From assembly GCA_050633245.1 (NCBI GenBank), contig JBOEGD010000015.1:21681-85680 (forward strand): 64,000 nt of DNA, written 5' to 3'. Source of the DNA: Calditrichia bacterium. Lineage in GTDB: Bacteria; Calditrichota; Calditrichia; RBG-13-44-9; J075. Below, in pieces: positions 1-64,000 of this stretch (its first letter is position 1; every line of letters begins with the position of its first letter). The position numbers and the translations under genes are program-made. The notes below the pieces were generated by a model, which saw only the letters and a list, made by a program, of their open reading frames with translations, was not told where the DNA came from and made no database searches.

Positions 1-2
1 TA

Positions 3-788
3 AGTGATCAGTATCGTCAAAGCATGATCAGCGAAACCGCACAGCAGAAGTCAGCCGACACCACCCCCAAAATCAGCTACGGAAGACGTGGGAAGAAGCG
101 TCAAAACTCACAGGCCATTATCAAGCGGCGTCTACGTGTCCGCTATGCCAAAAGTGGCTTCATGCGCTTTTTATCTCACTCAGATATTATCCGCGTCTTT
201 GAGCTTGCAACCCTTAGCGCAAAGATTCCTCTGGTTTACTCGCAGAGCCTTCGCCCGACGCCCAAGATTGCCTATGGCTCTCCATTAATGACTGGCATTG
301 CCTCAGTCGCCGAATATTTGGACATGGAGATTCACATTGGCCAGGAAGCAGATATTCAAAACCATTTGAATTCTTATCTGCCCGAGGGAATTGAAATTCT
401 GCAGTATCAGGGAATTTATGCGAAAGTCACCGCCCTTGCGGCAGTCATCAATCGCGCCACGTATGACATTCTCCTAACTGGCGGAGATATTCCCAATACG
501 TGGATTACAGATTGGATGGCAACTGAAAACATCCCGATAAAGCGCCTGTACAAAGACGGCCCACGGGAATTAAATGTGAGACCATTCGTTTCCAGTATAG
601 AGCAAAAAGAAGATCGCTTGTCTATTACAATCGACGCTCATGAAGGAAGAATGGTCAAAATTACCGAAGTTTTAGAATCACTGTTGGCACCAAAGAGCCT
701 GGACTATCGCGCGTTTTTTATTCAGCGAACCGGACAGTTTGCGATAAAAGATAATTCCCAGTATACACCACTGGAAATATTACCTTAA
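3..788 (+). CDS. Radical SAM-linked protein (TIGR03936/DUF2344-type) domain, 5'-truncated by the window edge; probably the C-terminus of a TIGR03960-type radical SAM fusion
   Basis: Motifs RLRVRYAKSGFMRFLSH, IPLVYSQ..PTPKIAYG.PL..G and AEYLD. The frame is open back to base 3. This family commonly lies upstream of rne/rng. Confidence 0.8.
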   Translation, partial: SDQYRQSMISETAQQKSADTTPKISYGRRGKKRQNSQAIIKRRLRVRYAKSGFMRFLSHSDIIRVFELATLSAKIPLVYSQSLRPTPKIAYGSPLMTGIASVAEYLDMEIHIGQEADIQNHLNSYLPEGIEILQYQGIYAKVTALAAVINRATYDILLTGGDIPNTWITDWMATENIPIKRLYKDGPRELNVRPFVSSIEQKEDRLSITIDAHEGRMVKITEVLESLLAPKSLDYRAFFIQRTGQFAIKDNSQYTPLEILP

Positions 789-956
789 CTTCAGTCTATA
801 AAACGAATTCTGTCTGATTATGACTGAATAAAAACCTTACCCTCAGGACGATAGTTGAATACCGGGTAAGAATGGAATGGACGCTTTACCCTCCAGTTAG
901 TGCCCGCCTGCCAACAGGCGACAGCAGTTTCGATGCAGAAAGGATATATGTGCATC

Positions 957-2606
957 ATGAAGAAAGATATTGTTATTAACTCCACCAATGAGGATGTTCG
1001 AATTGCCCTCATGGAAAATTCCCGGCTCGCAGAGCTGTTTGTAGAACGTCCGGATAATGAACGGATGGTTGGTGATATTTATAAAGGACGCGTTCGCAAA
1101 GTTGTTCGCGGAATGCAGGCCGCTTTTATTGATATTGGATTTCAGCAGGATTCATTTTTGCACTTCTCCGATATGGGCTCCAACCGAGATCAACTCTTTA
1201 TCGATACCGAAGATGATGATTCCGATGCTGAGGAGAAAAAAGAGAAGACAAAAGAGACCGCCAATAATGGCAGAAAAAATGGCAAAAGTAATGATCGCGG
1301 CAGACGCGGCAGAGGACGGCACGATAAAGATGGCGATAACCGCGGCCCCTACCCTTTCGAGCTGTTGAAGAATGGACAGGAGATTCTGGTTCAGATTATT
1401 AAAGAACCAATTGCCAATAAAGGCCCAAGAGTAACAACAGAGCTTAGCGTTCCAGGACGTTTTATGGTGCTGGTTCCCAATCAAAAGCGTATCGGCGTCT
1501 CGCGCAAAATCTCTTCCTATAAAGAGAAAAAACGACTTAGGAGCATTGTTCGCAAAATGCTGCCCAAAGGCTTCGGTTGTATAATCCGCACGGTTGCCGA
1601 AGGCAAAGATGCCAAGCTGATTGAAGGTGATCTTCAGCGTTTAATTAGAAACTGGGAAGAGATTCAAAAGCAGCACGAAGTAGCACCAGACAAATCTCTG
1701 ATCTTCAAAGACGTTGGAATGGCTACAAGTATCATCCGGGATCTTTTTACCGGCGATATCAATAAAGTGCACATCGACTCACGTAAAATGCTTCGGGAGG
1801 TAACGCACTATCTTAAAGATGTCGGCGCAGACCAGCTAATCGACAAGGTAGAGTACTTTTCGAAACGCGAACCTATTTTCGACCACTTTAAGATCGAAGA
1901 AGAAATTCAGCGCAGCATCGAAAAGAAAGTCTGGATGTCTAATGGTGGTTACATCATTATTGAACACACCGAAGCGCTGACGGTAGTCGATGTAAACAGC
2001 GGACGTTTCTTTGGACGAAAAAACCATGAGCGCAACTCGCTGAAAATAAACTTGGACGCCTCCAGAGAAATTGCTCGACAGCTGCGCTTGCGCGATGTTG
2101 GCGGACTCATTGTAATCGACTTTATCGATATGGAGCAATCTGACAACAAGCGTAAAATCCTGAATGAGTTGAATAAGGAATTCGCAAGAGATCGCTCCGT
2201 AACCAAGGCAGAAGGCATGAGTCGCTTTGGACTGGTTGAGATGACCCGTCAACGTATTCGCCCCAGCCTTATTTACAATATTCACGAGACCTGTGAAGAC
2301 TGTGGTGGAACCGGTCTTGTTCCAACGGTTGGAACGATTGTGGCCGATATTGAACGTACAATCAGACGATTCGTAACGGCACATCGCGATCGTCGCGTGG
2401 TCTTGCGTCTGCATCCACAAATAGCGGAATATCTTAACAACAAGCGCTTTGGAAGACGTTTTCAGCTGATGTGGAAATACTGGGCGATCATCCAGCTTGA
2501 AGAAGACGAAACACTCAAGCCACATGAATTTCGCGTATTGAAGAAGCGCGGACGTCAGGATGTAACTACCAAGTTTAGTAAGCCGTTGGCAAATTCACCG
2601 GCATAA
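957..2606 (+). CDS. rng: Rne/Rng family ribonuclease (RNase E/G)
   Basis: S1 domain GDIYKGRV...AAFIDIG, TEALTVVDVNSG, LRLRDVGGLIVIDFIDM, GLVEMTRQR, CxxCGGTG zinc link. Start is 948 or 957 after AAGGA. Confidence 0.93.
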   Translation: MKKDIVINSTNEDVRIALMENSRLAELFVERPDNERMVGDIYKGRVRKVVRGMQAAFIDIGFQQDSFLHFSDMGSNRDQLFIDTEDDDSDAEEKKEKTKETANNGRKNGKSNDRGRRGRGRHDKDGDNRGPYPFELLKNGQEILVQIIKEPIANKGPRVTTELSVPGRFMVLVPNQKRIGVSRKISSYKEKKRLRSIVRKMLPKGFGCIIRTVAEGKDAKLIEGDLQRLIRNWEEIQKQHEVAPDKSLIFKDVGMATSIIRDLFTGDINKVHIDSRKMLREVTHYLKDVGADQLIDKVEYFSKREPIFDHFKIEEEIQRSIEKKVWMSNGGYIIIEHTEALTVVDVNSGRFFGRKNHERNSLKINLDASREIARQLRLRDVGGLIVIDFIDMEQSDNKRKILNELNKEFARDRSVTKAEGMSRFGLVEMTRQRIRPSLIYNIHETCEDCGGTGLVPTVGTIVADIERTIRRFVTAHRDRRVVLRLHPQIAEYLNNKRFGRRFQLMWKYWAIIQLEEDETLKPHEFRVLKKRGRQDVTTKFSKPLANSPA

Positions 2607-2625
2607 ATACATGCTTAGAGATTTA

Positions 2626-2656
2626 AGCTCATCACAGTTAAAAGCTGTGGTGAGCT
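2626..2656 (+). terminator. Stem-loop after rne/rng
   Basis: AGCTCATCACAG-7 nt-CTGTGGTGAGCT inverted repeat about 20 nt after the stop; weak U tract. Confidence 0.55.
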
Positions 2657-2711
2657 CTTCGTAGCCATAGCGATAAAAACCACCCCCTTTTCCCGACTAC
2701 TTTAAGGAGAT

Positions 2712-3881
2712 TTGAAGCACATGGAATATCAACGCTTTGGACGATCACTCGTCCCGGAAGGAGGACTGTTCGACGATTATGAGTCCGCAATGGAATTTTT
2801 GCAGGCCCTCGAACAGGATGTATTAACAGATCAGATTCAGAACCTTAGCTTCACGACAGACGAAGAAGGCCATTTGAATGTAATGATCAACAACAAGCGC
2901 TATTACATTACCAATCTGGCGCTGAAGGAACTGTGCAAGTTCTTGAAAGTGCCTGCCAGTTACATCAACAAGTTTCCCGGGCGCGATCTGGTGCTCGAGA
3001 ACCTGAACAACAATCCCTATCTGAAAAATAACGATGAGTTGGTAAAGCTGGTAGTCTGGGACAATTTTGAAGAACATCCGGCAATCGCAGGCGTATTGGC
3101 AGGCGATGATCCGGCAATGACAATGACAGAATACCTCGAACTGATGCAGAGCAATGGTGCATTCGAACGCGAAGAGATTAAGTTAGACCAAATTGCCGTA
3201 ACCGACGATGAACTTGTAGTGTATTTTTATCTGCCGGAAGAGATCAAGCGAAATGGCTACAGTTTCCATGGTGGATTTGCAATTCACTATTCCGGTAATC
3301 GCGCCAATGATACGGTTGTAAATCCATTTTGTAAGATGTCGGTTGTCGCTTCAACCGGCGAGCCATTCGATTTCGATTTCGAGGGCAAGAAGAAGCTGCA
3401 TATTGCCAAACGTAAGAAAGATGACTTCCTGTCTAAAACCATTGAAATCGGGCAAACCTATATTGGCGAAGATTTGGGTGCTTACTATGAAGAAGCAATG
3501 AAATACGGCACCGTGATGCGCAATCTGGATTCTATTAAGTATTCCGTATTGAAATACTTTAAATCACGCGCTGTTTCCTCATACAACTATAGCGGTATTA
3601 AGGTAGATGGTAATCTGGTTAGCAAGGAGATCATCCCTGAGTATTCCGAGTTTTATAGTGCAAATAAGGAAGACCTGCAAACGATGGAAACCTACACAGC
3701 CAATAATCTGCCGGTTAGCTTTTATATCCCCACATTTTTCAATCGCATCTTCACTTTCCAGTCCAGCGTAGAAAGCCCGTATTTTATGCTGCGCTATCGC
3801 AAGGCCATCGGCAATATGCTGCACAAGCTTCTCGATGAGGTTGGTGACGTTATTGTAGATGTGCACGATGAGGAAGGTTAA
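2712..3881 (+). CDS. Hypothetical protein with a DUF932-like N-terminal half
   Basis: 389 aa ORF with TTG start after AAGGAG. TNLALKELCKFLKVPASYINKFP.DLVLENLN resembles the DUF932 pattern from memory. Confidence 0.6.
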   Translation: MKHMEYQRFGRSLVPEGGLFDDYESAMEFLQALEQDVLTDQIQNLSFTTDEEGHLNVMINNKRYYITNLALKELCKFLKVPASYINKFPGRDLVLENLNNNPYLKNNDELVKLVVWDNFEEHPAIAGVLAGDDPAMTMTEYLELMQSNGAFEREEIKLDQIAVTDDELVVYFYLPEEIKRNGYSFHGGFAIHYSGNRANDTVVNPFCKMSVVASTGEPFDFDFEGKKKLHIAKRKKDDFLSKTIEIGQTYIGEDLGAYYEEAMKYGTVMRNLDSIKYSVLKYFKSRAVSSYNYSGIKVDGNLVSKEIIPEYSEFYSANKEDLQTMETYTANNLPVSFYIPTFFNRIFTFQSSVESPYFMLRYRKAIGNMLHKLLDEVGDVIVDVHDEEG

Positions 3882-3933
3882 TACATAATTAGCGAGACGC
3901 GAGTAGCGAGTCGTTAAAGACACGTCTTGCGTC

Positions 3934-4758
3934 TTAAATCAGTTTATCCATCCGCAGTATAGATTCTTTAACCAGCTTCTGAAACTTCGACTTTACCATT
4001 CCGGCAATTTCCGTGACTTCTGCATGAGAAAGTGGTTCACTGCTAAGCCCGGTGCCGGGATTGGTGATACAAGATATTCCGGCAACCCTAATTCCACGCG
4101 CCCTCGCAAGGATAACTTCGGGAACAGTAGACATACTGGCAGCATCGCCTCCCAGCTTTTGTAGCATGCGAACTTCGGCGGCCGTTTCATAGCAAGGCCC
4201 GGAAGACACCGCAAGCGTGCCCTTTTGTAGCGGGATGTGCATTTCCTTGCCCGCTTCTTCAATCACCTTAATCAATTCCGGATCGTAAGCATGGTTCATA
4301 TCCGGCCAGCGCTGCTCGCCATCAACGACAGCACCAAATAGCGGATTGCTGAACAACCAGTTAATCTGGTCATTAATTATCATTAGATCACCAGGTTTAT
4401 AGAGTGGGTTGGTTCCACCGGCGGCATTTGTTACAAGAAGGATTTTTACGCCCATCTCGGCCATGACGCGCACCACATAGCTCACCTTGTCAATTCCATG
4501 CCCTTCATAAAAATGCGTTCGCCCCTGCACTGCAACTGCCGGTACGCCATCAACCTTACCAAATACCAGAAACCCCTTATGGCCGCTAACGGTTGAATGC
4601 GGGAAGTGTGGAATTTCTTTGGTCGAAATCGAAATACGATCATCAAGCGTATCGGCAAAATCGCCCAAACCACTGCCAAGGATCAATCCAAAACGAGGGG
4701 AAAGATCTGTATGCTTGCGAATCGCAGCGACGGATTCTTTGAGATGTTCGTTAATCAT
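3934..4758 (-). CDS. punA: Purine-nucleoside phosphorylase (PunA/XapA type)
   Basis: GLILGSGLG, GRTHFYEG, TNAAGG, GPCYETAAE, MSTVPEV, SCITN, LSHAEV. Confidence 0.93.
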   Translation of the reverse strand: MINEHLKESVAAIRKHTDLSPRFGLILGSGLGDFADTLDDRISISTKEIPHFPHSTVSGHKGFLVFGKVDGVPAVAVQGRTHFYEGHGIDKVSYVVRVMAEMGVKILLVTNAAGGTNPLYKPGDLMIINDQINWLFSNPLFGAVVDGEQRWPDMNHAYDPELIKVIEEAGKEMHIPLQKGTLAVSSGPCYETAAEVRMLQKLGGDAASMSTVPEVILARARGIRVAGISCITNPGTGLSSEPLSHAEVTEIAGMVKSKFQKLVKESILRMDKLI

Positions 4759-4774
4759 ATGGTGTTCCTTAATA

Positions 4775-4830
4775 ATCGGTGATCGGTGATCGGTGATCGG
4801 TGATCGGTGATCGGTGATCGGTGATCGGTG
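4775..4830. repeat. Perfect heptamer tandem repeat (ATCGGTG)x8
   Basis: Counted directly; lies just upstream of the PNP start codon. Confidence 0.95.
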
Positions 4831-4957
4831 AATAATTTAGCTCAAATTCTGACCGCCTCTCACCGTTTCTCACTTTCTTCTCTCACAAAATTACCCGTTA
4901 CCCGTTGCCCGTTTGTTCCTACAGCCTTGAGTGAAACGAAAGGCGTCCTACCCCCTA

Positions 4958-6709
4958 TTATTCTGCCATCCCATCCAGCACGTATTCGGACAGAAAAAGT
5001 GGTTCACCGGCCTTAAAGTGCGGTAACGCTTTCAGTGTATTGCGAAAAACCGGGGGAAGTTGTGTCAGCTCCGGTAAAATTTTCGTGGCATCAACCGAAA
5101 TCCCGCTACTCAGCAACCGCTCCCAGCTCGACTCCAGCTCAGGATAAGATTTTAGCAGAACCGGCTCATCCACTGGTAGCTCCGCCAGACGCTTCGCCGT
5201 ATCAACAGCGTCACTAAAATCACCCAGTTTATCAACTAAACCAATCTCCAGTCCTTGCCGTCCTGTCCAGACTCTTCCCTGAGCAATCGCGTCCACGTCT
5301 TCTATCGACATGTCACGCCCCTCAGCTACCTTGCTAATAAAATCCTGATAGAATTCCATTACAAAGCCACGTATAATTTGTCGCTGCTCCGGAGAGAACT
5401 TTGATGTTGAGCTAAAAATATCGGCATTACGTCCACGGCGCAGCGTTTCTATGTTCATGCCGATCTTCTCATAAGTCTGCTTCATCGAAAACTTACCGGC
5501 AAATACTCCAATACTGCCCACAATGCTCCCAGGCTCGGCGATAATTGAATCAGCCGCCATAGCGATATAATAGCCACCCGAGGCTGCCAGATCGGATACT
5601 GAGGCCACAACGGGCTTTTTCTTCTTCGCTTCTACAACCTCACGCCAGATAACGTCAGAGGCCGTTCCGGAACCACCGGGACTATCGATGCGCAAAACAA
5701 TCGCTTTAATATCATCATCATCCGCTGCTTCGCGAATACTCTTAGCCATTCCTTCTGATGTAATAAGGCCATCGGCGTACTGCTTAACGCCACCAATAAC
5801 GATTGTTCCGACCCCATAAATAACCGCGATTTCATTATCCGGAGTTACATCGAAGCTGGAGTAGGGAACGCGCTTGTAGCGACCGAGTGAAGTAAACTTT
5901 AGTCGCTTGCCATGCGTGCTTTTCAACAATCCTTTAACTTCTTCATAATACATCGCCGTATCGACCAGTCCCTGCTTTAAAGCCTCCTCAACCGAGAAGA
6001 AGCCTTTGTCGACCAGCGACTTTACTTTCGATTCGCTGATATTGCGGGATTCTGAAAGCGTCGAAACAAAGGTACCGTAAAACTCATCCAATATTGCATT
6101 GGTCACCTCGCGCTGCGCATCGGACATGCTTTCGCGCGTATAACCATCAGGGGCATTCTTGTATTTACCATGTGCAACGAAATCCGCTTCCACACCAACC
6201 TTACTTAGTGTTTCCTTTAGAAAACTGGGCTGGCTTAAAAAGCCATTCACGAACATAAATCCGGTGCGAATTCCTGCAATAGTATCCGCAACAGAGGCCA
6301 AATAATAATCCTTATTGGCAACGGCCTCTACATAAGCATAGATCGGCTTTTCACTTTCTTTAAAATCGAGCAGCGCATTGCGCAACTCCTGAACTTTCCC
6401 CCACCCCATACTCAGGGCCGCCGGACGCAATAATACGCCTTTAATGCGATCATCCATCTTAGCCTTGCGCAATGCCTGAAGCATATCCTGTAGGGAGAGC
6501 GGCTGTGCAGAACCCAATGTCTCGGCAAACGGGTCGTCTATCGAGCGTTCGGCAACCGGACCGCTAATGGTAAGTTCAAGGAAAGAATCCCTCGAGAGTG
6601 GTGGGGATTCGCTGGAGAAACCGCTAAAAAGCGAGCCATAGAAAACTCCCGCCACCAAAAAACACAGCAGCAGGAGCAATAGTATTTTATGCCATTCTTT
6701 AAGAAACAT
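4958..6709 (-). CDS. sppA: Signal peptide peptidase SppA (67K type, S49)
   Basis: N-terminal TM, two S49 domains, LRIDSPGGS, AASGGYYIA, GSIGV, AQGRVWTG. Start placed at MFLKEW. Confidence 0.92.
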   Translation of the reverse strand: MFLKEWHKILLLLLLCFLVAGVFYGSLFSGFSSESPPLSRDSFLELTISGPVAERSIDDPFAETLGSAQPLSLQDMLQALRKAKMDDRIKGVLLRPAALSMGWGKVQELRNALLDFKESEKPIYAYVEAVANKDYYLASVADTIAGIRTGFMFVNGFLSQPSFLKETLSKVGVEADFVAHGKYKNAPDGYTRESMSDAQREVTNAILDEFYGTFVSTLSESRNISESKVKSLVDKGFFSVEEALKQGLVDTAMYYEEVKGLLKSTHGKRLKFTSLGRYKRVPYSSFDVTPDNEIAVIYGVGTIVIGGVKQYADGLITSEGMAKSIREAADDDDIKAIVLRIDSPGGSGTASDVIWREVVEAKKKKPVVASVSDLAASGGYYIAMAADSIIAEPGSIVGSIGVFAGKFSMKQTYEKIGMNIETLRRGRNADIFSSTSKFSPEQRQIIRGFVMEFYQDFISKVAEGRDMSIEDVDAIAQGRVWTGRQGLEIGLVDKLGDFSDAVDTAKRLAELPVDEPVLLKSYPELESSWERLLSSGISVDATKILPELTQLPPVFRNTLKALPHFKAGEPLFLSEYVLDGMAE

Positions 6710-6797
6710 TGTGCACCTCAACCAGAGCGTTAATAGAATACTAATCATACAACCGCAGGCATACCAGTGCAAGCGAAAATCTATCTCGTTTCGACTA

Positions 6798-8105
6798 TTA
6801 CAGCGGCGTAATTACACCGGCAATTGTTGCAGTCATAAACGTAGCTAAAGAGCCGCCCAAAACAGCACGTAAGCCCATCTTTGCAAGATCTTCACGACGA
6901 TCCGGTGCGATTCCACCAATTCCACCAATCTGAATTGCGATTGAAGAGAAGTTGGCAAATCCGCAAAGCGCATAGGTAGAAATCAATACTGCCTTGTCAC
7001 TCATAACCGCCTTTAGGCTGCTGAGCTCCAGATAAGCAATAAATTCATTCAGTACAACCTTTTGCCCGATAAGCGAACCCACATTAACAGCATCGGCCCA
7101 GGGCACACCAATGATCCAGGCAATTGGCGATAGCAGATAACCTAGTAACAGCTGAATATTAATCGGCTTACCGGCAATAGTCAGTCCCAGCAGATCGGTA
7201 AAGATGCCCTGCACGATCCAGTTCGCCATAGCAATTAGCGCGATAAATGCCAAGAGCATCGCAGCCACATTCAGCGCGAGTTTTAAACCATCAGCCGCTC
7301 CGGTTGCCGCAGCGTCAATAACGTTGGATGCAGTTTTCTCAACTTCAACCTTTACATCACCCATCGTTTGCGATTCCTGCGTCTCCGGCATCAGTATCTT
7401 TGCAATAACAATTGTTGCCGGTGCCGCCATAATACTTGCCGAAAGCAGGTGTTTGGCATAATACACCTGCAATTGCGGATCCGTTCCCGCAAGTAAACCA
7501 ACATATGCTGCCAAAACCCCGCCGGCAATAGTAGCCATTCCACCAACCATCATGGTCAGCAGCTCTGACCGCGTCATTCCGGATACATAGGGCCGAACTA
7601 CAAGTGGCGCCTCGGTTTGACCAATAAATACATTTGCAGCAACGGAGATCGATTCCGACCCGCTCACCTTCATCGTTTTCACCATTCCCTTAGCCATAAG
7701 CTCAACAATCTTCTGCATAACTCCCAGGTGATAAAGAACAGACATAAGTGAAGCAAAGAAGATAAGCGTGGGCAACACCTGAAAGGCAAAGAAGAAGCCC
7801 TTGCCCTGGTTTTGCTGCTCTGCAGGCACTATTCCATCGAAAGTGGACTGCTCGGCGAGCACGCCGAAAATAAACTTTGAACCCTCAGTGGTAAAGTTGA
7901 TAATCTGAACAAAAACACCGGCGATTGAATCAAATACGGCAGCTCCCCACGGTGTTCGGATTACAAATAGAGCAAACAGGATTTGTAATGTCAGACCAAC
8001 AGCAACCACATACCAGTCCACGGATTTTCGATTGGTGGAAAAAGCAAAAGCAATCGACAGCAGAACAACAAGTCCCATTGCTCCGAATAAATAATCGGTT
8101 ATCAT
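6798..8105 (-). CDS. nupC: NupC/CNT family nucleoside transporter
   Basis: FAFQVLPTLIFF, AANVFIGQTEAPL, GGMATIAG, VLNEFIAY, CGFANFSS. Confidence 0.93.
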   Translation of the reverse strand: MITDYLFGAMGLVVLLSIAFAFSTNRKSVDWYVVAVGLTLQILFALFVIRTPWGAAVFDSIAGVFVQIINFTTEGSKFIFGVLAEQSTFDGIVPAEQQNQGKGFFFAFQVLPTLIFFASLMSVLYHLGVMQKIVELMAKGMVKTMKVSGSESISVAANVFIGQTEAPLVVRPYVSGMTRSELLTMMVGGMATIAGGVLAAYVGLLAGTDPQLQVYYAKHLLSASIMAAPATIVIAKILMPETQESQTMGDVKVEVEKTASNVIDAAATGAADGLKLALNVAAMLLAFIALIAMANWIVQGIFTDLLGLTIAGKPINIQLLLGYLLSPIAWIIGVPWADAVNVGSLIGQKVVLNEFIAYLELSSLKAVMSDKAVLISTYALCGFANFSSIAIQIGGIGGIAPDRREDLAKMGLRAVLGGSLATFMTATIAGVITPL

Positions 8106-8142
8106 AGGCTTTCAAGCCTCCAGAAAGTAAGCATTCAATTTA

Positions 8143-8760
8143 TTACTCTGCCTGTGAATCGGCATCGCTGCCGGTGGCTTTCGTTTTGTTATACGGCATA
8201 TTACGTGGCGGCGAAAAGCAATTTCGGCAGCGCGCTTCATACATATCCACTTCACCAACCAGCACTTGGTCTTCATCGGGAATAGTGCGTTGTGTAAACG
8301 ACGCCGGATTGCCGCACTGCACGCAGATGGCCTGCATTTTGATCACATATTCTGCCACGGCAAGCAACTGTGGGATTGGGTCAAACGGCATGCCGCGATA
8401 GTCCATATCCAAACCGGCAACGATAACGCGTTTGCCCATATTGGCGAGTCGCAGACAAACATCGACTAATTCACCGTCGAAAAATTGCGCTTCATCGATG
8501 CCCACAACCTGGCTTTCGAGTGATTTGTCCAGAATATCGCGTGCTTTTTCTACAACAACAGACTTTATGCGCTGCTCGGAATGAGAAACAATATGATCTT
8601 CACTGTAGCGATCATCAATGGTAGGTTTAAAAATCGTTACTTTCTGGCGAGCAATCAATGCCCGTCGCAAACGTCGAATAAGTTCTTCCGTTTTTCCACT
8701 GAACATGCAGCCACAAACGACTTCTATCCAGCCAACGTTTCGTTGAATTATCGGAATCAT
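8143..8760 (-). CDS. tdk: Thymidine kinase
   Basis: [25 protein letters not shown]-terminal zinc site CxxC...YEARCRNC. Confidence 0.95.
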
Positions 8761-8801
8761 AGCACAACACTCCCTTTTGCTGTGATGCGAACTGCAGGCG
8801 T

Positions 8802-9425
8802 TTAACCGGCCAGCAGCTTTTCTATTTTCGATTTGACAATATCTATCGCAATAAAATTTTTGCCACCGTGAGGAATAATTATATCGGCATAGCGTTTCGA
8901 CGGCTCTACAAACTGCAAATACATCGGGCGAACCGTTTTCTGATACTGATTAAGCACTGAATCTAAACTGCGCCCCCGCTCTTCAGTATCTCTGCGAATT
9001 CGTCGAATTAAGCAGACATCCGGATCTGTATCAATAAATATCTTAATGTCCATCATCTCGCGGAGTTCCGGAACGGCGAGAATGAGAATGCCTTCCAGAA
9101 TAATTATTTCATGCGGTCCAATCTTAGCACCACCCTTTTTGCGCGTATGTGCAGCATAGTCATATTCAGGATGCTCGATGGTTTCACCAGACTGCAGGCG
9201 TTGAATCTGCTGACTTAAAAAGCCATGATCGAAGGCATCGGGATGATCGAAGTTCACCTGCGTTCGCTCCTCGAATGGCAGATGCATCAAATCTTTATAG
9301 TAAGCATCTTCCTGAATAATAACGACCTCATTGGCACCGAACGCTTCACAAATTGTACGGGCAACCAACGTTTTCCCAGAGCCGCTGGCACCGGCAATTC
9401 CAATAACGACGGTTTCTTTTGTCAT
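8802..9425 (-). CDS. udk: Uridine kinase
   Basis: [50 protein letters not shown]. Confidence 0.95.
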
Positions 9426-9632
9426 ACGTCATCTTTCCAATAATCGGGCAACACCTGCAAAGATAGTCGTTTAAAGGCATGTTTGGCAGGCTTTTAGACC
9501 GCGAAAAGATAACGGTGACGCCCCTATAAAACAAGCGTAATTTAGCGATTGGAATCACAAGCCGTTTTGAAACAGCACCATTTTTGTGTATTTTTGGCCG
9601 GATCTAAAATATTTGCCTGAAGGAGGCTCTTT

Positions 9633-11507
9633 ATGACGACGCAGTCGATGCGATTTTTACGAATCATTCTATGTGTAACGCTAGGATTCTTTATACTACA
9701 GTGTGGAGAAAAAATGGACACATCCGCGCCAGCAGACATTCATTCCTTTTCACGTCCAGACCATGTGAAGGTAACTCACATCGATCTGGATATCAGCGTA
9801 GATTTCGAGAAGAAAGAGATCGCCGGTCAGGCAGCACTGCACATCGAGAATATTACCGGTGGCAGCACTCTTATTGTTGATACTCGAGACCTCACGATTG
9901 AGAAGGTAATTATCGATAAACATGGCACCGAAGCCTCTTTCACTCTGGGTGATGAGAAAGCCTTTATGGGGCGCCCGCTAACCATCGACATTAAACCGGA
10001 AACAGATGTAGTTGTTGTTCATTATCACACCTCCCCGGAAGCAGGCGCACTTCAATGGCTGGCTCCCGAGCAGACAGCCGGCAAAAAACAGCCATTTCTC
10101 TTTACACAGTCTCAGGCAATTTTAGCCCGCACCTGGGTTCCCTGTCAAGACAGCCCTGGTGTTCGCATTACCTATAATGCCCGCGTCAAAACGTCTCCCG
10201 AATTAATGGCTGTTATGAGTGCTGAAAACGGCACGAGCAAAACAGATGATGGCGTCTATACCTTCCAGATGACGCAGCCGATTCCCAGCTACCTGCTTGC
10301 ACTTGCAGTTGGCGATTTGGAATATCGTGCACTTGGCCCTACCAGTGGTGTTTACGCAGAGCCATCGATGATCGAGAAATCGGCCTATGAATTTGCCGAC
10401 GTTGAAAAGATGATACAAACCTCCGAGGCACTGTACGGCAAATATCGCTGGGGGAAATATGACATTATTGTATTGCCACCCAGCTTTCCCTTTGGCGGAA
10501 TGGAAAATCCTCGCCTGACCTTCGCAACGCCGACGATCCTGGCAGGAGATCGCTCACTTACATCGCTAATTGCGCATGAGCTGGCACACTCCTGGAGCGG
10601 TAATCTGGTAACCAACGCGACTTGGAATGATTTCTGGCTAAACGAAGGCTTCACCGTCTATTTCGAAAATCGTATTATGGAAGCGCTTTACGGAGAAGAC
10701 TATGCGCGCATGCTCGCACAGCTTGGCTATCAGGACTGCCTCGATGAAATTGCTGATTTGGGTCCGGAAAGCGAAGACACACACTTATTTTTGGATTTGA
10801 GCCAGCGCGACCCGGATGATGGCATGACGAATATTGCCTATGAAAAGGGACGCCTCTTTCTGAAAATGTTGGAAGATCATTACGGTCGCGAAAAGTGGGA
10901 TGCTTTTTTGCTTTCATATTTTAACGAGCGTGCCTTTAAATCTACCACGACAGATGGTTTTCTTGATTACCTGAACAGCAATCTGATAATGGGAGATAAA
11001 GCGACTGAAGAAAAGCTGCGAATTAATGACTGGATTTTTGGACCAGGTTTGCCAGATAACTCACCGATTCCAAAATCAGGAGAATTTGCAAAGGTTGAAG
11101 CGCAGATAAAATCGTGGACAACCGGCACTGCTGCACAAAAGCTGGATACCAAAAATTGGACGACGCATCATTGGTTACATTTTCTGCGCAACATGCCCAA
11201 GCATCTGACGAATCAACAAATGGCCGATCTGGACAAGGCATTTAACTTCACTGAGTCAGGTAATAGCGAAATTCAGTTTGTGTGGTATACGCTCGGAATT
11301 CGCAACAGCTATCAGCCGGTTAATACGCCGGTTGCTGCATTTCTACAAAACGTTGGCCGACGCAAGTTCATCAAGCCGCTTTATGAAACACTGGCAGAAA
11401 CGCCAGCCGGCCTGGAAAAAGCTCGGGAGATCTACAAAACCGCACGTTCCGGTTATCACCCGGTAACCTATCTGAGCGTCGATCCCATTCTGGGCTTCCA
11501 AAACTAA
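9633..11507 (+). CDS. M1 family aminopeptidase (leukotriene A4 hydrolase-like), lipoprotein
   Basis: GGMEN, HELAH-x18-E (LNEGF), LTA4H-like C-terminus GRRKF, lipobox-like ILQC. Confidence 0.92.
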   Translation: MTTQSMRFLRIILCVTLGFFILQCGEKMDTSAPADIHSFSRPDHVKVTHIDLDISVDFEKKEIAGQAALHIENITGGSTLIVDTRDLTIEKVIIDKHGTEASFTLGDEKAFMGRPLTIDIKPETDVVVVHYHTSPEAGALQWLAPEQTAGKKQPFLFTQSQAILARTWVPCQDSPGVRITYNARVKTSPELMAVMSAENGTSKTDDGVYTFQMTQPIPSYLLALAVGDLEYRALGPTSGVYAEPSMIEKSAYEFADVEKMIQTSEALYGKYRWGKYDIIVLPPSFPFGGMENPRLTFATPTILAGDRSLTSLIAHELAHSWSGNLVTNATWNDFWLNEGFTVYFENRIMEALYGEDYARMLAQLGYQDCLDEIADLGPESEDTHLFLDLSQRDPDDGMTNIAYEKGRLFLKMLEDHYGREKWDAFLLSYFNERAFKSTTTDGFLDYLNSNLIMGDKATEEKLRINDWIFGPGLPDNSPIPKSGEFAKVEAQIKSWTTGTAAQKLDTKNWTTHHWLHFLRNMPKHLTNQQMADLDKAFNFTESGNSEIQFVWYTLGIRNSYQPVNTPVAAFLQNVGRRKFIKPLYETLAETPAGLEKAREIYKTARSGYHPVTYLSVDPILGFQN

Positions 11508-11534
11508 CGATATCCTCATATTTATATTGCCGCA

Positions 11535-11570
11535 TTTAATAGCGCCGCACAATTGTGCGGCGCTATTAAA
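11535..11570. terminator. 36-bp perfect palindrome between convergent genes; likely bidirectional terminator
   Basis: TTTAATAGCGCCGCACAA|TTGTGCGGCGCTATTAAA is exactly self-complementary. Confidence 0.7.
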
Positions 11571-12036
11571 AATCCACCGAAAACAATGAAGCCGGAAGAT
11601 CGTAATGGCTACGGAGCAGGGTCTTATAAACGTGCTCCTGCTGATCTGCCGACAAGAAACGTCCCGCCCGCTGTAGCTTTAGAAACAGATTCTGAGCCAT
11701 CTCAACCCGAAGCCGTCCTATCTCCACAAAAAGAGTGTCAATGTCTTCTCTTAAAGCAACCTCGCTCTGTTGAAGACGAACAACTTCAGCTGTAAGACTA
11801 TCGCAAGCCGATCTCTGAGCAGCTGTATCGTGATGAAAACGCCTAATGACAACCGCCAGCTGTCTTCGCTGAGAGCGGTCCAACCGAAGACGCCGTTCCG
11901 GAGCATCCGGTAACGCAGTTTCCTGACGCGGTACATGTGCAGGCTTAACAAAGCGAAAATACATATAGCCCAATAGCGCCCCAAGGTTCAGAAGAAAGAT
12001 CAGGAAGATGATTGCGGAAAGGGTTCGAATATTCAT
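11566..12036 (-). CDS. Periplasmic Spy/CpxP-like (heavy-metal-resistance type) protein
   Basis: N-terminal TM, helical body with LxLxxxQ (LRLDRSQ) and LSADQQ motifs. Confidence 0.6.
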   Translation of the reverse strand: MNIRTLSAIIFLIFLLNLGALLGYMYFRFVKPAHVPRQETALPDAPERRLRLDRSQRRQLAVVIRRFHHDTAAQRSACDSLTAEVVRLQQSEVALREDIDTLFVEIGRLRVEMAQNLFLKLQRAGRFLSADQQEHVYKTLLRSHYDLPASLFSVDF

Positions 12037-12064
12037 GGGGTCACAAAGTCGGTTAGAAATGAAA

Positions 12065-12089
12065 GAGGCCGAAGCAATACTCCGACCTC
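12065..12089 (-). terminator. Rho-independent terminator candidate
   Basis: Minus strand GAGGTCGGAG-TATTG-CTTCGGCCTC followed by TTTCATTT; G-U pairing favours the minus strand. Confidence 0.6.
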
Positions 12090-12140
12090 AAAAAAACAAT
12101 ACTAGTCAGCCCACCGTCGTATCGGCTGGCCAATGCACAA

Positions 12141-12515
12141 CTATTCTGCCAAACCCGTAACTTCTTCTTCAAAGTTCTCGCAGGAGTCTGCTAAAGAAAT
12201 GTGCATGTTCTTAAGCGCACAAACATGATAAAAGTCTTCATCTTCACTGGTCGTTTTTCCAGTGTTTATATAGGCGAGACGGTGTTTGCAAAATTGACAG
12301 GTTTTACAATCTTGATTTGCAGGTGCTTTTTTCTCCGGCGCGGCAGGACGATTAACCAGTTTGCGTACGAAGTAGTTCGTTGAATCAAAATTCATCGACA
12401 GTGCCTGCAAAACATTTCGAATACGAAGTAACAGATATACCTGAGACACCAGCAGTAGCAGAAAAGCAGCTAGTATCAAATACGCTAAATTGGAATTAGT
12501 TAGCAGCTCTTGCAT
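12141..12515 (-). CDS. Membrane-anchored hypothetical protein with a Cys-rich C-terminal domain
   Basis: N-terminal TM; CKTCQFC...C...SCENF. Confidence 0.65.
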   Translation of the reverse strand: MQELLTNSNLAYLILAAFLLLLVSQVYLLLRIRNVLQALSMNFDSTNYFVRKLVNRPAAPEKKAPANQDCKTCQFCKHRLAYINTGKTTSEDEDFYHVCALKNMHISLADSCENFEEEVTGLAE

Positions 12516-12630
12516 GTTGTTTCGATCTCCCGTTTTCAGCTTACATCGATGTAAATTTTGGCATGACGTAAAAAAGCAATAATTGTGCTGTTAACTATGA
12601 TCGAAAACAACTGCAAAAAGTTTAATTTTT

Positions 12631-13398
12631 TTAGCGTAGAAATGGCAAATTCAAACCGATGCCACCGCGAACATAAAAGCCCGTCATATCAAATTGCGAA
12701 TCGCTGATAATAGATTCACGCTCAGGAGCGTCCAGTCGCGTGATTGTTCCATCAAGCTCACCGAAGTTTCCATATTGAACACCTCCCTCTGCCCACAAGA
12801 AAAGCGCCGGCTGCAAACGCAGTGTGCCACCGGCAGAAATAAGACCCGATAACGTGTTACCGGTAAACTCTGCGTTGGAATCAAAATGTCCGGAGGGGTC
12901 ACCAAAGTTGCTTTGGGTAATCGAGTTTGCGCGAAGAACCATAAGCCCCACTCCTGCCCCCATATATTTGTTAAAGCGTCCCCAGCTATTGTAGCCGATG
13001 TAGTAGTGCAGGTTAATCATAAAGTCGTACATCTCGACGTCACGCTTATAGTTAAACGTTTCTGATGTTAAAGGGCTATTAAACTGAGATTCTGCAGTGT
13101 TATCATAAAAAGCGACGTTGGCATTAAAGAAATAATCTTCACCGGTATGATACTCTATTTGCACGCCCCACATTTTATCGCTGCTAATTTCACCGGCATC
13201 AGGAAAGTCCTGACCGGTAATTCGTCGAAACTCAGCAATATCATTTTCAATTTTGGAATTTACATCACCCATCTTTGGCAGATAAATGCCGTAATGTGGT
13301 TTTATTGTTACTTGTGAAAAAGCAGTGGCACAAAACAAAAAAGTTAACGTAAATATAAAATAGTTGCGCGTAAGACTCATAAGAACTCCAATCATCAT
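12631..13398 (-). CDS. Outer-membrane beta-barrel protein
   Basis: Signal peptide, alternating beta-strands, YMGAGVG and a C-terminal GFYVRGGIG strand. Confidence 0.7.
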   Translation of the reverse strand: MMIGVLMSLTRNYFIFTLTFLFCATAFSQVTIKPHYGIYLPKMGDVNSKIENDIAEFRRITGQDFPDAGEISSDKMWGVQIEYHTGEDYFFNANVAFYDNTAESQFNSPLTSETFNYKRDVEMYDFMINLHYYIGYNSWGRFNKYMGAGVGLMVLRANSITQSNFGDPSGHFDSNAEFTGNTLSGLISAGGTLRLQPALFLWAEGGVQYGNFGELDGTITRLDAPERESIISDSQFDMTGFYVRGGIGLNLPFLR

Positions 13399-13703
13399 CC
13401 CGGGGTTAGGCGGGTTAGAAAAATGCCCGAAAGCGGTAAGTTATGTGACCTTTATATTTACCTTGAAATGAGAATGTTTCCTTCAAAAAATAAAATGCAA
13501 AAAAAAAACGTTGCATTTAGAAAGAAACTTGTTTATATGTCTGCGTAAAGCAATTATGAAAGAAGATAAACATACAGATATTTTCGCGAAAATCCGACAT
13601 TGGGTTTGACGTTGAAATGGAACCTGGTCGTAAAAACGGCTTTAAAAAGAGAATCAATATATTTTAAGAGATTTACGATATTGTGGTTCGACAGGAGAGA
13701 AAA

Positions 13704-14006
13704 ATGGAATTTCCCGATCGCATGAGTCAGAAGGTGGTAAGCCGGGCAGAAGAAGAACTTTTCGAGCAAATGTGCGAGTTGCTTGAACTGGAGCTAGATC
13801 AAATAGACTATTTAATCTATGAAGATTTCGATGAAGTCGATTATAGTATGTATGACGATTTCGACGATATGGACTCCGGTGAGTCATGGACTCCGGAACA
13901 CCGCATAATTGAAGTATACTATACCGATGGCACCCGAGAAGAAATTGAGGTGGAAGTAGATTCGGAACTGGACGAAACGTTGAAACGCATTCTGGGCGAC
14001 CTTTAG
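13704..14006 (+). CDS. Small, very acidic hypothetical protein
   Basis: AGGAG RBS before the ATG at 13704; D/E-rich 100 aa ORF. Confidence 0.7.
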   Translation: MEFPDRMSQKVVSRAEEELFEQMCELLELELDQIDYLIYEDFDEVDYSMYDDFDDMDSGESWTPEHRIIEVYYTDGTREEIEVEVDSELDETLKRILGDL

Positions 14007-14018
14007 GCCGCCCATTGA

Positions 14019-14777
14019 TTATGCTACTATTTCTTTTGCCAGAGCATCAAAGTCTTTCGCCCCATGGCTGCTCGACTGATAATCGAAGATCGTTTTACCG
14101 TAACGCGGAGACTCTGCCAAAGCAATATTAGTGCGAATCTTTGCCTTGGTTACCCTGCCATTAAAATGACTTTCTAACTGCCCGATAACATATTCCGACA
14201 TTTTGTTTCGCTTATCGTACATTACCGGCACCATCTTTCCAACAGTCAGCTCAGGGTTATACTTCTTTTTGATAACCTCAACAAGCGCCAAAATCTTACC
14301 CAGCCCGCGAAGAGCCAAATAGTGGCACTGTACCGGAACAAACACCTCGTTTACAAAAGACAGAGCGTTAATGGTCAGAAAACCAAGTGACGGCGGACAG
14401 TCGATTATCAGATAATCGTAATCCAATTTAGCTTTGGTAAAAGCGTTGTGCAGTTTGAAGTAGCGGATAGCTTTGGTAGGATGTGTATTGTAAAGCACCG
14501 TTTCAAGCTTTGCCAGGTCGCGCCCCGCCGGAAGAAAGTCAAGATTTTCCGCATAATTGATACAGACGTCTGCAAATGGCGAACGCCCATCAATAAAACG
14601 TTCTACCCCGGGTACTTTACGAAAGTCGGTACCAAGGTGTTCGGTCAGATTTGCCTGGGGATCCAGATCTACCAGCAAGACTCTCTTGCCGAGACGGCTT
14701 AAGGCAGCACCTAAGTTTATTGAAACGGTCGTCTTCCCGACGCCGCCTTTCAGATTTGTTACAGCTATTGTTTTCAT
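14019..14777 (-). CDS. ParA/Soj family ATPase
   Basis: Deviant Walker A KGGVGKTT, DLDPQANLT, IIDCPPSLG, LAESP..G. Confidence 0.93.
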   Translation of the reverse strand: MKTIAVTNLKGGVGKTTVSINLGAALSRLGKRVLLVDLDPQANLTEHLGTDFRKVPGVERFIDGRSPFADVCINYAENLDFLPAGRDLAKLETVLYNTHPTKAIRYFKLHNAFTKAKLDYDYLIIDCPPSLGFLTINALSFVNEVFVPVQCHYLALRGLGKILALVEVIKKKYNPELTVGKMVPVMYDKRNKMSEYVIGQLESHFNGRVTKAKIRTNIALAESPRYGKTIFDYQSSSHGAKDFDALAKEIVA

Positions 14778-15172
14778 AAGAACATCCAATTCTCTTGTGT
14801 GACAGAAAGCTATTCAATTTCGCAGGATGCGCTTTGACGAAAATCAAGTCGCACGTTTTTGCTTTCATTATTTCCCCTCTCCATGCCATGAGTAAACCTC
14901 GATATGAGCAGTAGATAGAATATAAATAATACCTTTTCCTTCGTTACGATTTTTGATTGCTTAACTGTAAATGCAACCCTCATCTACTCGGAGCCATTTA
15001 AAGAAATCACATTCCCGGGAATTCTCCCATTCATAGCTTCGAAACTCCAGCTGTAAAACTTCAAAAGGTAATTTGTGTGGTAGGGGTGTTTCTCGATTGC
15101 TGCGTAGTAAGGGCTAAACGAAGTATGGTAAGAGCCATACGTCTTACGCAACAATCCAAAAGGAACATTTTT

Positions 15173-16972
15173 ATGAAGACTAACATACGCCCCGTCGTTT
15201 CAATTAGCAATATTATCATTCTAAGTCAATTGCTTCTGATGATTTTTCTGTCTCAACCAGCCAAATCTCAACAATTTTCCCCGAGCTTCGATGCAAAACT
15301 GCTTTCATATCCGTTAAAGTCGGGAAATCCTTCACCAATTATTGAGTCTGAACCTAACAATAATTTCACCGAAGCAAATATACTTACAATAGGCGATTCT
15401 GCTGAAATCCATGGCCTAATAAATAGTGCGGGAGACAACGACTTTTTCCGCTTCGAGATAACCACAGCTCAAGGTTATCTATTTAGAACAGCAGGCACCT
15501 CATTTTTTACGGATGTATTTCCACGTCTCGAGCTTTATGATGAGACGGGTAACCTGTTATCTCTAAGTGAGATGTTGTTTCCGCTACCGATCATGTCTCA
15601 ACTCGCCTATGAGTTTTCCCTTCCCGGGATTTATTATATAAAAATAGAGAATTTGGAGGGCACCGGCGGAAGCGATTCTCTGGGTTACGCATATTCTCTC
15701 AGCATTAAACCGGCAATTCTATCCGACAACTTGGCAATAACCAGACTATCGTCCAAGAGAACCCAGCGTCCCGTTTATCACGTTGAGAAGGCAGGGGATT
15801 TCTTATTTGGGCTGGAACTCGACTCGCTGCCACAGTTGAAGTCCTGGAATGTTTCCGATCCTGAAAATCCAATTATTCTGGACTCTCTTCCCTTTTTCGG
15901 ACTACCGAATAGTATCGCAATATCTGGCAATTACGCCTATATTCCTCTGCAGTTTGGGGTAAACGGTATTGCAGTTGTTGACATTTCCAATCCTGCAGCA
16001 TTATCAAGCCCTACCCAACTTATCGGCTTCGATGCTCGCAGCTCTTTTGTGGACAATACTGGTCTTTACATAACCGATGATGAGGGTGGGTTACGCCAAT
16101 ACGACATTTCCCAACCAGCAGTTCCGGTATTACAAAACCGTATCCAGCTTCCAGATAGTGTTATGCTGGGCTTAACGGCAAATGAGAGTCACTTGTTCAT
16201 TGGAACGAATAATCGAAACCTAATTATTCTTGATAAGCAAACTTTCAATATCCAGAGCACTTTACCTTTCAACGATATAGTGTCTTCTTGTATGTTAAGG
16301 GAAGACATTCTTTTTGTTTCAGGTGTTCAATCACTTTCAAGCATTGATATAAGTAACCCTGAAGCCCCACAAGTTATCTCTACATTTAGCACAGATATCA
16401 ACAACCTTTTTGTCTATAATTCGTTTCTAAGCGACGACTACATTTATCTTGCGAATATGTTTGGCGGCATTCGCAAAATTGATATCACTGACCCGGATAA
16501 TCTGATCGAATCCGGTTTTTATTATTCGTTAACGGATTTTACTGCACTCGACATGGTTGTAGAGAATGGTGTTGTGTATGCAGCAAGTGGCGAATTCTAT
16601 AATTTTAATGGTGGAGATCCCCGTAACGGGATACACATTCTACAAAACGATCTCGTTTCCGGTTTTGATGATAACAAACCCCGACAGGTCTCTTCCACAT
16701 TTGAACTACACTCTAATTATCCTAACCCTTTCAACCCTTCAACAACGATAACCTACAGCCTACAGAAGCCTTCAAATGTGCGGATGGCCATTTACAATAG
16801 CCTCGGGCAAGAAGTAACTGTTCTGGTAAACGAAAAACAATCTGCGGGAATCAAGAGTGTAAAATGGAATGGACTTGATAAAAACAACCGTCCCTCAAGC
16901 ACTGGAGTATATTTGTACCGCCTACAGACCGATGACGGGATTCAAACGCGTAGAATGATGTTGATCAAGTAA
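15173..16972 (+). CDS. Secreted protein with PPC-like domain, LVIVD-like beta-propeller repeats and C-terminal sorting (FlgD-Ig-like) domain
   Basis: ESEPNN...DNDFFRF; repeated VVDISNP/IDISNPEAP; C-terminal NYPNPFNPSTTI...GVYLYRL. Confidence 0.8.
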   Translation: MKTNIRPVVSISNIIILSQLLLMIFLSQPAKSQQFSPSFDAKLLSYPLKSGNPSPIIESEPNNNFTEANILTIGDSAEIHGLINSAGDNDFFRFEITTAQGYLFRTAGTSFFTDVFPRLELYDETGNLLSLSEMLFPLPIMSQLAYEFSLPGIYYIKIENLEGTGGSDSLGYAYSLSIKPAILSDNLAITRLSSKRTQRPVYHVEKAGDFLFGLELDSLPQLKSWNVSDPENPIILDSLPFFGLPNSIAISGNYAYIPLQFGVNGIAVVDISNPAALSSPTQLIGFDARSSFVDNTGLYITDDEGGLRQYDISQPAVPVLQNRIQLPDSVMLGLTANESHLFIGTNNRNLIILDKQTFNIQSTLPFNDIVSSCMLREDILFVSGVQSLSSIDISNPEAPQVISTFSTDINNLFVYNSFLSDDYIYLANMFGGIRKIDITDPDNLIESGFYYSLTDFTALDMVVENGVVYAASGEFYNFNGGDPRNGIHILQNDLVSGFDDNKPRQVSSTFELHSNYPNPFNPSTTITYSLQKPSNVRMAIYNSLGQEVTVLVNEKQSAGIKSVKWNGLDKNNRPSSTGVYLYRLQTDDGIQTRRMMLIK

Positions 16973-16995
16973 CTTACTGTCTATTAAACATCTCC

Positions 16996-17036
16996 AGACG
17001 CCCGACAGCTAACCGACTGATCGGGCGTCTTTTATT
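16996..17036 (+). terminator. Rho-independent terminator
   Basis: AGACGCCCGA...TCGGGCGTCT followed by TTTATT. Confidence 0.75.
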
Positions 17037-17193
17037 TCAGAGTGACTTTTTATAACGCGATGTGTCAAAATTAACAGGAGAGTAAAAATGCACTAATTCA
17101 AATTAATTTTATCGGGTAAACACATGGTTGTGCCCGGTTGCCCATAGTAAAAGCGCAGCGGGAATGCCCCAGACAACCAAGGGAGGTCTGCAA

Positions 17194-17571
17194 ATGGCCA
17201 TCTCAGTAAAAGTAGATAAGAGCAAGGTATTAATCCGAGGCAAGGGAAGAATAACAGATACGCATATCTTTATTGCGCATAAAATGAAGGTCGAGCATGC
17301 CGATTACAAACCTGGACTGCCTGTCTTATGCGACTTCACCGGTGTTACCGAAACCAGTATTACACCCTTTAGCCTTAAAATGCTGGCGGATATGCAGCTA
17401 TTTACACCCGAGTTATTTCAGGAAAGCCATATGGCCATTATTGCATCTGATGAGCAGGTTTATGCGCAGGCAAAGATGTTTCAAATTCTCACGTCTGAGT
17501 TGCCTCGGAAGCTGGAAGTTTTTCGAAAAAAACGTGAAGCGGTGCAGTGGTTGGTCGGTAAATTGGTATAA
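17194..17571 (+). CDS. Hypothetical SpoIIAA/STAS-like small protein
   Basis: GGAGG RBS; LCDFT...MAIIAS...LEVFR..REAVQWL pattern. Confidence 0.6.
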   Translation: MAISVKVDKSKVLIRGKGRITDTHIFIAHKMKVEHADYKPGLPVLCDFTGVTETSITPFSLKMLADMQLFTPELFQESHMAIIASDEQVYAQAKMFQILTSELPRKLEVFRKKREAVQWLVGKLV

Positions 17572-17596
17572 CTTAACGGAATAAAAGAGCTGAAAA

Positions 17597-17935
17597 CTAG
17601 TCTTCTTTCAGCTCATCCTGTAATTTTTCAAGCTGGTCTAAAATTGATGTCACTTTTCGTCCAAAATCGGTAAAGTGATACTCTACCCGCGGTGGAACTT
17701 CCGGAAAGATTTTCTTTTCCAGAATACCAAATTCCATATTTCTACGCAGGCATTCATTCAATACTTTTGTGCTCAATCCTTCAACAGATCTTACCATTTC
17801 ACCTGGTCGAATAATGCCGTGCGAGATCAAACGGTAAACCGTAAGTGTCCATTTACAGCGGTAAATGGTCTCGATCATCCGTGAGATACGCTCCGGTCTG
17901 GATTTTCTGGAAAAAACTTCGCCCTGTAATTTCAT
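17597..17935 (-). CDS. HxlR family winged-helix transcriptional regulator
   Basis: KW...GLSTKVLNECL...FPEVPPRVEY..TDFG; divergent from an SDR gene. Confidence 0.88.
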   Translation of the reverse strand: MKLQGEVFSRKSRPERISRMIETIYRCKWTLTVYRLISHGIIRPGEMVRSVEGLSTKVLNECLRRNMEFGILEKKIFPEVPPRVEYHFTDFGRKVTSILDQLEKLQDELKED

Positions 17936-18052
17936 AAAGTTATACCCGTTTGTACCTACCTTACCAGATTGTGCCTACTTTACAAGAAACAATAAGTTAA
18001 CTATGTTTTTCTAAAATATTGATGCAAAAAATATAAATCAAGGAGAAACACA

Positions 18053-18817
18053 GTGACAGCTTCAAATTCAATCGCATTGATTATAGGCGGAACCAGCGGC
18101 ATTGGCAAAGCGACCGCCAAACTATTACTGGGTCATGGAAAAACGGTACTCATTCTCGGTAACCGCCAAAACAAACTTCAGGCTGCTCAACAAGAGCTAA
18201 GTTCTTTTGGCACGGTTGAAACGCTTCAGGCAAACTTGTATGCTAAAGAAGCCGTGGAGACGGTTATTCAGCAGCTTGCACAGGAAAAGCGCCACGTTCA
18301 ATATTTGGTCAATGCAGCAGGCTATTTTAATCCCACACCTTTTGTCGATCATTCATCAGATGATTATGACAAGTATATGGATTTAAATAAGGCCATCTTT
18401 TTCATTACCCAGGCTGCAGTAAAAAATATGATCGCCCATAAAGGCGGATCAATTGTCAATGTGGGCTCCATGTGGGCAAAGCAAGCCGTGAAGGCCACGC
18501 CGTCTTCTGCATATTCGATGGCAAAGGCTGGTCTGCATTCCTTCACCCAACATTTAGCAATGGAGCTGGCCGATCATAACATTCGCGTCAATACGGTTTC
18601 ACCAGCGGTTGTGGCAACGCCAATTTATGAGGCGTTTATCGAAAAGGATCAGCTGGATGAGGCACTGGCAGGATTTAATGGCTTTCATCCAATTGGCAGA
18701 ATTGGCAGCCCGATAGATGTGGCCAAGGCAATTGGATTCCTTTTGTCGGACGATGCCGGATGGATAACCGGAAGCACCATGGATGTAGATGGAGGCGTGA
18801 TGGCGGGAAGAAATTAG
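18053..18817 (+). CDS. SDR family NAD(P)-dependent oxidoreductase
   Basis: GGTSGIG, VNAAG, YSMAK (YxxxK), VDGG. Confidence 0.93.
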
Positions 18818-18831
18818 CAGGGAAAAAACAT

Positions 18832-18884
18832 CTATAACAGTTGCCCTCGTAAATTTAAACACTACGTGGGCAACTTAGTTTATA
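18832..18884 (+). terminator. Stem-loop after SDR (terminator or attC-like remnant)
   Basis: AGTTGCCC...GGGCAACT inverted repeat bounded by CTATAAC and GTTTATA. Confidence 0.4.
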
Positions 18885-19015
18885 TTCCGATCGAAAACTT
18901 ATACCGGCGTCCATTCCAAAAGTAAGCTAAAGTCTCACCGCGATCTATTAGGATAAATGGAAATTCTGCTTATATTTTTCTACTATTCTTTCCGCGATTA
19001 AACAGTGAGCCGCCT

Positions 19016-20308
19016 ATGTATAACAAGCATGTTGAGACACTTGCTCTTGTAGAACTCCGAAAGCTTCAGAACATCAGACTAAGAGATTTGCTCCGACGAC
19101 TATATGATAACGTTCCATTCTATAGCCAACTGTTCGACAGTAATGGTATTCAGCCCGGCGATATTTCAGGCGTAGATGAACTTCATAAACTTCCCTTCAC
19201 ACGCAAAGAAGACTTGCGGAATAATTACCCGTATCAGATGTTCGCAACACCAATGAACGAAGTGCGACGCATTCATGCGTCGAGCGGAACAACCGGTAAG
19301 CCTACCGTGGTGGGCTATACACACAATGATCTTGAAATTTTCGATGACGTAGTGGCCCGTTCTTTGGTCTGTGCCGGCGCAAAGCCCGGTATGAAGTTGC
19401 ACAATGCTTATGGCTACGGTCTGTTTACCGGTGGACTCGGCATGCACGGCGGTGCAACGAAGCTCGGCATGGCGGTCATTCCGGTTTCCGGTGGCATGAC
19501 AGATCGGCAGCTGATGATTCTGCAGGATTTTGCACCGGAGGTTATGTGTTGTACCCCTTCCTATGCGCAAACGCTGGCAGAAGAATGCCAGGCTCGCGGT
19601 ATAGATCCGCAAAAGTTGGCCGTAAAGTATGCCGTCCTCGGAGCCGAACCATGGACAGAGACCATTCGCAATCAGGTTGAAAAAGGGCTGGCAGTAACTG
19701 CCACCAATATCTACGGACTCAGCGAGATTATCGGTCCCGGTGTGTCGCAGGAAGATTATGAAGAAAAAGGCAACGGCAGCTATGTCTGGGAAGACCATTT
19801 CTTTCCTGAGATTGTCAACAAAGATACCGGGAAACCTCTGCCTTATGGCGAAGAAGGCGTGCTGGTTTTTACCACGCTTACCAAAGAAGCGTTCCCGCTA
19901 CTGCGCTACTGGACGAACGATATATGCTCATTGCACTACGATCCACACGGCAAGCGCACGCACATCAAAATGTCTGCAATTAAGGGACGCGCTGATGATA
20001 TGCTTATTATCCGCGGGGTAAATCTTTTCTATACACAGGTGGAGGAGATCATTCAGCAATTCGACTTTTTGTTGCCGAATTATCAGCTGATTGTTTCACG
20101 TAGCGGCACGATGGATGAGGTGCTGGTAAAAGTTGAAGCCAATACCGGAGCAGAGCCAACCAGCACCGGGCTTGCAGAGCAACTCGCGGAAAAGATAAAA
20201 AACACGATTGGCTTATCAATGAAAATCAGCCTACAGCCGTTTGGCAGCATACCGCGCAGTCAGGGCGGCAAGCTGGCAAGGATTGTGGACTTACGGCTGG
20301 AGAGCTAG
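19016..20308 (+). CDS. paaK: Phenylacetate-CoA ligase family
   Basis: HASSGTTGKPT, GYGLFTGGLG, GAEPW, YGLSEIIGPG, GRADDMLIIRGVN. Confidence 0.9.
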   Translation: MYNKHVETLALVELRKLQNIRLRDLLRRLYDNVPFYSQLFDSNGIQPGDISGVDELHKLPFTRKEDLRNNYPYQMFATPMNEVRRIHASSGTTGKPTVVGYTHNDLEIFDDVVARSLVCAGAKPGMKLHNAYGYGLFTGGLGMHGGATKLGMAVIPVSGGMTDRQLMILQDFAPEVMCCTPSYAQTLAEECQARGIDPQKLAVKYAVLGAEPWTETIRNQVEKGLAVTATNIYGLSEIIGPGVSQEDYEEKGNGSYVWEDHFFPEIVNKDTGKPLPYGEEGVLVFTTLTKEAFPLLRYWTNDICSLHYDPHGKRTHIKMSAIKGRADDMLIIRGVNLFYTQVEEIIQQFDFLLPNYQLIVSRSGTMDEVLVKVEANTGAEPTSTGLAEQLAEKIKNTIGLSMKISLQPFGSIPRSQGGKLARIVDLRLES

Positions 20309-20391
20309 TATGAACATGGATAAAAGAGGAGAAAAGAGGATATAGAAGAGTTTAAAAAATTAAAACCTTGTAAAAGCAAAGATGCTAAACG

Positions 20392-20459
20392 CTTTAGAAG
20401 GTTAAAGACTTTAGAAGTTTAATAATTCTAAAGAACTAGAGATTCTAAAGTTTTAGAAG
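20392..20459. repeat. Octamer array CTTTAGAA x2 / TTCTAAAG x2 at a 17-bp period
   Basis: Copies start at 20392, 20409, 20426 and 20443 (last two inverted), plus TTTAGAAG at 20452. Confidence 0.6.
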
Positions 20460-20676
20460 CTTGGAACGTTCTCGAATTATAGGATAAAAAGCTATTCAGG
20501 AAAATCGCAAGATTAAGTGGCTAATTTCATCGCGGTATATAAAACAGCCCCAAAAGAGGTGCTAACTACTAAAGCTTTTAACATTAGCACCTTCGCGAAG
20601 TGTCAGGGTCAGCGGCACAAAAAAACCAAGAGAGATTTTAACCAGCACTAGGCATTATACAAACCCATTATTTAAT

Positions 20677-21831
20677 TCAGAACGAATTCGCACTCTCACG
20701 AAGCTCGGTCTGCACAGCCGACTCATCCATAATATTTGGCTGAAGCTCTTGTCCCATAACAAAATCCGGCTGATCGAAACTTGTAGCTGAACAGAAAGTC
20801 ATAACTTTCTGTTCAAGAAAATGATAGTTGCCGGTGTCGATATCGACAATAATAGTGCCTGATAACGAACCGGTTTCGATACGCCCCACGTAATATCTGT
20901 TTCCGGGCAAAAATTCTCCGCTCTTCAGAAAAGAATACACATAATCCTTTACCCTGCCCTCTCCATATTTGCCTTTAATCAAGCGCTTAGATGCGGTTTT
21001 ATTGTAATGATAGAGACCACCTTCTTTTCCACCTACCGAGGTAACCAGTTGCTCCAGATTCAGGCTGGAATTGCCGAATTGCTCATTGCGATAATTAATA
21101 AAAATGTTTTCAGATGGTATCTCAATATTTCCTCGCTCATCCTTGTAAAAGACATTCTCTACTTCCCCGGAGGCAATACTAATCTGCTTATAAGCAATTC
21201 TGCCGGCTTCATCAGAAAAGCTGTAGAATAGCGATTGTTCGTCCGGGCTGAGATAGAACGAAAGATAACATTCTTCATCGAGATTGCGAACGAGACTCAA
21301 CTTATCTTCAGCTATTGAATAAGAATAGAGGGCCGAACGATTCTCAGGGCTGTAGTTTTCTACCCATTTTTTATCGGCCATCAGATACAGGCGATTCGAC
21401 TCAGCATTCCACTGCAGTTTCTCTCCCCAAAATTGCCGGGATCGTCGGTCGCTATGCAATAAACTCCGGTTTAGAGGAGCAATAGTTGTTAGCTGCATTC
21501 CCGTATTATCGAGAAGAGTTATTCGCTGCGCATTATCATTGACTGCGACATATTGAGCATTTGGAGATACATATACGCTTCTTGAGTATCCGCGGGCAAG
21601 CTTCCCGTTCCAAACCGGCTGCTTACCCAAATCGAGAATGCCATCGCCATGGTAATAAAGTTTTTGATCGGAATAGTAATATATCGGTTTCGCAGCTTCG
21701 TAGGAAAAATTTGATGGTGCAAAGTTGATTAGCTCGGAATTGTTTTTATTAAACCTATTCCCCATAGATGTTAACAACCAGTAACAAGCGATCAGGAAGA
21801 CACAGATTAAGACAAGTTTTGTAAGAGACAT
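20677..21831 (-). CDS. Hypothetical exported beta-propeller-like protein
   Basis: N-terminal TM; VSPNAQYVA and LSPDEQSLFY PD40-like blades. Confidence 0.6.
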   Translation of the reverse strand: MSLTKLVLICVFLIACYWLLTSMGNRFNKNNSELINFAPSNFSYEAAKPIYYYSDQKLYYHGDGILDLGKQPVWNGKLARGYSRSVYVSPNAQYVAVNDNAQRITLLDNTGMQLTTIAPLNRSLLHSDRRSRQFWGEKLQWNAESNRLYLMADKKWVENYSPENRSALYSYSIAEDKLSLVRNLDEECYLSFYLSPDEQSLFYSFSDEAGRIAYKQISIASGEVENVFYKDERGNIEIPSENIFINYRNEQFGNSSLNLEQLVTSVGGKEGGLYHYNKTASKRLIKGKYGEGRVKDYVYSFLKSGEFLPGNRYYVGRIETGSLSGTIIVDIDTGNYHFLEQKVMTFCSATSFDQPDFVMGQELQPNIMDESAVQTELRESANSF

Positions 21832-21906
21832 GATTCCTTTTCCAACAGTTTTAGATGAATACACTTACTTTGCCGAAAGAGGTAAAAGTCTGAAAAGAAG
21901 ACAATT

Positions 21907-22413
21907 TTACTTTAGACTCTTCTTATATCTCTTCATCAGTTTAATCGCCCAGTCGTAATGGCTACAGGTATTGGAGATCAGATACTCACCAAGCGACGTG
22001 GAACCCGTCCACTTATATAACTTTTTGGTGAACAACTCTTCATCACTATGCTTTTCAGTTATCTCCCGTAGATGTTTAAACGAGGTGTTAATAAGAGTCG
22101 TTATTTCATCGAGCGAGGTTTCCAGGTACTGTTCGCGAATCCATTGGTTCAAGTCCGGCAGAGTTTTCCAGGTATACCCTTTTGCCGGCATATCCGGCTT
22201 TTCTCCGGCCATCCCAACTTCATACCAATCCAGCATCATCACATGCCAATGATGCAAATGTGACAGCATATCGCGAATATTATGCTGCATCGAAAGGTTC
22301 GGGAAATCCGCATTGCGCTCCTCATCTGAAAGCGAATTGATTAACTCGAATAACAGGGTATAGTTTTGTTTGCTACGTTCCAACAAATCTGCCTTGTTCT
22401 TAGGTCTGGGCAT
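21907..22413 (-). CDS. ClbS/DfsB family (DUF1706) four-helix bundle protein
   Basis: MPRPKNK.DLL, HLHHWH, P.KGYTWK, WTGSTSLG.Y..SNT.SHY.WA. Confidence 0.85.
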   Translation of the reverse strand: MPRPKNKADLLERSKQNYTLLFELINSLSDEERNADFPNLSMQHNIRDMLSHLHHWHVMMLDWYEVGMAGEKPDMPAKGYTWKTLPDLNQWIREQYLETSLDEITTLINTSFKHLREITEKHSDEELFTKKLYKWTGSTSLGEYLISNTCSHYDWAIKLMKRYKKSLK

Positions 22414-22530
22414 AGCCACTCCTTAAATGATTAACATCCACAAACTTTACACATCCGTGAATCTATCGTGATATTTTTAATCTACTTTTATTCTACCAAA
22501 GAATCCTGTTTTAATTAAGAGGCAAACTAG

Positions 22531-23670
22531 ATGAAATTTTCAAATAAATCCATTACAGGAACAGTGAAATATACTGTCTTTTATCGAATTTTCTGTTTTC
22601 TGCTGTTCCCAACCCTTCTTTTACTGCAGAGTTGTTCACAAGACCCTGCGAGCACATCGGAAGACATCACGATTAACCGCGTCGGTTATGGTGTTTCGGG
22701 CATACTATTCGAGAACAATTTGGTTATGTGGTATCGCGAGAATTCGGGAGAACGCACCGAACTGTTTTCGCAGATGTATATGACGCGCCTCGACGAAGCG
22801 GACTTTCCGGTATGGACAGATTTTCCGGATGAATTTCTTGTTTCCGGCGGCGTACCTCGCGATGGTATTCCAGCGCTGGTAAATCCGACCTTTGTAACAG
22901 CAAATGCCGCCGGTGCTTCTTATTTAAAGAGTATTGATTTGGTTCTTGGCGTAGAAATCAATGGTGAAGTTAAAGCCTATCCGCATAATATTCTGTGGTG
23001 GCATGAAGTCGTGAACGACCAGGTTGGCGGCAAAGACATTATAATGACTTTTTGCCCACTCACTGGCAGCGGAGTGCTTTTTGAAAAGCCGGTAAACGGC
23101 GATAGCGTTGGTGCATTTACTCCGCTACCGGTTATTGAAACAACCTGGAGCAACTGGCAGTCTCTTTATCCTGAAACAAAGGTAATTGCCGAGAACACAG
23201 GCATCGATCGCAACTATACTCGTTATCCCTATGGAGATTATCGCGCAGAAGACAGCTTTCCATTGTTTTCACTTCGCACCGGTTCAATTGATGAACGATT
23301 TCCGCCTAAACGCATGGTGCTTGGCCTGGTTGGAGAAACCGGGCAAAAAGCCTACCCGTTTTCCTCACTCGATTCTTCTGCTGTCGTAAATGACGAATTC
23401 GATGGCAAAAATGTACTTATCCTTTCAGACATTGATGAGCGGATGGCGCAACCCTACAGTCGAGATCTGAATGGACAGACTCTAACCTTCACCCAAACCG
23501 GAACCGCACCCTTTCAGATGACCGACGCCCAAACAGGTAGCACCTGGAATATTATTGGCGAGGCAACGGCAGGCTCACTGCAAGGACAGCGTCTGGAGCC
23601 GATCGCCGCTTACAACGCCTTCTGGTTTGCCTGGGCCGCCTTCTGGCCGGACACTGAGGTTTACGAATAG
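22531..23670 (+). CDS. DUF3179 domain lipoprotein with rearranged motif order
   Basis: Lipobox LQSC; GGVPRDGIPAL, KAYP..IL.WHEVVND, FCPLTGSG, AFWFAWAAFWP. Confidence 0.85.
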   Translation: MKFSNKSITGTVKYTVFYRIFCFLLFPTLLLLQSCSQDPASTSEDITINRVGYGVSGILFENNLVMWYRENSGERTELFSQMYMTRLDEADFPVWTDFPDEFLVSGGVPRDGIPALVNPTFVTANAAGASYLKSIDLVLGVEINGEVKAYPHNILWWHEVVNDQVGGKDIIMTFCPLTGSGVLFEKPVNGDSVGAFTPLPVIETTWSNWQSLYPETKVIAENTGIDRNYTRYPYGDYRAEDSFPLFSLRTGSIDERFPPKRMVLGLVGETGQKAYPFSSLDSSAVVNDEFDGKNVLILSDIDERMAQPYSRDLNGQTLTFTQTGTAPFQMTDAQTGSTWNIIGEATAGSLQGQRLEPIAAYNAFWFAWAAFWPDTEVYE

Positions 23671-24575
23671 TGTTGCAGAAAGACAACTTAACATTATTCC
23701 TATTGCTAAGCCTTTTCTCTACCTCATTGTTTGCGGGCGGCTGGACGCAACCCAAAGGTCAACTTTGGCTAAAGTCTTCGCTACTGTATCAATCTACAGA
23801 CAAGCGCTTCTGCCATGCTCAGGATGCAACGTCGCTAGCCTTCCAACAAATTGGATGCAACGAAGCTGGGCACAGCACTGCCTTTGATCCGTTTATCGGA
23901 GGCAAATTAACAGCAACGGGCTTATTTACTGAAGCAGCGTTTGGCATTACCGATCGCCTGGAAGCCGGACTACAAGTTCCGTGGTATCGACTGGAGTTTA
24001 CCAATTTCACTGATCCCGAGCGCTCCCCAACCAGCGGTATCGGAGATATTCGTCTGCGATTAAAGTGGCAAACCAGTGAGCTACCGGTTGTGTCCGCAAT
24101 TGAGCTAATCGTAAAGTCGCCGACCGGCGAATTCTCTGCAGATGCAGAAGTTGTTAATGTAAGTGAGGGTCAGTGGGATTATGAGATTCGCGGTGAGGTG
24201 AGTCGGTCATTTTGGCCGGTTCCACTCTATGTCGGAGTTGGCATTGGCTATCGCGTACGCACAGACAACGATAGCTTTGAGCAGTCTATTGGCAATGAGT
24301 TTTTACTTCGACTGGAGGCTGGCTATCAAATAGTGAAGAAGCTACAGATTAAAGCAGATGTCGATTGGTTGCGAGGTGCACGCCCAACGCTGTTTGCTAC
24401 CAAGCGGAGAGTCTTGTGGCGAAGGGAATTATTAACGGCATCACCGGTTCTGGTAATCGAGCCGATCAGGAATCTTCAAATAGAAACGGGGGTTCGTCTC
24501 TCGATTGCAGGAGAGGACTTCCCGGCAGGTTCACAATTACAGCTGGGTTTCCGCTATAGGCTGGCGGTTCACTAA
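23670..24575 (+). CDS. Outer-membrane beta-barrel/transporter-like protein, translationally coupled to the DUF3179 gene
   Basis: Signal peptide then GGWTQPKG; G.GDI..RLKW; C-terminal LGFRY. GTG start overlaps the upstream stop. Confidence 0.7.
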   Translation: MLQKDNLTLFLLLSLFSTSLFAGGWTQPKGQLWLKSSLLYQSTDKRFCHAQDATSLAFQQIGCNEAGHSTAFDPFIGGKLTATGLFTEAAFGITDRLEAGLQVPWYRLEFTNFTDPERSPTSGIGDIRLRLKWQTSELPVVSAIELIVKSPTGEFSADAEVVNVSEGQWDYEIRGEVSRSFWPVPLYVGVGIGYRVRTDNDSFEQSIGNEFLLRLEAGYQIVKKLQIKADVDWLRGARPTLFATKRRVLWRRELLTASPVLVIEPIRNLQIETGVRLSIAGEDFPAGSQLQLGFRYRLAVH

Positions 24576-24683
24576 AAAATTTGCCTTACACTGTAAAACC
24601 TCTCTAAAATGCTTCACGCTTTGTTTTCTGTTTGCCCATCGCTATGTTTTATCAGGCTCCCAAAAAAAGCAAGGAGAAAAACG

Positions 24684-25988
24684 ATGACTCTCAGGAATTC
24701 CTTTTTAACCTTAACTTTGCTGATAAGCGCAGCGTCAATGCTACTGGCTCAGACAACCGCAGTAGAACAGGCCATCATTCAAGCTACAATGTCTGGTAAC
24801 ACAACGCTACTGCATTCGCCGGAATACCACCGGTTATTTTCCGGCACAGACGAAGATATTTCACTTGCATACCTCTATAACAACTACGTTCTGGAAGAGG
24901 AATTTTGCGAAGCCTATGAAACGACGAACAATACATGGAACTCGGATAAACTAACGCAGTTCTCTTATACACAATCAGGAAAAATTGATACTATCTATAA
25001 AGAAAACTGGTGGAACAATACCTGGAATGCCTACAATCGCAGCGTCTTTTTTTATGACCCTGGCAACGGCAGGCTGCTTGAGAGTGTTTTCGAAAGCACG
25101 TTGGTTACCGGAAGCTGGCAAAATGTATCCCGCCAACAGCATTCCTATAATCAAGTCGGCCTGGATACTATCATAGTCAGGCAGGTATGGGGAAACCTGG
25201 GCTGGGAAAACCAAAGCCGGACGATCTATTCTTACGATCAACTGAATCGATTTGAAAAATTGACCTTCGACGTATGGAATGATTTCAGTAATTCGTGGGA
25301 CTTGTCTTCCCAGACACTCTATACCTTTGTCGGCTCCACAACCAACATAAGCGATTTTGTTGTTCAGAGTTGGGACAATGGCGTTTGGGACAACTTGGGC
25401 AAGACGAGTTACTTTTACAATTCCCAGAACCAGTTTGAAGAGATATTGAATCAGATCTGGGTAAGTGGTAACTGGTTTAACTCTACGCACTTCCTTTATT
25501 TCTACGATAACAATAACGATCTCAGTGAGGTTCAATACCAACAGTGGGATAATGTATCTACCTGGAATGATTTTATAAGGACCGTATATACCATCGATGG
25601 AAACGGTAATCAGGCCACATGGCAGGAAGATTTTTGGGTGAGTAATGCATGGATACCAAATCGCCGCTGTACAAACACTTGGCAGCTGGTGGTTACATCC
25701 ATTGAGGAGCCCGGCAGTACATTACCGTTTAATTTTGCTCTGCAAAATTATCCGAATCCCTTCAACCCGGCAACAACAATTCGCTTCACGTTGCCGACGA
25801 CTCAGAAAACCCGTCTTACAGTTTACAATACATTGGGGCAGGAAGTTGCGGTTCTGCTGGATGCTGTTAAGCAGGCCGGCACGCATGAGGTTCCGTTTCA
25901 GGCACAACAATTGAGCAGCGGAACATATTTCTACAAGCTACAGGCAGCTCAGGCAACACTCACCGGGACGATGCTGTTAATTAAGTAA
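24684..25988 (+). CDS. Secreted Trp/Asn-rich repeat protein with C-terminal sorting domain
   Basis: AAGGAG RBS; about 30-aa repeats W..N.W.N....Y.YD; C-terminal NYPNPFNPAT...SGTYFYKL. Confidence 0.8.
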   Translation: MTLRNSFLTLTLLISAASMLLAQTTAVEQAIIQATMSGNTTLLHSPEYHRLFSGTDEDISLAYLYNNYVLEEEFCEAYETTNNTWNSDKLTQFSYTQSGKIDTIYKENWWNNTWNAYNRSVFFYDPGNGRLLESVFESTLVTGSWQNVSRQQHSYNQVGLDTIIVRQVWGNLGWENQSRTIYSYDQLNRFEKLTFDVWNDFSNSWDLSSQTLYTFVGSTTNISDFVVQSWDNGVWDNLGKTSYFYNSQNQFEEILNQIWVSGNWFNSTHFLYFYDNNNDLSEVQYQQWDNVSTWNDFIRTVYTIDGNGNQATWQEDFWVSNAWIPNRRCTNTWQLVVTSIEEPGSTLPFNFALQNYPNPFNPATTIRFTLPTTQKTRLTVYNTLGQEVAVLLDAVKQAGTHEVPFQAQQLSSGTYFYKLQAAQATLTGTMLLIK

Positions 25989-26158
25989 AACCCGGGTTCA
26001 GCTATCGAATGTTTTTAGACTGGATGGCAAAAAAAGACTGCATCTAAGATGGTGTTTTGTTCTCGTGGTATCGTTGCCTTGGATAATCTATCTTCCCAGG
26101 CCATTTCAATGATGCAATCGATACCCGCTTTTTTCAGTTGAATATGCTTCAGAACCTG

Positions 26159-26809
26159 TTATCCTGCTGAAAACATAATGTGGCAAAGCCCGAACATAAA
26201 CACAGAGAATACCAATCCAGCCAGAAAAACATCATAAGCAGTGCGAATATATTTATAGCGGCGACTCAGATCCAAACCAAGATGATGAATATCTTTCTTG
26301 ATGGTAGAGTAAAGAAATTCGCGCTTCTGCATCATACGATCAACCGCCCACTCATAATCTGATTCAGACATTTTATAAAAGTCATCGAACGTCATTAATC
26401 TGGCCTGTCCCTGTTCCACTTGTTCCTTGGTAAATGCCCCCTTCTCAACGGTTGGTCGTGTAGCAAAGATTGCATAGGCCATCGAGATAAGGTTGGTAAG
26501 AATCATTGGGCCAATTGCCCAGAGTAAATGGGGATCGGTATCGAGCCGTGAATAAAGGCTTCCAAGAATGACTGAAATAATGATCGAATTGACCGTTACC
26601 AGAATATTAGACTTGGTATCAACGATCTGACGTCTTGTATAGAGATTGCGTGAGGTTACACGAAACCAGGTTTCGATCCCCTTCTCTGGCATCCCCTCAT
26701 ACTTCGAAAGCTTTTTCTTTAACTTTTTAACTTCTTCCTGGTCCGCACGAAAGGCTGTTGCCAAAACCTTTTCCTGGCTATTATCACTTTTTCCGGATTT
26801 TTTCTTCAT
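26159..26809 (-). CDS. Pycsar-effector-like (DUF5706) membrane protein, stand-alone
   Basis: GIETWFRVTSRN....D.KSNILVTVNSIIIS, ATRP, LG..LSRRYKYIR.AY..F; three TM segments. Confidence 0.75.
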   Translation of the reverse strand: MKKKSGKSDNSQEKVLATAFRADQEEVKKLKKKLSKYEGMPEKGIETWFRVTSRNLYTRRQIVDTKSNILVTVNSIIISVILGSLYSRLDTDPHLLWAIGPMILTNLISMAYAIFATRPTVEKGAFTKEQVEQGQARLMTFDDFYKMSESDYEWAVDRMMQKREFLYSTIKKDIHHLGLDLSRRYKYIRTAYDVFLAGLVFSVFMFGLCHIMFSAG

Positions 26810-26902
26810 AGAAGGCTTCCCAAGTTGTTTTAAACTCAGCATACAGCGAATAAATCTCTTACCAAATATCAACTAATTGGGGAACCTAGACAACCCATTT
26901 GA

Positions 26903-28591
26903 CTATTTCACAACTGGCATTGTGGTCTTCTGCCTTGCCAGCTGCAAATTCTTTTGATATAGATCAAATAGAACATCTCCATTTACCTTGGCAATTTCGA
27001 CAGCCTTGGAATAGTTTTGCAGCGCTTCAGAATAATTTTCAATCGCCATATAGTAGTCTCCCAGACTATCCCAGCTATTCGCGGCATGTGGTCTCTCGAG
27101 AGCATTCTTTTGAAAACACCTCAACGCCAAATCCAGGTAATTATCTTCAAGGAAATAATAGCCCATTTTATTGACAAAGAAAGGACGCAGACTTTTGCGC
27201 GCGAAAAACCGATCCATTACGAGATTCGCCCCGGCAGTATCTCCAGCATCCTGATGGATAAAAATGATGCCCATCATCGATCGATCCGAAGGTAAAACCT
27301 GATAGCCACAAAGATCTGATAAGCGTGAGAAGTATGCGTCCAGTGCTTTCAAGCCACCGTTCTCTTGAAAAACCTCCAGGGAGTTCCACTCTGGATAACC
27401 AGAAAGCCCATGCTGCTTAGTTAATCCATTGGCCACCCTGTGCAGCTGATAGATAAACTCCTGATCTCGTATCGGGCTAATGTTGGATAGAAAAATGATC
27501 GTCGTGCCGTCATCGAACAGAGAGATAGACGAACGATAACCAGACAACGCCCCACCATGCGTAATCATGCGTAGTGAAGTATTCCGCTCAATCAGATCAT
27601 TCCAATTATGCAACCAGCCATAGCAATAGCCATCCCGGTTTGGCGAAAGCATCTTTTTCATATTTGATTCAGAAAGCAGCGATCCATTTCTAATTGCCTC
27701 GCTCCATCTAAACAAATCACCAACAGTTGAGTGCATTCCACCTGTAGAGTATTTATTTGACTGATCGCGAAATGGCGCCGGAGTGATCGTACCACCATAC
27801 TTTTGGAATAACCATTCAATCCCCTCAGATTCTACATAACGATATCCTATGGCTACACTATCTTTTATAAAGGAGTTGTTGGCAAATCCTGTATCATGCA
27901 ATTTCAACGGCTCAGTAATATGAAATTTGAGTAACTCTGAAAATGACTTTCCAGAGACTTCCTCAAGAATTGAACCCAGAATTATATATCCCAAACTGCT
28001 ATAGGCATAGCCCTCTCCAGGCTGATATAAAAGGTGTGTTTTTCCGACCAGATCTGCAAGCTCATCTGGCGTATAAACTGAAGTAGAAAAGCTCTCTTCA
28101 TCTACACCTATTTCGATAAGTCCTTCATAATGAGGTAATCCGGAGGTATGGGAGAGCAGCTGATGAATCGAAATCCGGTCTCCGTACTCCGCAGGGAAGT
28201 TATCAAGATGCTTCGAAATAACATCACCCAAGGAAAGCAAACCCGATTCAACATGTTGCATAACCAGCATAGCAGTAAATTGCTTTGTTATCGACGCAAT
28301 TGGGAATCGAGTACCAACAGCGTTTTCTATTTTCTCAATCCGGTTAGAAAAGCCATAGGCCTTTTGAAATACAATTTCTCCGTTTTTCGCAACAAGGACA
28401 GCTCCGCTAAATGGACTGCTGATCTTGCGACTTTGGCCTTTTTCTGCATAGCTCTGCATCAGAGCATTAAGGTTTGTTTCTTGAGAACTGCATGCAGAAA
28501 GCAGGCAGAAAACAACTGTCAGACAAATAAATTTAGTGACGGTGATATTTCGGTAAGATTTGAATTTGGAACAAATCGCGTTTGAAATCAT
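26903..28591 (-). CDS. Serine hydrolase (class C beta-lactamase-like) lipoprotein with C-terminal TPR
   Basis: SITK (SxxK), LLSHTSGL, YSSLGY, HGG; TPR ANSWDSLGDYY; lipobox LSAC. Confidence 0.88.
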   Translation of the reverse strand: MISNAICSKFKSYRNITVTKFICLTVVFCLLSACSSQETNLNALMQSYAEKGQSRKISSPFSGAVLVAKNGEIVFQKAYGFSNRIEKIENAVGTRFPIASITKQFTAMLVMQHVESGLLSLGDVISKHLDNFPAEYGDRISIHQLLSHTSGLPHYEGLIEIGVDEESFSTSVYTPDELADLVGKTHLLYQPGEGYAYSSLGYIILGSILEEVSGKSFSELLKFHITEPLKLHDTGFANNSFIKDSVAIGYRYVESEGIEWLFQKYGGTITPAPFRDQSNKYSTGGMHSTVGDLFRWSEAIRNGSLLSESNMKKMLSPNRDGYCYGWLHNWNDLIERNTSLRMITHGGALSGYRSSISLFDDGTTIIFLSNISPIRDQEFIYQLHRVANGLTKQHGLSGYPEWNSLEVFQENGGLKALDAYFSRLSDLCGYQVLPSDRSMMGIIFIHQDAGDTAGANLVMDRFFARKSLRPFFVNKMGYYFLEDNYLDLALRCFQKNALERPHAANSWDSLGDYYMAIENYSEALQNYSKAVEIAKVNGDVLFDLYQKNLQLARQKTTMPVVK

Positions 28592-28668
28592 TGTTCAGAA
28601 GCTCCATTGTGTTGATATCAGAATATTGCTTTTGAACAAATCTATCGCAAATCACGCAAAATGATTGC

Positions 28669-28695
28669 GCCATTTCTATGTCATCTTTACGTCAT
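28669..28695 (-). promoter_or_regulatory. Three direct ATG(A/G)C repeats at 11-bp spacing, putative operator
   Basis: Minus strand ATGACgtaaag ATGACatagaa ATGGC between the regulator stop and the hydrolase start. Confidence 0.45.
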
Positions 28696-28704
28696 TCACT
28701 ACGC

Positions 28705-29319
28705 TTAGAGTAAATTGGGAACCATCGGAAATTCTGCGCACTCGGCATCATTTAGCTTAAGTGTCATCTTAACGAGCGCAAAAACGTTGACTGCCAACAT
28801 CAGCACATACATCATTAATACCGGATGAAACTGCCCCGGATTTGATGTACCAAGCAACAATGTCGCAATCCCGGGAGTAATAGCAACAAGCATAAACGTT
28901 ACGATTGTCCAGAGAATTTGAAAACTGATAATCACTCCACCAAGACGTCGGATGACTGCATTCTGCCGATTGCGATACCAGATAATGAACGGAATTAAAA
29001 TATTTGCAATCAGTGGAAGGACAAAGCAAAGTGAGGATAAGATCATCAGCTTTAATGGCATATAATTCAGATTGTGCTCATCTGGTCGATTCGCTTCGGT
29101 TTTCCCTGCTTCGGGAATAGTAAATGAACAACCCAGCGCATCTGCTAATGCCTTTACTGTAAAGGGTTGAGGACGAACCGCGCCTCGCTCTATTCGTTGA
29201 ATTGTCCGTAGTGAAATACCTGAATCTTCCGCCAGCATTTCCTGTGAAAGGTTCATTGCCTGTCGGGAATTAACAACCTGTTGAGCAAATAGCGTTCTTT
29301 GTTTCGGTTCACGCATCAT
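28705..29319 (-). CDS. XRE-family HTH regulator fused to a DUF4870-like membrane domain
   Basis: LSQEMLAEDSGISLRTIQRIE..P; C-terminal TMs with NIL.P.IIW and ISFQI. Confidence 0.8.
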   Translation of the reverse strand: MMREPKQRTLFAQQVVNSRQAMNLSQEMLAEDSGISLRTIQRIERGAVRPQPFTVKALADALGCSFTIPEAGKTEANRPDEHNLNYMPLKLMILSSLCFVLPLIANILIPFIIWYRNRQNAVIRRLGGVIISFQILWTIVTFMLVAITPGIATLLLGTSNPGQFHPVLMMYVLMLAVNVFALVKMTLKLNDAECAEFPMVPNLL

Positions 29320-29543
29320 ATCCTCACTTTCATTTTTATACTTACCATCAATTGGTATTCGTAAAAATACTGGGAAAGATTCGTGAAGACTGAATCGTCG
29401 AAAAAAATTAGTGTTTAGAATTAGAATAGAAGGTTAATATTTTGTCAGGCTGAGGAATCCATTCGTATGTAACCCGGCATTATAACTCGCGCTATCATCC
29501 GATAATTTGGTAAACATCCTAACCCGTGCATGGAGGAATAAAA

Positions 29544-30005
29544 ATGATATCCATTGTGAAAGTAACCAGCGCAGATTTAAGCGAAGTTGTCAAACTTGTG
29601 CAGCTTCTTCTAACTGAGCTTGGAGGAACAAATGCGGGCAGTAGCAGTGCCGATTCGAACTCTATTCTATCGAGAATGAATGCAGACGAGCTTGATCATA
29701 CAGCATTTCTTGCGCAAGACGTTGAGGGAAAATCTGTCGGCGTCATAACGGTGGTAGAGACATTTGCAATTTATGCGGGAGGGAAATACGGAATTATTAA
29801 CGAAATGTATGTTGCCCCAGAATACCGTTCACAGAACATTGGGCAACAGCTTATCGATGCCGTTAAGAATCTTGCACAAGAAAGAGGCTGGGCGAGAGTT
29901 GACGTAACGGCACCTCCTGAACAACAATGGAAGCGCTCAGTTCAATTCTATGAATCTAATGGCTTTGTATTTACCGGCCCAAAACTAAAGTTTAAGCTTA
30001 CATAG
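29544..30005 (+). CDS. GNAT family N-acetyltransferase
   Basis: EMYV.PEYRSQNIGQQL, FYESNGF; GGAGG RBS. Confidence 0.88.
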   Translation: MISIVKVTSADLSEVVKLVQLLLTELGGTNAGSSSADSNSILSRMNADELDHTAFLAQDVEGKSVGVITVVETFAIYAGGKYGIINEMYVAPEYRSQNIGQQLIDAVKNLAQERGWARVDVTAPPEQQWKRSVQFYESNGFVFTGPKLKFKLT

Positions 30006-30114
30006 GCTAGCCCAAAAGCCGAAAGGAATAACGCTATACCAAATTTCACACTTGATAGAAATATTCTCTTTAGCCACTATGATGATGTAAACAGCGCGGT
30101 AACAATAAATCGAA

Positions 30115-30567
30115 ATGAAAATAGGCCTTCAATTGAATCGCACTCCCCCCCGGAGCAAATCATTAATTGTCCTTCTAACCTGCCTCATTATATTCGTGGT
30201 AACGGCCTGCTTTGATTCAAACGATGAAGAAGAGTATCTCGCTGTCGTTGGAACATTTAACATTCCGGATAGTGTTGAGTTCGGCAACTTTATTCACATT
30301 AAGCTTTTCTCCACTGGTTTTAGCGGATGCTGGGAAAAGAGCTATGATAAAGTTTTACGTATCAGTGAAGGCTATCTGATTATTCCATATGACAAGATAT
30401 CAAATACATACGATGTATGTACAGATGCACTAACCAGTATTGAACATGAAATCTTCATCCGTCCTCAAAAGTTAGGTGTTTCCGAAATACATGTTCAATA
30501 TCGGCCGTTCATTTCTGAAAACGGCGAGTCACAAAAGACCTTTACCAAGGAAGTTATTGTCTACTAA
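30115..30567 (+). CDS. Hypothetical lipoprotein
   Basis: Lipobox VTAC; Cys pair GC...CTDAL. Confidence 0.6.
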   Translation: MKIGLQLNRTPPRSKSLIVLLTCLIIFVVTACFDSNDEEEYLAVVGTFNIPDSVEFGNFIHIKLFSTGFSGCWEKSYDKVLRISEGYLIIPYDKISNTYDVCTDALTSIEHEIFIRPQKLGVSEIHVQYRPFISENGESQKTFTKEVIVY

Positions 30568-30697
30568 ACGGGCGATGTATTGCCAGATTAGCTCCATAAT
30601 GCGCTGAAGAGGAAACAAATTCTTCATTTGAGCATGCTACGTCCCTTTCGCTCTCACTACTTGCATCTGGCTTCTAACTTCCAGCTTCTTAGGCCTT

Positions 30698-31717
30698 CTA
30701 CTCTTCCCTGCCGTTCGCATGTAGCGCAAAACGCCCTTTATTTTTGTCGTGAACCTGCTCGTGATTTGGCCATGGCCAGCCACCAAACTGAGTGCGGCGG
30801 TATTCAGCAAACGCTTCCTGAATCTCTTCCTGCGTATTCATAACAAACGGACCGTGTTGAGCGACAGGCTCATTAATTGGCTTACCTTGTAGCAGAAGTA
30901 AGAAACAGTCCTCATCACCCGCCTGCAGTTTTACAGCCACATCAGGTGTCAGATTAACAGAATGATTCGCCTCAACCGTTTCGCCGGCAATTAACATGCT
31001 GTCACCCCGGTAAAAATATAGCGAGCGGTTCAAACCCTTTGCAGCTTCCGGTAAGATCCAGGTGGCATTTGCTTCCAGTTTTATGGTTAATATAGCTACC
31101 TGGTTTTCAGGTTTGGCAGCCCATGAATCCGGCGTTGGTTGCGGAGCATTCAGTCCACCTAGGTGTCCGGCAATCACATTGATCTCTGCAATTCTTCCGG
31201 CACTGTCTTTCTCTTGCAAAAGCGGAATATCATTATTCCACAGCATTCTGAAATGCGGCTCCACAAACTTGCTGGCAGCCGGCAGGTTCAGCCACAGCTG
31301 AAACAGCTCAAGTGGATTTTCCTTCTCCTCATTCACCAAGGGGAACATTTCCGAGTGTAGCACGCCTTTTCCGGCTGTCATCCACTGCACGTCTCCTGCT
31401 CCGAAGCGTCCGGAGGCGCCAAGTGAATCGGTGTGATCGACCAGCCCCTCCTTGACAATGGTAACGGTTTCAAATCCACGATGCGGATGATAGGGAAAGC
31501 CCGGTATCTTCTCACCATGATACATGCGCCAGCCATCTTTTATTACAAAATCCTGCCCAATATTACGGCCTTGCAACGATGCAGCAGGTCCCATGTCGCC
31601 ATCGCCTTTCGGGTATTCATCGCGATGATGCACGCAGAATAAAAACGGATCCTGCGTTTCCCAAGGAAAGCCGAGAGGCTTAATATTTAAAATCGATTTG
31701 CTTTTAGATTGAGTCAT
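30698..31717 (-). CDS. Pirin family protein
   Basis: DPFLFCVHH, HPHRGFETVT, HSEMFP, GPFVMNT. Confidence 0.92.
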   Translation of the reverse strand: MTQSKSKSILNIKPLGFPWETQDPFLFCVHHRDEYPKGDGDMGPAASLQGRNIGQDFVIKDGWRMYHGEKIPGFPYHPHRGFETVTIVKEGLVDHTDSLGASGRFGAGDVQWMTAGKGVLHSEMFPLVNEEKENPLELFQLWLNLPAASKFVEPHFRMLWNNDIPLLQEKDSAGRIAEINVIAGHLGGLNAPQPTPDSWAAKPENQVAILTIKLEANATWILPEAAKGLNRSLYFYRGDSMLIAGETVEANHSVNLTPDVAVKLQAGDEDCFLLLLQGKPINEPVAQHGPFVMNTQEEIQEAFAEYRRTQFGGWPWPNHEQVHDKNKGRFALHANGREE

Positions 31718-31844
31718 TTCAGCATCCTTTAAGTTTTAATTACATCTTGGATGCAAAATACTTGAATTGCGTTACAGAATCTGAAGGGTGGTCATCCCGA
31801 AGTGAGACAATAAGCCTCGAAGGCAGGGCTCATTAACAAATCAG

Positions 31845-32561
31845 CTACTTTTTTCCAATACTAAAGATCAGGCCGGAAGAGAAATAAAATGCCGGAGTTC
31901 TTTTCGAGTTGTACGGGAAGAGGTAGCCATACCCAACTTCGAAGATAAATCTTTGCCTATCATCGATCTGCCCCTCTGCCCCGAGATTTAGCAATGTAAA
32001 CCAGGTATCCGGTGGTGCAACAGAATCTTCATCAGATCCCATTCCATCAGAAAAAACAATATCACCCGGATATCCCTTTGCAACCGCAACTCTTAATGTA
32101 CTGTAGAAATTCCAAGGCTTATTGCGCAGGGTTCCTGCTGTCAATCCCAAATCAGCCCCTAAACTTTTTCCATCTGAATCATCAGCTGCGCCAAACCCCG
32201 TTTCCAACCTGATGTGGTTCGCAAGCTGGTACCTGTGCGCAAGCTTTAATGCCATTGCGCCTTCGTCCTGTCGGATAATTCCCATAAAGTCGATGCCGAG
32301 ATCCGTTTTCTCGCCTAGTCCATACTTATAGCGCCCAAACCAGCCGTGGGCACCCGAATGCGCCCCTTCAAACAATGCAACTCCCGTCCCGACGGCGATT
32401 GCTGCTTCTGAGGTTTTGTGTTTTGTTGTCTTTGGTCCACCATAAGTAAAGAGTGGCGTAGGAGGAGCAAAGTGAACGCAGCCATAAAACAACAGCATTG
32501 AACCTAAAAAAAATATTCGCTTAAACCACGGAGAAACCCTGCTCATCATTTTCATATTCAT
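31845..32561 (-). CDS. Hypothetical outer-membrane (lipo)protein
   Basis: Lipobox-like FYGC; beta-strand pattern; directly downstream of an AraC gene. Confidence 0.6.
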   Translation of the reverse strand: MNMKMMSRVSPWFKRIFFLGSMLLFYGCVHFAPPTPLFTYGGPKTTKHKTSEAAIAVGTGVALFEGAHSGAHGWFGRYKYGLGEKTDLGIDFMGIIRQDEGAMALKLAHRYQLANHIRLETGFGAADDSDGKSLGADLGLTAGTLRNKPWNFYSTLRVAVAKGYPGDIVFSDGMGSDEDSVAPPDTWFTLLNLGAEGQIDDRQRFIFEVGYGYLFPYNSKRTPAFYFSSGLIFSIGKK

Positions 32562-32714
32562 TTTTTGCTCCCGGTCGAATTCTCAAATAGAATTTTCGAC
32601 CTAAAATAAGAAATTCAGGAAAAAAAACTTGCGTCCTTATCGGCAAATAGAAGTTCCCGATCGGGTCGGTAATGATAATTGCCAGCAAATACACAGGAAA
32701 TAATAAGAAGGGTT

Positions 32715-33884
32715 CTAACCGGACTTACTTCGATATTGCGAAGGAGTCATTTGCATTTGTTTTCGAAAGGCAGCATTGAAAGAAGAGACTGAATTGAAGC
32801 CGGATAGAAGCGCAATTTGTGCAATAGTATAATGTTGTTTTGATGAATCATGGAGTAAAATCTTCGCCTCATCAACGCGATAAGCATTAACCATCCCGAA
32901 GAAATTACAATCCAGTTTTGTATTAATCACCTGAGATAAATCATGTTGTGACAAACCCATCTTGTTCGCAAGCGTTGCCAATTTCAATTCCGCATTCAAA
33001 TACGGTTTTTCTTCATTCATGACCGTCAAAAGTTTATGTAAAAATTTTTCAGCTCTTGCATCAGACAGGCCAGACTTGGCGTATTTGCTTTTTGATACAT
33101 CCAGCAGTGCATTTTTCATGGTTCCCTTTCGTTCTCCATGGAAAATTACCGGCTGCATTAATCCAACATAGCCGATTGAATACATAAGTAGTGATACCAA
33201 CAGCCAGACCTGGTTAAGGTTTTCTATTCGCGTTCCCCATAGATAGGAACCTTTTATGCCGGGCATTGGTCCGATAAAAGAATTTAAGGCAAGACCCCAA
33301 GTAACCAATAAGGCGGTAAACAAAAAGACGAGCCATTTAATATTGAGCTTATCAACAGAGACGGCAGTCCCCATTAAGAGCTCACGGTTCCCATAAAGAA
33401 CGTGCAAGATGAGGGTTAAATAGATGCACGATTGCAGTAAAACTAAACCGGCTATTAATGGGCAAAACTCACATACCTGAGAGAAGTTTGCGAGGATATA
33501 GTCAACTTTTTCAGAAGTAGTCTTAAGATAAAATCGCGAGAAAAGCAGAACGCAAATTAAAGTTGGCAAAAGGTGCAACAGAGCAGTTTTTTTAAGCCTG
33601 TAGGCACGCAGAATAAGCCTTTTGGCATAGAGGTAGTTTAGCGGCCCCAGTAAAAATATCAGCGGCAAAGTTGTTCTGGCAAGGTGTGGCAGGTATAGCA
33701 CATACCCGGAGGCTTCCAGAACAAAAGAGAATATGATGATGGAATAGACAAGAAGTGTACCTCCTAAAAGTCGATTCGCAGCAACATTGCCCCTTTTGCC
33801 AAGCAAGAAGTAGGTTGCCAGCAGAATTCCCTGTACCGCACCAAGAATGAGTATTACCTGAATTGTGCTTAAGGATGCTTGCAT
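32715..33884 (-). CDS. Membrane-bound AraC family regulator
   Basis: Multiple N-terminal TMs, KYAKSGL linker, LSQVIN...NF...VN.YRV, GFNSVSSFNAAFRK..MTPS. Confidence 0.9.
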   Translation of the reverse strand: MQASLSTIQVILILGAVQGILLATYFLLGKRGNVAANRLLGGTLLVYSIIIFSFVLEASGYVLYLPHLARTTLPLIFLLGPLNYLYAKRLILRAYRLKKTALLHLLPTLICVLLFSRFYLKTTSEKVDYILANFSQVCEFCPLIAGLVLLQSCIYLTLILHVLYGNRELLMGTAVSVDKLNIKWLVFLFTALLVTWGLALNSFIGPMPGIKGSYLWGTRIENLNQVWLLVSLLMYSIGYVGLMQPVIFHGERKGTMKNALLDVSKSKYAKSGLSDARAEKFLHKLLTVMNEEKPYLNAELKLATLANKMGLSQHDLSQVINTKLDCNFFGMVNAYRVDEAKILLHDSSKQHYTIAQIALLSGFNSVSSFNAAFRKQMQMTPSQYRSKSG

Positions 33885-33997
33885 GGTATTGTACGATTGC
33901 TCCTCGTTAGAGTATCAACAAAACATACCATCTACGAGCGATAATAGCAAACCTACGCGTTGCCAGATTCGCTCCAACGGGTAAATAGCTCCCCTCT

Positions 33998-34867
33998 TTA
34001 CTTATCCCCGGTTTCCATCTCAACCCAAAGATCCGGATATGTTGTATCCTTCACATCCACCATAACATATCCTTTTTGCGTGGCGATATTGATCATAAAC
34101 GGCACGCCTTTTCTCTTCTTATCGCCTTCACAGGTAATCCAGTCGGGATGGTTCGACCAATGGTGATTGTCGCCCATTGTTTCTCCCGGCATGACGCTGT
34201 GGGAGATTGTCTGATGAAGCATTGAGTTGGTATTAGTCTGGTTCAATCGATTGATATAGACGTTAAGATGGTGTGGTTTTCCGTTATCATTGTATGTTAT
34301 AAACCGTCCATCCGGTGAAATTCCAGCAGAGCAATTATCATCTTGATATTCGATATGCGTGCGCGTATCAAGATCAATAGCGCGGAGAATATGCCCATCC
34401 CGGCAGACCAGGCGGTTTTGCTTGGCAGACATGCCGATTTCACCTGTGCACTGCACAAAGTCTATCAGAACTCGCTGCTCCTGCAGGTCAATATCAACCG
34501 CCATTACCATATCATCCACAATAAACAGCACTTCTTTTCCGTTGGGGTGAAATTCAAGCGGGCAGTTTTTATCTTCCTCGGCATAATCTACCAAGTCAAT
34601 TCTGTTCGTACCATCGGCATTTACAACATAAATCGTGCTGCCGTCCTTAACCGCAACCTGATTGCCGTTCGGGCTCCAGCGAGCAAAGTCTCCCCTGCCC
34701 AACTCAGTATATTCCGGATTGTCCAATTGATGTGCTCTAACGCGGTTATCCTTTACGTAAACAACCTTTCCGCTTATCCCTCCAACCTGGGCAAAGGCCG
34801 GGAAAGAGCATCCGGTAAGCAGGAGCAGCACTATTTCGAAAATTTTTCTCATATCGGCTATAAACAT
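33998..34867 (-). CDS. Exported TolB/PD40-like beta-propeller protein
   Basis: Signal peptide (alternative start 34852); WSPNG, FHPNG, ISPDG blades; YPDLW end. Confidence 0.7.
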   Translation of the reverse strand: MFIADMRKIFEIVLLLLTGCSFPAFAQVGGISGKVVYVKDNRVRAHQLDNPEYTELGRGDFARWSPNGNQVAVKDGSTIYVVNADGTNRIDLVDYAEEDKNCPLEFHPNGKEVLFIVDDMVMAVDIDLQEQRVLIDFVQCTGEIGMSAKQNRLVCRDGHILRAIDLDTRTHIEYQDDNCSAGISPDGRFITYNDNGKPHHLNVYINRLNQTNTNSMLHQTISHSVMPGETMGDNHHWSNHPDWITCEGDKKRKGVPFMINIATQKGYVMVDVKDTTYPDLWVEMETGDK

Positions 34868-35007
34868 AATACGATAAACACGTTCTCCTGTGAGGTATTT
34901 CGTAATTGATGTATCGGAAATTCTATAAATACTTCGTTCTAACCGGGATCTTGAATTCCGGAGTTATCCAACTGTTTAGTACAATGTTGCCATGATAGTG
35001 CTGATCT

Positions 35008-35484
35008 TTATTTCTCAAAAAGCTGAACGCGATTACCGTCAGGATCTTTAACAATGACCATCCTTCTTCCGCTGTGCTGATCTTTAACAACGTCACCATT
35101 GAACTCCACTCCGGCATTCTTTAATCGGGTTACCCACTGATCCAATTCTGCCACTAAATAGCCAATTTTAAAAAGTCCGATGATGCGGATCTTTTTGGGA
35201 GTTTCCACCATCAGTTCTCCAGGAGAAACAGCACCCTTCAGTTCAATAAGTTCAATCCAGGCCTTTCCGCATTTCAGATTTGCCATGCGCAGACCGCGTT
35301 CTTCCAGATCAACGCGACTTACCATTTCAAACCCAAGATTATTGGTATACCATTCAAGGGTGGTATCGATATTACTGACAATCATGGCTGTAAAATAGGG
35401 CTCAGGATCTGATATGGGATCGTCCTGCGAAAATAGGGTAAATGGAATTAGCAAAAGCATCAATACAGTGACAAACGATTTCAT
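35008..35484 (-). CDS. VOC/glyoxalase family protein, exported
   Basis: WY...LGF, IELIE, VKDPDGNRVQLFE; signal peptide. Confidence 0.85.
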   Translation of the reverse strand: MKSFVTVLMLLLIPFTLFSQDDPISDPEPYFTAMIVSNIDTTLEWYTNNLGFEMVSRVDLEERGLRMANLKCGKAWIELIELKGAVSPGELMVETPKKIRIIGLFKIGYLVAELDQWVTRLKNAGVEFNGDVVKDQHSGRRMVIVKDPDGNRVQLFEK

Positions 35485-35562
35485 GGAAACCTCTCATCTT
35501 TAAATGAACATGATATGTATGGATTACTTAAATAAGGTGAGAGGGGTTGCAATAAATCTAAT

Positions 35563-36762
35563 TTAAGAGGCAATATTTAAAATCCAGCCGCTCAGAAATT
35601 CCAGGTAATTATGAACTATCCACCCTGATTCCGGATCGATTAGCGCGTGCCCTGTATTCGGATACAGCTTCACTTGTGAAGCTGAATCATCCGATACGTT
35701 AACAATTTCAGAGAACCGTTTACTGCTTCCTTCTGCCCATACCTGGGTATCATTTTCTCCAAGGATCATCAGTGCCGGCTTCCCAACAGGCCAATGGGTC
35801 AATGGATCGTAGTCTTTATTTTGTTTCCACCAGAATTTTCTGGTCCGCGTTACTCGATACGAAAATAGTGGAGCTACCAAGGATGCAATAAAATCAGGCG
35901 CTCCGGATGCTATGATATCCGATTTTATCTCATAATTTAACTGCTGATATGGCGTAAAAGCGCTCGAGGAAACTACAATACAGAACGCTATCGTGTTAGA
36001 GTTTGATGCCGCCAGCGGGGCAATCCATCCACCCTGGCTGAAGCCGACGAATCCGATCTTTCCTTGCGCATGACCATTAAGCTTAAGATAGTCCACTGCC
36101 GCCAGGGCATCTTCGCTAAAACTTTTAAAACTGCTGGTCTTCCAATTACCCTCCGATTTTCCGCAGCCTCGTTTATCCGGCAGAAGTACTGCAATTCCCT
36201 GCTTTGCTAAGAAATCTGCCTGATACAGATACCAGAAGCTATCGCGATCGCTTGTGCCGGAGCCGTGTAGCAAAACAACAACCGGATGTGGTTTTGTAGA
36301 AAGGGGTTTAAAAAGAGTTGCTGTTAGCTCTATACTGTCCGTGACATTGGTATAACGTATTTCCTGCTGGATGTAGTGCTGATCCGGGAGTCGCGTCATA
36401 TAGCGAACCGTAGAGTCGGCAAGGGATAAGCTGCGGACAGTTCCTGCGGGATCGTATTGAAAACAGACGCGGGTAGAATAACTGGATCGCTGCCATTGGA
36501 AACAGGTATCCGACAGGGCAATTAGCGGCCTGCTGCGCAGCGGCTTGAAGCAGTTCATCAGTAATGCGGAATTCGCACTCCAGGTTATCATCCAATCGAT
36601 ATTGTTTTCATCACGGTACCAGCCAATCTTGTCTTCCAACAAATACGATTGCTGATCGCTCACTCTGTTGTTCGTGGGGGCAACGTCTTCTCCCGGGAAG
36701 AAAATAAGCCATCCCCCCATTAACAAAATACCTGCAAGCAGTATGGTCAGAATTCGTTTTAT
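35563..36762 (-). CDS. Alpha/beta hydrolase (S9/CocE-like)
   Basis: LHGSG, DKRGCG.S, GFSQGG nucleophile, GEND, GH. Start codon ambiguous: ATA at 36762 follows AGGGGAG, and the ORF is open to 36903. Confidence 0.8.
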   Translation of the reverse strand: MKRILTILLAGILLMGGWLIFFPGEDVAPTNNRVSDQQSYLLEDKIGWYRDENNIDWMITWSANSALLMNCFKPLRSRPLIALSDTCFQWQRSSYSTRVCFQYDPAGTVRSLSLADSTVRYMTRLPDQHYIQQEIRYTNVTDSIELTATLFKPLSTKPHPVVVLLHGSGTSDRDSFWYLYQADFLAKQGIAVLLPDKRGCGKSEGNWKTSSFKSFSEDALAAVDYLKLNGHAQGKIGFVGFSQGGWIAPLAASNSNTIAFCIVVSSSAFTPYQQLNYEIKSDIIASGAPDFIASLVAPLFSYRVTRTRKFWWKQNKDYDPLTHWPVGKPALMILGENDTQVWAEGSSKRFSEIVNVSDDSASQVKLYPNTGHALIDPESGWIVHNYLEFLSGWILNIAS

Positions 36763-36967
36763 TTGCTCATCTCCCCTTGCTTCATAGTTAAGTACCCGAA
36801 AACACCACATCTCAGTAAAAAGATGAATCAGAAAATCTACTAACAGTTTAGTTTTTACTAATCTATTAGTAAAAACCAAACTTGTCAATATTTTTATGGG
36901 CATGACTGGGGATTTTGTAATCGGACCTCATTACAAAGAGTTTTTCAGTAGCGCATCATTTTTATAT

Positions 36968-37939
36968 CTACCGGACAATCCAGTTAAAAACATCTGACAG
37001 AACGTTCTCTGCCGGGGAATTCTCACCATCCTTTAAAATTAAATGGGTTACATTAGGATAGGCTGTCCAGCGAAAGGCGGTTTGACCGCTGGCGATTTGT
37101 TGCCATGCAGTTTTGTTTTTGTTCAGAGTTCCCAGTGGAAAATTTTCATCACTGCATCCCTGCAGGATAAATGCCGGAACACCGCTTGCTTGTAAAACAC
37201 TGTCGGCTTTTTCACTATAGAGCATCCATTCCTGCCAATAGGATTCCCCTGCTCCCAAAATCGCTCCACCAACCGGGAATTGGCCGCTTCGTATCAGGCC
37301 AAATGCCAACTGCACGTCATTGACTACCGTCTCTGATACATTAGGATTTGCTCTTAATTGTTCAACGACCAGCGTATCAATGGCAATTGCCGGTGCTGCC
37401 AGAATTACAAGCCCAGCGATATTACTCAATCGGCCGGCGGCAACCGGGACAATATTTCCGCCTTCACTATGACCGATCAGAAAAATATTTTGTGAATCCA
37501 AATCGGTTTGGTTACGCAAAAAATTTACTGCAGCAACAATATCGGATATCTGATCCTCCTGAGAGAGCTGTAGGGGATCTAAATTCGAATAGGTAATAAA
37601 GCGTTTATCATAACGAAGTACAGCTACATCCTGTGAAACTAAATCATCCGCCCAGAACTTATATATTGCAGGCATGGTACCGGATCCTCCCTGCACTATT
37701 CCGTCGCGGTCAACGGGGCCGGAGCCCGGTACGATTACTACAGCAGCACGGGGTTGATTAAAGGGAGAATATAGCGTTCCCTCCAGCACCAGGCTATCTG
37801 GGGTAGGAAAGAAAACTTCCGACGACTGGTACTGGGTGTTCAGAGGAGGATCAACGGTTTCGGAGCAAGCAAAGAATATTAGAGGAATAATTACCCCTAG
37901 GATCAGTTTATTTGGATTGCTAAGCATGTCTAAGCTCAT
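36968..37939 (-). CDS. Alpha/beta hydrolase lipoprotein
   Basis: Lipobox FFAC; GSGPVDRDG, RYDKR, GHSEGG, QG.SD, TH. Confidence 0.85.
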   Translation of the reverse strand: MSLDMLSNPNKLILGVIIPLIFFACSETVDPPLNTQYQSSEVFFPTPDSLVLEGTLYSPFNQPRAAVVIVPGSGPVDRDGIVQGGSGTMPAIYKFWADDLVSQDVAVLRYDKRFITYSNLDPLQLSQEDQISDIVAAVNFLRNQTDLDSQNIFLIGHSEGGNIVPVAAGRLSNIAGLVILAAPAIAIDTLVVEQLRANPNVSETVVNDVQLAFGLIRSGQFPVGGAILGAGESYWQEWMLYSEKADSVLQASGVPAFILQGCSDENFPLGTLNKNKTAWQQIASGQTAFRWTAYPNVTHLILKDGENSPAENVLSDVFNWIVR

Positions 37940-38338
37940 CCTATTTTCCTTTATATAATTCTGTTTTGGTAAATATTACGCCTTGGAGTTTGCAAATTTC
38001 AAGTGCAAAATCGGGAAGCAGTATCTGTTCCGTGATCCTGTTCCAGCGCTTACACTTTGAATTATGTGAACCGGACTACAGTTTGAGCTTCTGGGTCTCT
38101 TTTGAGGTAGCAAGTGCTATTTGTGTATTGGTTCTAACGACACCTTTGATAGCTTTTAATTGGGTAAAGAAAATGGTAACTAAGTGGATTCATTTTGTTA
38201 TTTTTAAGCATTACAGCCCAAGATGAAAAAGTACCTGATAAAGGCGATTAAAAGTTCAACCCTAGTTTGCATGAGAAAATAGACTGCGGCTTATTAGCAG
38301 AACAATATCTGTTGGGTAGCAAACAAGAGAGGAGTAAA

Positions 38339-39517
38339 ATGTCCCGGCTAAGATTGCTGATTGCCATGTTGCTTTTTCATTCGCTGCTTCTTGCACAGGA
38401 GCAGGGAAACCAGACCCGGAAGGGGTTTAACATCACCGGAATCCCCGTGTTAAAATTCAATTCGGATGAAGGATTCGGCTATGGGGCAAGGGCGTCCATC
38501 TTCCATCACGCTGATGGCGGATACAATCCATATTTCTTTTTAATCGATACTCAGGTATCTTTTACCACAGAAAGTCAGAAGGAAGTATTTGTATTCTTTG
38601 ATTCACCTTTTCTGCTCGGTGATGGCAATCGATTGACCGGTGAGGTCCGCTACCAGGATAACGATTTTACTCCCTACTACGGTTTGGGGCACCGATCTAC
38701 ATTTATCGAAGCAATTGCAGATACCGAAGATCCCTCCTTCATCAATGAGGATTTCTATCGGTTTGGGCGCAAGCGCATTACCGCCTGGCTGGATTATCAG
38801 CGCAGTATGGGAACAGTTCGCGCCTTAGCCGGGTTCGGCATCAACCATACGGATGTTGACCTGCTGGCCGGCACAACGTTACTCGAACAGGACGATGCGG
38901 TTTCCGGCCGGGCAGGCGGCTTCACGAACTATATCAAACTGGGACTGGTTTATGATACCCGTGACTTTGAACCGGCGCCGAATCGAGGTTCCTGGATAGA
39001 TGCTGTTTTCGCATGGTCGCATGAGGCAATCGCCAGCGGTTACAACTACCGACGCCTCACGCTTAACCAGCGACAATATATTTCTCTCTCGAAAAAGTTG
39101 GTACTCGCCCAACGTCTTGCTTTCATAAATAGCTGGGGAGATATTCCATTTTACGAAACAGCTTTTATTGCCAGTACCTTCCGTATAGAAGAAGGCATCG
39201 GAGGTTCCAAAAGCGTCCGGGGAGTGTTGAAAAATCGCTTCCTAGGGCCTGTTGAAACGTTCGGCAACCTCGAATTACGATGGCGGTTAACAGATTTCAG
39301 CCTGATCGGACAGAATTTCTTCCTGTCTCTCAATGCATTCTATGATGTTGGTGGAGCCTGGAATACGATTGAGGCCATTTCGCTGAATTCTATCCAGGCT
39401 GGTCAGGGAGGCGGTATAAACATTGGTTGGGACGAGAGCTTTATTATTTCCATTGACGCCGGCAGGGGTGAGGACACAGATTTTGCGCTGTATATTGGGG
39501 TGGGGTATTTGTTTTAA
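38339..39517 (+). CDS. Omp85/BamA-TamA (surface antigen D15) family outer-membrane protein without POTRA domains
   Basis: P...FNSDEGFGYG, YDTRDFE..P.RG, VRG...NRF, C-terminal IGVGYLF. Confidence 0.82.
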   Translation: MSRLRLLIAMLLFHSLLLAQEQGNQTRKGFNITGIPVLKFNSDEGFGYGARASIFHHADGGYNPYFFLIDTQVSFTTESQKEVFVFFDSPFLLGDGNRLTGEVRYQDNDFTPYYGLGHRSTFIEAIADTEDPSFINEDFYRFGRKRITAWLDYQRSMGTVRALAGFGINHTDVDLLAGTTLLEQDDAVSGRAGGFTNYIKLGLVYDTRDFEPAPNRGSWIDAVFAWSHEAIASGYNYRRLTLNQRQYISLSKKLVLAQRLAFINSWGDIPFYETAFIASTFRIEEGIGGSKSVRGVLKNRFLGPVETFGNLELRWRLTDFSLIGQNFFLSLNAFYDVGGAWNTIEAISLNSIQAGQGGGINIGWDESFIISIDAGRGEDTDFALYIGVGYLF

Positions 39518-39525
39518 GGTTGGAT

Positions 39526-39714
39526 TCAAACACTATCAGCTAAATCGACTCTGTTCGTGCAGTCGGCGTTTATTACATAAATCGTACGGCCGTCTTTAAC
39601 GGCAACTTGCTAACCATCAGGGCTCCATCGTGCAAAGCCTCCCATGCCCAAGTCTGTGTACTCGGCCTCACCAAGCTGATGCACGCGAACGCTGTTGTCT
39701 TTGACACAGAACAT
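39526..39714 (-). pseudogene. Decayed fragment paralogous to the N-terminus of the 33998..34867 beta-propeller gene
   Basis: Translates as VKDNSVRVHQLGEAEYTDLGMGGFARWSPDG*QVAVKDGRTIYVINADCTNRVDLAD versus VKDNRVRAHQLDNPEYTELGRGDFARWSPNGNQVAVKDGSTIYVVNADGTNRIDLVD. It has an in-frame TAG and is truncated. Confidence 0.85.
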
Positions 39715-39879
39715 CTAATAGCGGGAATGCCTCGCAATGAGTGTATTTTCCAAGACTGCATGACAATAAGTATACATCCCTTAATGCACTGAATATATTG
39801 GCGTGATAATTCGCTTCAATCAACAACTCACAGTGGCAGTTCATGGAGCAAATTGCACCGGGGACCGTGTTTTATCTAT

Positions 39880-39914
39880 AACAAGCTAACCCGATAGAAC
39901 GCTACCGGATTAGC
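39880..39914 (-). terminator. Stem-loop after the 39947..41803 gene
   Basis: AAGCTAAcCCG...CGGaTTAGCTT imperfect inverted repeat. Confidence 0.5.
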
Positions 39915-39946
39915 TTTGGGGTTTATTTTAGTCCTGAATATTAAAT

Positions 39947-41803
39947 TTACTTCAGAAGCACCATGGTCTTGGTTTGAGTAAGTTCACCGACCTCGAACTT
40001 ATATATATACGTTCCACTACTTACCGATTCCCCATTAGTATTTGTACCGTCCCAAAAAGCAGTTTGTAACCCGGCTGTTTGTGTTTCATCCACCAGAGTT
40101 CGTATTTCCTGACCAATCATATTAAAAATTTTTACAACAACATATGTTCTTTCGGGCAGGTTATAGCGAATCGTCGTGCCGGGGTTAAATGGATTAGGAT
40201 AATTTGATAAAAGCTCGAACTCCGCAACGGGTGAGTCGGTACCGGACTTTGAACCACCAGAGCTGCAATTTGACTGCGGGCAAGTAGATTGGTTGCAGAA
40301 TTTCACAATTATGGGCGTACCACTTACCGGTATATCGTCACTGGGAACTTTACAATCGGCAATTAAATCCGGTAGACCAGTGCTCGTTAATGCAGTTACG
40401 ATATGGGTCACCTCAACGTGAGATGTCGCTCCCGTCTCGTTCGACAGATCTACGCTGGGTTCCCCGGAACTCACATCATCCCATAAAACATAATGATTTA
40501 CACCACCCACGGTAAACTTATACTGCCCCTCTGCCATTTCAGAAAGTGCAGTATAGCCCGCAAATCGCTCAGCTATTAATTTAAAAGTATGGTAAGCGGG
40601 ACGCTTCAGTGCTGTACTGTTGATGCTGCCAGCTTGTCCTTCGACCATCAATGAAACCCAGGAACCAAACTCGTCGGGATCTTCTCTATGCAAGCTATGC
40701 CACATAACAGATTCGATGTCGACGTCGGAATCTTCTTCCTCTTCTGCCAAAAGAATTGCATAGCGTTTTACAACGCGTTCCGCCTGCAGTTTGTAAAACG
40801 TCGCATGCGTATAGCAGTCTTCACGGGTGCCGTTGGGATCGCAAAAAATAGGGAAACAGCCTCTTCCTCCCAACTCCCCATGGCAATAAGCCATTGCCGG
40901 GCCGCTTGATGAAATACAATCCGCATTGCTGATACAGTTGCCCATTTTGTAATTCTGGGAGCTAACATCCCAGTTTCTCAAGTCTATACTCCCTGCTTCG
41001 GTGACCCAAATAGGCTTAATACTGCTAAGCCCCATTGAATCCACTTGTCCAATGAAATATGTAAAGTCAGCATCCATATCCTCATACTCACCATAAAAGT
41101 GTAGGTCAATAGCATCGTAATATGAATGCCCGTTAATCAGCGTATACGAAAGAAAATCAACTTCATCGTGCCCGGCATCGTAATCGACTGAATTCGGACA
41201 AAACTCGAGACCAAAACTGGCGAATAAATCTTCCTTTGCAAGACCAAAAGGGATGCCCGCGAGCACAATTTCCGGAGGGTGCTGGAAGGTGCTGATGGTA
41301 TTGGAAACTTCTTCCAAAAGGCATACATATCCCTCACCACCGGTGTCATCCCATACCCCTTTGGAGGAACCACCATAAACTTCGTTCTCTAACTGCAGGT
41401 ATTTAATATCATCGCCAACAAGGTCGAACAGATCTTCTATATCGTCCATATAGTCATCCATAGTCGTGCCCAATGGAAAGCTTTCGTATCTCAATGTTAG
41501 CATAACTTCCAGCCCCTCTTTCGAGGCTTCATCAGCAAAGTCCTCTACAATCGAAATCCAGTTAGAGACGTAGCGAGCATGCTTGGGGTTTGGAAATACA
41601 TCGTATCGGATAATCGAAGCCTCTGCAGATGCAGCGATAGTCAACTGCTCCTCATCATCTGCCGATATGAAGCTGTTTATCGGCTGTAGATGGAGTCCGA
41701 AGCGGTTTGACGATTGTGAGTGCAGCGACGAAAAAAATGAAAAACTCATCAGAATAAAGACGGACATTAAAAGTCGACGCATCAAATAAGAAAATCGTAT
41801 CAT
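39947..41803 (-). CDS. Secreted clan GH-A-like glycoside hydrolase with C-terminal sorting domain
   Basis: Signal peptide; LQLENEV (acid/base), IDLHFY, PIWVTEAG (nucleophile), KRPAY; C-terminal NYPNPFNP. Confidence 0.7.
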   Translation of the reverse strand: MIRFSYLMRRLLMSVFILMSFSFFSSLHSQSSNRFGLHLQPINSFISADDEEQLTIAASAEASIIRYDVFPNPKHARYVSNWISIVEDFADEASKEGLEVMLTLRYESFPLGTTMDDYMDDIEDLFDLVGDDIKYLQLENEVYGGSSKGVWDDTGGEGYVCLLEEVSNTISTFQHPPEIVLAGIPFGLAKEDLFASFGLEFCPNSVDYDAGHDEVDFLSYTLINGHSYYDAIDLHFYGEYEDMDADFTYFIGQVDSMGLSSIKPIWVTEAGSIDLRNWDVSSQNYKMGNCISNADCISSSGPAMAYCHGELGGRGCFPIFCDPNGTREDCYTHATFYKLQAERVVKRYAILLAEEEEDSDVDIESVMWHSLHREDPDEFGSWVSLMVEGQAGSINSTALKRPAYHTFKLIAERFAGYTALSEMAEGQYKFTVGGVNHYVLWDDVSSGEPSVDLSNETGATSHVEVTHIVTALTSTGLPDLIADCKVPSDDIPVSGTPIIVKFCNQSTCPQSNCSSGGSKSGTDSPVAEFELLSNYPNPFNPGTTIRYNLPERTYVVVKIFNMIGQEIRTLVDETQTAGLQTAFWDGTNTNGESVSSGTYIYKFEVGELTQTKTMVLLK

Positions 41804-42859
41804 GTTACCCTTCCTATGCTTTTGATTAGCTCTTTCTACGGCAACTGCATGCGATCAGCAGCATTCATTGCATGCTGTTGATGACACAGTATTTACCCGG
41901 AGAGATTATTTACAAAACACAGTGAACATTAAATACAATTGGATTTACCTCTAAAAAGAAGTAATCAGAACGCGTTGGTCAGCAGCATAGTTATCAACTC
42001 TTGACAAAAACACCTTTAAATCGCTTGCCTGTATTACCATGCGTGAGTAGAACCACTATGTGAGGATATTGCCTCAGCTTAAGTCCGGTACAGGTTCAAT
42101 TGCAAAGAGAGGATAACATCTGAGCTCAATGGGGGAGTGAATATTGATTCATTATAATAAGAAAATATCAACAAAGCCAGAAATTTTGAACTGGAGTGTT
42201 ATGAATAGGTAAAAAAGCTCAAAAAGACTTCAAGTGTTTGTAAACCAATCCCTCCTGCAATGAATCAATTCACTAACATGATCAGGCAGATTCTTCTCTC
42301 TGGTGGTTTGTCTAAATTGCAGAACTCGAAGTTTTCACCCAGCGAATCACGACAAGGACCGAAAGCATCCGCTGGTTTTGGGATAACTGCTGAGGGCCAA
42401 TTTCGGTTGAGCCTGCTTGTGGTAACCATTTGCGGTAAACAATGGGATAATTAGAATCCAATCACCATCAACATGCCCGGTTTTTCTACAACTCAGATTA
42501 TCTTAGAAATAGCATCCAGTACGAGGATTGGAAAGGATCTGTCTTCAACTGATATAAATACGCACCATTCGGCAAATCTTTTTGCGTCGAATACTATACG
42601 ATGCGTACCAGCAGAGCAATTATCATCAGTTCGATATGCGTGCGGGTTTCAAGGTCGATGGCGCACAGAATTTGTCCATCCTGGCAGACCATTGCCCACT
42701 GCTGGGCTGTAATACCTCAAATGCTTTTTTAAAGGCTAGCTACCGAAATCAGTTTATCCCTAGCCGATAGCACCTAAAACTCTGGAACAATAACTTCCAA
42801 CGAAGCCCCGCTATGATTTGTGGAGCAACAACAGTATCTGCGGTAACATATTGAAGTAG

Positions 42860-42972
42860 TCTATATTCCTTAAGCTGATGTGCACTGGTTCGTTCATTTA
42901 AAAGTGCCCTCTTAAATTTTGCTAAATGCTCCTGACGAACCAGTAAAATGACGGCTTACAATGTTGTGGTGC
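42860..42972 (-). mobile_element. attC-like nested hairpin after the 42982..44151 gene
   Basis: On the minus strand CCACAAC follows the stop closely. TAAGC/GCTTA (42871, 42955) and ACTGGTTCGT/ACGAACCAGT (42884, 42935) are nested inverted repeats. The distal GTT box is degenerate. Confidence 0.35.
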
Positions 42973-42981
42973 ACCAGCCCC

Positions 42982-44151
42982 TCACTGCTTTCCTTTACTA
43001 TCCGTTTTTATAAGTAGAACAGTACCATTGGATTGGTCAAAATTTTGCGTATGCCCCGTTAATATGAACCCTCCGTCACTTGTCTCTCTTACCGTATAGC
43101 CGAACTCAACTCTGTCAGGTGTTCCATAATTATTTGTCCACAGCTGCTCGCCCTGACTATCTGTCTTAAGTAAGTATAAATCCGCGTGGTTGGCTGTGAA
43201 GCCTACAACAACATATTCACCATCTGAGGTCTGATACCCTTTTATGCCTCGTTCATCCGCATCTTCTCCATAGACCTTACTCCATTCTTCTCCTCCATCA
43301 GCATCGGTTTTGATTAGGTAGACATCTAGCGTGCCATTTGATGTAAAACTTTTTCCATAACCGGTTATGATATACCCTCCATCATTTGTCAGTGCTACGG
43401 AATGCCCCACATCGTAAGCATCACCGCCAAAAGTTTTAAACCACTCCATTTTACCTGAAGCATTTGTTTTGAGTAGATAGACATCACGGTCTTGCGAGTT
43501 GATGCTGGTAAAGCTATAGCTGATACCGACGGCAACATATCCACCATCCGGAGTTTGCTGCACCGAAAAGACGCGATCCGTTTTGCCACCGCCGTAGAAC
43601 GTTTTCCATTCTTCGTTACCATATGAATCAGTTTTGATCAGGTAGGCGTCAATTTCACCGTTTCCGATACCGTTTGTCTGAGCGGCAATTATAAATCCAC
43701 CGTCCTTGGTTATTCGGACATCCCAACCATATTCATCACCTGTACTACCATAGGTTTTTGTCCAGAGCGTATCACCTGCTGCATCCGTCCGTATCAGATA
43801 TATATCCATTCCACCCGCACCGAAACTATCTGTGTAACCGACAAGAATAAATCCACCGCCGTTAATTTGTCGAACTGCCCAACCAAAGTCTGCTCCCGAA
43901 CCACCAAAGGATTTTGTCCAAAGTGTATCTCCAGATAAGTCAGTTCGGATTAATAATACGTCTTCATTGCTGACAGAATCTGCCGTCGTGTAACCCGTTA
44001 TTACAAAGCCACTTTCAATAATCTCTTCAACTGTCACTCCGCGATCAAACGGAGAAAGATCTATTTCTTCGAAAAACGTCGTTTGCGAAAACACACTGAT
44101 TTTAAGTATGAGAACAAAGGTTAAAATGAGAATCGACCTGCTCAATTTCAT
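42982..44151 (-). CDS. Secreted repeat (beta-propeller) protein
   Basis: About 50-aa repeats T.DGG.I..G...D.YL.KTD..G...W.K.YG; signal peptide. Confidence 0.8.
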   Translation of the reverse strand: MKLSRSILILTFVLILKISVFSQTTFFEEIDLSPFDRGVTVEEIIESGFVITGYTTADSVSNEDVLLIRTDLSGDTLWTKSFGGSGADFGWAVRQINGGGFILVGYTDSFGAGGMDIYLIRTDAAGDTLWTKTYGSTGDEYGWDVRITKDGGFIIAAQTNGIGNGEIDAYLIKTDSYGNEEWKTFYGGGKTDRVFSVQQTPDGGYVAVGISYSFTSINSQDRDVYLLKTNASGKMEWFKTFGGDAYDVGHSVALTNDGGYIITGYGKSFTSNGTLDVYLIKTDADGGEEWSKVYGEDADERGIKGYQTSDGEYVVVGFTANHADLYLLKTDSQGEQLWTNNYGTPDRVEFGYTVRETSDGGFILTGHTQNFDQSNGTVLLIKTDSKGKQ

Positions 44152-44363
44152 AGTTTCAACTCCTGATTTCCTTGAGTAGTAATTTACTTCTTAATCTAAA
44201 ATACTCGATTTCATACAGGCACTCGCGATAATTGTACATGATACTCCTTTGTCTGATTCCAGTCTGATTCATTTTGCATCGTGAAACCAATGGGATCAGC
44301 TTGCAGACTCATAGCAGTCTTTGAATCATTAATGCCGATTTCTGACAGGATGTATTTCAATTC

Positions 44364-44432
44364 ACGGTCTGGCTACATGCAGTAGCAGACGAATGGAGGC
44401 TATTGACATTTTAGCCTTTGTTGGCAACAGTT
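44364..44432 (-). mobile_element. attC-like site after the yceI-like gene
   Basis: Minus strand AACTGTTGCCAAC-AAAGGCTA...TAGCCAGACCGTG; the AAC box matches the gene's upstream GTTGGAAACAGTT as an inverted repeat. Confidence 0.45.
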
Positions 44433-44436
44433 TTAT

Positions 44437-45498
44437 TTATTTTTCTGCCTCTTCTATTAAATCTATCAACCTCAAGTACTCGATAGCTCTTGAATTAATG
44501 GAGTCTTTTGTTAATGTTGTTCCAAAACTTTCTTCGGCTTCCTCAAAGTTGTTCAAGTACAAATTGGTAATGCCAACTTGATTCCATGTGCTTGCTTTTT
44601 CTGGAAATAGCATTTTGCGTTTTTCAAATATGGATAAAGCATTTTCGTACATTCCCCATGTATTTAGAGAATAACCAATTGTAGAGAGTATACCCGCAGA
44701 TATTTCTCCCACTTTCTGGAGACTGTCAATCAGCGTTATTCCACTATCGATACCATTTAATTTAATATTATCAAGCACCAACTTTCGTACATTAGAAACC
44801 TCCCAATCATCGTATCTTTTTTGATAATCGGCTCTACGTGTATGAATATCAATTTCGATTTCCACTTCATCAGAAAGTTGAGTTACTCCTTTCTCCATAA
44901 AAGTACTCCAAAAATCACCTCCAAAAATTCCAAAATCTTGACGGTTAATGGTAAACTTACCTGAAAAGTCGACTTGCTCCTCGCCCCCATAATCTAAACT
45001 TATCTTGGTCGGTTTTTCGAAAGGGATAGCAACTTCTTTCGTAACCCCTTTCATGGTAAAGTTTCCTGTCAATACAAATAATCCTTCGGGTTTTTCAGTC
45101 ACCTTTTTACTTCGAAATGATATTTTAGGATATTTCGGTTCGTCAAACCAAGAATCTTCACTTATGAGGTCTTCGTCTCTTTGTTCATTGCCAGTATTTA
45201 TACTATTGACATCTATAAATAAACTAACGGATAAGCTTGAGATATCGGATTCGTTATAGAATATGGTTCCTTCGAAATCATTAAATCTTCCTCGAACCGG
45301 ACTATATCCAAAATATTTTATTTTGAAACCAATATAAGAGTGTTGGTCATCTATTAAGAAGTCTTTGCCGATATGAGAACGATAATTGAAATTTGAAATA
45401 TTATGTGGTTTAATTTCAAAGGAGTTCATTGAATCTGTTTTGCTATTATCACAAGAGAAAATTAATACTAAGATTAAAATGGGTATTACTTTTTTCAT
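44437..45498 (-). CDS. YceI family lipoprotein with C-terminal TPR
   Basis: Lipobox IFSC; D..HS.IGF, SINTGNEQRD.DL, F...KYP.I.F.S, INRQDFGI; C-terminal TPR. Confidence 0.85.
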   Translation of the reverse strand: MKKVIPILILVLIFSCDNSKTDSMNSFEIKPHNISNFNYRSHIGKDFLIDDQHSYIGFKIKYFGYSPVRGRFNDFEGTIFYNESDISSLSVSLFIDVNSINTGNEQRDEDLISEDSWFDEPKYPKISFRSKKVTEKPEGLFVLTGNFTMKGVTKEVAIPFEKPTKISLDYGGEEQVDFSGKFTINRQDFGIFGGDFWSTFMEKGVTQLSDEVEIEIDIHTRRADYQKRYDDWEVSNVRKLVLDNIKLNGIDSGITLIDSLQKVGEISAGILSTIGYSLNTWGMYENALSIFEKRKMLFPEKASTWNQVGITNLYLNNFEEAEESFGTTLTKDSINSRAIEYLRLIDLIEEAEK

Positions 45499-45659
45499 GA
45501 TTATTCTTTCTAATCGTTTTTATAACTGTTTCCAACAGCTTCTATTGTGACGCCGTTGAATTAAGAGCCTCCCATAAAACTTGTTACGGAAAAGATAAGT
45601 AAGATGTGCAGGATAATCGTCCTGATTCCAGAACACGGACTATTTAGTGGAATTTATAT

Positions 45660-46778
45660 TTACAGCAATTTCATTTTTTTATACTGTAAGGGGGTCATGC
45701 CGGTGTGCTTTTTAAAAGAGGCATTAAATACAGACTTACTATTAAAACCAGATTCATAGAGTATCTCAAGTACAGTTTGATCTTGATTCTCTTTGTTGGA
45801 TAAAAGAAGCTTAGCCTCCTCAATACGGTGATAATTAACATAATCATAAAAGTTTTTAGTGAAGGAATTGTTAATCACATGAGATAAATATCGAGGAGAG
45901 ATCGAAAGCTTTTCTGCCAGTTGGTTGAGTGTCAGGGTTGGATTAAGGTAGGGTTTTTCATTTTTCATCACGCTAATCAGTCTATTTAAATACTCAATCC
46001 GGGTTGCCTCAGGTAGAAATGGTTTATTTTTTTGTTTATTTTTGGTAAGTCCTGTAAATATTTCCGGTTGTTTTAATCCTTTATATACAATAAGGTTTGC
46101 AAAACTGAATAGTAAAACAATCGAAACACCGTCCAAATAAAAAGATCTATACCCGACCACCTGAACTATAAAATCAACTGCCGCAGTGCCCCAAAGAATT
46201 ATGAAGCCGATAACAATTAATCGCAACCAGGTCAATTTTATTTTTTCAATAGAAGAATAAAGCTTTTTCAGTTCAATTTCAAAATCTGAAAGGATATAGA
46301 TTGTCGCTATGCTGTAAAAAATGAAATGTAAGTATATCGCCGCGACAACAATAATATACTCTGGAAATGAGAGCACATTATCATTCAAGAGGTCTATTTT
46401 TGTCTCAGATGAATAAAGATGAAACTGTAATGACATAAAACTCAGATGGATAAGAAATGGGATCAGATGAAGGAGATGGGGTGTTTTTAAAGTGAAATCT
46501 TTGTATGCTAGTGATTTGGCGTAAAGAAACAGTGCTGGTCCGAGTAAAAAATCGAATGATTCACCTATATAAAACAGATGCGGCGAAATGGCTGTAAAAG
46601 TGTCTTTGAACCGAAATGTCAAGTAATGCAAGAAACATAATGCTTTGGAAAATAGGAAAATTGAAAACAGCACGTTACTTAGAATATTACCTTTTTTAAG
46701 AGTCATTAAAAAAAAGGAAAAAAATAGGAATTGAAAAATTGTTATGAATATGAAAACATCGTAAAAGCTTAACTCCAT
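45660..46778 (-). CDS. Membrane-bound AraC family regulator
   Basis: N-terminal TMs, EKPYLNP.LTL, GFNSKSVFNASFKK.TGMTP. Confidence 0.9.
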   Translation of the reverse strand: MELSFYDVFIFITIFQFLFFSFFLMTLKKGNILSNVLFSIFLFSKALCFLHYLTFRFKDTFTAISPHLFYIGESFDFLLGPALFLYAKSLAYKDFTLKTPHLLHLIPFLIHLSFMSLQFHLYSSETKIDLLNDNVLSFPEYIIVVAAIYLHFIFYSIATIYILSDFEIELKKLYSSIEKIKLTWLRLIVIGFIILWGTAAVDFIVQVVGYRSFYLDGVSIVLLFSFANLIVYKGLKQPEIFTGLTKNKQKNKPFLPEATRIEYLNRLISVMKNEKPYLNPTLTLNQLAEKLSISPRYLSHVINNSFTKNFYDYVNYHRIEEAKLLLSNKENQDQTVLEILYESGFNSKSVFNASFKKHTGMTPLQYKKMKLL

Positions 46779-47251
46779 TTCGTCATAGTCCTTCTAGAAT
46801 ATTTTGCTCTTCAAAGGTTTTTTCCATATTCTATTCACACTTATTGCCGAAATATTCAAACTTAAGTGCTTGAATAAATAATTCGGTAATTAAAGATGAT
46901 CCCCCTGAGGGATGTCGAAAGGCCTCCGAATGTGCTTTAGGACTTTAACTTCGCTCAGTTTACATAAATGGAAATGCAATTCTGTCGAATAATCTTGTCG
47001 CACTACTTAAATCATAAGATTTTCTCAAATACCGGATTCTCTATTACATAGTGGCTGAGCATCAAATATTAGATATAGTAGACCTAGAATCAGTATACAA
47101 GGTATACTTTTTCTGCACTACGAAGTATTAACAAGTATTGTTCCAAGTTGTTAAACCCCAGCCGCAAGTATTCAAAGAAAATATTGAAGGAGCCTGGTTA
47201 CCCTCAAAGACCGCAGACTGGTTTTCGAAACAGTTTAAACACTAGAAAAAC

Positions 47252-47673
47252 TCACACCCCCCTATCCAGCCCACGATACTGAATCGCTTCCCCAACATGA
47301 TCGGGCAGGATCTTTTCTCTTTCTGCCAGATCGGCAATAGTGCGGCTAACCTTGAGAATGCGGTACTAGGCCCGCGCTTAGAGTCCCAGACGCAATGGCT
47401 GCACGTAGCAGCTTCGAGCCCTCTGCGTCGATTTTGCAAAACTTACGGATCTCTCGCGGCTACATGTCTGCATTGCAGAAGAGGTGCTTTTGATCTTTGA
47501 AGCGAGCAGTTTGCAGTTCGCGGGCGGCCTGGACGCGGGCTCGGATGACATCCGACGATTCACCTCCCGCCTGCCCGGCAAGCTTGTCGTAGGCAACTGC
47601 CGGGACTTCGACGTGAATATCGATCCGGTCTAAGAGCGGACCGCTAAATACGCTGCATATAGCGTCGCACCAT
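47252..47673 (-). pseudogene. comM: 3' fragment of comM/yifB (Mg-chelatase-like AAA+ ATPase) with stops and frameshifts
   Basis: VRRYMQRI/SGPLLDRIDIHVEVP...ESSDVIRARVQAAR..Q..RF...NADM*...[12 protein letters not shown]...[10 protein letters not shown]. Confidence 0.9.
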
Positions 47674-47916
47674 GCAGTTGTTACTACAAAGGAAGTAAGT
47701 GTAGTAAGATCAGGAGGTAGGTTTTCAAGACATTCGAGAATTGATAAACTACTTTGAAGAATTCCTCAGGACATCAAAGGAAGTGAAGAGCTTTAAACAT
47801 ATACAATGCCAGAACCCATTTCGCCCAAAAAAATGCGTTGGTGAATCATGACGAGGACTATTTCTATTTTACGGTGGCACTATTTTTCGAGGAGAGTACC
47901 CTGTTATCTAAAAATG

Positions 47917-47949
47917 AGAATTGCCAATAGGTTCACTATTGGCAATTCT
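47917..47949. terminator. Stem-loop after the S8 peptidase gene
   Basis: Perfect 14-bp stem AGAATTGCCAATAG-5 nt-CTATTGGCAATTCT. Confidence 0.7.
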
Positions 47950-47969
47950 GACCATTGCTAAAAAGTGAA

Positions 47970-50123
47970 TTAACTTACTTGAATAGTGACCTTCACCGGT
48001 CCTTTTTCAAGCACGGTATTTGCTTCACTCGCATTGTCTTCTACTTTCTTCGTCAGGGCTGGAGGCAAGATTGAATGATCATCTGAGCCCTGCATCGTCA
48101 CGCTATAGTTCTCTTCGAACGATTCTTCCTCGGAAGCGAAGCTCTCACCTGCTTCGGCGGGGCCTGTCATCGGTCGTGAAGGACGCCAATATGTATAATT
48201 CCAACGGGCACTCCAACTATAGCGATAACGAGAACGATTGCCATGAGCCTTCAGCAACACATTCTCAAAGCGAATGTCATCTCCGGAGCCACCACCTGCA
48301 GTAAGACCGGGTTGCATAATTCCACTTGGATCTCCACGATAAGTGAAACGATCAATTTCATTACCGGCAGGGTTGAATGAGCGTAGTGTGAAGCTATTTA
48401 TACGAATTCGGTTTAATCCGCTATTATACAATCGAAATAGCCGGAATCGCATATAGCATTCCTGCCCTCTGCCAAGGAACTGAAGGTTTAGACGTGTCTG
48501 ATACCATAGCCTTCTTGCCGCATGTGAAGCCTTAAGAGCATCGATCCTTCCCCACCCGTGCTCATCGTCTTTTCCACGAGGGCCTAAATCACGAGCTGAT
48601 AAGCGCAAGATATCACGAACTTCCCACTGTCGTAGATTCGGGTCGACAGACAGCACAAGCGCAGCTACACCAGCAGCATTAGGTGTTGCTGAAGAGGTAC
48701 CATTAAAGTTCCGCATGTAATTGCCGCTGGTGTATCCACCTGAACCTGTAATATCTGTCGTGTAAATGTGAACTCCCGGGGCAAGAAAATCCTGCTCAGG
48801 CCCATAATTGCTTCCCCACCAGTTTTCTCCATCACGACTGGTTGTGCTCTTCCGCTGGTCCCATTCATTTGAAGCACCACAGGCTAACGATTCAGGGTAT
48901 TTTGCAGGATAACTAATGTTTCTCGCATTTCGGTTACCCGAAGCTGAAACAACAACACAACCTTTGCCGCCTCTTCCACGAGTTTTCGCAAAGACAAAAG
49001 CGTTTCGAATAACAGAGCTATAGCTACCGCCGCCCCAGCTATTACTAATAACATCTGCCCCACGAATTACAGCCGTACGAATTCCTCTTGCAATCCAGGT
49101 AGTGCTGGTTGTCCAGGGGGCACCTGCTCGACGACTGTAAGCAATACGTACCGGAAGAATTTTGCATTTAGGCGCAACACCGGCAATTCCTCGCGAGTTT
49201 CCTGCTGTGGCAGCTGCAATACCTGCACAGGCGGTACCGTGTCCATCCCATCGGTTAGGGTTTTGATTATTATCGTTTCCAACCGCATCATAGGGAGTAA
49301 CTATTTTTCCAGAAAGATCAGGATGGCTGGTTTGAACACCTTCATCAACAATTGCAATTTTAATGGCAGGGCTTCCCTTACTTATGCGCCAGGCTTGCGG
49401 CACTCTCATCTTGCGCAATGCCCACTGGTTACGATATAGGGGATCATTTACAATGGCCTGAGAGTCTATTTGGCTGTCCTCAAGGCTTTCTGCAACCTCA
49501 TTGTCAGGATCAACAAGCTCAATTTCCTCTTCTGCTACGTCGAACTCGCTTCCATTTGCTACGATAAATGCTGGCTGTTTCATTTGATAAAGCCAATCGG
49601 GTTCAGAATATTCTGTCAACTCACTCTGATGATAAATATTGGCCAACTCCAAGGCATCATGTTTCGACTTAGGCGTCACTCGCAGTAAATAACTGTTGGG
49701 ACCCAGATCATCCTTTTCAACAATTTCTACCTTATACTTTTCATTCAGATCGTTAATTTCGGCTTCCTGAGCATCCGATTTAAACTGAACGCGGAATTGG
49801 GGAACTAAAATCATCAATTCATCCGGGTCTCCATTGGGCATCTGAAAAACCGGGAACAGGCTTTCGACACCATCCTCTTCGGTCAATACCGAGGTAGCTT
49901 CTGATACAACCTCATCCGAAGCGTCCGTATCAACGCCAACCAACATGACATCGAATGAATTTAGTTCTTCTGCCGATTCACCATTTTGCAAACCTTTACA
50001 CTTCTCTACAACTCCCTTTAATTGGGAAATATCAGACTCATTGTTAATCTTTAAGGCCACATAGTTTTTTGAAGGGGAAAGTTCGATTTTTTCCTCTTCT
50101 GCAAAATAAAAATTATCAGACAT
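47970..50123 (-). CDS. S8 family subtilase with acidic pro-domain and no signal peptide
   Basis: Triad IVDEG, GHGTACAG, NGTSSATP; oxyanion ASGN; GWGRIDA. Confidence 0.92.
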   Translation of the reverse strand: MSDNFYFAEEEKIELSPSKNYVALKINNESDISQLKGVVEKCKGLQNGESAEELNSFDVMLVGVDTDASDEVVSEATSVLTEEDGVESLFPVFQMPNGDPDELMILVPQFRVQFKSDAQEAEINDLNEKYKVEIVEKDDLGPNSYLLRVTPKSKHDALELANIYHQSELTEYSEPDWLYQMKQPAFIVANGSEFDVAEEEIELVDPDNEVAESLEDSQIDSQAIVNDPLYRNQWALRKMRVPQAWRISKGSPAIKIAIVDEGVQTSHPDLSGKIVTPYDAVGNDNNQNPNRWDGHGTACAGIAAATAGNSRGIAGVAPKCKILPVRIAYSRRAGAPWTTSTTWIARGIRTAVIRGADVISNSWGGGSYSSVIRNAFVFAKTRGRGGKGCVVVSASGNRNARNISYPAKYPESLACGASNEWDQRKSTTSRDGENWWGSNYGPEQDFLAPGVHIYTTDITGSGGYTSGNYMRNFNGTSSATPNAAGVAALVLSVDPNLRQWEVRDILRLSARDLGPRGKDDEHGWGRIDALKASHAARRLWYQTRLNLQFLGRGQECYMRFRLFRLYNSGLNRIRINSFTLRSFNPAGNEIDRFTYRGDPSGIMQPGLTAGGGSGDDIRFENVLLKAHGNRSRYRYSWSARWNYTYWRPSRPMTGPAEAGESFASEEESFEENYSVTMQGSDDHSILPPALTKKVEDNASEANTVLEKGPVKVTIQVS

Positions 50124-50338
50124 TTTAATACTCCGTAAATAAAATTATTGAGGATTGAAAGTTAGGGGATTATTTACACACAGCACTCAGCTGCTTACGA
50201 ACCACTTGGAAATAAGGAGTTTTGTATCTGTACTAAGGCCAAGACATAGCATCCTCCTTTCGGCTTAATTTTTAGAGTTTCAGGTACGGTATGTAGGTAA
50301 CGTTTACACAAAACGACCATCTGTATTGCTTTCACTCT

Positions 50339-50369
50339 CTTATAAGACAAAAGCTGGATAACCGGACAA
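50339..50369 (-). promoter_or_regulatory. Island promoter motif, copy A (upstream of S8)
   Basis: Minus strand TTGTCCG-18 nt-TATAAG. Confidence 0.7.
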
Positions 50370-50753
50370 GTTTTCGAGATTTTCTTTAGGGGTGCTCTAA
50401 AGCAATACGTATGGTTAGAAGGCATAAAAAGCGTAAAAAGGCTACTTGCGAGGAATTATCTTAACTTCTTAAAGTGCCCAAGAAGGGGATGCAATAGATA
50501 CTGATTAAAGTCAGATTGTGTGAAGTGAAACTTAAAAAGGTAAAAAGACCATCCCGGAGATTTAATGAACACGTCCTGAATTGCCAGTTTTTATCATAAA
50601 AAAAGCGTGATGACAATTAGAAACAGCCGAACTTTGAATCGTTATCTCTATATTGTCAACACGCATAAGTACAACGTCCAAAATCTTTCCAGTTGCGCAC
50701 TCCTTATTAGGTAAAGTACTCCGTATTGACTGGTAGCTTATTTGGCAACAAGC

Positions 50754-52472
50754 TTACTCTTGACCCAGAATACATAAAGGGGCATTGTGCGTCAACCAAG
50801 TCCAAACTATCCTTGTGTCCTCAATGATAAACCGCGGCTCACCTGTAAAAAAGACGAGCTCAAGAATAGACTTTTCAGTCACCGGATCAAGATCAGAATC
50901 CTTGCTGGTAAACATAATCTGTTCCACTCCACTATGTCCTAAATGATCTAGTCCGAAGTAGTGTCCCAGCTCATGGATCAACACCCAACGAAACATATAG
51001 ACTGGTTGTCTGTCTTTAAAAGTTACACCACTTTCCTGAACAGATACCGGTGGCCGCCACCACGATGCGTTGCCATTAAATGCATTATCGGAATATTTAA
51101 ATATTGCAATAACCGGTGGCTTACATAAGTCATCACCATTAGCATTTCGACCTATTCTTTGAAAAAGGCGAGTTTGATTCAATCGATCGACTGGGATTTC
51201 GTCACTAAACCTAACCCGATACGCCTCGATCGGAACATTTTCAAGCCGTAAGCCCAATGTTCGCGCCTTACGTTGAGCCAACTTGTAGTATCGGTTGAAC
51301 ACTTGTTTGCTTATTGCAAAAATTTCGAATTCGGCAACCGACTCCCGGCCATAACTCAGATATGCATCAAGATCTCTCCAGGTTACCCGAACATTCGTGC
51401 CGCGGTAAACCACTTCTGTTGCAGGATGATTCAGTATTCCATTACCACAGCCTGTTGTGTATCCTGCCGCCTGGAAAAGGTTCAGAATTTTCTCCTGATG
51501 TAGCGCTCGCAGATCAATATTGTCCTGACGGGAGTTGATACTCATTCGCATAAGGTTCGGTGCTATTGACAAGCCCAATCTGGTACTTCCAAGTTGAATG
51601 TTTTCGCGTGCCATCTCACGTAAGTTTTCATCTTTAAAGGTCTGGGATATTGCAGCTTCAATGATTGCCTCAATTTGATCTAACTCTAGAATATCTCGCG
51701 CGCTACCAAGGAAACCGCCGCCAATTCTTTGACCTGTGATAGAAATTGTACGCGCAATTGCTCCAACAGCACTGCTTCCTGCCTTGATAAGCCCACAAGG
51801 ATCCAGACGCAAAACACCCAAAACCAGATTCTGAAGTATTTCTATCACGTTTCGTGTAAGATCCACCAGGCCTTCGAAAACATTGAACACCCATTTGATG
51901 AGTGATGCCACAAAGAGGCCGATTATTCCAAAGCTTGATCCGAGATCTACAAAAAACTCTTCAGTAATATCAAGTAATTCAGAAACGGCGTCAACGATTT
52001 CGACAGCGAGATCAAGGACATCTTCTATCACATCGGTTGCGATAAACCACAAGTCCGTAATGGACTTTAATGCACTTAGGGGGTCAGTTGGAAGGCAAAT
52101 GATAAAATCTACCACCCATTTTGAAACGCGTACGATCGTCATTACAACAATACGCACAACTTCAATTACAATACGACAGACAAGTTCGACGAGCCATTCA
52201 CCAACAACCTGAATGACCCACTCAACGATTTTGGTAACCAAAACTGCCAGCCAGCAAAACCACTTGTTGCAACATGCACACCACCATTTACACTTCCTCC
52301 GTTTGCAGTTTCGTTCAAGACGCACACGCCACCTCTCTATTGGCCGACGTATCCTGCGTTCAACCCAACGCCGTGCTTCACTGCAGGCTTCGCGAGCTCG
52401 CTCAAAAGATCTGGCCACGGGAACTACTACATTTTCAGATACCCATTTTCCTACTTCCCTGCACACAGACAT
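50754..52472 (-). CDS. Hypothetical protein: Cys/Trp/Arg-rich N-terminus, long amphipathic helices, C-terminal metzincin-like motif
   Basis: CKRRKCKWWCACCNKWFCW; HELGHYFGLDH followed by EQIMF (Met-turn-like); AGGAGG RBS. Confidence 0.75.
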   Translation of the reverse strand: MSVCREVGKWVSENVVVPVARSFERAREACSEARRWVERRIRRPIERWRVRLERNCKRRKCKWWCACCNKWFCWLAVLVTKIVEWVIQVVGEWLVELVCRIVIEVVRIVVMTIVRVSKWVVDFIICLPTDPLSALKSITDLWFIATDVIEDVLDLAVEIVDAVSELLDITEEFFVDLGSSFGIIGLFVASLIKWVFNVFEGLVDLTRNVIEILQNLVLGVLRLDPCGLIKAGSSAVGAIARTISITGQRIGGGFLGSARDILELDQIEAIIEAAISQTFKDENLREMARENIQLGSTRLGLSIAPNLMRMSINSRQDNIDLRALHQEKILNLFQAAGYTTGCGNGILNHPATEVVYRGTNVRVTWRDLDAYLSYGRESVAEFEIFAISKQVFNRYYKLAQRKARTLGLRLENVPIEAYRVRFSDEIPVDRLNQTRLFQRIGRNANGDDLCKPPVIAIFKYSDNAFNGNASWWRPPVSVQESGVTFKDRQPVYMFRWVLIHELGHYFGLDHLGHSGVEQIMFTSKDSDLDPVTEKSILELVFFTGEPRFIIEDTRIVWTWLTHNAPLCILGQE

Positions 52473-52487
52473 TTCAAAGCCTCCTTT

Positions 52488-52937
52488 TTAGTTATTTTCT
52501 GATTCAAATAGCAGCGATAAATGATTCAGATCGCGCCTGATACCCAGTCGGGCAATGGATTTACCAATCATCTTACCTAATAGTGCTGAAGTAGTAACAA
52601 CCAAGGCACCAACTGAAATGAATAGCGAAAGAGAAAAATATCCTTTTTCCAGAACAAATAGCAGGTAAGCAACCAGGAAGATCAGTGTGAATATTGATCC
52701 GGTTTGACAGCCGCAATCTCGCAGGTTGTTGTTAAATTGACCTGTCCACCGGCGTACTTCTGTCGGATTTATTTGTGGATGTTTAATTCGAATCTCATCA
52801 ACATTAAGCCTCCGAACCAAACTTATCTGATCTTGCAATTCCTGAATATCTGTCAGCGATGAAAGAAGCACGGTTTTGTGTTCATGATCGCCATTCGGTT
52901 GATGTGTGGAAGCATCCAGAACATCTTTCTGATACAT
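52488..52937 (-). CDS. Two-TM hypothetical membrane protein with CGC motif
   Basis: DCGCQTG followed by two hydrophobic helices; AAGGAG RBS. Confidence 0.7.
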   Translation of the reverse strand: MYQKDVLDASTHQPNGDHEHKTVLLSSLTDIQELQDQISLVRRLNVDEIRIKHPQINPTEVRRWTGQFNNNLRDCGCQTGSIFTLIFLVAYLLFVLEKGYFSLSLFISVGALVVTTSALLGKMIGKSIARLGIRRDLNHLSLLFESENN

Positions 52938-52955
52938 TTTAATCTCCTTTGTAAA

Positions 52956-52985
52956 GCTACCGGCCGAATATCCTCGGCCGGTAGC
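52956..52985. terminator. Intra-operon GC-rich hairpin
   Basis: GCTACCGGCCGA-6 nt-TCGGCCGGTAGC. Confidence 0.55.
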
Positions 52986-52994
52986 AAACTTCGA

Positions 52995-53540
52995 TCACGG
53001 AAAGTTAATTGTGACGGTCGGAGAGGTTACAATGTGCCCGTGAAAATTCTCGACAGTAACCCACATCTGATAGCGAATGCGATCGAAACTGCCAAGCCCA
53101 GCATCTAAATCCATTTTATGAGTGATTCTTCGTATTGTTGGCACCTGATCACCAACACCTGCCCCGGTATTATTTTCTTTAAAAGGCCGCCCTACTAGTC
53201 CGGGTCCCTGAACCACACCGGTTTTGAATTTGGTAACGCTTCTCCAAAGCTCGATTTTTTTCACCCCACCGTCTTTATCGGTACCACCGACCAGAATGTT
53301 TGCAAAGTCAGCATTTGTGGATAGTGTTGCGGCCTGAGATGCCTGAGTTAGGTCGATAGCAGCATCATTAGGATCATCTGTCGTAACAATGAACCGTAAT
53401 GTTGGGGGCGTCGAATCGCTTGCCGGGACCGTAACCTTGGCAGACTCACTACTACACTTACTTCCCTGTAGAATCAAAAAGGACATTAGGCCTAACAGCA
53501 CTACCAGCATTCTGAGTAGGAATTTCATATTGCTCTCCAT
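52995..53540 (-). CDS. Hypothetical exported (lipo)protein, Ig-like
   Basis: Signal peptide ending QGSKC; DSTPP...D.DGGVK...ENFHG beta-sandwich pattern. Confidence 0.7.
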   Translation of the reverse strand: MESNMKFLLRMLVVLLGLMSFLILQGSKCSSESAKVTVPASDSTPPTLRFIVTTDDPNDAAIDLTQASQAATLSTNADFANILVGGTDKDGGVKKIELWRSVTKFKTGVVQGPGLVGRPFKENNTGAGVGDQVPTIRRITHKMDLDAGLGSFDRIRYQMWVTVENFHGHIVTSPTVTINFP

Positions 53541-53577
53541 TAATCATAGATTTTCAAGCTTACTTAGCCTGTAGAAT

Positions 53578-55035
53578 TCACTTTTTTAGATAACTGTCTG
53601 CAACCTTTTTTAGTTGCCGACATAGATCAGCCTGTTTAGAGATCACCTCCAATGCTTCGGGAACTGCTTTCGAAAAACACTCATCAACAAAATCAAGGTC
53701 CACAACATCTTCCGGACAGCTCGCTTTCAGGTTCCGTTCAAGAACCGGTTTTATTGCGCTTGCCAAAACAAGATCCTCAAGCGGCAATGGAATGCGCAAT
53801 TCCTGTTTTGGTCCCGGATCTGGATGGATAAGTTTAAAGTCTGCAAACATCTTGGGTGGTAAAATATCCAGGATCCATTGACGAATAAGACACTGGGGTG
53901 CAAATTGCCCGATGGCATCCTTAGCCAATCCACCGAAAAACCAGGGAGTAAGAATTTTGGGATCGAGCATCACTAAAGGATCTCTCCATGAAGCAAAAAC
54001 AACGATTCCATTACGCATTGACGATTGTTTCGATTTTGGAGCAAGCCAGGCAGCCACATTCATAAAATATTGCTCTATTGTTGACAGATGTGTCATTCCA
54101 ACCGGCGTGGCAGCAAAACCATCAAGATTGATATCAAACCAGTGGTGCCAGGTAGAATCAGCAACAATTCGCCCCACGTCTGCACTGTGACCATTGTATA
54201 CGCTCACCAGACCAACTTCACGGCCGACATCGGCATCCGGAGCTTCGATTCTTCCCCATGCCACAACCTCTACTTTCGGCTGATATCCACTCTTCGTAGG
54301 CCATTCTGAGTTTGGGTAAGTTGTCGGAGCAATTGCCTCACCTTCATGCTGGTGGTCAGGAAAAACTCTTATCGGGCCGTTTTTTCCACACAAAATGGGG
54401 TGTGGATATTTTCGTGTACACAGGGTCGGACTCCAACGCCAAGTCGGATAGTATTTAAGGCGAACCCGCTGGGGCTCATCATCGCTCTGATCTGTGAAAT
54501 TGTAATTCGAATCCGTTCCGGATCGCAGTGTATTATTCCACTCCCCCGTTCTTGCTGCCGGAGCAGGATACATTCGCATTGTTCCAGCACGTTTTATAGA
54601 GCCGGCAATTCCTTTACCGAGGGAAGCGTGGTCACCTGTATGCAATACGCCACCACCATTGTCCATAAAATCATGTACAACGTTTAATTCATCAGCTGAT
54701 AGTAAATCTCGGGATGAAATTCCGAAAAGCCAGAGTTCATCAAACTTTTCCAAATCGATTTCATCGAGAGTTTTGTTGTCCATATCTGCCGATGGATCAG
54801 AATTTCGGTGAATGAGCGTCACCTTAAACTTTACCCACGGCCATGGATCAGATTGAAGTGCTGCAATTACCCGCTGCAATCCATCAAAACTGCCCCCGTT
54901 AAATCTGATCGATCCTTCTGCATATATTGCTATTCTGACTATTGCCGGGACTCGAAACCATGGGAAGTTTCTTAAATCAATCACTCTGTGACGTTCAATT
55001 AATCCCGGTAATAACTTCTTCCATCTTAATTCCAT
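53578..55035 (-). CDS. Hypothetical protein with a class-I GATase-like/ThuA-like fold
   Basis: FDELWLFG...FMDNGGGVLHTGDH; DQSDD.PQ, PDHQHEG, GRIVADSTWHHW; AAGGAG RBS. Confidence 0.7.
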   Translation of the reverse strand: MELRWKKLLPGLIERHRVIDLRNFPWFRVPAIVRIAIYAEGSIRFNGGSFDGLQRVIAALQSDPWPWVKFKVTLIHRNSDPSADMDNKTLDEIDLEKFDELWLFGISSRDLLSADELNVVHDFMDNGGGVLHTGDHASLGKGIAGSIKRAGTMRMYPAPAARTGEWNNTLRSGTDSNYNFTDQSDDEPQRVRLKYYPTWRWSPTLCTRKYPHPILCGKNGPIRVFPDHQHEGEAIAPTTYPNSEWPTKSGYQPKVEVVAWGRIEAPDADVGREVGLVSVYNGHSADVGRIVADSTWHHWFDINLDGFAATPVGMTHLSTIEQYFMNVAAWLAPKSKQSSMRNGIVVFASWRDPLVMLDPKILTPWFFGGLAKDAIGQFAPQCLIRQWILDILPPKMFADFKLIHPDPGPKQELRIPLPLEDLVLASAIKPVLERNLKASCPEDVVDLDFVDECFSKAVPEALEVISKQADLCRQLKKVADSYLKK

Positions 55036-55088
55036 GAGACTCTCCTTACTGATTGGATAGGTAGTTAGTTGTATTTCGTCTTCTCCCT

Positions 55089-55119
55089 CTTATAGAATAA
55101 AATCTACCAGGACGGACAA
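55089..55119 (-). promoter_or_regulatory. Island promoter motif, copy B (upstream of the four-gene operon)
   Basis: Minus strand A-tract, then TTGTCCG-18 nt-TATAAG. Confidence 0.72.
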
Positions 55120-55458
55120 TTTTTTTGAAATTCACTAACGAAGAAGCCTTTATTTGCCGGATTGGCAATGGAAATTTTTTAGACGGGGTTAATAGAATTG
55201 TGTTGTTTAAATGTTTCTTTAGAACTTTCACAAATGAAGTAGAAGGAGAAGGAACTAAGAGGCAGGAACAGGTATTTATTCCGAAACAAGGGATAGATGA
55301 TTGTTGACAAGCATATTCACATCAATGAATAAATATCAACAAAAAAAGCAGTTCTATTGTTAAAGTCCGGAAAAAACCATAGATTATCATAATTCTTACT
55401 CCCCTCCACGATCGCTGAACATGTTGTTTTTAATATATTTTTAGCTTTTCAAAAAAGT

Positions 55459-55489
55459 TTGTCCGAAAAAACCAAAATTCTTCTATAAC
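55459..55489 (+). promoter_or_regulatory. Island promoter motif, copy C (upstream of 55828/CHAT)
   Basis: TTGTCCG-18 nt-TATAAC; a degenerate copy AAGTCCG-18 nt-CATAAT lies at 55363-55393. Confidence 0.7.
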
Positions 55490-55827
55490 TGATTGAATTC
55501 ATAGTCTGCACCGTCATTATCACAGGCTTTTGAAATTATTATACAGGATGTCAGGGATTTTTTTTGAGCAGATTTTGTGGGGATATCAGTCGTATTCACC
55601 GCTGTCTAATTTTTCCAATTCCTTCAATTAGGGATAGGGATTAGATTTACGACTATATTTTCTTATAGACTTGGCTTAAAGTTGAGGCAATTTTTATTTA
55701 TTATATTGTCACCGCTCAGCCAGAATTCTACTTAGCGTAGATAGTGCTCCCCCCTGCTTCCAAAATTTCAATGCCTTAAGCAGTTTGTGATTGATGACTT
55801 ACTCAATCATATGGAGGAAAGAAAGCA

Positions 55828-57243
55828 ATGAAAGAACTATTCAATCGGCTATTCAAGCCAATTCCAATTATTCTTATACTTATTATCGTCGTTATTGTCT
55901 GGTACTGTAACTACGATTGTTGCTTACCGAAAAAATGTGCCCTCGACGTAAATACAATTACCATAAGCGACACGATATCGGTAAGTAATGTTGTGGATTC
56001 AACATTCTTCGGAGAGTTTATACTAAACGCAACCCTTCCAGCTCAAATCTGCAACAGAAAGTTGCCGCTCAATATACACTTAAAAAATACATCTAATATG
56101 GATTTGTACTTTTCAGCAAACTTACTGATTGACACTCTAAAATATGTTAGTGAACCTAGTAAAATAGATTCAACCTACCCATTATTTCGAGGATTAATAA
56201 TCCCAGCCGGAAACAGTCTGATAATCGATAAAAACTATCACTTTCCTCCGGCAGTCTTATCTGAGTTCGGCAATGCCAATATACGGGTAAAAATCGGCGG
56301 CGGAGTTTGTGTGAACTTGCCGGATGGGGAACCCTGCGATATCAACTCTTGGGATCAACCCCTTCCATTTAGTTTAAATACTTCGAAAGGAGAGATTCAG
56401 GTAGCAAACGCTTCACTCATTTCAATTCCCTCTTTACCTACCGTTCCCTCGCTTCCCATTATGGTGCATGTAGAAGGAAGCACTGTTGAAACAGAAGAAG
56501 GTGAAGTGGAGACCTATTTTACTGCTCAGGCCCGAATCGCTTACAATGACCCTGAAATTATTGATGACGATCCGAAAATTGATTCTAACGGGTTGTTAAC
56601 TTTTTACCTGCAAACACATATAGACGGATCCGGAGAGGTTGAAGATGTTGATATTGGCTATAATGTTCATGTCAAGTTCCCCGGAACAACTAATTACTTA
56701 CCTTATGCGGAACATAGTGGTACGGTCACTGCATCGCAAACAGGACAAACACCCCTCACTCCGTGGAAGAAACACACTGTTAGCATTCAATTACCCAAGT
56801 ACTGGCCAAGAGATTACTATGATCTTAATATTACTGGCGGGCCTGGTCAGGAAGAGTGTGATCTACCAATATCAGAGCTAAATTATCCTTCTTCAGGCAG
56901 CCATCCAGGGCTCATCATTACTATGATACCGCAGGGCTTAAACGCAAGTGGGGGTAGGGATTATAATATTCTTTTTGTGACTCCTACCGGAGGTGTAGGT
57001 GAGGAAATCGGAGCTGAAATTTCCTATTCGAGTGAATCTTCTACGGGACAGAATATCTTATCCATCTTCTCAAACCTTGAAGATGGTTCTTACACTTACA
57101 TTTATGACCCGACAAAAACACTCCTGACCACGACAGTTCCAGGTGACCCTGATGCGTTCTGGTTATTCGTAAAAATCCGTAAAATCACATCGTCAGGAAT
57201 TGTAACAAACGAATACATGGGAGTAACTGAATTTACCCCATAA
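55828..57243 (+). CDS. Membrane-anchored extracytoplasmic hypothetical protein (beta-rich)
   Basis: GGAGG RBS; N-terminal TM followed by CNYDCC; Pro/Thr/Gly-rich beta domains. Confidence 0.75.
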   Translation: MKELFNRLFKPIPIILILIIVVIVWYCNYDCCLPKKCALDVNTITISDTISVSNVVDSTFFGEFILNATLPAQICNRKLPLNIHLKNTSNMDLYFSANLLIDTLKYVSEPSKIDSTYPLFRGLIIPAGNSLIIDKNYHFPPAVLSEFGNANIRVKIGGGVCVNLPDGEPCDINSWDQPLPFSLNTSKGEIQVANASLISIPSLPTVPSLPIMVHVEGSTVETEEGEVETYFTAQARIAYNDPEIIDDDPKIDSNGLLTFYLQTHIDGSGEVEDVDIGYNVHVKFPGTTNYLPYAEHSGTVTASQTGQTPLTPWKKHTVSIQLPKYWPRDYYDLNITGGPGQEECDLPISELNYPSSGSHPGLIITMIPQGLNASGGRDYNILFVTPTGGVGEEIGAEISYSSESSTGQNILSIFSNLEDGSYTYIYDPTKTLLTTTVPGDPDAFWLFVKIRKITSSGIVTNEYMGVTEFTP

Positions 57244-57280
57244 TTACAGTGTAGTCAAGAACCGACAAGAGACAGGATCT

Positions 57281-60151
57281 ATGATTTACAAGGCAATGCC
57301 GTTTGCTTCAAAAGCTTCTCTTCAGATTCGTATAGTATTTGTTATCGCCATGAGTCTGTTGGGAAGCTATTGTCTTTTTGCACAAGCTGCCCGAAGCGAG
57401 GACAACAAAAGCAGTTTTCTGACTGCCGATTCTCTCTGCAAAGCCGGGCTAATAAACTATTGGCAGAATCGCTATCCAAAAGCTATTTTGAATTTTCAAA
57501 AATCCATAGATATTGTTCTTCATGAAGCGGGCGCGGCAAATCTCGATGAACTAAATACGCTTGTCATTCAAAAGCTTTCTCTGGAAAATCAGGTCTTGCT
57601 GCATACCTCCTTGAATCGCCTGGGCGTTGTGCAACGAGTAAAGGGAAACACATTTTCCGCCATCGATATTCACCTAAAAGCAAGTAGATTTGCAGCTATC
57701 CTGCCTCCGCCCGACAGCAAGGAATTGGCAGCAAAAATAAATTCCAACTTAAGCCTGGACTACCTCCGCAATGGAGAGTTGCAGCTTGCCAAATACCATG
57801 GGGACCTTGCTCTCCAGAATTGGAAGGAACTGCAGAATCAATATCCGGGCATAGTACCAGCAACAAAAAAACGAATCAGTCAGGTATACAATAACAACGG
57901 TCTCATTTTAAGTCAATCCAACTTTTGGCGAGACGCCTTGGGTGCCTTCGGCAAGTCGCTTTCCATAAAGGCTGAATTGCCTAAACAAGGCGGCGCCAGA
58001 GGAAGGGCTATCAATTTCAATAATATCGGAGAGGTGTATTTTAAGATGGGCGTTTGCGATTCGGCTCTTTTTTGGTTCCGGAAGGCAAACAGCATTCGTG
58101 AAACGAACGGGATTTCAAATCATCTCGAATACGCCCTTACCCAGATAAACATTGGACGAGGATTAGCATGTGAAGGTAATTATCATGACGCTCGCTTCAT
58201 GTTTGCCAGTAGTCTGCAACAGATGGAATCTCTGTTGGGAGATCGACATCCTGAATTGGCCCGGGCTCTTCAGAATCTCGCAGCAACCTTCAGTGAACAT
58301 GGACGGCCGGTGCAGGCACTTAAAATTCTGAAAAAAGCGAAAATGACACTAAGCTATCACGTCCCCGGTAGAGCGCTACCCATAGCTTTAAGCAGCAAAG
58401 GGGTCTCCAGTGCTATGCCGCAATGGATTGTCCCGCTAATTTCAAAAACAGACATGGTTTCTATTTTCCGTCAGGAAGCAGCTGTAAACGAACAAATTGC
58501 CGCTATCCCCCAAACCACGCGTAAAAATCAAGTTCGCCTCCTGAAGGGTATACTTGCGAAATGTGATTCAGCGAATCAGATATTAGACGTACTGAGAGAC
58601 GACTACATTACAGCTGAAGATCAAAGACGCGTTGGTTTGGAAGGAAAACAGCTCATAAATATTGGGTTAAGATCTGCTTACAAACTCTTCCAATTGCTGG
58701 GTAATAATGCTTATATGTCTATTGCTTTTGAACTGATGGAAAAATCCAAAGCGAACACCATACTCAAAGCAATAAGAGAAAGTGGTGCCAGAAACTATGG
58801 AGATATTTCAAAGGCACTAACCGAAGAAGAAACGGCCATTAAAGTAGACTTGGCCTATTACCGCAATCGCCTTTTCGATATTACCCGCTACCAGAAAAGT
58901 GCCCCTGATACGCTGCAACAGGAAGAAATGGAATGTAGGAGCGCAATAGTAAAAGGTTTTCAGGCATATGGTAATGTTAAAAACAAAATCAAAACGTCGC
59001 ATCAAAACTACTTCGACCTAAAATACAATCTTTCACGAGTAAGTTTAGACACCTTACAGCAAGTACTGGTCGATAAAAAAATCAATCTGGTAAACTACTT
59101 TTGGGGAGATGAACATCTTTTCGTTTTTCTGGTAAATGCTCAGGGTAGACATTTTTTTCAACTGCCTTTGCCAACTACTGAAGCAATTTTAAACTTCAGA
59201 AAAAGCATAATTTTTGCGGATAACGATTACCTACCGATTGGCTCACAGCTATTTGACAAGCTGTTAAAACCTGTATTGCCATATTTTGTAGGCAATCAAC
59301 TGCTTATTATCCCGGACGGCCTACTCCACTTACTACCCTTCGAGGCATTAATAGAAAATACCAGTGCGCAATCCGAAGATCGTAATCAACTCACTTTTGT
59401 TATAGAGAAGTATGTGATTGGTTATAATTACTCAGCAACTCTTTTCGTAGAACAGCTCGAAAAAAATCGTGTTTACACCGATAGATCTTTTTTAGGAATC
59501 GCGCCGGTCTTGTTTCACAATAATCGTCAATTACAGCTAACGAGCTTTGCACCGCAAGCAAGCCTTCCTGACTTACCACATTCAAAGCAAGAAGTTATGG
59601 CGATTGCGAATATTTTTAACGAATTCGGCCTTCAAAATACAACTCTGATCGAAGAGGAGGCTTCGAAAACAAAATTCTTATCCGAGGCAATTCGCCATAA
59701 CATTGTTCACATTGCCTCACACGTGATCCTAAACGCCCCGGAATCTCAATTCTCACGGATGTTTTTGTGGAAAGAGAATGACCTATCAACGACGCAAGAC
59801 AATGGCTATCTAAGCCTGCGGGATATTTTTAATCTTCGCTTAAATGCTGATTTGGCTGTGCTGAACGGTTGCGATAGCGGTTTGGGAGATAACATTGATG
59901 GTGAGGGAGTAATTGGTTTTGGTCGAGGGTTGTTTTATGCCGGTTCAAATAATCTGTTATTAACACTTTGGAAGATAGACGATCAAGCTTCCGCTGTCCT
60001 GACAACAAAATTTTATTCTGAGGTTCTCAATAATAACAAACCGTATCCTCTTGCCTTGCAAACGGCCAAACTATTTCTTTTAAGAGGTGAAGGTTATTCT
60101 CATCCTCGCTTCTGGGCTTCAACTATCTTCCTGGGCAACAACTTCTACTAA
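57281..60151 (+). CDS. Exported TPR-CHAT (caspase-like, clan CD) protease
   Basis: Signal-like N-terminus; TPRs (YNNNG, FNNIGEVY, LGDRHPELA); IIPDGLL..LPFEAL; His in HIASH; Cys in LNGCDSG; GEG..G, LWKIDD, HPRFWA. Confidence 0.9.
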   Translation: MIYKAMPFASKASLQIRIVFVIAMSLLGSYCLFAQAARSEDNKSSFLTADSLCKAGLINYWQNRYPKAILNFQKSIDIVLHEAGAANLDELNTLVIQKLSLENQVLLHTSLNRLGVVQRVKGNTFSAIDIHLKASRFAAILPPPDSKELAAKINSNLSLDYLRNGELQLAKYHGDLALQNWKELQNQYPGIVPATKKRISQVYNNNGLILSQSNFWRDALGAFGKSLSIKAELPKQGGARGRAINFNNIGEVYFKMGVCDSALFWFRKANSIRETNGISNHLEYALTQINIGRGLACEGNYHDARFMFASSLQQMESLLGDRHPELARALQNLAATFSEHGRPVQALKILKKAKMTLSYHVPGRALPIALSSKGVSSAMPQWIVPLISKTDMVSIFRQEAAVNEQIAAIPQTTRKNQVRLLKGILAKCDSANQILDVLRDDYITAEDQRRVGLEGKQLINIGLRSAYKLFQLLGNNAYMSIAFELMEKSKANTILKAIRESGARNYGDISKALTEEETAIKVDLAYYRNRLFDITRYQKSAPDTLQQEEMECRSAIVKGFQAYGNVKNKIKTSHQNYFDLKYNLSRVSLDTLQQVLVDKKINLVNYFWGDEHLFVFLVNAQGRHFFQLPLPTTEAILNFRKSIIFADNDYLPIGSQLFDKLLKPVLPYFVGNQLLIIPDGLLHLLPFEALIENTSAQSEDRNQLTFVIEKYVIGYNYSATLFVEQLEKNRVYTDRSFLGIAPVLFHNNRQLQLTSFAPQASLPDLPHSKQEVMAIANIFNEFGLQNTTLIEEEASKTKFLSEAIRHNIVHIASHVILNAPESQFSRMFLWKENDLSTTQDNGYLSLRDIFNLRLNADLAVLNGCDSGLGDNIDGEGVIGFGRGLFYAGSNNLLLTLWKIDDQASAVLTTKFYSEVLNNNKPYPLALQTAKLFLLRGEGYSHPRFWASTIFLGNNFY

Positions 60152-60921
60152 TCCGAAATAATGTAAATGCGTCGTTGCAAAAGAAGATTTTCATTGTTGC
60201 GAATACCCCAGTAGTACAATCCACTTCCCTGCTCTACCGAAATTGTAACTTCACTTATACCAACAGCAACCGGACTCTGAATAAGTTTTTGGTTTTGATT
60301 ATCCTTAACAACCAGCTCAACCGGTTCATCAAAAGGAGGCCATGTAAAGGTGATTTCTTTTTCAAACTGAAGTGATAAGTCTTTTGGAATGTACTTTTGA
60401 GGATTAGTCAATATGGAGCTACGAGTTGTAGCGTTCACAAGCTTATCCAACATAGCATAATCTTTGAATGAGGAATTTAGTATGGTTATGCCTTCACTCT
60501 CGGCATAGGCGAATAGGCTTTTATCCTTTGTAGCAATATCTTCTGCTTTATATTTTTCTGCCAGTGCAATAAGCTCATTCGATGCCGGAGGGATTCCGAA
60601 ACGCCAAACACAAAAAATCAGCGTAAACAATAGCATTCCATTTCTCAATAGAACTCGCGTATCGTACGATTTCTTATTCCCCGAAATCATATTGTCAGAG
60701 ATTGAAGTTCGAGATGCACATCGAGGGCACTTTTCGACATGAGCCCTCATTTGTTTTAAGCGCCCTCTCTCGGCCTCAGGTAAGGTCTCTGGATTTTGCA
60801 TAGAATGCTCAACCCAAAATTTCACATCAAGGTCAGACAAATGGAGTCCAATGCCGATCGCCGAGTAATATGATGGATTCTCAGGCTTATTTTCCTTTTT
60901 ATTTGGCATATTAGCTCTCAA
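60148..60921 (-). CDS. zf-HC2 (ZAS) membrane anti-sigma-like protein
   Basis: HVEKCPRC (HxxxCxxC), single TM, extracytoplasmic TRS...FTW...GLYYW domain; directly downstream of the sigma-like gene. Confidence 0.7.
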   Translation of the reverse strand: MRANMPNKKENKPENPSYYSAIGIGLHLSDLDVKFWVEHSMQNPETLPEAERGRLKQMRAHVEKCPRCASRTSISDNMISGNKKSYDTRVLLRNGMLLFTLIFCVWRFGIPPASNELIALAEKYKAEDIATKDKSLFAYAESEGITILNSSFKDYAMLDKLVNATTRSSILTNPQKYIPKDLSLQFEKEITFTWPPFDEPVELVVKDNQNQKLIQSPVAVGISEVTISVEQGSGLYYWGIRNNENLLLQRRIYIISD

Positions 60922-61013
60922 TTTAATGCACTTTGGGTTGAATAATTGCTTCAGACCAGGTTAAAGTCTATTACTATTTTTCGCAAAATTAAGCAAAACA
61001 ATACTCTAAAAAA

Positions 61014-62651
61014 TTAATCTCTAAAAATAAAATCACACTGCGGTAATGCCTCTTTAAAAACCTGCTTTTCGATAACACTTATTGTTGTAGAATCTAGAAT
61101 GACTTTTCTTAGATGATCGAGGGTTGTTATTGCCTCAAGGATTGTATCTTTGGTGAAAACGTTTCCAGCTAAATTAAGTTCTCTCACCTTGCTTAAGTGC
61201 AAGAACCACTCAGGCAGACTGTCCCAAAGTCGATCAGACAAATCAACAGCAACAATATTTTTCAATAACTCTTCCGGAAAACTCATATCAAAATCATTTT
61301 GCGACATGAATGAATAATCATCAATACTTCTTATAGAATCGGCAAAAAAGCTCTCAGTGAACGGAATAATACTTTTAACCAGGGTCTTCTCATCTGATTT
61401 AAAAAGTTTCCTTATTTCAATTCGAAAACGATCTTCTCTGCGTCGTAATGTATCAGGCCTTACTTCTTGTAAATCGGGTTTTAATTTCGCCAAAAAGCTG
61501 GCAAATTCAGAGTAAAAAGTAGTACTACTATCCAGCTCGGCAACCTGTCGTAAATCTTTTAAAGCATCAATCAATGCAAGGTCTATCTTATCTTTACTAA
61601 TCAGGTTATTCAGGTCGGGGTTTAAATAGTTTATATGCAACCCCCACTTAATTTTGATCATCATACGATTTTCTGGCCGCTTCGCCAGTTGCTCAATCAG
61701 CTCAGGTATTTTTATTTTACGCTCAAGATTTGGTGTAAGCTCATTCTCGCTCCGAGAATGCAATAAGTTTCCCTCATTAAATCCAAAAGACTCGTTACCA
61801 TTGTACCGGGTTTTTAGTTGAGCATATTCCAAGAGGACAGATTTTTGGTCATTCGAAAGCTCCTCCAGTATAGAATTATTGATAAAAGAATAGAGCTCTT
61901 TTCGTCCTTTAAAAAATCGCTCTTGCTCGTTACCAAAAGGATCATCACCAATTTTATTCAGACCTTCACTCTCCAGAAAGGCATTATAGTTTTCTTTATC
62001 CAGTTTATAAAAACAATCAGAGCCGACATTCTGTTTCAGAACCTCACTAAGCGCAAAAGTTATTGCCCTATAAAGATAGGTTTTAAATTCTGCTTTTTGC
62101 GAATCATATTGCTGAAAGCTGGGAAGTTTTTCACAAAGATACTCTTTAACCAAAGAAAGAACCATTTCCTGGCGTTCTAAAGAAAGTTTAAGCAGGAATC
62201 CACCAAACTGTCGGCGCGACACGCGTTCAATATAGTCATCATAACAGCCCAAGATTAAAAATGCAAAACGTTCAGGACTCTCTAAACCAGCACTAATTAT
62301 TTCTTTGGGTTCTTTATCACAAATAATCTTATAGCATGCCTCGATAGATTCTTTTACTAATTGTAGTGAACGATCTAAACCAATAATACCGGATAAATCA
62401 GTCGTTCGTAACGTCAACAATTCAGTAGTCACCTTTAGGTTATCGCCTCGGGACACTTTTGCGTATTCTCTGCTAATTGTAGAGAGCCGTTCTTTTAAAG
62501 TCTCTTCAAATCTCTTTGGTATAGGAAAGCCTGATTTCTGGAGCACATGCTTAATATTAAGCAGCAATTTCTTATTTAAGAAAAAGTGTAGTCGCTTGTG
62601 GTATTTAAAGGAATTATATTCCATAGCGATTTCCATAAAAATAATTGTCAA
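61014..62651 (-). CDS. Sigma-70/ECF-like protein with C-terminal leucine-rich repeats
   Basis: Region-2-like QYDSQKAEFKTYLYRAITFAL; region-4-like PENRMMIKIKWG...PDTLRRREDRFR; LRRs VDLSDR..DSLP, VRELNLAGN, LRKVILD. Start is probably 62636 or 62624. Confidence 0.6.
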   Translation of the reverse strand: MTIIFMEIAMEYNSFKYHKRLHFFLNKKLLLNIKHVLQKSGFPIPKRFEETLKERLSTISREYAKVSRGDNLKVTTELLTLRTTDLSGIIGLDRSLQLVKESIEACYKIICDKEPKEIISAGLESPERFAFLILGCYDDYIERVSRRQFGGFLLKLSLERQEMVLSLVKEYLCEKLPSFQQYDSQKAEFKTYLYRAITFALSEVLKQNVGSDCFYKLDKENYNAFLESEGLNKIGDDPFGNEQERFFKGRKELYSFINNSILEELSNDQKSVLLEYAQLKTRYNGNESFGFNEGNLLHSRSENELTPNLERKIKIPELIEQLAKRPENRMMIKIKWGLHINYLNPDLNNLISKDKIDLALIDALKDLRQVAELDSSTTFYSEFASFLAKLKPDLQEVRPDTLRRREDRFRIEIRKLFKSDEKTLVKSIIPFTESFFADSIRSIDDYSFMSQNDFDMSFPEELLKNIVAVDLSDRLWDSLPEWFLHLSKVRELNLAGNVFTKDTILEAITTLDHLRKVILDSTTISVIEKQVFKEALPQCDFIFRD

Positions 62652-62682
62652 TGACAGATGGAGTAGCCGTATTACTTTACTT

Positions 62683-62713
62683 CTTATAGATTAAATATTG
62701 GTTTTTCGGACAA
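62683..62713 (-). promoter_or_regulatory. Island promoter motif, copy D (upstream of the sigma-like gene)
   Basis: Minus strand TTGTCCG-aaaaaccaatatttaatc-TATAAG; its spacer resembles that of copy C. Confidence 0.72.
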
Positions 62714-63009
62714 AATATTTTGATACGATCTCTCGGGCTCTTACTACTACTAGATCCTTGTAATTTCTAGCAGCATAGCTGATGTTCTTTTTAAGCCGTT
62801 CTATAGAAATGTTGGCTATTTTTGAACTATCCAGTTACAAAATGCATTTTACAAAGCAACTTTCTTCGGAACACAATATGCGGAATATTTACTAACAAAA
62901 ACAGAATTGAACTATGAACCGCACAAATACCTTGAATGGGGAGTAAAACAATATAAAGGCAATAAAGGCCCATAGCCAATTAGATCTTTATTCCTCGCCC
63001 CCCTAACCA

Positions 63010-63106
63010 CCCTATCCAGCCCTCGATACTGAATTACCTGCCCAACAGGATGCGGCTGAGAACACTGGCACTCGCGCATGGTGTCAGTGTAGTAGCCGCA
63101 GGAGCA
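63010..63106 (-). pseudogene. comM: Second comM/yifB remnant: zinc-motif segment fused in frame to the extreme C-terminus
   Basis: Translates [32 protein letters not shown]. 63010-63051 matches 47260-47301 at 36/42 nt. Confidence 0.8.
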
Positions 63107-63281
63107 CCCGTGCAGTCGCTAGTTACAAACGAGCTAAGTTCAATAAAATCAAGTGGCGGGTTACGACTTGTTCTGTAGAACATTCAATAATTTAGCGAAT
63201 AACTAAAAGAGTAAAGGCTTTGTAAAGGTAATTCGCTTAGAAAGAACTCTACTTTTGAAAAGCACGATTTTTCGGGGGGAT

Positions 63282-63425
63282 TACATAGGACATAATTCTT
63301 TTCTGCTACGTGGCATGGATAACGTGAAAGTGGGGTTTGCAATGTCCACTATGGCGTATAATATGAAGCGCGCAATTAACATTATTGGAGTAGGAAATCT
63401 AGTTGACGGGCTTAAGACGATATAG
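63282..63425 (+). mobile_element. IS1182-family transposase C-terminal remnant
   Basis: GHNSFLLRGMDNVKVGFAMSTMAYNMKRAINIIGV matches the FxLRGxxxVxxExxLxxxAYNxKR pattern. Confidence 0.7.
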
Positions 63426-63519
63426 AGAGACTTAGTGTAAATTCTTTGGCATCAAGCAGCGTATGTTTGGTCTAAAAACACGACAAAACTCGCAATACGT
63501 TGTGGAAGGAACTTGCCTA

Positions 63520-64000
63520 ATATGCAGATTCGGTGCAATCGGCAGATTGTGTTTAGAATCCGTTGTGACTTTAAACTTGCGCAGCCTGAGAGCCCTGAGC
63601 CCTTCCTCACGCATAATACGCGCTATCCGGTCAGGCTGCACTCTATCCCCAATGCACGCAGCTCGCGATAAATCCGTGGACTACCATAGCGATTTCTGTA
63701 TTCTTTAAACGTTGCCCTTACATGCGTTCGTAATGCCTGATTGGCACGCTGCCGATTGCTGATTGGACGTTTGAGCCAATTATAGTAACCGCTTGGTGAT
63801 ACACACAGATTGCGGCACAGTCTTTTCACAGTAAATGCGCGGCGATGAGTATGAATGAATTCATACTTCATTTGCTGTTTTTCGAAAAGAAGGCCAGAGC
63901 TTTTTTTAGTATTTCACGATCCTCTTTAACCGAGGCCAACTCGCGTTTGAGTTGCAGATTCTCTTCCTCCACCGACAAGCGGTTGCCGTTTCCTGAAAGA
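63520..64000 (-). mobile_element. Degenerate IS3-family element: OrfA end plus frameshifted, truncated OrfB; continues past the window edge
   Basis: OrfA end EDREILKKALAFF with an A7G slippery site at 63900-63907; ATGA overlap; Orf[41 protein letters not shown]; no DDE core. Confidence 0.88.

Follow-up and report, generated by a model that had tools for sequence, protein, structure and literature searches.

The ECF promoter consensus consists of an AAC-type -35 element and a CGT-type -10 element with a spacer of about 16-17 nt, and the canonical sigma-70 promoter reads TTGACA-N17-TATAAT. In the ECF groups with an extension that have been reviewed, a sensor or protein-interaction domain comes after the sigma-2/sigma-4 core, and these groups are described without an anti-sigma factor. 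Among the closest known systems is DdvS/DdvA of Myxococcus xanthus, which its reports present as a sigma/anti-sigma pair of the ECF type with a defence-island regulon (PMC6061681, PMC11506125), and for which four promoters in one island were found to share GTAA-N16-CGT (PMC6061681).

The window analysed here (the whole stretch of DNA, 64 kb) contains a foreign-looking island of 15 kb with four gene groups that share a different motif. Exact matches to TTGTCCG-N18-TATAAS were found at four places in the window, where dinucleotide shuffles gave a mean of 0.02 and never reached four (0/100). All four sites (P1-P4) are intergenic and co-oriented with the next gene, and together they cover all four apparent transcription units. 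The features are as follows.

47917-47949, minus strand: strong terminator-like hairpin (14-bp stem and T-run), directly after the S8 gene
47970-50123, minus strand: S8 subtilase, 717 aa, P1 unit
50339-50369, minus strand: P1, TTGTCCG-N18-TATAAG, with the S8 protease start codon (50123) about 216 nt downstream
50754-55035, minus strand: four-gene operon of P2, with 485-, 181-, 149- and 572-aa products
55089-55119, minus strand: P2, TTGTCCG-N18-TATAAG, with the operon ATG (55035) 54 nt downstream
55363-55393, plus strand: degenerate copy, AAGTCCG-N18-CATAAT, three mismatches in 12 fixed positions, 96 nt upstream of P3
55459-55489, plus strand: P3, TTGTCCG-N18-TATAAC, with the start of the 471-aa gene (55828) 339 nt downstream, then TPR-CHAT
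55828-57243, plus strand: first gene of the P3 unit, encoding a 471-aa protein with a membrane anchor or signal at its N-terminus
57281-60151, plus strand: second gene of the P3 unit, encoding a 956-aa TPR-CHAT (caspase-like) protein whose N-terminus has a hydrophobic, signal-like segment
60148-60921, minus strand: putative membrane anti-sigma factor, 257 aa, with HVEKCPRC (HxxxCxxC) and one hydrophobic helix LLFTLIFCVWRF
61014-62651, minus strand: sigma-like protein, 545 aa, with a predicted sigma-2-like fold and no Pfam sigma match
62683-62713, minus strand: P4, TTGTCCG-N18-TATAAG, with possible starts of the sigma-like gene (62651 TTG, 62636 or 62624 ATG) 32-59 nt downstream

The preliminary description of this DNA had listed the four copies with their coordinates, 7-mer, 18-nt spacer and orientation, and all of these were recovered exactly. 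The A/T tract that it placed before each copy is A-rich at every site (cgaaaac, caaaaaaa, caaaaaagt and caaaatatt), and the pyrimidine pair before TATAA is TC at three sites, as it had said, and CT at the remaining one. Its degenerate fifth copy is also present, with a spacer resembling those of P3 and P4, and could be either a duplicate that has decayed or a second, weak site. The ribosome site of the P2 operon is AAGGAG.

Within the genome of 6,345,459 bases, the full pattern occurs five times, four of them in the island; the enrichment at the island that had been expected was found, and the motif is essentially private to it. The fifth match (C7:119154-119184, minus strand) is intergenic and has no co-oriented open reading frame of at least 80 aa downstream. 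Dropping the final S gave six genome matches, the added one sitting within a long open reading frame. Sites with one mismatch showed no excess in the genome at spacer 18 (27 versus 32, 22, 31 and 23 at spacers 16, 17, 19 and 20), and the majority of them lie inside open reading frames. The bare count of four copies is insufficient alone, because some 7+5 pattern also reached four copies in five of ten shuffles of the whole window when no clustering or intergenic filter was applied. An unbiased genome scan covered any 7-N(10-25)-5 pattern with at least four copies in 12.4 kb, all outside open reading frames of at least 120 aa, and returned six bins. Five of these, at four places, were repeat families with many (tens of) overlapping keys and spacer identities up to 0.89-1.0. 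The island was the only non-repeat cluster in the non-ORF DNA of the genome, with a single key and diverse spacers (0.28-0.67), and the same scan of shuffled non-ORF DNA gave no clusters in any of five shuffles. In the phylum's other 85 genomes, 23 occurrences of the pattern were counted; no genome had more than two, and no contig more than one.

The motif also differs from the promoters of the host. The host housekeeping promoter in this genome is TTGACN-N17-TATAWT; the regions upstream of host genes are enriched in CTTGAC, TTGACA and TATATT, and the spacing has a sharp peak at N17 (28 versus about 6). TTGTCC is not enriched upstream of host genes (1.13), and read hexamer to hexamer the island motif is TTGTCC-N19-TATAAG, with a spacing of 19 versus 17 for the host. 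It has neither the TTGACN and TATAWT boxes nor the 17-nt spacer, and it is not common upstream of genes; the earlier view that its spacer is too long for a typical housekeeping sigma-70 promoter agrees with the host data, and the -35 sequence differs as well. The 'AAC' -35 and 'CGT' -10 signature typical of ECF promoters is likewise absent from TTGTCCG-N18-TATAAS. PF04542 matches 36 genes of the genome, which were taken as the canonical sigma genes and do not include the island gene. In the 800 nt upstream of these 36 there is no site with at most one mismatch, and their best motif scores are at the level of 500 random segments, versus zero mismatches for the island gene.

The product of 61014-62651 had been named a sigma factor in the preliminary description, and this was upheld in part: the structure model contains a sigma-2-like fold, but sigma signatures were absent at the level of sequence. 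No sigma family in Pfam matched any of eight family members at E values up to 10, no NCBIfam sigma family matched either, and no PDB sequence matched its first 435 residues. In the model, which is numbered from the 62624 start (plus 9 for the 62651 start), an N-terminal helical part is followed by the sigma-2-like domain (104-201), an alpha/beta insert (202-275), a helical region with a possible sigma-4 (about 305-430) and a C-terminal leucine-rich repeat (437-536). Residues 104-201 have a pLDDT of about 85-93. In structure comparison they matched AlgU (Z 9.1, rmsd 2.8, 86 aligned), SigB (8.8), SigK (8.4), RpoS (8.1), CnrH (7.8), SigR (7.6), SigI6 (7.4), ShbA (7.3) and sigma-28 (7.2), Z scores of 7-9 falling in a range where, by the tool's own warning, a common helical arrangement can match. 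Outside the leucine-rich repeat, all 12 rows among the best 50 were sigma factors or transcription-complex chains. When the family was compared by hhalign with 24 ECF sigmas of the genome, region 2 was matched (P 2.8e-4, probability 41%) and region 4.2 was collinear with it (P 0.02). As judged from the model, the protein has a sigma-2 domain fold, to which the profiles lend weak support. A sigma-4-like region is no more than suggested by the modelled structure: of 50 rows for the isolated 146-aa candidate (pLDDT 73), the best were TetR ligand domains (Z 5.4) and ten were sigma-4 domains (Z 3.5-4.3). Its presumed helix-turn-helix would contain a large insertion. Close relatives of the 545-aa protein are restricted to seven clusters at E<1e-10 among 1.84 billion representatives, and the GC content of its gene is 0.36 versus 0.45 for the genome.

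The gene for the 257-aa protein follows the sigma-like gene after a gap of 92 nt, and the two probably share a transcript. The proposed role of the 257-aa protein as an anti-sigma factor rests on the HxxxCxxC motif and the membrane helix, which can be read directly, while the RsrA model (E 0.029) and zf-HC2 (13.1 bits, E 0.97) stayed below their cut-offs. At least nine of 14 other, equally weak zf-HC2 matches in the genome adjoin canonical sigma genes by coordinate comparison. From these features, the protein looks like a zinc-binding membrane anti-sigma factor; its C-terminal domain of about 135 aa has no assigned fold.

The P2 operon encodes a 485-aa member of a widespread family that is uncharacterised (ThuA/GATase1-like model), a 181-aa protein with a signal peptide, a 149-aa protein with two membrane helices, and a 572-aa protein that combines membrane helices with a HELGHYFGLDH zincin motif. 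No signal peptide was seen on the S8 subtilase, and the 471-aa protein had no family match. The S8 and TPR-CHAT proteins belong to common families; with these and the widespread 485-aa family, and contrary to the preliminary description, not all of the genes are 'orphans'. The TPR-CHAT and anti-sigma stop codons are convergent and overlap by 4 bp. The hairpin at 47917-47949, by its sequence, is the predicted end of island transcription, and an AraC-family gene (45660-46778) lies just beyond the island. PADLOC did not find CBASS or CRISPR genes in the island, returning only weak subtilase and BovA-like matches. The region is rearranged, with insertion-sequence and pseudogene remnants on its flanks.

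With a shared rare promoter sequence, its own sigma-like protein and a putative anti-sigma partner, the island therefore looks like a self-contained transcription circuit. P1-P4 are probably, though with considerable room for doubt, the promoters of one island-private regulon, read by RNA polymerase with the island's own divergent sigma-70-superfamily factor (61014-62651). What was directly observed is the motif, how rare it is and where it lies, its difference from the host promoter, and the sigma-2-like fold of the model. The preliminary description had likewise seen the promoter of the island's sigma factor and one regulon; in its favour, the private motif precedes all four units, including the regulator pair, and is absent before the 36 canonical sigma genes, but the protein has no sequence-level sigma match. 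In such a circuit, the 545-aa protein would bind RNA polymerase, its sigma-4-like part would read the -35 element TTGTCCG and its sigma-2-like domain the -10 element yTATAAs, across a spacer fixed at 18 nt (19 hexamer to hexamer), and transcription would start about 6-8 nt past TATAAs. P4 lies upstream of the sigma-like gene itself, a position that would provide autoregulation. The co-transcribed 257-aa zinc-motif membrane protein would bind the factor and keep it inactive until an envelope signal arrives, and its release would jointly activate the S8 protease, the membrane/zincin operon of four genes and the exported pair of 471-aa and TPR-CHAT proteins. By analogy with DdvS/DdvA, the island may serve an envelope-linked response of a proteolytic or conflict type. 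As a counterpoint, the distances of P1 (216 nt) and P3 (339 nt) from their start codons are long for simple promoters.

Poor spacing is frequent in activator-dependent promoters. Reading of P1-P4 by a host sigma factor, be it the housekeeping one, for which a 19-bp spacing is sub-optimal, or any of the 36 alternatives, would fit this general pattern; TTGTCCG, or the A-tract with TTGTCCG, would then be the site of an island or host activator or repressor, and the 545-aa protein would not be the specificity factor. We consider this unlikely but worth weighing. The motif does resemble a mis-spaced housekeeping promoter (TTGtCc-N19-TATAAg, matching TTGACA at 4/6 and TATAAT at 5/6 positions), the 545-aa protein has no sequence-level sigma signature, and the AraC-family gene lies nearby. 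However, the host spacing peaks sharply at 17, no conserved second repeat or dyad in the style of AraC-type or dimeric regulators was seen upstream of P1-P4, the motif precedes none of the canonical sigma genes, and a sigma-2-fold protein with an anti-sigma-like neighbour stands directly behind one site. Considerably less probable is that the sites are a copied promoter cassette or a short-repeat remnant of local duplication, without a dedicated common regulator and with only incidental co-regulation. The spacers of P3, P4 and the degenerate site have sequence in common (P3 and P4 12/18 identical, ungapped), and therefore part of the similarity could stem from duplication, for which the rearranged region also speaks. 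The spacers of P1 and P2, however, bear no relation to the P3 and P4 spacers (identity as low as 0.28) with boxes and spacing still exact in all four, the flanks past the A-tract are not alike, and true repeat families give tens of overlapping keys, the island site one. That a bipartite pattern of 12-13 nt recurs here by chance, for which the unconditioned window shuffles would speak, was already disfavoured and is hardly credible given the empty conditioned scans, the right orientation at all four sites, the presence of one site for each transcription unit, the additional conserved features next to the sites, and the 0-2 scattered copies in each of the related genomes.

A bolder form of the island-regulon reading is tentative. 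The 545-aa protein might found a new and very rare sigma-70 branch, laid out in the order helical N-terminal part, sigma-2, alpha/beta insert, sigma-4 (interrupted by an insertion) and leucine-rich repeat, the last as an NLR-like sensor; with the membrane anti-sigma factor it might gate an orthogonal TTGTCCG-N18-TATAAG promoter, the island being a horizontally mobile, self-contained circuit for an envelope-triggered conflict or defence response. If true, a sigma factor would carry a built-in NLR-like ligand or protein sensor, and a 'one sigma, one promoter, four operons' circuit would deploy three different proteases (S8, zincin and CHAT).

Compared with the canonical sigma-70 promoter, the island motif is likewise bipartite, its upstream box starting with TTG and its downstream box being TATAA, but the upstream box is TTGTCC(G) instead of TTGACA, the hexamer spacing is 19 instead of 17, and the genome holds only five copies. 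The reviewed extended ECF groups share the succession of core and extra domain, but the island locus has a putative anti-sigma factor, and its core has an additional 100-aa N-terminal part and the alpha/beta insert. The island extension is a leucine-rich repeat; the word 'leucine' is absent from the text of the review, and a literature search for ECF sigma factors with a C-terminal extension and a leucine-rich repeat found nothing relevant. DdvS is a canonical ECF sigma factor with the motif GTAA-N16-CGT, from which the island protein and motif differ, and there is no sequence match between the two sets of proteins. In DdvA, TPR-CHAT is fused to the anti-sigma factor, whereas the island has a separate exported 956-aa protein in a different transcription unit and no CHAT domain in its 257-aa protein. 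Both systems have a sigma gene (sigma-like in the island) beside a gene for a zinc-motif, single-pass anti-sigma factor (putative in the island), autoregulation (predicted for the island from the position of P4), a single bipartite motif at four promoters that lie inside the same island, a TPR-CHAT module predicted on the outer side of the membrane and a peptidase gene in the regulon. By this analogy, the circuit is best read as a variant of known sigma/anti-sigma autoregulation, similar to DdvS/DdvA of Myxococcus.

The pattern TTGTCCG-N18-TATAA(G/C) was found by a pattern search in four exact copies in the 64-kb window, with identical boxes, an 18-nt spacer and the right orientation, as the preliminary description had stated. 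Exactly one of these candidate promoters (P1 to P4) lies upstream of each of the four units of the island, in the correct orientation and outside open reading frames (ORFs) of at least 120 aa.

Candidate promoters and transcription units of the island (units from ORF listing and family scans)
47970-50123, minus strand: S8 subtilase unit
50339-50369, minus strand: P1, 216 nt to the start codon of the S8 subtilase
50754-55035, minus strand: four-gene operon unit
55089-55119, minus strand: P2, 54 nt to the start codon of the four-gene operon
55459-55489, plus strand: P3, 339 nt to the start codon of the 471-aa gene
55828-60151, plus strand: unit of the 471-aa gene and the TPR-CHAT gene
60148-62651, minus strand: unit of the 545-aa and 257-aa gene pair
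62683-62713, minus strand: P4, 32-59 nt to the possible start codons of the 545-aa gene

Read in promoter orientation, an A-rich tract precedes all four sites, and TATAA follows TC at three sites and CT at one, with a T-rich stretch immediately upstream; the site alignment thus agrees with the A/T tract and the threefold TC described earlier. The degenerate fifth copy proposed at 55363-55393 is also present and reads AAGTCCG-N18-CATAAT. Its spacer and those of P3 and P4 all start with (G)AAAAA(A)CCA, and P3 and P4 are identical at 12 of 18 spacer positions. The spacers of P1 and P2 are not related to those of the other three sites. A strong terminator-like hairpin lies 3' of the S8 gene. The leader downstream of P3 folds only slightly better than its shuffles (z -2.2) and contains no ORF of note. 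Scanning of 44000-64000 against Rfam at E<=0.1 gave no match, and no tRNA was found in the window.

In dinucleotide shuffles of the window the motif is expected at a mean of 0.02 copies per shuffle, and none of 100 shuffles reached four. As the motif had been defined from its own sites, look-elsewhere controls were run. When no further condition was set, some 7+5 pattern reached four copies in 5 of 10 shuffled windows, so the count by itself says little. All 690 kb of non-ORF DNA in the genome were then scanned for any 7-mer-N(10-25)-5-mer of which at least four copies, separated by over 60 nt, fell in a 12.4-kb stretch. Six bins were obtained. Five belong to repeat families, in which between 6 and 71 keys overlap and spacers are up to 0.89-1.0 identical, and the island bin has one key only, whose spacers are 0.28-0.67 identical. 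Shuffled non-ORF segments gave zero clusters in five of five shuffles. The five repeat bins come from four intergenic repeat families (C14:183359-193663, C5:66914-82482, C26:88421-96937 and C6:22488-22834); on C14, for example, AATATAA-N18-GCAAG is present in four copies at roughly 3.1-3.6 kb spacing.

Enrichment at the island had been expected from a genome-wide scan, and four of the five full matches in the whole genome (6,345,459 bases, 59 contigs) do lie there. The fifth exact copy (C7:119154-119184, minus strand) is intergenic between two plus-strand genes, with no co-oriented ORF of at least 80 aa downstream; it is probably due to chance but could be the promoter of a small RNA or of an antisense RNA. 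A regulon reaching beyond the island was rejected, as this copy has no gene to drive and sites with one mismatch show no excess at spacer 18 (27, compared with 32, 22, 31 and 23 at spacers 16, 17, 19 and 20) and fall mostly within ORFs, so that no wider regulon is visible. The collection comprises 86 species genomes of this phylum. Of the other 85, 18 carry the pattern, with 23 copies in total, a maximum of two per genome and never two per contig.

The island motif is not an ordinary host promoter. Upstream regions of 2,332 gene calls, which like all genome-wide statistics here come from crude ORF heuristics, are enriched in CTTGAC, TTGACA, TTGACT and TATATT, and not in TTGTCC (1.13) or TGTCCG (0.95). 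Genome-wide, the host pattern TTGAC.-N-TATA[AT]T has a sharp maximum at N=17 (28 versus about 6 at other spacings), whereas the two hexamers of the island motif are 19 nt apart, and the proposed distinction from the housekeeping promoter holds on both counts. Within the island, a sigma-70-type consensus scan gave 29 sites, fewer than the shuffle mean of 35.7. The genome has 36 Sigma70_r2 matches, none of them within the island, and none of these 36 genes has a motif site with at most one mismatch in 800 nt upstream. Their best sites have two (4 genes), three (18) or four (14) mismatches, a spread like that of 500 random segments; the sigma-like gene of the island has a perfect site upstream.

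The 545-aa protein had been proposed as the sigma factor of the island, and this claim stands in part: its predicted structure has sigma-2-like matches (AlgU, Z 9.1), but the protein has no sigma match in Pfam or NCBIfam. For its relatives, no sigma match was found in Pfam at E up to 10. The C-terminus is a short leucine-rich repeat. HMMER over 1.84 billion representatives identified only seven proteins at E<1e-10, all full-length relatives with 23-28% identity, and the other matches cover the leucine-rich repeat only. An alignment search of a 5.8-billion set returned only one relative (P0007, on a 43.5-kb NCBI contig) and the query, as words from the repeat dominated. All seven relatives align end to end with the 545-aa protein and have the motif [YF][DN]xxx[AS]xFKT[FY]LY...FREEN in common, the spacing of which is read here as resembling that of sigma region 2.2-2.4.

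An AlphaFold model built on the 8-row alignment has a mean pLDDT of 68.7, with about 85-93 at residues 104-201. Foldseek with the full model found leucine-rich-repeat matches only. In an exhaustive VIA-align search, 12 rows map to model residues about 94-204 and the other 38 to the repeat. The 12 rows are AlgU (Z 9.1, rmsd 2.8, 86 aligned), SigB (Z 8.8), SigK (Z 8.4), RpoS region 2 (Z 8.1), CnrH (Z 7.8), pro-sigma-K (Z 7.8), SigR (Z 7.6), SigI6 (Z 7.4), ShbA (Z 7.3), sigma-28 (Z 7.2) and two chains of transcription complexes (7d7d_F and 9n9q_C). By the scale of the tool these Z values are moderate, in the middling range for helical domains, and it is the agreement among the sigma-2 matches, not single Z values, that counts. 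Aligning the N-terminal columns of the family with 24 ECF sigmas from the same genome by hhalign matched region 2 (query 126-184 to template 21-77, P 2.8e-4, probability 41%) and, collinearly, the recognition helix of region 4.2 (query 383-408 to template 152-177, P 0.02). The 146-aa region with the possible sigma-4 domain, folded alone, reached pLDDT 73 and pTM 0.71. Structure search with it placed TetR ligand domains on top (Z 5.4), with ten sigma-4 rows below them (Z 3.5-4.3). Several of the sigma-4 rows cover the whole target domain yet extend across about 105 model residues, which would fit an insertion in the sigma-4-like region. On the basis of these models, a sigma-2 domain is supported and a sigma-4 domain only suggested.

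Relatives of the protein are rare. Within the phylum, the 545-aa protein was not found in 60 relatives, nor were its first 435 aa in the 85 other genomes, and its N-terminus had no match in the plasmid collection. The relative P0004 matched only an unrelated leucine-rich repeat among genome contigs and nothing among metagenome contigs. A degenerate pattern for the family motif FKT[FY]LY[KT]DI hit 53 metagenome loci, none of which encodes a relative (tblastn at E<=1e-5 gave 0 matches, at E<=1 only scraps of 18-63 aa).

In the putative anti-sigma, the 257-aa protein, the segment MRAHVEKCPRCAS provides an HxxxCxxC motif; after it come a hydrophobic helix and some 135 further residues. Its scores are below threshold both for the RsrA model (E 0.029) and for zf-HC2 (13.1 bits, E 0.97). 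By coordinate comparison, at least nine of the other 14 equally weak zf-HC2 matches adjoin canonical sigma genes, so zf-HC2 matches this weak are mostly genuine in this genome. Complex prediction for the 257-aa and sigma-like proteins scored 0.00 and carries no weight as evidence. The TPR-CHAT (plus) and anti-sigma (minus) genes converge at 60148-60151, with a 4-bp overlap of the stop codons and no terminator-like hairpin in between, so that the two putative sigma-dependent units would transcribe into each other.

The sigma-like gene has a GC content of 0.36, compared with 0.45 for the genome. PADLOC gave only a subtilase match and a weak BovA-like match for CHAT, and PHROGs only the S8 protease and one weak match. 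Not all island genes are orphans as previously assumed. The 485-aa protein (53578-55035, minus strand), encoded by the first gene of the P2 operon, lies near Atlas clusters of 1159, 154 and 102 members, which are uncharacterised proteins mostly from Pseudomonadota (TM 0.78-0.85). Its model has weaker structural likeness to ThuA/GATase1-like and GIFT-type domains, and the plasmid collection contained only distant 27% matches in uninformative context. Signal-like or anchor-like hydrophobic N-terminal segments occur in the TPR-CHAT, 471-aa and 181-aa proteins, and membrane helices in the 149-aa and 572-aa proteins. The latter (50754-52472, minus strand) has a Cys/Trp/Arg-rich N-terminus, several hydrophobic helices, a C-terminal HELGHYFGLDH zincin motif and Pfam matches below cut-off (Reprolysin_3, Peptidase_M10), and judged by its sequence may be a membrane-embedded metalloprotease of undescribed type. 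Elsewhere in the window, the protein encoded at 15077-16972 carries a T9SS sorting domain, and a perfect tandem heptamer (ATCGGTG, 8.1 copies, 4775-4831) comes right after an ORF ending at 4758.

At the left edge (47252-47765, minus strand) lie frameshifted gene fragments, presumably of a comM/YifB-like gene as read from their translations. The right edge (63005-63106) consists of a 46-bp repeat of the 3' end of this gene and 55 bp of its inner part. A 79%-identical copy, apparently an intact paralogue, is found at a contig end (C1:423462-424200), where the edge pieces are adjacent. The 413-bp piece of the gene has 65-79% matches in many phylum genomes, and 43 of the 86, counting G000, match the 16.6-kb query at least in part. 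Island DNA was not found in the 85 others except for the comM-like remnant and short scraps. This arrangement suggests a rearranged integration hot spot as the location of the island. Insertion-sequence fragments adjoin it from 63260 (63260-64000): a C-terminal transposase fragment on the plus strand ending near 63424 and a transposase-like ORF on the minus strand that continues past the window end, with copies on another contig (C11) at 76-87% identity.

In the proposed mechanism, RNA polymerase with the sigma-like factor would initiate at P1 to P4, with P4 providing positive autoregulation, and the membrane anti-sigma would keep the factor from acting until a signal from the envelope is received. 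By analogy with DdvA of Myxococcus xanthus, the exported, separate TPR-CHAT could conceivably act on the outer domain of the 257-aa protein, and the leucine-rich repeat could perhaps supply a second, cytoplasmic input. More speculatively, TTGGCT-N18-TATATT (62979-62950), a weak site of the host type located upstream of P4, could give basal expression of the sigma-like gene.

If this reading is right, the island would hold a compact, naturally orthogonal sigma/promoter pair, with a regulator that escapes every sequence model and a promoter that hardly occurs elsewhere in the host genome. The pair would be a candidate building block for orthogonal gene-expression circuits, and the known range of sigma-70-type factors would come to include one in which a sigma core is joined to a leucine-rich repeat. 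Clusters of exact bipartite motifs can reveal regulators that annotation misses.

An autoregulated ECF-type pair whose private motif recurs at several promoters of one island follows a logic that is already known. For the DdvS/DdvA sigma/anti-sigma pair of Myxococcus xanthus, one report proposes that the periplasmic TPR-CHAT of DdvA clips the anti-sigma ahead of RseP cleavage (PMC11506125). Four promoters with GTAA-N16-CGT are given for DdvS in another (PMC6061681), and several promoters with one motif in one island are shared with the present case. If the present reading is right, a distant phylum would supply a second case in which an island is controlled by a sigma/anti-sigma pair of its own, beside a TPR-CHAT protease. 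No ECF sigma with a leucine-rich-repeat extension was found in an open-access library, only an unrelated review, which does not prove that none has been published. C-terminal sensor extensions occur in known groups of ECF sigmas, for which a review states that anti-sigmas are lacking (PMC8999054), whereas here a leucine-rich repeat tail is combined with a putative anti-sigma. Unlike known ECF sigmas, the island protein has extra N-terminal and middle domains and a predicted sigma core too divergent for any sequence model used, and in contrast to ECF promoters its motif looks like a mis-spaced housekeeping promoter.
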